Assembly (NCBI GenBank): GCA_000182565.2
Contig: KQ257454.1
Source: Spizellomyces punctatus DAOM BR117
Lineage: Eukaryota
Reading direction: 5' to 3' (one strand)
Length of the DNA: 64,000 nucleotides
Numbering within the stretch: position 1 is the first letter of the stretch; the number at the start of each line of letters is the position of its first letter. The notes under the pieces are model-generated. The model made no database searches. It was given only the letters and a program-made list of their open reading frames with translations, and was not told the DNA's origin. The translations under genes were made by a program, and so were the position numbers. Below are positions 1 to 64,000 of this stretch, piece by piece.

Positions 1-123
1 GATGTGAGAGACAAATGGGGGTTTCATGGTCCTGGACATTTCGTCCTGTCATGTCTGATATAGAACTCAAGCGGATGGCTCTCCAGCCATGCTGGAACGA
101 ACGCTCCTAAATCCAATCAAGAG

Positions 124-783
124 ATGAGGTATCCGATAAACCATGGTAGCGATGGATACAAGAATGATATAGACCTTAACAAAAGAATCAAACAAATGCG
201 CGAAGGTCATGAGAAAAATGTAGAAGATGAAAGGCGCGAGAATATAAAGATTGCTAGCATACAACGTTTCCGCTCTAGACATGGAATCTACAATCCTGGG
301 GAGAGTTTGCTAGAGACAACAGGATTGGGAACTCGGGGTACGGATATTTCGGCAACAAGAGACCAATTTAACGCTCATCGGGGACCTCAAACAGATACTT
401 CCCGAAATATATTCTATCAGGAAGACACACCAAGTACGGTATCGGAATTTATGTTACATCGAAGACCTGATACTGATACAGATATTGAACTGGCTATAAA
501 TACACCGCTACCTATATCTCCTATTTCGGATGCGATTGTTCCCGGTTCGGCTGCCACACCTGAAATGACATTTTCAACTCCAAGCGACATAACAACAAGG
601 GTTCTTTCGTCCCCTAGTCTGGTCGAAAGAACCGACCCAAGAGATTCTTCAAGAAAACAAGTATTCAACCCAAGAACGGGTTTGTGGATATTCAAGAATG
701 GAAATACACACAAGGAATTAAAGAGGGAATGGAGAAGTCATGGTAATGCTACTCCCAAAACATGGAAACATGTTCCTTATTAG
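124..783 (+). CDS. Hypothetical viral-type protein with C-terminal NPxTG (2-cysteine-adaptor-like) motif
   Basis: 219-aa intronless ORF; VFNPRTGLWIFKNGNTHKEL at 661-720. Confidence 0.6.
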   Translation: MRYPINHGSDGYKNDIDLNKRIKQMREGHEKNVEDERRENIKIASIQRFRSRHGIYNPGESLLETTGLGTRGTDISATRDQFNAHRGPQTDTSRNIFYQEDTPSTVSEFMLHRRPDTDTDIELAINTPLPISPISDAIVPGSAATPEMTFSTPSDITTRVLSSPSLVERTDPRDSSRKQVFNPRTGLWIFKNGNTHKELKREWRSHGNATPKTWKHVPY

Positions 784-844
784 GGAGTTTGTTGGCAAAG
801 CCAATGAACAAACTATGTTTTTTATTTTCTATTTACAAAGCTAA

Positions 845-1633
845 ATGCCAAGAAAGAAGGTTTCTATGCCGGCACAGACAGCGCCCCTTGTGGGCGCGCT
901 GGGACGAAGTCCAAGTGCCAATGCCGGCTTCGGCATCCAAGACCCCATACCAGAGGAAGAAGTACTGCATCGGGAATCAAGCGACGAGGATGAAGAAGAT
1001 GAAGAACATCAAGATTATGTCCAAGAACTTGTCAATAAGTATACAGCGCCCCCCCAAAGGGGGGGTGCGCTGGAACGAAGTTCAACAGCGCTCCCCAACA
1101 ATAGCAAGGAACAAAATGATGCGCCATTACCCAAGAAACGTAGTGCATCAGAAAAGCAACGGGCTCACCTAGAAAAGACCCGAGAGAAGGCCCTTCAAGT
1201 CAGACGAGAACTTGCAGCAAAGAGGAAAGAAGAAAAGGAACTCGAAAGAAAACGTAAGGAAGAAGAAAGGATTTTGGCTAAGGCTGAGGCTCTTATGGAG
1301 CAAGAGAGACGTATCGAGGCAAGACTTCGTGCAAGGGACGTTGAAAAGGAAATAAAGAAGACTTCTCCTGTTGTAAAAAAGCGAGTAAAAACACCCATAC
1401 CCAAACCCAAGAAAAGACAACACATTGTAGTTGAGGAATCTTCAGATGAATCTTCTTCAGACGATTACGAAATTGTCAAAGTCATAAAGAGAAAACGCCC
1501 CGCCCACCAAACTACTGAAAAATACGCCGAAGCCAACTTACTCCCTGTTGAACTTCGTTCCAACGCACCCCCCCAAAGGGGGGGCGCTGTGCACTCGCAA
1601 AGGGTCCATTCATTCTTTGACGACATAATATAG
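845..1633 (+). CDS. Charged coiled-coil protein of putative viral origin, with in-frame palindromic insertions
   Basis: 262-aa ORF; SEKQRAHLEKTREKA followed by a K/E/R-rich helix and KPKKRQHIVVEESSDESSSDDYEIVKVIKRKRP; APPQRGGA occurs twice, encoded by hairpins. Confidence 0.65.
   Translation: MPRKKVSMPAQTAPLVGALGRSPSANAGFGIQDPIPEEEVLHRESSDEDEEDEEHQDYVQELVNKYTAPPQRGGALERSSTALPNNSKEQNDAPLPKKRSASEKQRAHLEKTREKALQVRRELAAKRKEEKELERKRKEEERILAKAEALMEQERRIEARLRARDVEKEIKKTSPVVKKRVKTPIPKPKKRQHIVVEESSDESSSDDYEIVKVIKRKRPAHQTTEKYAEANLLPVELRSNAPPQRGGAVHSQRVHSFFDDII
878..914 (+). repeat. GC-rich double-hairpin element, copy 1
   Basis: ACAGCGCCCC-TTGT-GGGCGCGCTG followed by GGAC-GAA-GTCC. Confidence 0.7.
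1043..1088 (+). repeat. GC-rich double-hairpin element, copy 2
   Basis: ACAGCG-C7-AAA-G7-TGCGCTG followed by GAAC-GAA-GTTC-AACAG. Confidence 0.8.
1545..1590 (-). repeat. GC-rich double-hairpin element, copy 3 (inverted relative to copy 2)
   Basis: Near-perfect reverse complement of 1043-1088, except one substitution and the loop (AAA on the + strand in both copies). Confidence 0.8.
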
Positions 1634-1720
1634 ACAATGCTTCCACAAGGGGGAGCCAAGACGTGTTGACGAACACCTACTTTATTTCTAAGCTATGATG
1701 ATAAAAAGGAAAAGAAGAAG

Positions 1721-2159
1721 ATGCCTTTGCCGAATAGCATTCAAGGCACTTATACAGTACGAAGAAATTTTGAAGTTCTCGACAATTTCAAGTCTGGGAA
1801 AATTAGAGCCGATTTCATCTATGGAGACAGTTTGCAAAATAGAAATGGTATAGTAACTATTCTCGATTTGGATAGTGGTACACCTAGCCTGTCTATTGAA
1901 AAGAATAATGGAAAATATCTAATATCTCTTGAAGAAACAACCTATCAGTTTCCACTCTATATAGATAATACTAGAAATGTCAGCCTTGTGATGGATAACA
2001 CCCTGCTTATAACAGAAAACGGACTATCAGTTAGCCGAGAACCGCTCCAGCAACCATTATATCGTGATGAGTCATCACAGGCTATTGGTATACAAATTGA
2101 TGATGATGAATTGAAAGTGGATAATGAAAAATTGACAGTTGTTCCTTTGAATTACGAGT
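1721..2159 (+). CDS. N-terminal part of a fibre-like protein with adenovirus-shaft-like repeats (runs into the gap)
   Basis: FPLYIDNTRNVSLVMDNTLLITENGLSV...QPLYRDESSQAIGIQIDDDELKVDNEKLTV shows PL-x-hydrophobic beta-spiral periodicity; frame is open up to the Ns. Confidence 0.55.
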
Positions 2160-2800
2160 NNNNNNNNNNNNNNNNNNNNNNNNNNNNNNNNNNNNNNNNN
2201 NNNNNNNNNNNNNNNNNNNNNNNNNNNNNNNNNNNNNNNNNNNNNNNNNNNNNNNNNNNNNNNNNNNNNNNNNNNNNNNNNNNNNNNNNNNNNNNNNNNN
2301 NNNNNNNNNNNNNNNNNNNNNNNNNNNNNNNNNNNNNNNNNNNNNNNNNNNNNNNNNNNNNNNNNNNNNNNNNNNNNNNNNNNNNNNNNNNNNNNNNNNN
2401 NNNNNNNNNNNNNNNNNNNNNNNNNNNNNNNNNNNNNNNNNNNNNNNNNNNNNNNNNNNNNNNNNNNNNNNNNNNNNNNNNNNNNNNNNNNNNNNNNNNN
2501 NNNNNNNNNNNNNNNNNNNNNNNNNNNNNNNNNNNNNNNNNNNNNNNNNNNNNNNNNNNNNNNNNNNNNNNNNNNNNNNNNNNNNNNNNNNNNNNNNNNN
2601 NNNNNNNNNNNNNNNNNNNNNNNNNNNNNNNNNNNNNNNNNNNNNNNNNNNNNNNNNNNNNNNNNNNNNNNNNNNNNNNNNNNNNNNNNNNNNNNNNNNN
2701 NNNNNNNNNNNNNNNNNNNNNNNNNNNNNNNNNNNNNNNNNNNNNNNNNNNNNNNNNNNNNNNNNNNNNNNNNNNNNNNNNNNNNNNNNNNNNNNNNNNN
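2160..2800. other. Assembly gap (N run)
   Basis: Run of N. Confidence 1.
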
Positions 2801-3064
2801 AAACTAAACTAATGGGTGTCGCTGCACCGCAACTGATTTATTGGTGGCGGTACTGATCTCTTCCTTTTCCGCACTGGCTCGGGCCTCCACAGGTTGTACG
2901 AGGCACGCTGAAATCTAATGCGCCAATTGCCATTCTCCGAACCGGTTTTTTCGGTCGCGGTAACCCAATCGGTGGAGTTGGTCACGCGATTCGTGCTTCC
3001 CGCGTCCGATTTGGGCTTACTCGCGATCTCTCGAAGACGTCCTCGTCGTTACATCCCCCCTTTG
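2801..3064 (-). mobile_element. Partial 3' LTR plus polypurine tract of a Gypsy-like element
   Basis: Minus strand reads AAAGGGGGGA (PPT) directly followed by TGTAACG (LTR start at 3053); AATAAA further in; truncated by the gap. Confidence 0.55.
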
Positions 3065-3102
3065 AAGAGCCAACGCACCGGCGCTCCGAGCGGGGGTGTT
3101 GG

Positions 3103-6100
3103 TGTTGGGGAAAGTCGAGAAATAGATGTTATCCTACAACTAGACTGGGTGCACCTGAGAGGTGGATAGCCATGTTAGAAGCTATGCCGTCGCTAGAGAA
3201 CGTCTCTGGGGACTTTGTGTCGAAAGAGCAGCGAAAGAGTTGTATTACAGAAAGAAAAACGGGGTCCTAAATATAGTACAGATCACATGATGACAACCTG
3301 ACTTCGACCTCTAATTTTGGGCGCATAAAGCAACTAACTAACGAAGTGTTTCGACAAGCTTGTAGCGCGGATTCAGGGCTTTCTAGAACCGTCTTGGTCT
3401 TGTCGATAAGTTAATAACTCGCTAAGTTATTCAAGTTACCGTCCCATGGCAACTTCGATGAAATCAATCAATTAATTCCAACACTTCCCCTCGCCCAAAA
3501 TTCCATTCTATTCTTAGGCTCTTTTGTTTGTTGCGTCATCCAGTGATTGAACGCCAAGTTCTACACAACACTGGGCAAACCTCGGTGCAGGAATTGCCTT
3601 GGTAAGAACATCTGCAGTCATCTGTTGAGTGGGGCATCTTCTAACTGAAATCTCGCCACTCTGGATGTGTTCCCTGAGGAAATGATAGCGTATATCAATA
3701 TGCTTCGTCCGTTGTGAAATCAGGGTGTTCTTTGCCAGTTCCATCGCGCCGTTGTTATCCATTTTGAGCACAGTAGGGCCTTGTTTGACTTCCAAAAACC
3801 CGAGCTCTGCTAAGAGGTTTCTCATCCAAATAACCTCTCGTGCACAATCTGATGCCGCAATATACTCTGCCTCAACTGTGGAGAGTGCTGTGCATCTCTG
3901 CTTTGAAGATTTCCAAGCAATAGCGCCGCCTGATAGCTTGAGAAGCCATCCTGAGGTTGACTTCCTATCTGAGAGGTCTCCACCCCAATCTGCATCGGAA
4001 TAGGCTTCCAGATCGTCGCTGTTTTGCTGATAAACAAGCCCGTAGCTTGCTGTCTTTTGCAGGTACCGAAATATCCTCTTTATGCCCGTCCAGTGCATGT
4101 TTCCAGGCGCCTCACAGTGCCTAGCAAGTATCCCAACTGCTGTACTGATGTCAGGCCTAGAGGCAATCGCAGCAAACATCAAGCTGCCTATTGCACTGCG
4201 GTACTTCGATTTATCTACCATGGGTTGCCTTGACCCAAGAGCCTCAAATCGAACAGAGGTATCCAGTGGGGTCGACACTGGGTTCGAGTTTTCCATCTTG
4301 AATCTTCTGAGCACTTCACCAATGTAATGTGCTTGATCCAGGGAAAGAATGCTGCGCGGTTCATCTCTGATTACCCTTAAACCCAAGATGTGGTGGATAG
4401 GGCCAAGATCCTGCATCTTAAATCGCGCTGACAATGTCGTTTTGACCCAATTCATGTCTTCTTTTGACTTGGTTGCAATAACCAGATCATCGACATAAAC
4501 CGCCAGTATGATGAGCCATTTGTTTATGTTTGCGCACTCATCTTTCTCATGTGGTTTGGCTTCCTGAACCTCTTCCCCTTGCCAAATGTAAACACAAGGC
4601 TCGTGCGCCAGCTGTTTAAAGCTGTTTTCGAGGAGGTACGCATGCAGGGTATGGTTCCATAGCCTTCCAGCTTGCTTCAAACCGTAGAGACCCTTCTTCA
4701 ACAAGCAAACAAACTTGTCTGGTGGGTGCTCTGTTGAAATTCCTAGGGGTTGCTCCACATACAGCTCTGAATCAACCTCGCCATTCAGAAATGCTGTTGC
4801 AACATCCATTTGATCCAATAAAAGCCCATGCTTTGCTGCCAGGGCAAAGATCAGTCACAGAGCAGGGAAGGAGATGACGGGTGAAAAGGTCTCATCATAG
4901 TCCAATCCATGGATTTGACTGTACCCTTTGGCTACAAATCTCGCTTTGTGCCTTTCTACAGTGCCGTCAGTCTTCCGCTTTGTTTTATAGACCCATTTGC
5001 TGCCAATTACAGGCCTTCCAGAGGGTCTGGGGATGATTTCCCACGTCCCATTTTCGACCAGTGATGCATATTCAGCCTCCATGGCTTGCATCCAGGCTTC
5101 TTTCTGGGGTGATCGCAGCGCGCCATTAAGTGTTTTTGGGTCTTCATGGCCGAAACCTTCTTGCTGCATCTCCAGATCTGTGGTGGTGGTGGTGGGGGGT
5201 CCTGAAGGCGTTCCTAGGTGTGCATGGAAGGCGTCAACATCGTTGTTTTCTCCTTCCAAATCACTGGGGAAATGCTGCTGTTCCCAGAGGTCAAGTGTGA
5301 CAGTGTCCTTGACATGCTCCAATGGCTCCCAAGTACTCTCAGTTCTGGGGTAACCCTTCCATTTGACAAGGTAGTATGTCTCGTCGCCTTGTTTATCCTC
5401 AGCAAGGATCTCCTCCACAGGGAACTCCTGCTCTTCTTCTTCCAGAAGTGAACCCATCAGTTCAGAGCATGCGTCAGATTGCCCTTTAACTGCCTCATCA
5501 AATGCCACATCCCTAGACTCCAACATAGTGTCATTCTGGGGATTCCACAGTCAATAACATCATGAATTTTGCCCATAACCAACCAGAATCAACTTTGCTG
5601 ATGTGGGATCCAGTTTCCCTCGTAGTGGCTTCAGTATTTGCATGTAGGCAATGCATCCAATTGCTCTCAGATGGTCTACATTAGGGTGTGCCCCTGTCAA
5701 GGCCTCAGAGGGGGTAATCTTCCTCTCCAGCAGCACCTTGGTCGGGCTCAAATTCCTCAAATAATTGGCAGATTCCCAGACTTCTGCCCACAGCTTCTGG
5801 GGGAGGTTATTCTCGTGCAGAATAGACCGAACCTTATCCTCCAGAGTCCTGTTCAATCTCTCAGCAGCTCCATTCTGCTGGGGAGTATAGTGCATCATAG
5901 TTTGGTGGGTGATGCCCTCAGATTTGAGGTAGGCATCAAACTGGTGGTTCACAAACTCACCGCCGCCATCAGTTCTGAATGCCTTGATCGTCCTTTCAGT
6001 CAGATTCTCGATCCAGGCCTTAAATTCCTTGAACTTTTCTAGGCACAACGTCGCTGATTTCGAGTCGAGATAGAAGCATTTGCTATATCTGCTTCCAAGA

Positions 6101-8576
6101 TCCAAGAATGTGAGCACATATCTGGCTCCACCAAGCGATTTGGTGCGTATTGGTCCACATATGTCGCTACATATGACCTCCAAAAGCTGGTAACTCTTCT
6201 TGGGTGATTCAGGAAAGGGCAATCGTGTTTGTTTACCCTTCTGACATCCATCACAAAGCTGGTCTTCAACCACTGCTTTGCCATCAAAATTAAGACCATC
6301 AACCATACTGGTGAGCGTCTTCAAATTGCCATAACTTAAATGGCCTAACCGCCGATGCCACAGCTTCAGTTTCCCGCCATCCTGCTTCTCAGGGCAACCC
6401 AAAGCTTGGTCTTCATGCTGTACTTCAGCTCCCATCACTTGGGAGTCACAGCTCGCGCTGCCAGGGTAAGCAGCAAGCTTGTAAAGCTCCCCTTCCCTGT
6501 TTCCTGCAGCAAACAATCGCTTATCTAGATGGAATTCCACTCCTCCAGACTGCGAAAAGGTGACGTCCATGCCATTGTCAATAATGGCTCTGATAGACAG
6601 AAGATTGCAGCCCAACTCTGGGGCATACAGGACGTCCTGCAACACCACCTGCCGTTGATGTTGCTGTCCTGGAGTCTCCAACTCCAGGGGGATAGTACCA
6701 ATGCCTTCTGCATTGATAACTTCGTCATTTGCAAGCACAATTTGTCGTGAAATGGGCCTCAGATTGACAAAGAGTTCTTTGTGGGGACTCATATGCTGGC
6801 TACAGCCCGAATCAACTATAAATTGGACCTTCTTGCTGTAAGATTGCTGTGGTAGCTTCCTGCTAATCAAAGCAATGGCTTTCGCATCGTCCTGATGACC
6901 ATCCATTTGTTTATCCACAGCCAGCTTGGCTGTACTGTCTCCCTTGGCTGTTCCAGTGGTTTGCGACCCGCTCTTCTCCTTCATGGCGCATTGGTATGCA
7001 AGATGGCCTGGGTTCCCACAGGTAAAACAGGTCTTCTGCATCGTCTGCTTCTTGCCATTGGTGCCGTTGGTCGCCTTTCCATAGCTCTGGGAGTTGTGGG
7101 ACTGTTTCTGGTCGTCATATTGGTTCGTCTTAGCCGCATTGACATGAGCTTTCTTCCCTTGCTTTGACTGGTTGAATACCCGTGGGTTGTTGATGTATTC
7201 CAGTCTCAAAACAGCCAATTTGAGCGTCTCCATGCTGTCCAAGTTCGATGGATTTGCCTCAATGCTGGCTCTCAAATCCTTGCGCAATCCTCGCAGGAAT
7301 AATACCTTCATCACCTCGTCATGCAGCACCGTTGTTTGCATGGATAGATTGGTGAACTGGTCAATAAACTCGACAATGGTGAGGTTCTCTGTGTCCTGAG
7401 AGATGTCGAAAAGTCTCTCCAGAGTTTTCCTCTGGTAATCTGGGGGTGTGAAGCGCTCAAGCAGAGCCTTCCGCAGCTGACTCCAAGTCCTGATTCGCCT
7501 TGGATCATCCTCCTCAACCTCTGTGAGGTGGTTCCCCCAAAAAACCTCTGCAGAATCCTTCAGCTTTGACGTGGCAACCTTCAGTTCCAGTCTGGGGGGC
7601 AGTTCTGCTATGCTGAAGTACTCTTCAAGTTTGCGCACAAACTCTAGCAGCTTATTAGTGTTGCTACCACCATGGTAGCGAGGGACTTCTTCCCTCAAAG
7701 TCTTTAGCACCTGCTTCTCTTCCTCATGAGAGAATGTGCTCCGAGAGCCTTCTGACTTGATATCTGCATCCCTATGCCTCAAGTTCTGCTCTGGTTTGAA
7801 TGGCACCTCCTGCACCATCGTAGGAAGTGTTTCCGCGGCTCTAGCTGGCTGGGTTTGGGTCCTCTGTCTCAAAACTTCCTGAATATTGTTCAGAAGCTCT
7901 CTTCTGAACATCCTCATCTCGTCCTTGAACTCCAAAAAGGACTCCTGAGTGAGGTACTGGGGCTCGTCTTGAGCTTCCAGGTAACTACTGATGTCGTCGT
8001 CCTGAGCTTGCTGAGCTTCCCTTCTGGCGTGCTCTTCAATCTCCTCAAACTGACCAGAAAGAGACATCTTTCTCTTTCCCTTTTGCGCTGGTGTTCTGTC
8101 CAGGGGCATCCTTTGCTTCCTTTTTCAATACACCGCTCAGTAGTTCGTATTCGCGTTGTTCTCAGCTGTCTGACAGGCAACCAGGGCTCATAACCTGTTG
8201 GGGAAAGTCGAGAAATAGGTGTTATCCTACAACTAGACTGGGTGCACCTGAGAGGTGGATAGCCATGTTAGAAGCTATGCCGTCGCTAGAGAACGTCTCT
8301 GGGGACTTTGTGTCGAAAGAGCAGCGAAAGAGTTGTATTACAGAAAGAAAAACGGGGTCCTAAATATAGTACAGATCACATGATGACAACCTGACTTCGA
8401 CCTCTAATTTTGGGCGCATAAAGCAACTAACTAACGAAGTGTTTCGACAAGCTTGTAGCGCGGATTCAGGGCTTTCTAGAACCGTCTTGGTCTTGTCGAT
8501 AAGTTAATAACTCGCTAAGTTATTCAAGTTACCGTCCCATGGCAACTTCGATGAAATCAATCAATTAATTCCAACA
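3103..8576 (-). mobile_element. Ty1/Copia LTR retrotransposon family A (Gypsy-type Gag, chromodomain after integrase)
   Basis: 381-bp LTRs at 3103-3483 and 8196-8576 (TG...CA, one mismatch by eye); PBS GGTTATGAGCCC at 8184-8195; PPT at 3484-3496; domain order PR-IN-RT-RH. No TSD (GTTGG vs GGTAC). Confidence 0.95.
3514..8109 (-). pseudogene. gag-pol polyprotein of Copia-A with three in-frame TGA stops
   Basis: CCHC knuckle CFTCGNPGHLAYQC, protease VDSGCSQHM, LWHRRLGH, integrase DICGP/TDGGGEF/AERLNR, chromodomain, RT QMDVATAFLNG/YVDD, RNase H YSDADW/KHIDIRYHF. ORFs 5560-8109, 4855-5526 and 3514-4818 are all in one frame. Confidence 0.93.
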
Positions 8577-8577
8577 G

Positions 8578-10725
8578 GTACAGCCTGACAGTTGGCTATA
8601 TTCATCTGGGGGAACATCTTTCGAGAATGTAACATCATCTCAGATGAAAGGCATCCTTGATATCGCTACGAATGCTAGTGTAAATACACTTATTTCTGGT
8701 AAACAGAACAACATCACTACATCAACTAATTTGAGTGTTGCTTCAGTTACTTCTAATGGTTATCTAACGGTTCTCAATGCCGCCAATCCAACGTATATGT
8801 CCCTGGTGAACACAGCATCAAATGTGACATGGGGACTTCGAGTCGCAGGTTCTTCAGCAGATGGGGTTTTGTCTGCCGGTGGGTTCAGTTTGAACTGTAG
8901 TGCTAATAACATTGGCTATGTTTTCAAGATTACTAATACTGGTATTACTCAGGTGACATGTACCACGGATTCCTCATCTGCAACAACAGGTTCTCTACAA
9001 GTTGCAGGAGGTGTTGGAATATCGAAGAATCTCTACTGTGGAGGAAGTCTGTACTCCAATAATCTGAAAGTTGCGACTGAAAGTTATGTAGGAACAGCCA
9101 TTGCTTCAAAACAGGCATCAAGTCCGCTCCTAGATTCTATAAGCGGCCTTGTACCAGCAGCGAATTCATTTATCATAGGAAGTTCTGCAACTTCCTTCAC
9201 AGTTAAAAGTCCAGCAGAAGTGAGAGCGATTTTAGGTGTTACTGACGTAGACATTTCAGGGAAACAAAATGCTTCACCATTACTCGATTCTATCTCTTCA
9301 TTGACACCAACGAGTGGAATGTTTGTTATGTCTGATGCCACAGGGTTTGTTCTTCAGTCCACGAGTACGGTGAAGAGCATTTTAAACATTCCTGATTACG
9401 CATCAGACATCTCTACACTGCAAGCAAATGTCTCTACATTGCAAGGGAACGTCTCTACATTGCAATTGACTATTTCAACAAAACAAGATGCTCTCACAAC
9501 TTCTAGTCCATTGTCGGTGGCTACCATCACTTCCAATGATACCACTGATTCAACATCAGCCAGCACTGGAGCACTTCAAGTGAAGGGTGGAGCAGGAATC
9601 GCTAAGAAACTATGGGTTTCTGGTGCACAAATGACCATTCAGAATACTAACTATAGCGTTGGCCAAACCAATACCCTCATGTTCTCACATGCAACTCAGA
9701 ATATATGTTATATACAATCCTATCTCCCAGGTAGCAACAATGTAGACCTAAACTTTTTTGTCGGGTCAAGTAATTCATCCATTCGAAGTATGGTGCTTAA
9801 TGGAGCAACCGGAATCGCCTATTTTGACAGAGGCATAGTGGTGTCAAGTACCACCGATTCCACATCTATAATGACAGGTGCACTTCAGGTTGCAGGAGGA
9901 ATTGGAGTCTCCAAAAACATCTTCGCTGGAGGAGACTTGACCATTGGAAACAATAATGTAAGTGGATTACATTCTCTTGTGGTGAGGAACACAGACACAG
10001 GAACGAATGCTTGTTCGATTTTGTATCTAACTGCATCTGGTGGTTCTTCCGTTCTTTTTATGAATGGAAGTAATCGTTCAGTGGATGGAGGGCAAAATTG
10101 TTTAACTCTTCGTAACGATGTGGGAGCCTTACGCCTTCAATCTCAGGGAGCAAAAGGCATTTACGTTTATCCTAATACAGGTAATGTTGTAGTTGAAAGC
10201 ACCACTCCAGCCTTATTGAGTACAACTGGCGCTTTGGTTGTGAATGGTGGTGTAGCGGTTGGGGCTCATGTGGTTGCTGGAGGAAATTTGTATAGCAATG
10301 GGCCCGTGTACTTGAATGGTCAGGTTTGCACTACTCAAGCATGGGTGTCAACTCAAGTGTTTCCAAAGATTCAAGTTTTCAAACTGTTGACTAAAGATGT
10401 TATCACCACTGGTAGTGGTACAAAGACGTTCTATGTTACTACAGCAGGCCGGGCGTTGATACGCTATACAATCAACTTGCATGGCACCAATAATGCAAAT
10501 GGGACTTTAAATATACATCTCGGAACCAATGTTGGTTCCATGGCGTCAGTCTTTTCCAGTGATTTTAACTATAATGCTGGAGTGAACCGAACAGTTTATG
10601 CCTCATTTATTGTTTCTGGCTTGGTTCCCGATACGGCCTACTTTACAAATTTTGGTGCAGTAAATGCTGCTCCGGACATAAGTACAGACATCACAACGAT
10701 AGAGATTACGGAATTGGGCCCTTAA
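8578..10725 (+). CDS. Fibre/tail-fibre-like repeat protein, 5'-truncated by the Copia-A LTR
   Basis: Frame is open from the LTR edge (VQPDSWLYSSGGTSFENVTSSQMKGIL). Four T(D)STS-TTGALQVAGGVGI-K repeats, two KQ-SSPLLDSIS-L repeats and a heptad (VSTLQxN) coil. Confidence 0.75.
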   Translation, partial: VQPDSWLYSSGGTSFENVTSSQMKGILDIATNASVNTLISGKQNNITTSTNLSVASVTSNGYLTVLNAANPTYMSLVNTASNVTWGLRVAGSSADGVLSAGGFSLNCSANNIGYVFKITNTGITQVTCTTDSSSATTGSLQVAGGVGISKNLYCGGSLYSNNLKVATESYVGTAIASKQASSPLLDSISGLVPAANSFIIGSSATSFTVKSPAEVRAILGVTDVDISGKQNASPLLDSISSLTPTSGMFVMSDATGFVLQSTSTVKSILNIPDYASDISTLQANVSTLQGNVSTLQLTISTKQDALTTSSPLSVATITSNDTTDSTSASTGALQVKGGAGIAKKLWVSGAQMTIQNTNYSVGQTNTLMFSHATQNICYIQSYLPGSNNVDLNFFVGSSNSSIRSMVLNGATGIAYFDRGIVVSSTTDSTSIMTGALQVAGGIGVSKNIFAGGDLTIGNNNVSGLHSLVVRNTDTGTNACSILYLTASGGSSVLFMNGSNRSVDGGQNCLTLRNDVGALRLQSQGAKGIYVYPNTGNVVVESTTPALLSTTGALVVNGGVAVGAHVVAGGNLYSNGPVYLNGQVCTTQAWVSTQVFPKIQVFKLLTKDVITTGSGTKTFYVTTAGRALIRYTINLHGTNNANGTLNIHLGTNVGSMASVFSSDFNYNAGVNRTVYASFIVSGLVPDTAYFTNFGAVNAAPDISTDITTIEITELGP

Positions 10726-10789
10726 AAGGGCTCACAGCGCTTGACTGAGTTTTTGCATAATTAAAAAAAAGAGAGCTAGCAAAGATAGA

Positions 10790-11107
10790 ATGCGACGCAT
10801 GGATATTGAAGGTCATTCGGTATTCAATATCAAGGATGCCGTGAAGGGCGACATGAATACCTTTTGGAGATACTGCGAAAGCATGTTAACTGGTGACAAG
10901 AAAAGAGTCATACTGTATCTTAAAAAAACAGAACAGAATGAACACATATTTAAAGAAATTATGTCGATTGTCCATCTCTCAAAACTGGATGAAATCTGTT
11001 TCCGACAATCTGGGTACTTAGCAATTTTGGATGATTGTGTTCTTTTGGGACATAATTATAATGTAAAGGTATTTGTTTTGGAAATGCGGATTGATGGCTA
11101 CTTTTAA
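10790..11107 (+). CDS. Hypothetical 105-aa protein in the putative viral cluster
   Basis: Intronless ORF 64 bp after the fibre stop, with an A-rich leader; no recognisable motif. Confidence 0.45.
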   Translation: MRRMDIEGHSVFNIKDAVKGDMNTFWRYCESMLTGDKKRVILYLKKTEQNEHIFKEIMSIVHLSKLDEICFRQSGYLAILDDCVLLGHNYNVKVFVLEMRIDGYF

Positions 11108-11180
11108 GAAACAGATATGGCAGCATTGGTTCAGACCAAAAATGAATGCTGCGAGCTAGGCGAATGAACTCCGAAGCGAA

Positions 11181-11216
11181 TTTGCACTGGACTTCATCCG
11201 TGCAAGGGGCGCTGTC
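11181..11216 (-). repeat. Variant copy of the double-hairpin element
   Basis: Minus strand GACAGCGCCCCTTGCACGGATGAAGTCCAGTGCAAA shares GACAGCGCCCCTTG and GGAyGAAGTCCA with copy 1. Confidence 0.65.
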
Positions 11217-12059
11217 AAAAATGGATTTAAAGGGAAGCATGTATGCATGTATGCAATGTGGAGATGTATGCAACCAATGGATACATCGGCAACATATTTA
11301 AAGATGTGCAACTTCTAAGAAAATTTGCTCATTTTGAACTTTTGAATCCCCGGAATTTTTGATACCAAAGCTCCACTCCATCCATCCTCCAAAAATTCAC
11401 TTTGCAAAAAAATCCAAAAAATTGTTACCATAGATGGAGCTGATGCAAAACCCTTCCTGTTCCATTCTGTCGCCCTCTGCAGCACTCGAGGAACTATCAA
11501 TAGTTCCCTTTCTCTTGTATTAACAACAAAGTCTTTATACAGCCCTCTTCCAGGGCCCAATGATGTGCAAAAAATTGTCAACTAGAGCAATCTGGTCAAT
11601 TGGCATTACATGAGGAGGCAACCAATTTGTTTACAAAAACAGACAAAGGCTACAATATATTATTAAAATAACTATTTTTCTGCTGTATACACAATTTTGT
11701 ACATGATCATCCTGCTCCATATTCATTAGCTAGCGAGGATATTCCTTTAGGGAATGAGGAATGATACAGTAGGGAGAATACAAACAGAATGGGCTGGTCT
11801 CTAGTATAGATGTATATCTATTGTATATAAGAACTACTAGAGAATATACCAGTAAGTAGGCAAAATATATTACAAATATATATATGATGCCATGAGATGC
11901 ACCCACATGGTACAGCAGTGAAGCAGCTTAGAGGTCTACAATCTATAACTGCTAACAATAATTAATACTATATCAGTCTTCATTACTCTACCATATACTG
12001 AAACAGTATCCAAAGCTGTAATCTGGACCTTGACTAGGTGCATCTTATGCTCTATGGGA

Positions 12060-15000
12060 TATTGAAACTTAGCGCTTGGAACACTGATTTCCCGTGTAGA
12101 AATCACTTCTGGAAGACCTAGTAATGCCTGTGGCCGCTAGTAAGACTTCTGGGTGCAGTAACTTGTGGGATAACACGGTTGTTTTATTCCAGAGACGTTC
12201 AAAAGTCCCCTTTATATAACCCAGTACATTCTCCAGCCTCCCTCCGCCTTTGTTTACTGTTTACATGCTTCAGCCCACTTGTTTACATGCTCAGCAGTGC
12301 TCAGCAGTGCTCAGCAGCTTCAGCCATGCCTTGGCAAACATTACCTGAAGATCTAGATCATCACAAACCTTCCAGACCTTCTAAGACTGCTTACATGATG
12401 ATTTACCCCTTTAAATCATTCACACACGCGTCTGTGATCATTCTGATCACTCTAAGTCCAATTCCCCACGTTGTAACTTAGCCAAATCAGATGTGAACTG
12501 TCTAATGACATCCCAGCATGATCTCACATGATTTATAGATCATACAGCGTGGTTTAAGCCTGAATCTCAACACTCCCACTCAGTGAATCATCTGATTTCC
12601 AACAGAGACCCATTTTACCACAAAGTTTAAGGTGCTTTGTCTTGGGTAGAGCCTTGGTGAGAATGTCAGCTGTCATTTCTTCTGTCTGACAGTACTTGAG
12701 GCTGATTTTCTTGTCTTCTACTGCTTGTCTGATGAAGTGGTGCCGCACATCAATATGTTTGGTCCTTGCATGATGTGTTGGGTTGTTGGCAAGTGCTATG
12801 GCGCCCTGATTGTCACCATACAATGTTGTAGGACCACTTTGCTGATGTCCTAGCTCGCCTAGGAGTGTTCTGAACCAGATAACTTCCTTGGTAGCTTGAC
12901 AAAGAGCCATGTACTCTGACTCTGTTGATGATAGAGCGACTGTAGGTTGCCTCTTGCTTTGCCAGCTGACTGTGCTGTTGCCAATCTTGACTAAGAAGCC
13001 AGTGGTAGACTTCCTGAAGTCCAAATCACCGCCCCAATCTGCATCAGAGTATGCAGATAGCTCCCACTTGCTCTGAATGCCGCCCAGTTGAAGTCCTAGG
13101 TCTGTGGTGCCCTTCAGGTACCACATGATCCGTTTGACTGCTATCCAGTGCTGATGTCCGGGGTTGGAAAGGTACTGGCTAACTGATCCAACTGCCACTG
13201 CTATGTCTGGTCTGGTGCCCAGCATTGCATAAATGAGACTTCCAACAGCACTTCTGAAAGGAACCCCGTTCATTTCTTGCTGTTCTGCCTCAGTTTGTGG
13301 TGACATGGCCTTGGTGAGCTTGTGGCCATTCTCTAGTGGTGTGGCAACTGGTTTGCTGTTACTCATATTGAATTTCTTCAATGTTTGACTGAGGTACCGC
13401 TGTTGGGAGAGCCAGATTGACCTGTTGACTCTGTCCCTGACCACTTGGATGCCGAGAAAATGCTCTAACTGGCCCATATCAGCCATCTTGAACCGCTTCT
13501 TGAGTTCTTCTTTGAGTTTTAACAACTCCTGGTCGTCCTTTGATGCCAGAATAAGGTCATCCACATACAGGATAAGGTGGATGCCCATCTTCTTGTTGAT
13601 GTACAGCCCGTGGTCTGATTCACACCTTTCAAAGCCAAGTTCTTTGAGTTGCCCGTCAATGACTTTGTTCCAGGCTCTTGGAGCTTGCTTTAACCCATAC
13701 AAACTCTTCTTTAGCTTGCAGACAAGCCCATTTGCCGTGGCAAAGCCTTCTGGTTGGTCCATGTAGATGTCCTCCTCAATGGTCCCATTCAAGAATGCTG
13801 TTTTGACATCCATTTGGTGAATCTCCATGTCCTTCATGGCTGCTAGTGTCAGAACTGTCCTGATGGTTGCAAACTTGACTACTGGGGCAAATGTCTCCTT
13901 GTAGTCCAGTCCTTCAACTTGGGAGTATCCTTTGGCTACCAGTCTGGCCTTGTAGCGCTCTACAGAGCCATCTGACTTGAGTTTCAGCTTGAAAACCCAC
14001 TTGCAGCCAACTGTGGATCTTCCTGGTGGTAGTTTGACTAAGTCCCATGTCTGATTCTCCATCAGAGAGTCATATTCTGCTTTGACAGCCGCCTCCCACT
14101 GTTTGGCATCATGTCTGGTCCTAGCTTCAGCCAGAGTGCTGGGTTCTTCCTGTGGAACTTCCCCAATGGTGAAGGCAAAAGCCAGGTTTGACTGAGTTGG
14201 CTTTGCAATCCACCACTCTCCCGGTGGTTTGTGAAATCTGGCACTCTTCCTGCTGAGTTCTGGCACTTCCTCAGCATCCTGGAAGTCGTCCCCATCATCT
14301 TCTGATGCTGAAGAGTTGTCTGAAGTGATGCTAGATGGTCTCTGAGTCTCTTGAACCATCCCTAGCCCTTCTTGGTCGTCCAAGAACGAAGGCTCCCCTC
14401 CCAGAGGCATCTGTAGCTCTTGGTCTTGCTGTGGTACACTCTGCAGTTGCTGCTGAGTGCTCCACATCAAGTTTTCATCAAAGATGACGTCCCTTGACAT
14501 GACAACTTGGTTCATTTCAGGTACCCACAGTCTGTAGGCCTTACTCTGAGTGCTGTAGCCGACCATGACTGCCTTCTTGGCCTTCTCATCAAGTTTTGAC
14601 CGCTTTTCTTTTGAAATATGAGTGTAGGCCACGCAGCCAAACACTCTGAGATGCTGGAGAGCTGGTTTACCGCCTGTAAACTCTTGAAATGGTGTTGATT
14701 GGTTGCTGAGTGCTGCAGTGGGGCTCCTGTTCCTGAGATAGACCGCTGTCATTATTGCCTCGCCCCAGAACTTGTAGCTGAGTCCACTGTGGTGCAGCAT
14801 GCACCTTCCCATTTCCACCAGCGTCCTGTTCATCCTCTCAGCAACACCATTCTGCTCTGGTGTGTAGGGGGTGCTGAATTGCTGCTGAATTCCCTTCTGT
14901 TTGCAGAATTTCTTGAATTCTTCGCCCACATACTCTCCCCCATTGTCTGATCTGAGAGTTTTGATCTTCTGCCCCGTGAAGTTGGTTGCCCAGGCCTCAA

Positions 15001-17250
15001 ACTCCTTGAATTTGCTGAGAACCTCACTCTTCTCCTTCAGAAGATAGACTGCCGTCATCCTTGACTTGTCATCAATGAATGTGACAAAGTACTTTGCCCC
15101 ACCATGACTTGGTGTCTTCATGGGCCCACACACATCACTGTGAACCACCCCCAGCAGTAGAGCCGCTCTAGCTGCTTCTCCCTTTGGAAAGGGACGCCTG
15201 GTGATCTTTCCAATGGCACAGGCTTCACATGGTGATATTTCTGTGTGATTCTTGACCTCCAGACCGCTTCCCAGCTGGTTCCTAGCCAAGATTTTGATGC
15301 TGTTGACGTTCAGGTGTCCTAACCTGCGATGCCAGAGGTCCAAACTCATTCCAGAGGCTATGTTTGCATGTTCTCTTGCATGAAACATGTATAGACCGCC
15401 GCCTAGAGTTCCCTGGATTGCTTCCTGACCGTCTGAAGTCTTGATACAGCATCCCTTGCTGCCAAACTCAACTTTGGCACCGTTTTCAGTGGCTCTTCTT
15501 ACTGAAAACAAGTTCTTTTCAAGCTTGGGAACAAACCACACGTCTCTGAGGGTACAGAATCGGTTTCTGCCTGTCTCAAGTGTGATCTGGCCCTTCCCTA
15601 TTGCCTGAACTGTTCTGTTGTCCGCCAGATGGACTTGAATTGGTGACATCTCCATGTAATTGGTCATCCAATCCTTCCTGTGTGACATGTGCTGTGAAGC
15701 ACCCGAGTCCACAATCCACCAGACTGCTCCCTGAGAGGTTTTGGTGTCATCTCCCAACTGAGCAAAGAATAGGAACTCATTCTGAGTTGCCTGACTGGTG
15801 CTGGCTTGATTGGCTTGTTGTTTGGTGTCCGCCAGAAACTTCCTGCAGTCCTTCTTGAAGTGGCCTTTCTTGTTGCAATAGAAGCACTTCCCTGCTATCT
15901 TCTTGGTCCCACCATGCTTGCCAACCTTCTGCCCGCCTTCCCTGCTGAAAAAGGCCTTCCCTTTGCTATCTCCTTCACTCCCAGCTTCCTTCCTGCGTGT
16001 TTCTTCATGCAAAAGCCGTGATGTGAGGAATTCCAGCGTCAGAGAATCACTCCTGGCCTCCAAAGACACCACCAGCTGTTCATAACTCTCTGGTAGGCTG
16101 TAGAGTAGGGTGATGACTTGGTCTTCTTCACTGACTGGCGCCCCAATGGCCTCCAACTGCTGAGCCATTGTCCTGACCGTGTTTATGTGTCCCAACATGC
16201 CCCCAGTGCCGTCTTCCATCTTCAGAGTGAGAAATTTCCTCCTTAGATAGAGCCTACTGGCAATTCCCTTCCTTTGGTGGACGTCACTGAGCTTTAACCA
16301 GGCCTCTTTTGCAGTTACAGCGGTCTGTACATGCATGAGTTGGGCATCACTCAGTGACAGAGCAATTACAGCCATTGCCCGCTCATCCCTTCTCCTCCAA
16401 TCCTTCTCAGAGGTTCCCTCCATGCTCTGATCCCCCTCAATAACACCCCACAGCCCCTTTTCCTTCAGCAACATCGTCATTTTGAACTTCCAGAGGTGGT
16501 AGTTCACGCCATTGAACTTTTCCATCGTGAGTTTGGTGTCCAAGTCCGTGTTTGACATGTCTGAGCTGATTTGGTGAGTGGATGTGCTGTTGGAGAAGAG
16601 GTGAAATCGTCCTGGTGTGGTAGGTGGTCCAAATATGAGGTTGGGAAGAAGATAGGTCCGTCAGGAAGATGGTGTGGCCGTCAGAAAAGAGATTTGAAGC
16701 AGGAAAATATCAGTGATAGCTATCAGGGCTCATAACCTATTGAAACTTAGCGCTTGAAACACTGATTTCCCGTGTAGAAATCACTTCTGGAAGACCTAGT
16801 AATGCCTGTGGCCGCTAGTAAGACTTCTGGGTGCAGTAACTTGTGGGATAACACGGTTGTTTTATTCCAGAGACGTTCAAAAGTCCCCTTTATATAACCC
16901 AGTACATTCTCCAGCCTCCCTCCGCCTTTGTTTACTGTTTACATGCTTCAGCCCACTTGTTTACATGCTCAGCAGTGCTCAGCAGTGCTCAGCAGCTTCA
17001 GCCATGCCTTGGCAAACATTACCTGAAGATCTAGATCATCACAAACCTTCCAGACCTTCTAAGACTGCTTACATGATGATTTACCCCTTTAAATCATTCA
17101 CACACGCGTCTGTGATCATTCTGATCACTCTAAGTCCAATTCCCCACGTTGTAACTTAGCCAAATCAGATGTGAACTGTCTAATGACATCCCAGCATGAT
17201 CTCACATGATTTATAGATCATACAGCGTGGTTTAAGCCTGAATCTCAACA
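12060..17250 (-). mobile_element. Intact Ty1/Copia LTR retrotransposon family B
   Basis: 513-bp near-identical LTRs at 12060-12572 and 16738-17250; TSD TGGGA on both sides; PBS GGTTATGAGCCCTG; PPT TGAGTGGGAG; single 1334-aa ORF. Confidence 0.97.
12554..16558 (-). CDS. Copia gag-pol polyprotein (Copia-type Gag, CCHC, PR, IN, RT, RNase H)
   Basis: [68 protein letters not shown]; uninterrupted. Confidence 0.96.
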   Translation of the reverse strand: MSNTDLDTKLTMEKFNGVNYHLWKFKMTMLLKEKGLWGVIEGDQSMEGTSEKDWRRRDERAMAVIALSLSDAQLMHVQTAVTAKEAWLKLSDVHQRKGIASRLYLRRKFLTLKMEDGTGGMLGHINTVRTMAQQLEAIGAPVSEEDQVITLLYSLPESYEQLVVSLEARSDSLTLEFLTSRLLHEETRRKEAGSEGDSKGKAFFSREGGQKVGKHGGTKKIAGKCFYCNKKGHFKKDCRKFLADTKQQANQASTSQATQNEFLFFAQLGDDTKTSQGAVWWIVDSGASQHMSHRKDWMTNYMEMSPIQVHLADNRTVQAIGKGQITLETGRNRFCTLRDVWFVPKLEKNLFSVRRATENGAKVEFGSKGCCIKTSDGQEAIQGTLGGGLYMFHAREHANIASGMSLDLWHRRLGHLNVNSIKILARNQLGSGLEVKNHTEISPCEACAIGKITRRPFPKGEAARAALLLGVVHSDVCGPMKTPSHGGAKYFVTFIDDKSRMTAVYLLKEKSEVLSKFKEFEAWATNFTGQKIKTLRSDNGGEYVGEEFKKFCKQKGIQQQFSTPYTPEQNGVAERMNRTLVEMGRCMLHHSGLSYKFWGEAIMTAVYLRNRSPTAALSNQSTPFQEFTGGKPALQHLRVFGCVAYTHISKEKRSKLDEKAKKAVMVGYSTQSKAYRLWVPEMNQVVMSRDVIFDENLMWSTQQQLQSVPQQDQELQMPLGGEPSFLDDQEGLGMVQETQRPSSITSDNSSASEDDGDDFQDAEEVPELSRKSARFHKPPGEWWIAKPTQSNLAFAFTIGEVPQEEPSTLAEARTRHDAKQWEAAVKAEYDSLMENQTWDLVKLPPGRSTVGCKWVFKLKLKSDGSVERYKARLVAKGYSQVEGLDYKETFAPVVKFATIRTVLTLAAMKDMEIHQMDVKTAFLNGTIEEDIYMDQPEGFATANGLVCKLKKSLYGLKQAPRAWNKVIDGQLKELGFERCESDHGLYINKKMGIHLILYVDDLILASKDDQELLKLKEELKKRFKMADMGQLEHFLGIQVVRDRVNRSIWLSQQRYLSQTLKKFNMSNSKPVATPLENGHKLTKAMSPQTEAEQQEMNGVPFRSAVGSLIYAMLGTRPDIAVAVGSVSQYLSNPGHQHWIAVKRIMWYLKGTTDLGLQLGGIQSKWELSAYSDADWGGDLDFRKSTTGFLVKIGNSTVSWQSKRQPTVALSSTESEYMALCQATKEVIWFRTLLGELGHQQSGPTTLYGDNQGAIALANNPTHHARTKHIDVRHHFIRQAVEDKKISLKYCQTEEMTADILTKALPKTKHLKLCGKMGLCWKSDDSLSGSVEIQA

Positions 17251-17449
17251 TGGGAGAATTGTGATTATGCTGTTGCCCTCTAGATTGATAGGGAAGAGGC
17301 TGGATGTGTTATATGAATAAGATTGGGCTAGAACAGAAAAAACTGGCACTGCCACCAGGAAGAAGGATGAGGAACCAATGTATTTCTTATGGTAGAAGAT
17401 TTAAAGAGATATGAACAGGGAAAAAGTTATACAAGGTAAAGCATATGTC

Positions 17450-17885
17450 TATTAAACTTAGTACTTAGAACACTGATTTCTCACATAAAAATCTGAAAAG
17501 CCTAGTAGAAATCCCAGTAAACCATGGTAACTTTTCCAGGTGCTGAAAATGGGCAGATAGTACTTGTATATTATACTTGGGGCTTAATAAAGTCCCCTTT
17601 ACATAGCCCAGTATGAATCAGCCTCCTGCTGCCTTTGTTTACTATTAACCTATCCAAGTATTCATCAGCCATACTCAGCAACACTTACCATCTTCAGCTG
17701 TGCCTTGGTAAACCTTTCCTAATGATCTAGACCATGTCTGTAATCTTCTTATGCTTAAAGTCCATATCCCTCATATTCTGACTTCACCAAATCAGCTGTC
17801 CAATGCTTAGCAATATTCCAGCATGCTCTCACATAGTTTACAGATCATGTACCATCATTGTGTTGAGTTTTAATAAATCTCAACA
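17450..17885 (-). mobile_element. Old diverged solo LTR related to Copia-B
   Basis: TATTAAACTTAG...GAACACTGATTT start and ...ATCTCAACA end, with internal AAAGTCCCCTTT and GCCTTTGTTTAC blocks. Confidence 0.7.
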
Positions 17886-18219
17886 TTGAGACTTGCAGGA
17901 ATATTTGTAAAGGCAACTGAGTATAACTGAGGTTTGTTTGGGTACATTTGTTCTGATCTGGAGAGCAGAACAACAAGCAAATGCAGAGGGAGGCTGAATG
18001 TTTCCACATCCCAAGATCAATGCCCAGGTCATATTACAACAGCCCATTGGTATCCTAGGCTGGGGACAAAACTCTTTAACAACAGATTACACCCTTCCAA
18101 TCTTTCACAGGTGGGGTATCAAATCTCAGGTATCTGCTCATGTTGGGCTGCATACCTTCTGCACACATATGCAAAAAAAAATGGCCCAAGGTTGAAGAGA
18201 AGGCCAATAAAGTAGCTAT

Positions 18220-18613
18220 TGTAATGTAATAACTCTCAAAGTCAGTTGTATTAGTTTAGACTTAGAGGTCCTCAGTGTCAACCTATACTAGTCCAAAAAT
18301 CAGCAGGACATGTGTCTGTGACTACTGGATTGCTGGATCTTGTCCTCCCCAGAACAAATATAGTAGTATATATATTTATTTGCATGGTAAATCAAGAGAC
18401 TAGGTTGTGCTGACAAATTTGTGTACATAGCCTGGTGCATTGTGATTGGTGCTAGGTAGCATAAATAGTTTGCCACTGCCTTGTCAGCATATCCCTGGCA
18501 GTTTTGCCTCTGAAAGGGAGTGTTTTTACAAGCCCTCAATAACAACCAACTCAGCTCTCAGGTCTTTTCTTTGTCCCCATCTTCTTATCCCTACTGCTAT
18601 TGTTAAAGTTATA
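18220..18613 (+). mobile_element. Diverged Gypsy LTR fragment similar to 24555-25017
   Basis: Shared blocks AACCTATA-TAGTC-AAAAAT, ATTTATTTGCATG, TTTGTGTACAT, CTCAATAACAACCA, CTGCTATTGTTA. Confidence 0.65.
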
Positions 18614-44646: not shown

Positions 44647-46974
44647 TCAAGACATCCTGTCTACAAATAGGGTCGCCGGTGTTGCAGGATAGAGTTTGTT
44701 ATACTTTGCAAAAATAAAATGAATGCATCGAATGATAAACGCCACACGTGAAGCTGTCCCCTTACCCGCTCCAGCACAGCCTTTTCACAGATGCGCACCC
44801 CATCCAATTGGTTGCCCAGTGTCATCCATCCGTCCCTTGTATTATGGGGCCTGCCAAATATTTCTTTCAGAACGAGAAAATATCCATTTAGAAAACTGGC
44901 AAGGATATACGATCGAAATAATTTGGATGCCATACCAAGCTTGCGAGTGCCGGGACATAACCGATCGATGAGGCTGTATATTTCGTCGGGCTTGCGACTC
45001 GTCTCTCTCACTTCAGCCACTAGAACATCCCCATCAATCCCACCCGTCTGGAGGTGACAACCACCTTTGACGCCCACTAGGCAATGCTCCTTGCTATGAT
45101 TGAGCCAATGACCAGTTCGTCCCGTGCGGATCAATTTCTGTAGCTGCATAGTTTTGACCCAAATGAGTTCGTCAATCCGAGTGTATCTAACATTGCCAAG
45201 GGATCGCACTCTTGATTTTAAATACAATGCGTGATGGTGAATGAAAGCGCCTACCCCCAGATCGCCATGCAGTCGCGGCCTAACTCCATTGCTCTCCCAG
45301 TCACCCAGAGAAACAAGAATCCTTCATCTTGGAGGTCCTGTATAGGCATCTCTTTCATCTCATCGTCAGTCATCGTGCCGTATGGCAGCTAATTTGCCAT
45401 GAGAAAACGTAGGTCATGGAGTGTTTGTCTACTGTCCACATTCATTCACACTCACGTTCATATGGATATCCCAAGGAGGATCCGCCATTATGACCGTAAA
45501 TTTCCCAAGAATGCTTAAATCGAATTTCCGAACATCACACGATATCCACTGGGCGGGCAGCTGAAATGGCAATAAATGTAAGTCGACAAAGTGGAGTGGC
45601 AAGAAGATATCATCGTAAAGCCAGTTCGCACAGGATTTCCAATCTGGAGTACTGGTAGTGGTCGATCAATGTCGATCGTCACATTGACTTCATCCAGCTC
45701 ATAATGTACATATTTGCATTGATCCAATCTGTGGCAGGTGTTTAGATATGAGCAGTCACCTAAACTGACATCTGTTTGAGGCTTAATGATCCGCCGAAAG
45801 TGCAACTACATTACCACCTCCTTTAGTGTCCGCGGGTGCATTCCGTGCAGATATCACCTCACCTTTGGACATGGCGTACTATGTTGATGTTTATTACAAT
45901 CAGTCCTTAAGCCCCATTCACAAAATTCTTTGAACTCTACGTCCTCTCTGTTCTTAAACTACGGAATGTCAAATTGATTTTCACAGAACCACGCAAAAAG
46001 GACGCTGCAGGTGAAAGAGCTGGGGTAACAGCACCTTTTCTTGGATCAAGTTCTGCTTCGCTGTCGGTCGATGTATCAGATTGTGGAGCTCATTCCAAAT
46101 TTTCCCATTCGCTGTTCCCTTGAAACTGGGTGTGGCGAGCAGTTCTTTGATGGACTCTATGCCTGGTAGTCATCCGCATCAGCAATTATGAACCAAAATC
46201 ATCGTTGCTTTGCAGTACCAGGTGGTTCCGGATGCAGCGAAACGAATACTTCATGGACCCAGTCCACCTCCAACTGCCTATGCCTTGTAGACGGCGGATA
46301 TAGAGTAGCCGGACAAGTGCTATTTTATTGCAGTTGATCAGCGGTCGCGTACCGTTCAGATGTATATTTACAAACCTTTTGGATAACACTCTGGTGACAG
46401 CTACTCTCTTTCCGGAGCCCACCAGTGCAATATCCAATTGGAGATATGGTTCCCCGTCCCTGGACTCAAGGGCTCTCAGCGTCCTTTCCAAAGATTGAAC
46501 ATTTTTCCAATTGTAATGCGCCATTGCAAGCGTCGGCGTGAATTCTATTAGGCTGCAAGATGTGATGAAGAATTTTTCGATCATAATTATCAATGTTGGC
46601 GTTATGGAAACAGTGACTCCAGCGTACTTTCTCAACAGCGTGTGTGAGTCCATTGGAAGCCATTCAATGCAGTTTGACGTGTTTAAAAAGTTCTGTACAA
46701 GAGGTTCCAAGTCGCGCTGAGAAAGCAGAAGGGCTGATGCAAGTAGATCTTCGTTTGGTTTATTAGTATAGGTGTCTCCTGGAGACTGTATGCGACGAGG
46801 AGGTGATGGCCGGCGTAAAAGGGAGGTCTTTCGGACTCGTCCTTCAAACGACGTGGAGGCATCCAACATTACGCCTTTCGCCTTTCTTTCAGCTATCCTA
46901 CGCTTGAGTGACATGCTTAGCAAACCGTGGTTATCAGCATTCGCCGAGCTCTCGACGTCCGTATGGCCGTCCAT
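44647..46974 (-). CDS. METTL3: mRNA N6-adenosine methyltransferase catalytic subunit (MT-A70; METTL3/IME4)
   Basis: DCSYLNTCH...CKYVHYELD zinc finger, [53 protein letters not shown]...LGNQLDG. Confidence 0.95.
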
Positions 46975-47128
46975 GTCTGATAGGAAGATGAGTGCGTAGG
47001 GCGGATATTGACTTGCCGATCGTGACAAAACAGTTGATGACTCATCCGACAAGCCACTCGCGATCACCTCGCTCCACCTCCTCACTTGCCCGTCTACCCA
47101 CCCATTTCCGCTTGTCACATACCATGTC

Positions 47129-50100
47129 ATGGAGGACGTTCGCGGCGCTCAGGAACAAGATAATGCGACGCAGCACGTGCAAGTAGATGGGGCAGTCGGC
47201 AATCCTAAAGAAATCCGCGCCGCAATATACCTCGATGATAATAGTTCGGAAGAACCCGAGCTGCAAATGGAGCCCGTACTTCACGTAGAGACCCCCTGTG
47301 CGGCGGAAAATGTGTCAAAATCATATTTCAGTACCAGCCCTCCGCAGTATGAAGCCAAGTCGACGCTTCTTCGTGCTGATGATGACAGTGAACAGCCGGA
47401 CCTTCTGCCGACCAGCGGGACCCGCGTTTCCATGCGAGGTGCGCAGACAGCCATTCGAGACCCAGGACGCCAGCACAGCAGTGATGATACGTCGCACGAA
47501 GCACCCCACGATAAAGGCGAGGATGAAAGTGATGCGGTTGAGGAAGAACGAAGAAATGCTGGACGCGACCAACATAACGATTCGACGGGAGAGGAAGAAT
47601 ACGACGACGATGAGGAGGATGATGACGACCCTGAAACAGACGACGGGGAAGAAGATGATGATGAAGAAGAAGAAGAGGAAGAAGTGGATTCCGCCGCTGA
47701 TAACGATGACGATGATGAAAATGACAACATCAATGACGATGACGAGGAAGAAGAGCCCAGACTCAAATATCAGCGACTGGCAAGCACCTTAAATGAAACC
47801 CTCAAGAAGGATGCGGTTAGCGCAATGGCGGTGTCCGATCGCTTTCTGGTAATATAATGCTTATAATTCTCACCTCTGCATGTCGCTAAGACCATTTGTC
47901 TTCGAACGGATGTATCGATTTTGTCAGGCGTTGGGTACACATTGGGGAATAGTACATATATTGGATCTCATTGGCACCGATGTAAAACGCTTCAACTGTC
48001 ATTCGGCCTCTGTGAACGCACTGAGTATCGACTCGAATGGAGAGTTTGTAGCTAGCGCGTCGGACGATGGTACGATGTGGTGTCTCGTACTGTTGTAACC
48101 CATTTATCGCATCTCTCTTACCACTCCCTTTATCAGGGAAAGTGGTAATCAGCAGCTTATATACCACGGAAATTCAGTCGTTCAACTACAAGCGCCCAGT
48201 AAAGGCCCTATGCCTAGAACCGGACTACAGTCGGAAGTCAACCCGGCAATTTGTATCGGGTGGCATGGCGGAATACCTCTTGATGAGTGGCAAAGGTTGC
48301 AGTCTAGGCCCCCGTCTGGCATTATGACTCGTTTGGACTAACATGATTGTCTTACCGATGTTAGGGTGGTTCGGAAATAAGGATGTCGTTATTAGCTCAG
48401 GCGAAGGACCCATATATGCTGTGCAATGGCGTGCAGATTTCATTGCTTGGGCAAACGAGGCCGTAAGTCATCACGGTAATATATCGTCGAACTTGCTCGA
48501 CTTACCAGCAACTTTCATAGGGTGTGAAAATCTACGATGTCAGTAGCCAGCAAAAGTTCGCATACGTGGATCGCCCGCCAGATAGCCCAAGGGCGGATCT
48601 ATTCCGTTGTAATTTGGTCTGGAAATCAGAAATAGAGCTGCTAATTGGCTGGGCGGATAGCGTCAAACTTTGTGTTATTAAGGTGCGCTGATTTGGTGCC
48701 CATAAACCAACATTACTTCACTGGAAGAGTCTGCTAGACATTCATCGTAGGAGCGGTCCAAGATGGACATCGCGTCGGGCCTACCGTCACGCTTTGTGGA
48801 AATTGTCTGCCAGTAAGTGTTTTTCCAGCGTCCCGATAATGCAGGGTATTTGTGATAAGGCGAGGCACCCACCAAAGCTCATTTGCCTTCCAATGTGAGG
48901 TTTCGCACAGATTTCATCATATCTGGCATTGCACCGCTGGAGGAAGAGATAGTACTGCTTTCATATATGACAGATTTGCCCGAATCAAGGAACGTGGATG
49001 TCATCCAGCAAGGTCCTGTTAAAAGGACGGTATGTTCCACATCCATTATATCGGTACAGATGGAATAGGACTTGGCTATATTTCTGAGCGTTCGGAATCC
49101 TCCAGAAAGCCAAGCCGCCAGAAATCCATATAGTAACGTCCCTCGGAGAGGCTGTTGGCAATGATGTTCTTTCATTGCTTGGATTCGAGCATTATCGTGC
49201 TAATGACTACCGACTTGGTATGAGGTAGCGTTTGTACGCGTCGCATTGCATAATTGACCATTTGGGGTTTACCTGTACAGAGTATCTGCCGGCGGCAAAT
49301 CCGGCTGAGAACACGTTTTACATTGTGTCCCCTAAGGACATTGTTGTTGCAAAACCGCGAGATTTAGATGACCACATTGAATGGCTTGTAGAACGCAAGA
49401 GGTACGAGGAAGCACTACAGGCCGCGGAAAAGGCCGGTCCGACCTACGAAGGCCGCTTACAGGTGCACTCGATCGTGGACATTGGACGAAAGTACATGGA
49501 TACTTTGTTAGACCAAGGTACCAGGATGGATGATCATTTCCAGGGTGGGACTGGCAACTATTTATCAGACTTCTTATAGGTCGTTTCGATGAAGTTGCAA
49601 GTATATGTCCAAAAATACTTCGTGCAAACGGCGAACTATGGGAGGAGTGGATTCGCAAGTTCGCGAAATATGATCATTTGATGGTTGGGTTTCCTTCCCT
49701 TCAAATACCCGAACCAAGCGTCGCAAAAATGTCAATCCTTTTGTTTGCAAATCAGATTATATACCCAAAAATTCCCGTGAAAAATCCTCAACTCACGACG
49801 GACATTTATGAAATGGTGTTGGAGTATTTGCTGAATACAGACCAACAAGTAAACTATTGTTTGATTTCATATACTCACACCCGATCCTACGCTCACTCCT
49901 TATTCAGCTCTTCCTTAGCACGATTCAAAGCTGGCCGTCTGATATTTACAGCACTGCGGACGTAGTAAAACAAGTTGAAGACTATTTGGCAAAGGATCCA
50001 ACAAAGAAGCTACTCAAAGAAGCTGCAATGCAACTGTAAGCGCCTCTGAACCGTTGCTGGTTGAGACCTCCGTTCACCAGGCCTTCGTTTAGCCACATCC

Positions 50101-51931
50101 ACGACAAGAGATACGATCGTGCTCTGTGCTATGGTCTGGTTCTGAGACAGCCTAATGTCCTGGACTTGGTAGCGCAGCACAATCTGTACACCTTTGTTCA
50201 AGACCATGCCTTGTATATCATGGACTACGATGATTTTTACGTTAGAACCAGCCAAGAGATTGCCGATAAAATTGCAGTGGCAGTACAAGAGCCTGCCACC
50301 AGTACGACAGACCTAGGTTATATTGGTGGTAATGCGCTATTAGGCAAGATTCGTGCTGCCGTTCACCGCCCCGGGGTACAGCTGCTGGTAAATCACCCGG
50401 ATCGAATATTGGTAGGATATAATGCACTTTTCATGTTGATTCGACGTGTCATAACGCAGCTATTCCAGGTATCACGCGTAGTGTCCCAGCTTTCCGATCA
50501 CCCAAAGTTTCTGCACATATTCCTAGACGCCTTGTTCAGAAAGGATTCACAAGAGGGTGCGGAATTCCATCATTTGCAGGTACTTTATGAATACGCGTTG
50601 TGACTGTGGACCATTTGCTTATAGTGTCCTAGGTGGAGCTGTATGCCGAATATGATTATCTGCGGCTCATCGATTTCTTGCGTACAAGTACATTCTACTC
50701 CATGCAGAAGGTAGGGGAAATGACTTTATGCCAAGTTGCGTGCAAGATCGTCGTTACACCGATTTTTTCAGGCATACGAAATCTGCGAGACTCGGGATCT
50801 GGTGCCAGAAATGGTCTTTTTATTGGGCAAAATGGGTGATAATCGGAGGGCACTGATGTTGATCATCGAACGCCTCGGGGATGTAAAAAGGGTATGATGC
50901 CACTTTGCACAAATAAGGCTGTTCATGACCAAGGAATAAATGTACAAGCTGCTATTTGTAGGCCATCGAGTTTGCCAAGGACCAAAACGATGACGAGCTT
51001 TGGGAAGATTTGTTAAAGTACTCTATGGACAAACCTCGTGAGTTCCATCTGTGAACTTGAAAAGATTGGGCCATTTAATACCGACTCAAATTATTTGCCG
51101 TTAGCATTCATCGTGGGATTGCTTGAGAATCTTGGCTCGCACATTGATCCGATACGTCTGGTGGAGCGTATTCCCAATGGATTGCAGATTCCTGGTTTAA
51201 GAAACGCATTGATAAAGATCATGTCAGATTATGGTATTCAGGTAAGCTGCGATCAGACCGGCAATGAACGATATCTGATTGCTGTGCTGGAAAATAACCA
51301 CATTGATATGCAGATGTCTCTTCGAGAGGGATGTGAAAAGATACTCATTAACGATACCATCGAGTTATTGGAGACACTCTACAGGGCTCAGCGACGCGGC
51401 CTGTTGCTTACAGGTAAGACCAGGACGCATCCGCATTAGGTTGGCGGATACTTTGTTAACATTTTGCAGTCGATATGTCATGTTCCATGTGTGGCCTGGA
51501 TGTGGAAACAAAAGGTAACGGGCAGGAGCGCTGTGCCCATTACTGAAATCGTGCTTTAAAGAATGGATTAACACGCTGTCTTGTATCCTTCTCGTTTAGG
51601 GAATATGAATCTGGTTGTCTTCTTTTGTCGCCATACGTATCATGAAGATTGCCTGAGCACAGCGAATGATGGTAAAGGTGTGGTGAGTGCTAGCTCGGCG
51701 GGCCTAGTCGGTCCTGGAACAGGCTTGTCTTCGACGGTGGAGTCTTCCATTCGCCGTGTATATGAACGTCCAAACCCAGCGTCAAGAGGACTCGTGGCGG
51801 TAAACCCATCAACGACATCAACGGACAAGGTCATCAGACTCCAACCTCATCGGAAAGGACTGATATGTCCGATATGTCGCAACGCAAAGAGCGACGGGAA
51901 ACCAAGAACGAAAGCAACTCGAATATCATGA
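47129..51931 (+). CDS. VPS41: HOPS subunit Vps41
   Basis: Acidic N-terminus, EEPRLKYQRL, WD40 (LGTHWG, ASASDDG), SPKDIVVAKPRDLDDHIEWL, clathrin repeat (LYAEYD, DDELWEDL), C-terminal RING VFFCRHTYHEDCL...CPIC. Confidence 0.95.
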
Positions 51932-52164
51932 CCTTGTAATAAATAAAATCAAGCTATAGTTTATATTGGAAATTCTCCGACCAAACTATCCAGAAAGCCA
52001 CTTCTCGCCCATTAAATTTTGAGCTCAAAACGTCAGGGGGGGAAGGGAAGCGCGCACCCTTTCACTGGGCCTTCCTTTGGGGGTTTTTGCAAGCCAATTG
52101 GGGGCTTTGTTCTTGTTCCTTCCTGCCCTTTGAAGGTTGGTCGACACTGGGGGAATAACCGACA

Positions 52165-54154
52165 ATGTTTGGTCCGCAAATCGTTCAACGACCTTTCATC
52201 CAAGCAGCCAACCCATATACCATGCACGTGCCTGCTCACAGGTTGCAGCATGCACAACAACAATCACCCGCCTTGCATCACCCGCCAACAGCACCTATTC
52301 AAACTCAACAGCCTGCTGCTCCTCACCAGCCTTCACCTCAGTTTGCCACACCCATTCCTCCGCAGCCTACTATCTCCAACCAAGGAACTTCCCGAGCCAG
52401 GCCGTCTCCATCCCCCATTCCATCACGACCTATTCATCACCCCATCCCCACGCAACACCCACCGACACCACAACAACCACCTCAGCTGCACCCGCATCCA
52501 CAAATGATTGGACAGTTCCGAGTTCCCGAAGTTCCTGAAGGGTGAGCCGACAGTTGAGCCTCCTGGCTTTGGTTTTCTGTTGGCTGACAAGTGTTTCCTT
52601 TTCAAGGCGAAGAGTATCCTTGTCACAGCCAAGTGCTGTAATTGCCGAAGGAGCATGTACTTTACGCTTGCTAAAATTTGCCAAAGCTTTGGATCCGGGA
52701 GACGACAATGTTGGTTGCTGTTGCGAGTTCAAATTGTTTTCTTTATTCTAAATCCTTGTCCTTTAGCGAAATACTCTCAGTTACTGGCAGCGGTTCACCA
52801 CAGACTTCTTCTCTCACAACGGTCTTTTCGTTCTAGACTACAAAATCCCTGGAGCTGATCCCCGTAGTTTCAGTAAGTCGAGTCTCTTATCTGTGCACTG
52901 CATTTCTGACCATTCTGATGTGAGCTATTTCCTTTGAAGAATTGACCACCGCCATGTTACCACGATATCTACAAACCAGTCATGAATCAGGAGTTATGAG
53001 ATTGCAGATGCTTTTAACGGATCCTACGGAAACCCAGACAAGTAGAGATATCATCGTAAAATGCCCAAGCACTTCGTTCATTTACACCTACGCTGGTGGA
53101 ATAAAGGTAGATCATGTCCTCGAAATGGTCCTTGCCCCGTTCCAGGTTCCTTACCTGTTGTCTTCCATCTGCAGGTGATACATGAGGGGAGTTTATCAGC
53201 GACCTTTTCTTCAGCAGGGAGACTCGATTACTTTAAACTGGAAATAAGTAGCCAAACCGAGTTCGTCGCCAGGACGGCTCTGGAAAAAGATACCATTCAA
53301 GTTCTATCTGATGAGCTGAAGGTGGAGGGACAGTCTGAGGCTGAGACCGCTTCATGCCGTGGTCAAGTTCAGTCGCAGGTAGACGGATTAAAGAACGTAA
53401 AAGAGAGAGTGTATGCACCAGAATCGCCTCTTGAGGGAAGCAATGGTTGCGGTATAACATTAAGGGCAATGCGCTGCTTGGAGGTACTAGCAATTTTACA
53501 AGAATACTGGTCAATGTGGTCCTCAACCTGAGTTCTAGATTGCGGAAGTCGTGTATTCAATGCAAGACTTGATACCCTGGAGTGTGCAAAAAAATGCGGA
53601 AGGCGGCAGTATGGGACCAAAGCGTAAGTTCGGCCGCCCGCAAGTTTTTGGACTTTGTATATTGAAGTCTTTTTTCCTATCTAGAGGCACTGCGGGAGTG
53701 CTCTCGACAAATCCTGGCTCAATGGCGTCAACGTGACGGCTCTTTCAGCTCTACGAACTACAATGTACCAAATTATCTAGTACCCGACTCGGACACTTTA
53801 AGGACACCGGTGCTACCAACCGGCCTTAAACCGCTACATCACATGGTGCAGCTTACGCCCATTGCAATCACCCCAACATCCGCCGCGTCGGCAGATTATC
53901 TAGGAGATTACTGGATGGACTCACCAGCATTTGGTAGGGTTGAATTGCGCACACGCATCCCTGATTGGGATCCCAACTGAATGAAGGATATCTTTTAATT
54001 TGAACCAGCAGGAAGGAAGAGGCCGCCACCAATTGATACGTCCGATCAGGGACGCGGTCCCAAAAAGAGAGCGACCCCATCACCTCGGAAAACAAAGCAG
54101 CCAAAAGTAGGCAGTGGCCGTGGACGACGAGGGTCGATGACTGCGAGCGGATAA
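52165..54154 (+). CDS. LIM-domain-binding family transcriptional coregulator (LDB1/SEUSS/Mfg1-like)
   Basis: Q/P-rich N-terminus; LRLLKF, YWQRFTTDFFS, MLPRYLQTSHESGV, GITLRAMRCLE|IAEVVYSMQDLI; basic C-terminus. Confidence 0.75.
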
Positions 54155-54855
54155 CAGAAAGCGAATCAGCATTCACGCAAGATTGTACATAGTTAATTTT
54201 TTCAAACTCCTCCCAAGGTACCAATTTAGGGAAACACGCACAAAAAACCAGGATTTACGCATTTTGGGATAGCTACGCTAGTTTGGTTTGGATAGTACCG
54301 CTGCGTGGCGAACACGCTCCTTTGTCTCCACTATCTTTTACTATTGGTGTAAATCAGAGACCCCTTGTTGTTGGGGTGTCCACATTGGTTCTTTTCTGGT
54401 CTTTTGCAAACCTCTGGACGAACCTGAAATTATTCGGTGATCTGAGGGTGATCCGAGAGCTGTTTCGCATTATGCGTGATATATTGGTTATCCCCAAAGT
54501 CTGGACAACACTCGTCAATTTTTGGAAAGGCCGGCATTGAACATGATCAGCCAACCATGATAAGCCTCATACTGCGCCACATTTCTCTTGTTCCCGTGCG
54601 CCGTAAATGTTGGCGGAAGGACGGCGAGTGTCCACTTTGATCAGCTGTCACATTTCCTTCACTGTGTTGCAAGGTAACTGTCGTCATTATGGGCAACGGC
54701 CATAAGGTCGTGTGTCACTTTCGATAGAATTGGCAACTCTAGATTTTGTTCCTACGGGACAGCCATGCAACGGGCTTGATCACCGACTAAGGGATTCTCG
54801 ACCAAAGTATGTGCACTCACGACATCTCGCTTATTCGATCTGACAGGAAGACAAA

Positions 54856-55749
54856 ATGGGTCGCCGTCCCGCTCGTTGCTACCGTTACTGCAAGAACAAG
54901 CCGTACCCAAAGTCACGGTACTGTCGTGGTGTTCCAGGTAAGGACATTTGGTTACTGGATAGACAGGAATTTAGACGGTTGTGGAGAAACGTCCGAGAGT
55001 TTGGCTAGTCGATCGTGCGCTTGGGGACCTGAAAGGCGTGATGGAGGATCATATCCTGACGCAGATAACTACGACGATTCTTTTTCTGACGGTACAATTT
55101 CGCCTCGTTTCTCAGACCCCAAGATTCGTATCTTTGACCTTGGAAGGAAGAAGGCTGGTGTCGATGAATTCCCTTGCACCGTTCACTTGATTTCGGACGA
55201 GCACGAGCAGATCTCTTCGGAGGCTCTGGAGGCGGCCCGTATTACGGCTAACAAGTACATTGTTAAGATGGCCGGAAAGGACTCCTTCCACATGCGTGTG
55301 CGTGTACACCCCTTCCACGTCACCCGTATGAACAAGATGTTGTCTTGTGCCGGAGCCGATCGGTAAGGGTGAACATACCGTTTTTGATAGATCTTTGAGA
55401 TTAACCTTTTTTCATTTGTAGGCTTCAACAAGGTATGCGTGGAGCGTTCGGTAAACCCCAGGGTCTTGTTGCTCGGGTCTCCATCGGTCAGGTACTATTA
55501 TCTGTACGGACAAAGGACAGCAACAAGGCAGTCGTCACCGAAGCCCTTCGTCGTGCCAAGTACAAGTTCCCTGGTCGTCAAAAGGTTTTATTGTCAAACA
55601 AATGGGGTTTTACCAAGCTGTCCCGCGAGGACTACGTTGCGGCTCGCCAAGCTGGCATGCTTCAACCTGACGGCTGCTACGTTAAATATCTAGCTGAGAA
55701 GGGGCCCCTGCAGGCTTTTTTCGACCGCCAGGAGAGACTTGCTGCATAG
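54856..55749 (+). CDS. RPL10: 60S ribosomal protein L10 (uL16)
   Basis: [37 protein letters not shown]...[23 protein letters not shown]; two coding introns plus a probable 5'UTR intron. Confidence 0.98.
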
Positions 55750-55937
55750 AGGGGGACCGCGTCTATTGGGTGGCACATTGATTGTGAATACATACCGTTT
55801 TCAGTTTCAGAGCGAGTTTTCATTTGGTCTTGCGTGGTGACTGGACTCCTATACTAGACAAAACTGTCCAAGGGATTTTTACTTTATTGACAAATGCTTC
55901 TATGAATATTGCTGTGGGCTTCAATATGGCCACCGTT

Positions 55938-56958
55938 TTATCGAGGCTCTTCCCCAGCTGCAGCCCGCAAGTTCTCATCCCCAAATCGCGATACAACCTC
56001 GATGGCTTTCTTCAAAACTTTCCGCACTCCCTCATGAGTACTAGGGTTATCTGCCAGCCCATCCAGTCGGAATCTCATGTCTGCAAATGCTGCCTTGGTC
56101 ATGGGTGACATGAAATACCTAAACATGAGAAACCGCGCGTAAAAGATGGGGGAAAGTAAGGAACTCCATCCAAAGAGAATGCCAATCGTTAGCACAGGTA
56201 AGATAACCCATACTTCGGCATAGGCAACCACACGAAGCGCCCTGCTCTGGTACTCTTTGACAAATTTGAGGATTAACTCCTGAAGACGCGGGGTAACTGT
56301 GGACGTTGAAGGAGGAAGTAGCGCTGGTAGAATTTCCGATCGGAAGTAGTTGACAGAGTGAAAGAGAGAGAATACAAAGTAGGGGAGCAACGTTACTGGG
56401 AAGACGAGAGATAATGATGAATTCACATCACATTTAATGGAACGCGTGCAAACTTAAGATTACACACCTGCTAGCGGTTTAGACGTGCACCAAAGCAACG
56501 CCAAAAGGAAATATTGCGAGTTCTCATCCCTCATCAAACGTTGAAAATACACACTATTGAACTGCGGGATCTACAAGAAGAAGCAAGGAGCAGGGTTAAG
56601 CCTGATGTACACTCTACTTTCAAAAATCGTGCAACCCTCACCCCGTGTGCCTTATACATAATGATTCCGTAGCTTAGTATAATACCATAATATGCCTTTG
56701 AATAATTCCGCGCACTCTTTGCAGAATTCCACATAGAAAGGATGTAAAGCGTCGCCTGGATAACTGGAAAGCCCAACGACGTTAGGCGCGTCCACATCTG
56801 CAAAAATGAGACAAAGCGTTTCCTTTACCAGTGACGAGATGCCCTAGAAACCACACAAATTGAGCAGACAGAACGAGCTTGGATAAGCGGGCGCCCAAGG
56901 GGGCAACGGGGGTTGCAGAGGTGCCCGCGCCCGAACTGGCTGATGTCGAAGGAGGCAT
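55938..56958 (-). CDS. POM33: TMEM33/Pom33 family ER/nuclear-envelope membrane protein
   Basis: QFVWFLGH, YGIIMYK, LMRDENSQYFLLAL, LLPYFVFSLFH, FLMFRYFMSPMTK. Confidence 0.85.
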
Positions 56959-57461
56959 GCTCAAATCGGGTGAAATTCGTAGGCTTACGGGGATTGTATA
57001 TCAGGGGTAACAAGTTAAAACTTTGAAGTTCCTTGACACTGGATTCCTTGTCGATGAAATGACACCCCAGAAAGGGAGCAAGCAGATTGCTGGTGGGCTG
57101 ATGGGTCTTGTAGCGGACTGTTGGGTCCAACGCTGCCAAGGGCGCCACGTCACTTGGTCACGTCTTTGAACACGTGACTGCCATGGCAAGCAGGAAGGAA
57201 AATGATCGAATGCTGACATTGATGGTACTACATGCTCTGCACATGAGAATATCATTTTGTTTTACGAATATGATCTGACGTATACAATAAAATAGGGCTT
57301 AAACAGCTAGAGAATCAGTTCTTGCTCCTCTTTCTCGTGTCATCCCCGTCTGGCTGGTCTCGCCCACGCTTGAGGGTTCCGTTTTCTGAGATCTTGGATA
57401 GTTACGCCATGTCAGGGGCGCAAATAACGATTGACTGAAACTCTATCTTCACATTACCTTC

Positions 57462-58252
57462 TCATACCTTGCCGAAGTACTCCTTGGAGGCCTTGGGATC
57501 AGGCTTGATAGTCTTGCCACCAGGGGTCCACTGAGCAGGGCACACTAAAATACAAAAGATATCAAATTCCTAACGCTTTAAATATCCACAATCGTGGAGG
57601 AATACCTTCTCCGTGCTCAGCGTTGAAGCGAAGAGCCTCAATGAGGCGGACGTATTCACTGACATTACGTCCAATAGGCAGATCGTTAATGTGAGCGATA
57701 CGGAGGTTCTGCTCAGGGTCAATAATGAACGTGCCACGAAGGGCTACACCAGCATCTTCTCCTTCTTCAATGAGGACACCGTAGTCGGTGGCAATCTTCT
57801 TGGTAGGGTCCGCCAAGATTGGGATGTTCATCTGACCAAGGCCACCTTCCTTGCGTGACTGCTGGGTCCAGGCAAGGTGGGAGAACTTTGTGTCGGTGGA
57901 GGCAGCAATGACCTCGGCGTTCAGCTTGCGGAATTCCTCCACGCGGTCGCTGAAAGCAATGATTTCTGTAGGGCACACGAAGGTGACTGACGTACTAAGT
58001 TAGATATCTCTACCGATCATGGGAAGAGATTAGAATAAGCATGACACTTACAGTCCATGGGGTAGAAGAACAGGACGACATATTTTCCCTTGAACTGATC
58101 CAAAGATATGTCCTTGAACTCGCCGTTAGAGACAGCAACGCCCTTGAATGCAGGAGCCTTCTTGCCAACGATGGGAGCTGAATATCACCAGAATGTTAGA
58201 TATCTACTACACATTCCACAGTGTTTAGACAACGACGAGAAAACCTACCCAT
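57462..58252 (-). CDS. TSA1: Typical 2-Cys peroxiredoxin
   Basis: [48 protein letters not shown]. Confidence 0.95.
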
Positions 58253-58837
58253 TGTTTGATGAATTTGGTACGATTTGGAGAGATGAACTGACGATGAGCT
58301 CCGGTGCGTATCGTCATTTTAAAAGCTTGGGAGTGGGCTCCGGTTTTGTTACCATGGTATTTATCGTGCGACGTGTCACTTTCATTATTAGTCATCTGTG
58401 GCCGTCTGTAAAGTTTGATTGCATCCAGGCTTCTAACCGGATTACTCACCCTTCTTCAGATCAACGTCAACCTATCAGCAATTACCATTATTTAGTATGA
58501 AGATGAGTGTAATGGATCTGCCGCTGTCATGTTAAGGAGCAGTTCTTCTTGTCCATAAAAAATGGCACTTTTCTCATCCATCGCCCATGTCGATCATCAA
58601 AGAGTCCACAAGTTTAACAATGGAATTGTGGTTGTGTGATCCCCACTAGCCTGATCGCAGATATCTGTTCATCTTTGGATCATTCATCTGCTTGCTGACA
58701 CGTTTGGCACCAACCCAATGCTGGCAGCTGGCTGGCTGTCGGCTTCTTGAGAAGGTACAATACGATTTGGAATAGAACCGATTCTAATGTCAAATTGCCA
58801 TGGATTCACCTCCGGTCATGATACCCACGTGCTATGA

Positions 58838-60027
58838 ATGACATTCCGCGCATTGCTTGACACTCCTCGTCCTGGTGCCAAGCCATCCAAGGCCTGCTTT
58901 TGGCACATGGAAACAGACGATAGTCAGCGACACAGGGATACGGTGGGAACAGATATTGGTGAAAATAGTGGCCTACGCCAGCGACAAGCAAAGCGGAACG
59001 AGGACGCTGGTGGCCCTTGGTTGGCTTCAAAGACTGGACAGCCACACGACATAGAGCTTGAAGAACGAACTACGGCTACGGATAACGACTTCGAAGCAAT
59101 TCAAGAGGTCAACCATGTGGAGGAGGACGTTGTTGCAGATGAGAGTAACCCAGAGGATGAGAAGCCGGAAGACAACGATGAAGTGGGGACCGCGTCCGCT
59201 GCTCCCGGGGGGTCAACCGTCACAGACGAGAAACTGTGCCGAATATGCTACAGTCCTGCTGAAGATGCAGACGCAGCAGAGTTGGGGCGATTGATATCGC
59301 CCTGTAAATGCAAAGGGACCATGAAGTATGTCCATATAGGTCCGTTTTCCGATCGTACGGGTTGCGTCGAGTAACGTTTGTGTAACCACTTCCATTTGCT
59401 TCTGGCAGGATGTTTGAACGAGTGGCGAAAAGTTAGCAGGAATAGACAAAGCTTCTATGAATGTGATCATTGCCATTATCGGTATAACTTTCGGAGAACA
59501 GCTTGGGCGAAAGTTGTAGTTAATGAAGGTCCGTACGTTTCGCTCGAGAAAGGCTTGGAACGTTTACTCACGCTGCAATTCCGGTTTGAACAGGGGTCGT
59601 GACGCTACTCACGCTGATAATATTCTTCCTTGGCGTCGTGGTTGCTGGTTTTCTCATGAAACTCTTCTTGTTGTACTACGTCCCGTACCCAGATGTCGAC
59701 GACCTGGACGACGAAGACCTTGTGTTCTTCCTCCGCCCATCATCAATATCACTCTGGACGATTGATATACCACACTTGCTCACGGGGCTAGTGCTTGTGG
59801 GTTTACTCGGGTTCTTTCAAATTGTGCTAACATTCTTGACCGGCCCTTGGGGAGGTGTACCACGCATCCGGACTAATCGCGGAGATCAGTCACCCTCCAT
59901 CGTTTTGATGATTTTAGTCGCTATTGGGGTCATCAAAACAATGTGGACAATCTACAAGAGTGTAAGACGGTGGAGTCGGCAACGGCTGGAAATCGTGGAG
60001 ACAGCCATATTAGATGTTAATGAGTGA
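58838..60027 (+). CDS. RING-CH (MARCH-type) membrane E3 ubiquitin ligase (start may be 58907)
   Basis: CRICY...LISPCKCKGTMKYVH|GCLNEWR...CDHCHY, followed by hydrophobic TM segments. Confidence 0.9.
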
Positions 60028-60539
60028 TGGGAGTGTTGGGATGGGAATGCGGTTGATATTTGAGGAAGTAGGTTTACCCATGCTGTCAATAGCAGGTCAT
60101 AGACAGGAATGTAGCGGAATGTGATGGAATTGTAGGCAATATTGAAGTGACTACACTTCTCCAATGAAATTGCGGAGAGCCCTTTGAGACATGATTCCCA
60201 AGACTTGAACACTTGGTGAGCGCAAAGCCAACCTCAAATCACGATAATGTTCTTTATGTCCGCGATGGGTTTCGACTTTGCACGATCATCCATGCGCAAC
60301 TCTTTAGTTTCGGGGGTTGAAGGCAGGTTCGTGGAGTTGTCAGACTCTGCCTCCCATTCCTTGGTGATTTTAGACTTTTGCTTAATTAGTGTCCCTTTTA
60401 TTAGCCTTTTATCCCTGATTGGCACGGGTGTCGGTCGATCACCTCACGCTGGCGGTTTCAAGCCGGGCCGCCTTTGGGAGGTCACCTCATTCCTTTTTCC
60501 ACTAGCCGACTGCACGTTACGCCAGCATCTACCAACGAG

Positions 60540-62065
60540 ATGGCCAACATGACCGGAATCATCATCTCTACGCGTGTCGAGGACACTCTCATTTCCATAG
60601 GCCATGCACTTGGCGAGGTTCTTGGACCATTCTTGGATCCTCTCGAAGCGCAGCTGGTATCTTCCTCTCGTAAACATTTTCCGGTAAGAATGACTAGAAT
60701 TCTGAGTAGATTTTGGGTTGCGCTAACTGTGGTAACTGTGAACCAAAGTCGGTGGCCTCTGCTGCACAGTCATGGCTCGCCCAGCATCGCAGCGTTCACG
60801 CTGCAAAGCTTCCCCTTATGAACCCTTTCCACGTTCTGATAATCGTTCTGGGTTATTTCGCCATGGTTTTTGGCGGCAAGGCGATAATGGCGAGAATGGG
60901 AAAGTTTGAAGCCAAGAAGCTTATGCTGGCCCACAATCTATTCCTGTTGTCGTTGAGCACTTACATGAGCACGGCCATCTTAAGAGAAGCGTGGTTTAGA
61001 GGATACTCAGTGTTTGGAAATCCCGCGGATGAATCAAAGAATGGCTGGCCGGTATGCGTGACCATAGTGTGGTACCATCTTGGGCTGAGGCGGTTCCATA
61101 TATTTAACAGACACATCTCATTAGATGGCGAAACTCATTTGGGTGTAAGTAGATATGCCCGTTGATGCAAATTCAAAGTGGAAACCCCTTATTCTGCTTT
61201 TCATACAAGATTTTATATATCGAAGACCTTTGAATTCGTTGACACGGTACAGCATGGCGGTCAGCTCTCGTCAGATTTGGCGCTTGCTTCTAACATATAA
61301 CATTCTACCCATAGTTTATCATGGTCCTGAAGAAAAACAATCGGCAAATTTCATTCTTGCATGTATACCATCACTTCAGGTGAGTGCCTTTGCATTGCGC
61401 TCATATTTGATGCAAATGCGGCGTGGGTTCTGACCAGTTGCCACCTGTAACTGTAGCATCTTCATCGTCTGGTAAGATTCATGGCACAAAATGCGGGAAG
61501 GAAGACAGCCTGCATGGATTCTCACCAAGCTTCGGTATTCAGGTGGTTAGTCACCTACTGGGCGCCTAATGGCGAAGGTAGGCCGTTTGATGTTTTCATG
61601 GTGGATACTTGCCCGCTCATCCTCGTTTTTCAATATCAAAAGCCTATTTCTCCGCCGCCCTCAATTCTTTCATTCACGTTGTCATGTACGGAAATATGTG
61701 TTCATCTTGTTGAGTTATTTTGACGGACATTCTTCTCACATTTCATTAGGTACGGATACTACTTCTGCATGGGAGCCGGAATCCGTAGTGTTTCTTTTGT
61801 GAAGCGCTACATTACCGCGATGCAGATGACGCAGTTCTGTTGCATGATGGGACAGGCGGTTTACGATATGTTCATCGCAAACTACAGCATTACAGAAAAC
61901 TCGAAAGATGGATTGAAGCCGTATCCGAGCGCGCTTTCCACGCTCCTCTTTTTCTATATGTGGACGATGCTTGGGCTCTTTGCAAACTTTTTTATTCAGG
62001 ACGCGAAGCGCGCCGCTCTGGCTCGCAAGGCTGGGCTTGCTGGGGCTGCCAAGAAAAAGCAGTGA
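60540..62065 (+). CDS. GNS1/SUR4 (ELO) fatty acid elongase, PUFA-elongase-like
   Basis: LPLMNPFHV, HNLFL, FYISKTFEFVDT, QISFLHVYHH, LNSFIHVVMYGYY, YITAMQMTQF, LGLFANFF, C-terminal KKKQ. Confidence 0.92.
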
Positions 62066-62234
62066 CATGCGTTAGATAGGCATAGCGGGATAGTTGCTGA
62101 TATGTAGAAGGGTGAATCTGCTGGAGCGGACTGGCAGAGCAAAATGAATAGACTAGTTTAAACACGGCCAATATTGCGCCAGAGTCTTCTTTGATATTCT
62201 ACCCATCTAACAGATGTAACGGACCGTAAAATCT

Positions 62235-63073
62235 TTACTTCACTAAAGGTCGCACTCCGCTCCCCTTCTCTCCTCCTGGTAGCTTCTCTTGCATCTTACG
62301 CATTTCACGTAAATACGCGGACGCGGTGGCGTCCAACTCACTTGACTCGTCCTTGTGACTCTTTTTTGCATTTGTTTCCTGGTTCTCGTCCTCAGGAGAG
62401 TCCACCGTTGGTCTCTTTCGTTTACCTCTCAGGCGCTAATTTGTGTGTGTCAAGAGTCAAAGTCATGAAGGTCATGATTTGTGTCGGAAGCCGATACAAG
62501 TACTTACAAATGCATTCTCCCAGTCTTTCTTCCTAGAAAGTGAGGGCAGGATAGTGTTATTTTACTATTAGACGCATATAGAACAGGATAGCTCCTCCTG
62601 AACCCAGGCCGGTAGACAAGCCAATACGGAGAAAACTCACTTTTGAATTGCCTCCTGTTGTTTTCTCTTTTCGTCCTGTTCGCTTTGCATTTGTCTAAAT
62701 CGCTCAACAAACGACCCATCATTGCTGTTTATGTTGACAAGCGTTGCGGAATCACGGTGACCATGAAGGGGAGGAATTCTCAAATGTTTAGTCCAATCAG
62801 TTTACCAAAGGCATCGTCTGTATTCTATCCAAAGGCCAAGCGCAGAGTCATATCGACCTCGTTCGCTTGCAGGGATGGGAAGATCCCTGTATCTGAGTTC
62901 GAGGAAATATACGCATCGCACCTGAAAATATTTAGCACGGCAGGCGGTTTCTTTTCGGTTGAAGCGGAAGAAGGGAGATCTTGGCGTTTATCGCTTGGAG
63001 TGTTGCTGGTGGGTGTGGAAGGAGAGTTGGTGTGCAGTGGTGGTGTAGAACTGTCGGTCGTATCTGGTACCAT
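62235..63073 (-). CDS. TRIR/C19orf43-like protein
   Basis: Spliced LNIFS|NDGSFVERFRQMQ, and C-terminus AYLREMRKMQ...VRPLVK*, matching the family's FxNDGSF and terminal RPLVK motifs. Confidence 0.75.
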
Positions 63074-63240
63074 TGCAGAGTGTTCCCTTCAATGTCGGAT
63101 GTCAAGGCTGGGGAAAGCCCTGGGGGCGAAACGACAAGTCTGGCGGTGACGGCTCCAAGGTCACGTGTCATATTTGAGCAGATCCAGTTTTTACTCCATT
63201 TTTGTTTGCATTTGCGCTACCTCCGGCATTTTCACAAAAC

Positions 63241-63902
63241 ATGGGTCAAGGCGGACGAGGAGGTAAAACCAAACCTAAGCGAGGCGGCGGTAAACGCTTC
63301 ACGCCTGCTCGTGTCTTGAGAGATGAAGGGGATGTCTGGAACCAAAACCCCGAAAACGAGGGTTCTGAAGCGTCGTCCCAAGAAGAATCGTCCAGCGAGG
63401 ATGAAATCCAACAGCAACCAAAGCAGCAGCAGAAACCCATCCCCGCTGTACCTGCTAATTCTAAACTTGGTAATACCGATGCACCACATGGTGAAGGAGA
63501 CTCTGACGATCAGGATGATATAACCAACCCCAACCGTAACGTCAAAAGTCATTTGAAAGCAAGCGATCTTGGCGGAGAGAGAGAGTTGAGCAGAAGGGAA
63601 CGGGAGGCCATTGCAAAGGAGCGTGCCAAGGCTGCATTCTGGAAGGCTCAGATGGAAGGAAAGACAGAGCAAGCCCGAGCGGATTTGGCCAGACTTGCTA
63701 TCATCAAGAAGCAGAGAGAGGAAGCTGCAAAGAAGAGGGCCGAGGAGCTAGCTGGTATAGTTCACTGTCCACTGCAGGCTATCAATGTGATTAGTATTGA
63801 TCCCTTTATCACGTAGCAAAAGGCAAAGGCTCCAGCTCAAAAGTCGAATCTCTGAATGCTGGAAAGGGCATCATTTCAAAGTCACTTGGCAAGAAGAATT
63901 AA
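63241..63902 (+). CDS. PDAP1: PDAP1/PP28 family (28 kDa heat- and acid-stable phosphoprotein)
   Basis: [38 protein letters not shown]; one intron. Confidence 0.88.
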
Positions 63903-64000
63903 TGATCCTCTCTCTGTGCGGCGATGCCACCTTGCACTGTTGAAATTTGTTCGGCTGTGCGAATGTATATACATTCTTTGGACTATCTTCGTTGTTGAGA

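Follow-up and report, generated by a model that had tools for sequence, protein, structure and literature searches.

The 64-kb stretch of Spizellomyces punctatus DAOM BR117 DNA analysed here (the window) begins with five open reading frames (ORFs) that all lie on the plus strand, are intronless and are tightly packed into two parts, at 3–2159 and 8578–11107, and it raises the question of whether a virus once integrated at this locus and, if so, of what kind. The preliminary description placed the block in a fungal genome, correctly, the host being a chytrid, and read it as one arm of an endogenous Polinton-like virus (PLV) or virophage. To our knowledge, little has been learned of DNA viruses that infect fungi, and it is in chytrids that such viruses are now turning up. 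The explanation that we prefer, with a probability of roughly 0.6, is that positions 1–11107 represent the decayed structural-gene module of an integrated small double-stranded DNA virus, most likely of the PLV kind, and that this module is one of several diverged copies.

Layout, interruption and decay of the block

The co-oriented, intronless ORFs with short, AT-rich spacers that were first reported at this locus are real (ORF scan; Table 1). The spacers measure 61, 87 and 64 nt, with a GC content of 0.30, 0.40 and 0.38 respectively, and the coding density of the two virus-like parts is 95% (4459/4689 nt), with a GC content of 0.42 against 0.47 in the host part (35–64 kb). Of the traits of a PLV as a compact, intronless array of 15–40 kb in a host chromosome, both the compactness, on one strand, and the lack of introns are found. 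The contrast with intron-bearing host genes was borne out for the one host gene examined, encoding ribosomal protein uL16 (~54.85–55.75 kb), whose coding sequence is spread across three frames, the last two exons being ~60 nt apart.

Table 1. Coordinates of the virus-like block and of the DNA that interrupts and follows it
Feature	Position	Strand	Remarks
Gene 1, upstream piece	3–107	+	35 codons, frame 3; cut by window edge
Gene 1, remainder (ORF1)	124–783	+	219 codons, frame 1; 53–64% identical to SPPG_05631 / SPPG_08556
Gene 2 (ORF2)	845–1633	+	262 aa; K/E-rich coiled coil
Double-hairpin copy A	877–920	+	In frame in ORF2
Double-hairpin copy B	1043–1088	+	In frame in ORF2; encodes …APPQRGGALERSSTA…
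Double-hairpin copy C	1545–1590	-	In frame in ORF2; inverted copy of B, 91%
Gene 3, N-terminal 146 codons (ORF3)	1721–2159	+	Predicted fibre N-terminus; runs into N gap
Scaffold gap	2160–2800		641 N; join across gap putative
High-copy transcribed repeat fragment	2801–3102		302 bp; DNA ~70 against 1–3 in flanks; RNA depth 182
Ty1/copia LTR retrotransposon	3103–8576	-	LTRs 3103–3483 and 8196–8576; Pfam domains
Gene 4, C-terminal 715 codons (ORF4)	8578–10725	+	SPPG_03315; predicted beta-strand-repeat fibre
ORF5	10790–11107	+	105 aa; putative gene
Non-coding tail	11108–12059		GC 0.38; reaches first LTR of 23-kb LTR-retrotransposon nest
Double-hairpin copy D	11181–11216	-	Degenerate; downstream of ORF5

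The interruption by a gap and LTR sequence, also reported at the outset, comprises the N gap, a 302-bp high-copy segment and a copia element. The traits expected of a Ty1/copia element were two LTRs with TG…CA ends, gag, protease and integrase before RVT_2, and a 5-bp target-site duplication. The LTRs are 381 bp each and 99.7% identical, and the element encodes gag, a beta-barrel protease domain, rve, a chromodomain and RVT_2, with Retrotrans_gag, Pol_BBD, rve and RVT_2 in that order (Pfam), so that it conforms to the class except for the target-site duplication, which is absent (flanks GTTGG and GGTAC); its pol is broken into three ORFs. Because the element lacks this duplication and the join across the gap is putative, the local structure may be rearranged or mis-scaffolded. 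The 302-bp segment is non-viral, and Rfam and tRNA scans of 1–12600, including this segment, gave no matches. Reads indicate that other copies of it continue differently beyond its ends. The left end of the element lies beyond the window. The right end of the virus-like DNA falls somewhere in the non-coding tail, where no terminus is definable, and apart from hairpin copy D there is no inverted match of the right part to the left part; the terminal inverted repeat suggested at the outset for 11300–11600 would be putative.

The copy in the window is decayed: gene 1 carries a frameshift, the frame of gene 3 continues into the gap, and gene 4 has its 5' end severed by the copia LTR within a repeat module (the start of ORF4 is at 8644, but upstream of it the frame stays free of stops as far as 8578, beside the LTR). 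In correction of the preliminary description, ORF1 is what remains, after a frameshift, of a longer gene. The piece upstream of it aligns to residues ~90–110 of the paralogues SPPG_05631 and SPPG_08556 (…TFRPVMSDIELKRMA…) and, because at least one frameshift around 80–120 parts the two, the window's copy of gene 1 is a pseudogene. When expression was checked, as had been proposed, RNA depth was only 0–0.41 over all ORF bins (~26 million RNA-seq reads, one run), and the copy is apparently silent in that run. An independent DNA run of 2026 under the same species label gave even single-copy depth on both halves (~0.5–2.9 per direction).

Fibre-type genes, remaining ORFs and the double-hairpin repeat

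Fibre repeats were among the virus-like features originally claimed, and two of the ORFs, ORF3 and ORF4, are, as judged from their sequences, genes of the virion-fibre type. ORF3 is 70% identical to SPPG_05486 (735 aa). Gene 3 resembles adenovirus-type fibres in its PLY.D…L.(I/V)…GL.V repeats, and its Fimicolochytrium homologue (P0135) passes the Av_adeno_fibre threshold (39.4 bits, cutoff 22.7) and nearly reaches that of Adeno_shaft (28.3 bits, cutoff 30); it differs in that no knob domain was recognised and that ORF3 itself, with E 0.24 and 11.7 bits for Av_adeno_fibre, stays under the Pfam cutoff.

ORF4 corresponds to SPPG_03315 of S. punctatus DAOM BR117, with 100% identity, and consists of TTDSxSxxTGALQVxGGxGI modules followed by a C-terminal head. 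It matches PHROG 697, annotated as a structural protein (E 2.9e-6). The modules, in the form TTDSxSxxTGALxVxGGxGI, are shared with the tail fibres of phages and giant viruses that carry an S74 intramolecular chaperone, and a 1674-aa relative from a read assembly has an N-terminus like that of ORF3 and repeats like those of ORF4 and ends in a Peptidase_S74 chaperone domain (E 9.5e-15); in contrast, ORF4 itself ends in a private, beta-rich domain of ~120 residues that lacks S74 and has no outside relative. Repeats of the ORF4 type occur in many phage and giant-virus fibres. The structure model of ORF4 was poor (mean pLDDT 34).

The other genes were less informative. The motif NPxTG had been listed as a virus-like feature of ORF1, which has a C-terminal NPRTG…KNG. 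The 2-cysteine adaptor domain (2C_adapt) is typical of large DNA viruses, and membership was judged by a score above the gathering threshold together with two conserved cysteines; a paralogue, P0122, gave just a sub-threshold match (19.3 bits, cutoff 22, E 1.3e-3), ORF1 of the window gave none, and its NPRTG motif has no flanking cysteines, so that this feature could not be upheld. A model of a gene 1 paralogue was likewise poor (mean pLDDT 46, with only residues ~280–315 at 65–80), and its search of the ESM Atlas gave no usable match. The relatives of gene 2 are SPPG_09549, SPPG_09293, SPPG_09453 and three proteins from read assemblies (46–58% identity). ORF5 has no relatives or family in Pfam, PHROGs or 159 viral and metagenome loci, and its best matches in the ESM Atlas, unnamed clusters at 0.89–0.91, reflect recognition under the useful range. 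Searches of PDB sequences returned one chance-level match only (E 0.053).

Copies of a double-hairpin repeat lie on both sides of the interruption, as had been noticed, and tie the halves together. The 10-mer core ACAGCGCCCC occurs four times in 64 kb, at 878, 1043, 1581 (minus strand) and 11206 (minus strand), against 0.05 expected, and none of 100 shuffles gave four; all four hits are in the virus-like parts. Copies A and D aligned better than 200 of 200 shuffles, and copies A and B form pairs of neighbouring hairpins (z = -3.0 and -4.5). Each of the three copies in ORF2 keeps the frame, at sites where the paralogues have other repeat peptides, and copy A sits at an 11-residue insertion that is lacking in all six relatives. 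The double-hairpin elements of Allomyces mitochondrial DNA and the palindromic elements of Rickettsia are likewise short repeated units. Like them, the window's repeats are short, GC-rich units of two adjacent hairpins, found in both orientations and inserted at variable sites of a coding gene without shifting its frame; unlike these organellar or bacterial elements, they are nuclear or viral DNA. Only four copies were seen, and any mobility is putative. Hairpins following stop codons, considered as 3'-end signals, were no better than shuffles in four flanks (z = -0.2 to -1.3).

Relatives in the host and on viral contigs

The search for other copies that had been recommended was productive: paralogues of genes 1–4 are spread over at least six S. 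punctatus scaffolds, distinguished from one another by length, in the same gene order, with 50–77% amino acid identity. They are SPPG_05631 and SPPG_08556 (gene 1), SPPG_09293, SPPG_09549 and SPPG_09453 (gene 2), SPPG_05486 and SPPG_08833 (gene 3), and SPPG_02563 and SPPG_05633 (gene 4). One scaffold is common to SPPG_05631, SPPG_09293 and SPPG_05633 and another to SPPG_08556 and SPPG_09549, while the gene model SPPG_08833 runs through gene-2-like, gene-3-like and gene-4-like stretches in turn. At such identities, the sequences point to copies that are old or independent. Locus tags of the family (SPPG_0331, 0330, 0563, 0256, 0855, 0883) were not found in the literature.

Outside the chytrids, the viral connection comes through ORF4. 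When six window peptides were compared with the 159 loci by tblastn, ORF4 alone gave matches (222 segments in 97 loci), and its similarity to viral contigs is limited to the repeat region (~residues 100–590 of 715). Its strongest outside relatives are on contigs of 14–22 kb and of PLV or virophage type. Five of the 160 fetched contigs were annotated. L160 (21.9 kb) carries the best non-chytrid relative (P0004, E 2.5e-56; tblastn 100 bits) and has a PLV layout, encoding pPolB, a GH18 chitinase, VLTF3 and A32 ATPase; L003 encodes the same four and has no direct tblastn match to ORF4; L001 encodes VLTF3 and A32, and L002 a Sputnik-type major capsid protein (MCP), each with an ORF4 relative; L005 has two fibre genes only. 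The locus searches used alignment A2, of five metagenomic fibre proteins, alignment A1 being too diverse.

No such relatives of genes 1, 2 and 3 or of ORF5 are present in the 159 loci; in profile searches against their 8,057 ORFs, gene 2 had one weak match (E 0.038) and gene 1, gene 3 and ORF5 had none. Scans of IMG/VR with ORF4 alone and with alignments of genes 1, 2 and 3 returned no relatives. A likeness of gene 2 to the PLV gene upstream of A32 in L160, L003 and L001 (tblastn E 0.026 and 0.079) was rejected as K/E-rich low complexity (hhalign probability 13%).

Within the 64-kb window, Pfam, PHROGs and tblastn revealed no MCP, penton, A32 ATPase, VLTF3, pPolB or primase-helicase, integrase or protease, and Pfam no virophage MCP (MCP_V20_C or Sputnik_MCP_1st); tblastn showed no additional ORF related to the element in the 64 kb. 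The PLV or virophage reading stands in part: the ORFs behave as viral genes, being intronless, packed, ordered and present in several copies, with two fibre genes among them and ORF4 relatives on contigs of the appropriate types, whereas the element itself is decayed, silent in one RNA run and without a hallmark gene in the window. We infer that the block once belonged, together with capsid, ATPase and replication genes, to a virus of PLV type. The original module would have comprised gene 1 (~325 aa), gene 2 (~260 aa, a charged coiled coil), gene 3 (~735 aa, a fibre whose shaft repeats are of adenovirus type), gene 4 (960 aa or more, a beta-strand-repeat fibre whose C-terminal head is the presumed host-binding part) and then ORF5; the window copy lacks the greater part of gene 3 and the beginning of gene 4, in whose place are the gap, the repeat fragment and the copia element.

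Competing explanations and the published virus

The same genes might instead be a family specific to the chytrid lineage, for example of surface or adhesin-like repeat proteins, that was amplified with transposons and whose fibre repeats reflect either a single acquisition from a virus or convergence. We consider this unlikely. The relatives found for genes 1–3 all come from chytrid genomes or read assemblies and none from a contig recognisable as viral, the locus adjoins a 23-kb transposon nest and the window has no hallmark gene; nevertheless, an intronless, 95% coding array of conserved order is at odds with a genome of intron-bearing genes, and its homologues have an S74 chaperone domain and adenovirus-fibre repeats. 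Furthermore, a copy that is frameshifted and truncated, with no RNA in the run sampled, is unlike a maintained host family, and a PLV has already been published for S. punctatus (PMC7805220).

Rather than from a small PLV, the fragment could derive from an endogenised giant virus of the Nucleocytoviricota, for example one of the Mycodnaviridae known from zoosporic fungi; this we regard as improbable. Giant viruses also carry long beta-strand-repeat fibres, ORF4-type repeats match numerous large contigs of IMG/VR, two giant-virus MAG records (L116 and L156) among them, and there is the weak match of the gene 1 paralogue to the 2-cysteine adaptor domain (E 1.3e-3). Giant-virus genes have been reported in 17 zoosporic fungal genomes, including those of the Spizellomycetales Gaertneriomyces and Fimicolochytrium (PMC13533422), although the main text of that report does not name Spizellomyces. 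The strongest outside relatives of ORF4, however, are those on the short PLV- and virophage-type contigs, and the window contains no core gene of nucleocytoplasmic large DNA viruses (MCP, PolB, A32, VLTF3 or D5 helicase).

It is very improbable that the left part (1–2159) comes from a contaminant or was mis-scaffolded, so that its join to the rest over the gap would be false. In favour of this, the gap is unbridged, other copies of the high-copy repeat to its right have different continuations, the copia element has no target-site duplication and ~2.5 kb of genes 3 and 4 is too long for a 641-bp gap. Against it, the independent DNA run covers both halves at equal low depth, the ACAGCGCCCC repeat is found to the left and to the right of the interruption but in no other part of the 64 kb, and the order gene 2–gene 3–gene 4 recurs in SPPG_08833.

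On the preferred reading, that of a decayed PLV module, the locus has a published counterpart. Bellas & Sommaruga 2021 (PMC7805220) reported one PLV integrated in S. punctatus and defined an ‘S. punctatus group’ of PLVs, of which 52% have a chitinase; the main text does not mention fibre genes. The window locus shares with that virus the host species and an intronless, compact layout, and the contig with the best outside relative of ORF4, L160, has a GH18 chitinase like 52% of the group, but within the window no MCP, ATPase or integrase was seen, and this copy is broken and, in the one RNA run, silent. It could be either the published locus itself or one among at least five further loci. Since an integrated S. 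punctatus PLV was published in 2021, the locus can be no more than another, degraded example of something already known. Taken alone it is a broken remnant, and its contribution to the published finding is a module of structural genes together with a repeat family.

A broader picture can be offered tentatively, as a possibility that we consider rather unlikely. Instead of a single integrated PLV, S. punctatus may hold a chytrid-specific lineage of small DNA viruses, at least six loci with 23–50% protein divergence suggesting repeated invasions, whose virions would have a long fibre of adenovirus type as well as a long fibre of beta-strand repeats, and whose genes would have been colonised by a mobile, in-frame double-hairpin mini-element, a nuclear or viral counterpart of those in Allomyces mitochondria. 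S. punctatus is transformable and, if the paralogous loci are separate PLV-type integrations, it would offer a tractable, culturable host for study, and its fibre genes would provide the first candidates for the components with which a fungal DNA virus recognises its host.

The ORF block and its relatives in S. punctatus

The block of ORFs at the start of the window is, with a probability of about 0.6, the decayed structural-gene module of an endogenous virus of the Polinton-like virus (PLV) type, a member of a family that has several diverged copies in S. punctatus, and this reading ranks above three alternatives that are weighed below. As the preliminary description had proposed, the ORFs are co-oriented with short AT-rich spacers: all five lie on the plus strand within the first 11.3 kb, and the spacers measure 61, 87 and 64 nt at a GC content of 0.30-0.40. 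The coding fraction of the two parts of the block is 95%, and their GC content is 0.42, lower than the 0.47 of the window's host part. The contrast with intron-carrying host genes is real for the one gene checked, encoding ribosomal protein uL16 and spread across three frames.

Coordinates of the block, its repeat copies and neighbouring features
Feature	Position	Strand	Remark
ORF1	124-783	+	
ORF2	845-1633	+	
Repeat copy A	877-920		
Repeat copy B	1043-1088		
Repeat copy C	1545-1590	-	
ORF3	1721-2159	+	enters gap at 3' end
Scaffold gap	2160-2800		641 N
High-copy segment	2801-3102		302 bp, running on into gap
Ty1/copia element	3103-8576	-	381-bp LTRs, 99.7% identical
Chromodomain in this element	4855-5526	-	Pfam Chromo, E 1.1e-12
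ORF4	8644-10725	+	frame open back to 8578
ORF5	10790-11107	+	
Repeat copy D	11181-11216	-	
Nest of LTR elements	12060 to about 35000		
Second copia element	12060-17250		513-bp LTRs
Its polyprotein ORF	12554-16558	-	1334 aa, unbroken
Ty3/gypsy-like pol	29422-32994		
uL16 gene	about 54.85-55.75 kb		three frames

ORF4 matches SPPG_03315 of the chytrid Spizellomyces punctatus DAOM BR117 at 100% identity; the public model (596 aa, start MGFCLP|VTCTTD) apparently places an intron at 8862-8953, inside a continuous open frame of 715 codons. Within ORF4, the 2026 DNA run departs from the window at 9657 (C>T, 7/7 reads) and 10588 (C>A, 8/8 reads), the cause being either an error in the assembly or a difference between strains.

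Every one of the first four ORFs has relatives in the species: SPPG_05631 and SPPG_08556 for ORF1 (53-64% identity); SPPG_09549, SPPG_09293 and SPPG_09453 for ORF2, to which three proteins from read assemblies are also related (46-58%); SPPG_05486 (70% over the 146 residues of ORF3) and SPPG_08833 for ORF3; and SPPG_05633 (77%) and SPPG_02563 (50%) for ORF4. Told apart by the lengths listed with the matches, the scaffolds carrying these paralogues number six; one is common to SPPG_05631, SPPG_09293 and SPPG_05633, and another to SPPG_08556 and SPPG_09549. SPPG_08833, a 2231-aa model, contains stretches resembling ORF2, then ORF3, then ORF4. When 13 block proteins were compared with the 64-kb window by tblastn, leaving out matches of 45 bits or less, matches were confined to 82-2158 and 8689-10722, and no additional pieces of the block were found elsewhere in the window. 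That these paralogues form a non-viral chytrid gene family is unlikely, if the best of the alternatives. The C-terminal domain of ORF4, roughly 120 residues, is present in paralogues only.

Fibre genes and viral precedents

ORF3 and ORF4 are, by homology, genes of the virion-fibre type. ORF4 is composed of TTDSxSxxTGALQVxGGxGI modules and an NG.NR..DGG.N.LT.RND.G..RLQ module. ORF3 is the N-terminus of a protein with 735 aa in a paralogue; by itself it scores E 0.24 at best with Pfam Av_adeno_fibre, below the cutoff, and its homologue in Fimicolochytrium jonesii passes that model (39.4 bits, cutoff 22.7) and falls just under the cutoff for Adeno_shaft (28.3 bits, cutoff 30). A 1674-aa relative joins an ORF3-type N-terminus to ORF4-type repeats and, after these, a Peptidase_S74 chaperone domain (E 9.5e-15).

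Of 160 contigs retrieved, five were annotated, namely the top three by ranking, the best tblastn match and the contig with the best database match. Their gene content thus places the closest kin of ORF4 outside the chytrids on small viral genomes of the PLV or virophage kind.

Annotated contigs and their relation to ORF4
Contig	Length	Relation to ORF4	Gene content
L160	21.9 kb	codes P0004, best non-chytrid match (E 2.5e-56; tblastn 100 bits)	pPolB, GH18 chitinase, fibre, VLTF3, A32 ATPase
L001	14.5 kb	tblastn 78.6 bits	VLTF3, A32
L003	19.7 kb	no direct match at E 1e-3	gene order as in L160
L002	16.6 kb	tblastn 48 bits	Sputnik-type MCP
L005	8.8 kb	tblastn 87.8 bits, picked as best tblastn match	two fibre genes only

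The likeness of ORF4 to these outside relatives is limited to the repeat region, and the same repeat is widespread among viral fibres. A giant-virus fragment as the source of the block is doubtful, more so than a non-viral family. L160 and L003 agree in the arrangement pPolB(-), unknown ORF, GH18 chitinase, fibre, VLTF3(-), and these two contigs and L001 share a conserved K/E-rich protein of about 220 aa, ending …GHMNRMYSMIF, immediately 5' of the A32 ATPase. L160 is recorded under a cyanobacterial (Microcoleus) assembly, in which it is probably a co-assembled virus.

For the PLV-type reading there is a precedent in the host itself: Bellas & Sommaruga 2021 (PMC7805220) report one integrated PLV in S. 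punctatus and place 27 PLVs in an 'S. punctatus group', in which 52% carry a chitinase; the main text makes no mention of fibre genes. The locus is either this published PLV or another copy. No publication was found for six neighbouring locus-tag stems.

Decay of the copy in the window

The copy in the window is dead. Comparison with both paralogues shows gene 1 (the original form of ORF1) continuing 5' of ORF1 in a different frame (3-107, …TFRPVMSDIELKRMA…); one or more frameshifts lie around 80-120, and the 5' end is cut by the window edge. Of the roughly 735 codons of gene 3, 146 precede the gap, where the gene breaks off, and gene 4 begins inside a repeat module at the copia LTR edge. The 22 codons 5' of the ORF4 ATG can still be aligned to this module (E 5e-5), so at least 200 codons have been lost; genes 3 and 4 together thus lack about 2.5 kb, which exceeds the nominal gap. 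RNA depth over the ORFs was 0-0.41 in every bin (about 26 million RNA-seq reads, about 6% of one run), against 9-20 over the LTR and up to 182 at 2801-3200 in the same run; the block is called silent from absolute depth alone, because the mapped stretch contains no host gene.

The interruption and the hairpin repeat

ORF3 and ORF4 are separated by the gap, the high-copy segment and a Ty1/copia element with gag, beta-barrel, rve, chromodomain and RVT_2 domains. The chromodomain, typical of Ty3/gypsy chromoviruses, sits between integrase and reverse transcriptase. No target-site duplication flanks this element (GTTGG versus GGTAC), an outcome compatible with recombination, with deletion or with faulty scaffolding. 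That the left part of the block is a scaffolding artefact is nonetheless very improbable; in a ChIP-seq DNA run, depth is about 0.5-2.9 per direction on either half, and a double-hairpin repeat is common to both.

This repeat had been claimed as a link between the halves, and the link holds. Four copies of ACAGCGCCCC lie in the 64 kb (expected 0.05), all within the virus-like parts, and copies A and D align better than 200 of 200 shuffles. Copies B and C are 46 nt long and mutually inverted; A and B each fold into two adjacent hairpins. All three copies within ORF2 are in frame, at positions that are gapped in relatives or, in the case of S. punctatus paralogues, occupied by other repeated peptides (AGRHAGHGVANPGRD…), which suggests a small palindromic element that would have entered the ORF2 gene while this was still under selection. 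The repeat is GC-rich and resembles mitochondrial double-hairpin elements or Rickettsia palindromic elements.

The high-copy segment is strongly transcribed (RNA depth 182, RNA ends clustering near 2837-2864), with a DNA depth of about 70 per direction versus 1-3 in its flanks. Its other copies differ in their continuation on either side, and it has no match in Rfam or among tRNAs; it is possibly rDNA spacer or another abundant repeat. Downstream of the block, the nest of LTR elements opens with a second copia family, probably recently active given its intact polyprotein ORF and 99.8% identical LTRs, and continues with six more LTR copies and the Ty3/gypsy-like pol.

Follow-up and report, generated by a model that had tools for sequence, protein, structure and literature searches.

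The main finding of this work is that a complete Ty1/Copia retrotransposon of the chytrid fungus Spizellomyces punctatus DAOM BR117 carries a chromodomain between its integrase and its reverse transcriptase (RT). The element lies at 3103-8576, minus strand, in a stretch of 64,000 nucleotides of contig KQ257454.1 (assembly GCA_000182565.2), hereafter the window, and its LTR pair frames the Pol that includes the chromodomain. We regard it as a structurally complete, coding-dead copy of a multi-copy Copia, a family whose integrase chromodomain would tether integration to silent chromatin, and we give this reading a probability of roughly 60%. Chromodomain integrases provide the classic example of how a transposon reads host chromatin marks in order to find safe landing sites and, to our knowledge, nearly all of those described belong to Gypsy elements. 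The Copia clade described here, with a predicted intact cage, also occurs in an early-branching fungus in whose transposons CpG is strongly decayed. If our reading is true, the strategy recurs across LTR superfamilies and kingdoms, and the host would provide a tractable system, with public ChIP and RNA runs in which the relation between mark and landing sites can be asked.

The features of the element, in the direction of transcription, are the following:

8196..8576, minus strand: 5' LTR, 381 bp, with TG...CA ends and terminal inverted TGTTGG/CCAACA
8181..8195, minus strand: putative primer-binding site, proposed from its position at the inner edge of the 5' LTR
5560..8109, minus strand: Gag/protease/integrase open frame of 849 aa, which stops at the first TGA
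aa 177-276 of the 849-aa frame: Retrotrans_gag (Pfam)
aa 359-375 of the 849-aa frame: zf-CCHC (Pfam)
aa 430-513 of the 849-aa frame: Pol_BBD (Pfam)
aa 581-627 of the 849-aa frame: gag_pre-integrs (Pfam)
aa 644-743 of the 849-aa frame: rve (Pfam)
aa 805-849 of the 849-aa frame: SH3_retrovirus (Pfam)
5551..5562, minus strand: two in-frame TGA codons, at 5560-5562 and at 5551-5553, both falling in the SH3-like domain of the integrase
5263..5427, minus strand: chromodomain, residues 34-88 of a 223-aa frame; Pfam match at 5281-5418
5152..5262, minus strand: linker between chromodomain and RT, poorly conserved and probably disordered; likely place of the protease cut between integrase and RT
4264..5052, minus strand: Copia-type reverse transcriptase (RVT_2), with Pfam matches on either side of a stop
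4855..4857, minus strand: third in-frame TGA, in RT
3514..4263, minus strand: end of Pol up to its natural stop, assigned to the RNase H region because it aligns with Copia relatives along its full length; Pfam reported no separate family here
3484..3496, minus strand: putative polypurine tract, a purine-rich 13-mer abutting the 3' LTR, proposed from position and composition
3103..3483, minus strand: 3' LTR, direct repeat of 8196-8576

The two LTRs are identical at 380 of 381 positions, the sole mismatch being G at 8219 against A at 3126. ARAGORN found zero tRNA genes within the 64-kb window, and an Rfam scan of the left flank and the window returned nothing. The short target-site duplication of Ty1/Copia elements is absent from this copy (GTTGG to the left of 3103, GGTAC to the right of 8576), which suggests that its present flanks may differ from its insertion site. 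For intact diatom elements without such a duplication, an origin by recombination between two copies has been put forward (PMC2806351). About 300 bp from the element there is also an assembly gap (N run 2160-2800).

The element carrying the chromodomain belongs to Ty1/Copia. Along its Pol frame, Pfam placed Pol_BBD, gag_pre-integrs, rve, SH3_retrovirus, Chromo and RVT_2 in that order, so that a single LTR-flanked element displays the succession protease, integrase, RT and RNase H by which the Ty1/Copia superfamily (Pseudoviridae) is recognised. RVT_2 was matched on both sides of the stop (E 9.6e-17 for profile positions 1-61 and 2.7e-38 for 79-242), and RVT_1 gave no match in the element at E up to 0.01. 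The Gag is a Retrotrans_gag (PF03732, E 1.2e-10), for which Ty3_capsid scored 28.4 bits, under its cut-off of 29.1; a Copia-type Gag (Retrotran_gag_2 or UBN2) was not found in the element, and another element of the window, Copia-B, has Retrotran_gag_2. It is Pol, and not the Gag family, that defines the Copia superfamily, the use of Gag as a criterion being our own reading. A Gmr1-like Gypsy with a Copia-like order was excluded, since RT, protease and the accessory domains of the integrase are all Copia-type.

An earlier note on this DNA had placed a chromodomain at 5272-5427 between integrase and RT of a Copia, and this was borne out on the minus strand, where the interval translates into the 52-residue peptide EFPVEE...WEQQH; its plus-strand translation is an unrelated peptide. 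The minus-strand peptide shares its reading frame with the RT downstream and, as the note had said, with the integrase C-terminal motif SRDVAFDE, which lies 22 residues upstream. The Pfam scan proposed there as a check gave a match to Chromo (PF00385) with E 7.2e-14 and 51.9 bits, the cut-off being 25.1, over profile positions 3-51 of 53, a match far beyond chance. Searching the PDB with phmmer retrieved 57 sequences of chromodomains with E no higher than 0.001, headed by SUV39H1 (1e-8), CBX7 (7e-8), CDY1, LHP1, HP1 and MPP8. The AF2 model of the domain consists of three strands (37-46, 49-56 and 65-68) and a helix (76-85) with pLDDT 92-96, that is, the three-stranded sheet on a C-terminal helix of the chromodomain fold. 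With this model, Foldseek found the chromodomains of CBX7, HP1, Polycomb, CBX8, Rhino and MPP8 at TM-scores on target of 0.75-0.85, and its best matches were all chromodomains with H3K9me or H3K27me peptides or ligands bound (probability 1.00); the model likewise matches the chromodomain of SUV39H1. Since readers of K9 (SUV39H1, HP1) and of K27 (CBX7, Polycomb) are both near, the methyl mark is not readable from the sequence.

The aromatic residues that the note had recognised at the cage positions are present in this copy as F, W and Y, which we take to correspond to Y24, W45 and Y48 of HP1. They are kept across a chromodomain alignment of 15 rows: each of the 14 rows that cover the first position has F or Y there, the W never varies, and at the third position 14 rows have Y and a single row F. 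The residues W, T, W and E of the KW...TWE motif are also invariant. By sequence and predicted structure, then, the domain is a true canonical chromodomain of the HP1/Polycomb type with an intact predicted methyl-lysine cage. Its three cage aromatics presumably make it like the "group I" chromoviral chromodomains, a group naming that reportedly goes back to Gao and colleagues in 2008.

This particular copy is unable to make the polyprotein, because three TGA codons interrupt its frame. At 5551-5562 the frame reads NS*CY*LW and its metagenomic relative P0003 reads NSRCYRLW; around 4855-4857 it reads SFPAL*LIFALA and P0003 SFPSLRLILALA, so that P0003 has Arg at all three TGA positions. Reads from other copies in the host address two of the three sites: the base that restores CGA at 5553 was carried by 6/11, 68/70 and 7/17 reads in runs X18, X19 and X20, and at 4857 by 6/7, 96/133 and 17/20, respectively. 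A use of TGA as a sense codon was ruled out, given CGA in other copies at 2/3 sites and Arg in P0003 at 3/3. Moreover, of the 22 C>T and G>A differences listed between copies, 19 fall at CpG. The window copy, compared in this way, has three CGA-to-TGA nonsense changes along with other CpG transitions. The earlier note was silent on both the strand and the three stops.

The chromodomain is common to other copies of this Copia in the host and is characteristic of the family, not of a single element. Reads from three ChIP DNA runs (X18, X19, X20) were compared with the element, and depth over the two chromodomain bins amounted to 0.65-1.04 times the interior median. Reads skipping a part, here called joints, were not reported across the chromodomain in the three runs. 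In two of them the bins fall below the interior median (0.65-0.8 times), from which it follows that a minority of domain-less copies may exist. At position 5298 most reads encode Ala, in agreement with the clade consensus DTxALD, and the window copy encodes Thr.

The domain is also found in relatives outside the host. At least six carriers of PF00385 occur among the 120 relatives listed, including the five of highest identity (65, 55, 55, 52 and 47%), and in 14 metagenome proteins among 300 relatives examined a chromodomain precedes the RT start by fewer than 200 aa; a Pfam rescan verified the domain in 4/4 relatives tested. P0003, which has the highest identity among those listed, shares 65% identity over 98% with the 434-aa frame (RT/RNase H), and in the chromodomain it is identical at 37 of 52 residues. 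Relatives whose RT identity is as low as 43% still have the domain in a constant position and with an intact predicted cage, its spacing from RT varying between 13 and 58 residues with a linker variable in length and sequence. Full-length frames with the chromodomain are open in relatives of 1428-1492 aa, and wherever the N-terminus is present in the relatives, their Gag is of the Ty3-like capsid type (PF03732/PF19259). A metagenome DNA scan gave 11 loci, the chromodomain being covered only in the contig of P0003; at 56% identity, synonymous sites of these loci are saturated. Searching the ESM Atlas with the 223-aa frame returned generic RVT_2 clusters (scores 0.83-0.84).

A tree of RT/RNase H, built without the chromodomain from 13 chromodomain rows and 27 ordinary Copia rows, united 12 of the 13 in one clade (SH-aLRT 99) apart from the ordinary Copia rows. 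The remaining one, P0218, grouped among ordinary Copia, which indicates that the history of the chromodomain is not a simple single gain; a grouping of all 13 was not rejected (AU p 0.26). From these alignments, the element would be part of a deep Copia clade with metagenomic members and a common chromodomain at the integrase end. The earlier note had named the lack of the domain in other family members as what would speak against its claim, and even depth in the host, the 14 metagenome proteins and the 12-row clade are the opposite of that. More tentatively, and with a likelihood that we place somewhat below even, this may be an unrecognised deep clade of fungi and other soil microeukaryotes in which a Copia Pol is combined with a Ty3-like capsid Gag and a canonical chromodomain integrase, having gained its chromodomain independently of the diatom element CoDi-A. 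If true, the clade would be one more convergent "chromovirus" and the first to be described among the Copia elements of fungi.

We hypothesize that the protease cleaves Pol in the linker downstream of the chromodomain, which would leave the domain on the integrase. There it could bind a methylated lysine of histone H3 (K9me2/3 or K27me3), the pre-integration complex would be tethered to silent, CpG-methylated, transposon-rich chromatin, and new copies would land away from genes, as with chromovirus integrases and, by another kind of tether, with Ty5. Heterochromatin targeting, considered here from one copy in one window, is suggested by the roles of chromodomains and integrase C-terminal tails elsewhere. 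The chromodomain of the chromovirus MAGGY is said to be a targeting module on the integrase tail, and the integrase tail of Ty1 reportedly binds Pol III. The targeting view of integrase chromodomains is stated in PMC5348765 and in a preprint on Ectocarpus (bioRxiv 10.1101/2024.05.11.593484).

A functional chromodomain need not choose sites, however. It could retain particles or cDNA on chromatin, travel with RT, or recruit silencing factors to the element's own copies, which would keep copy number tolerable. The domain, placed between integrase and RT, is flanked on either side by a disordered linker (residues 12-33 upstream and 89-125 downstream, pLDDT <50, as also over residues 92-123 of the 223-aa frame), so either could be its partner after cleavage, and a cut upstream would send it with RT; conservation of the cage, too, speaks of selection for methyl-lysine binding and not for targeting as such. 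Nevertheless, targeting modules sit on the integrase C-terminal tail in the LTR elements studied, the upstream linker is shorter than the downstream one, and RVT_2 begins only about 70 residues after the chromodomain, and we consider a role other than site choice unlikely. Just as unlikely, in our judgement, is that the domain is a relic of a dead element from which nothing is produced and in which it has no present role. The three in-frame TGA codons would fit this, as would RNA depth of 0-4.2 per bin column across the interior and an LTR RNA peak in which 55/60 reads at 8445 bear a base other than that of the window copy. This is true of the window copy but not of the family, in which other copies have CGA at two of the three stops and relatives retain intact chromodomain frames; the near-identity of the LTRs also argues against it.

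A recent local capture of the domain, from the resident chromovirus or from a host gene, or an artefact of mis-assembly, is very improbable. A Gypsy integrase tail with a chromodomain does lie 19 kb away (about 24368-24530, plus strand, with an in-frame stop inside), and the likeness to it that the earlier note had pointed out holds in so far as KWKGYP...TWEP is common to both; the nearby N run and the missing target-site duplication would also suit such an origin. Yet only 17/41 aligned residues are identical, mostly in the family-wide motif, against 37/52 between the window domain and that of P0003, and on this identity a capture from the resident Gypsy domain was excluded. The domain is, besides, in frame and in the same place in distant relatives, with even read depth and zero joints in the three runs. 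We retain tethering of integration to silent chromatin as the preferred reading.

The closest functional analogue within Copia is Ty5 of Saccharomyces, whose integrase C-terminal tail reportedly aims at heterochromatin by binding Sir4, although it does so with a short peptide ligand of a silencing protein and the window element would use a folded methyl-lysine reader. Chromoviruses of the Ty3/Gypsy type (MAGGY, Tf1, CRM, Tcn1) also bear the chromodomain on the integrase C-terminus, with a likely common role in tethering integration to methylated histones. They differ in that their chromodomain is at the end of Pol, whereas that of the window element is internal to a Pol with RVT_2 and the order protease, integrase, RT and RNase H, and its integrase has the Copia domains gag_pre-integrs and SH3_retrovirus; neither a Gypsy RT, nor the order RT, RNase H and integrase, nor a terminal chromodomain was found. 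LTR elements have gained integrase chromodomains repeatedly, as in Chronos of oomycetes and ECR-1 of Ectocarpus (PMC5348765; bioRxiv 10.1101/2024.05.11.593484). As described there, ECR-1 keeps the three aromatics as the window element does, but both are Gypsy-type elements of stramenopile hosts, in contrast to a Copia in a fungus.

The novelty attached by the earlier note to a chromodomain Copia was overstated, since CoDi-A of the diatom Phaeodactylum tricornutum, also called CoDi-I (CoDiI), has been in print since 2009 with a putative chromodomain at the integrase C-terminus (PMC2774666; PMC5348765). It resembles the window element in being a Copia with a chromodomain between integrase and RT, and we consider the novelty moderate because such elements are already described in diatoms. 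The comparison was made by published description, and no named diatom element was among the matches of the protein searches. The RT lineage of CoDiI is described as lying far from the classical lineages of Ty1 and Copia, much as the clade of the window element stands apart from the 27 ordinary Copia rows, and as diatom-specific (PMC2806351), whereas the host here is a chytrid fungus. For Copia, the literature consulted names only the diatom CoDi elements with a chromodomain (PMC2774666; PMC5348765; bioRxiv 10.1101/2024.05.11.593484), and no chromodomain Copia from chytrids or fungi was found in the open-access literature, Repbase, GyDB and paper supplements lying outside the search. As for the host, its genes indicate a chytrid close to Spizellomycetales: the best named matches of a peroxiredoxin exon are Phlyctochytrium arcticum (89%), Gaertneriomyces (87%), Fimicolochytrium (85%) and Powellomyces (81%).

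In the window, Copia-B (12554-16558) and two other Copia copies gave no Chromo match in Pfam, as the earlier note had said of Copia-B. A neighbouring 693-aa ORF, without a Pfam match, resembles clusters of viral fibre or C1q proteins (feature score 0.91), a weak lead to a viral setting. In keeping with a silent-chromatin setting, the element adjoins three nested Copia copies and remnants of Gypsy elements, and the observed/expected ratio of CpG is 0.53 in the element, 0.25 in Copia-B and 0.90 in the part with host genes (44-64 kb).

The peptide that the earlier note had singled out is the translation of 5272-5427 on the minus strand, and translation of the plus strand of this interval yielded no related peptide. 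It is part of a single long frame lying between two direct repeats, as follows:

3103-3483 and 8196-8576, minus strand: direct repeats (LTRs) of 381 bp each, starting with TG and ending with CA, with one base differing between them
8109 to 3514, minus strand: long frame with the Pfam order Retrotrans_gag, CCHC knuckle, Pol_BBD, gag_pre-integrs, rve, SH3-like domain, Chromo, RVT_2

In the Pfam scan of this frame, Pol_BBD represents the Copia protease barrel, rve the integrase core and the SH3-like domain the integrase C-terminal domain. Since the LTRs are paired, the Pfam domains are ordered and a purine tract adjoins the 3' LTR, the element is a complete Ty1/Copia LTR retrotransposon on the minus strand. 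The domain order within one frame bears out the claim that a chromodomain lies between the integrase and the RT of a Ty1/Copia element, in frame after the SRDVAFDE motif that ends the integrase SH3-like domain; the gap is about 22 residues, and the RVT_2 match starts about 70 residues downstream of the chromodomain.

The assignment of the domain itself, for which a scan with Pfam Chromo (PF00385) had been proposed, was clear: with a curated cut-off of 25.1 bits, the match scored 51.9 bits (E 7e-14) and covered profile positions 3-51 of 53. A sequence search of the PDB returned 57 chromodomain chains with E <=0.001, the best matches being SUV39H1 (1e-8), CBX7, CDY1, LHP1, HP1 and MPP8. When the 223-aa frame containing the chromodomain was modelled with AlphaFold2, using an alignment of 14 relatives as input, strands were placed at 37-46, 49-56 and 65-68 and a helix at 76-85 with pLDDT 92-96, while residues 14-33 and 92-123 were below 50. 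The top Foldseek matches in the PDB were chromodomains only (CBX7, CBX2, HP1, CBX8, MPP8, Rhino, SUV39H1 and Polycomb), with TM-scores on the target of 0.75-0.85 for crystal structures. The F/W/Y aromatic cage noticed earlier is indeed present in the window domain. These results show that the integrase carries, C-terminally, a folded chromodomain whose cage is conserved and which is flanked by disordered linkers.

The earlier note was also right that Copia-B, the second Copia family of the window, has no such insert. Its copies, with a Retrotran_gag_2/DUF4219 Gag, lie in a transposon nest at 12554-33975:

12554-16558: Copia-B copy with an unbroken 1334-aa frame
19525-23632, minus strand: second-family Copia copy
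24263-24530: Gypsy integrase/chromodomain remnant, in the spacer between mirrored Copia copies
25932-29061, plus strand: second-family Copia copy
29422-33975, minus strand: Gypsy element

The copies at 19525-23632 and 25932-29061 are mirror images around ~24.7 kb.

The chromodomain-bearing relatives of the element are metagenome proteins. With the 223-aa frame as query, a word-indexed search gave one protein with full cover, P0003 (56% identity), which carries rve, SH3_retrovirus, Chromo and RVT_2. Among the 120 matches listed for the RT/RNase H frame, PF00385 was present in six, including the five highest identities (65, 55, 55, 52 and 47%) and one at 43%. Together with the 150 matches listed when HMMER was run exhaustively against 1.84 billion representatives, 300 proteins were collected. 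In 14 of them, all metagenome-derived, a script placed a chromodomain fewer than 200 residues ahead of the RT start; nine of the 14 were among the HMMER matches listed, and a Pfam re-scan of carriers confirmed Chromo in 4/4. The chromodomain occupies the same place in all 15 aligned rows, with W, T, W and E of KW...TWE invariant and the cage aromatics kept.

The tree was built from the RT/RNase H region, with the chromodomain excluded (IQ-TREE, quick search, LG+C20; 44 rows cut, 40 built after removal of P0022, P0005 and P0187, whose coverage was partial, and of P0261, whose match was split). Twelve of the 13 chromodomain rows form one clade (SH-aLRT 99), in which the window element pairs with P0003 (support 98), and the 27 rows across that branch are plant, oomycete, animal and metagenome Copia together with the window's own Copia-B copies. 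The placement of P0263 is unsure because of its long branch (1.98). The chromodomain has been long retained within a Copia clade. The remaining carrier, the metagenome fragment P0218, groups with ordinary Copia by RT/RNase H, so the tree needs two changes; forcing all 13 rows together cost 9.6 log-likelihood units and was not rejected (AU p 0.26). The chromodomain of P0218 looks like the clade's own (DTKALEEWE helix), and recombination may have moved it from one Copia lineage to another. All four clade members on the tree with an N-terminus (P0039, P0041, P0062 and P0263) have a PF03732 and/or Ty3_capsid Gag, the type also present in the window element (7282-7581, minus strand), whereas Copia-B has Retrotran_gag_2. 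These Retrotrans_gag/Ty3_capsid families are usually tied to Gypsy and are not Copia Gag families. In two other metagenome Copia polyproteins, P0014 and P0015, integrase and RT are separated by another kind of insert, a few hundred residues long; that of P0014 matched no Pfam family at E <=0.001, and the insert may likewise serve in chromatin reading or targeting.

A chromodomain in Copia is not without precedent. Llorens et al. (2009; PMC2774666) described a putative C-terminal chromodomain in the integrases of diatom CoDi-like clade A elements and noted that all other Copia lacked it. As chromodomain-bearing LTR lineages, Ustyantsev et al. (2017; PMC5348765) and a 2024 Ectocarpus preprint (bioRxiv 10.1101/2024.05.11.593484) still list the same three only, namely chromoviruses, Chronos and diatom CoDi, and CoDiI is treated by Maumus et al. 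(2009; PMC2806351) as diatom-specific and distant from classical Copia lineages. In the open-access literature searched, no chromodomain Copia from fungi was found. As in the diatom CoDi elements, the domain of the window element sits at the integrase C-terminus, but the host here is a chytrid-like fungus. Either the element is the fungal representative of a lineage that extends further than was assumed, or its chromodomain was gained independently; both readings stand since CoDi sequences were not among the 40 tree rows. The feature that the earlier note pointed out is real, and its newness is lessened by the CoDi precedent (PMC2774666). The diatom precedent and a dead window copy mean that novelty had been overrated; we regard that of a chromodomain-bearing fungal Copia as moderate.

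In the Copia elements Ty1 and Ty5, the integrase tail is the site of the targeting module. On this basis, and on that of chromoviruses, the most likely mechanism would be a protease cut in the long variable linker downstream of the chromodomain, so that the domain would stay on the integrase, where it would bind di- or trimethylated H3K9 or H3K27 and thereby anchor the integration complex in silent chromatin. According to two sources citing Gao et al. (2008), the chromodomains of chromoviruses steer integration towards heterochromatin (PMC5348765; bioRxiv 10.1101/2024.05.11.593484). The setting of the window copy, beside a nest of CpG-depleted transposons, fits targeting. Of the heterochromatin-targeting Copia proposed earlier, the domain and its position hold, and the targeting step is what these precedents would suggest.

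The window copy is dead. Its frame contains three in-frame TGA codons (5560-5562, 5551-5553 and 4855-4857), at all of which P0003 has Arg (NS*CY*LW in the window versus NSRCYRLW for the first two, SFPAL*LI versus SFPSLRLI for the third). Reads from three ChIP DNA runs with the same organism label (X18, X19 and X20) were placed on 2900-9400. The base that makes CGA was found at 5553 in 6/11, 68/70 and 7/17 reads, respectively, and at 4857 in 6/7, 96/133 and 17/20. Among the 40 read variants listed (449 further ones lie beyond these, and 5562 is outside the 40), 19 of 22 C>T and G>A differences were at CpG. At 5298, in the chromodomain helix, most reads encode Ala, the clade consensus, versus Thr in the window copy, a difference that is also a CpG transition. 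The CpG observed/expected ratio is 0.53 in the element and 0.25 in Copia-B but 0.90 where the host genes lie (44000-64000); TpG+CpA is raised in the window transposons relative to this gene region. A repeat-confined, CpG-specific C-to-T decay is the signature seen in the two ratios of this chytrid-like genome. Since the differences cluster at CpG and the element's CpG ratio is low, the three stops are most plausibly explained by CpG-to-TpG decay in a silenced copy, a decay that we infer to reflect cytosine methylation. Given the near-identical LTRs, the copy is either young or was copied in trans with the damage already present.

The chromodomain is a trait of the family, being present in host reads as well as in the relatives: across the three DNA runs its two bins had a summed depth of 0.65-1.04x the interior median, and no joints were reported over 2900-9400. 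Interior depth was ~5-8x that of the right flank in these runs, which suggests several copies in the host, provided that the right flank occurs only once and ChIP coverage is even. At 5524-5689, seven clustered variants, transversions included, occur in ~90-98% of X19 reads and in at most half of the X18 and X20 reads, and X19 depth over the element is ~4-8x that of the other ChIP runs; a second subfamily seems to be strongly enriched in the X19 pull-down. In the RNA run X17, where 899/976 reads fitted only in part, depth has a local peak of 49.7 in the 5' LTR (8325-8541) versus 0-4.2 in the interior. T was found at 8445 in 55/60 RNA reads versus C in the window copy, and these reads therefore derive from other copies.

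No target-site duplication is present, the five bases being GTTGG left of 3103 and GGTAC right of 8576. Repeat sequence makes up the left flank (2900-3102), whose depth is ~10x that of the element in each of the three DNA runs and from which many reads continue beyond 3102 into different sequence (144 in X19, agreement 0.99). The flank has the top RNA-run depth of the 2900-9400 stretch (118 in one bin column) and gave no Rfam match, no tRNA match and no second copy within the window; an assembly gap lies at 2160-2800. The duplication was probably lost through recombination between two copies, as proposed for intact diatom elements without duplication by Maumus et al. (PMC2806351), and an assembly mis-join is a possible alternative cause. 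With either, the present flanks may differ from the original insertion site.

Next to the element, a 693-aa ORF (8644-10725, plus strand) had no Pfam match, nor had the ORFs at 124-783, 845-1633 and 1721-2159. The nearest ESM Atlas clusters of the 693-aa ORF are viral fibre or C1q-like (feature score 0.91, 149 shared features), a weak lead as a sign of a "viral island". Ordinary eukaryotic genes occupy the right half of the window. They include an MT-A70 methyltransferase and, as read from ORF translations, a peroxiredoxin and a fragment of ribosomal protein L10. The best named matches of the peroxiredoxin exon (57562-57999, minus strand) are chytrids of or near Spizellomycetales, none of them identical: Phlyctochytrium arcticum (89%), Gaertneriomyces (87%), Fimicolochytrium (85%) and Powellomyces (81%).
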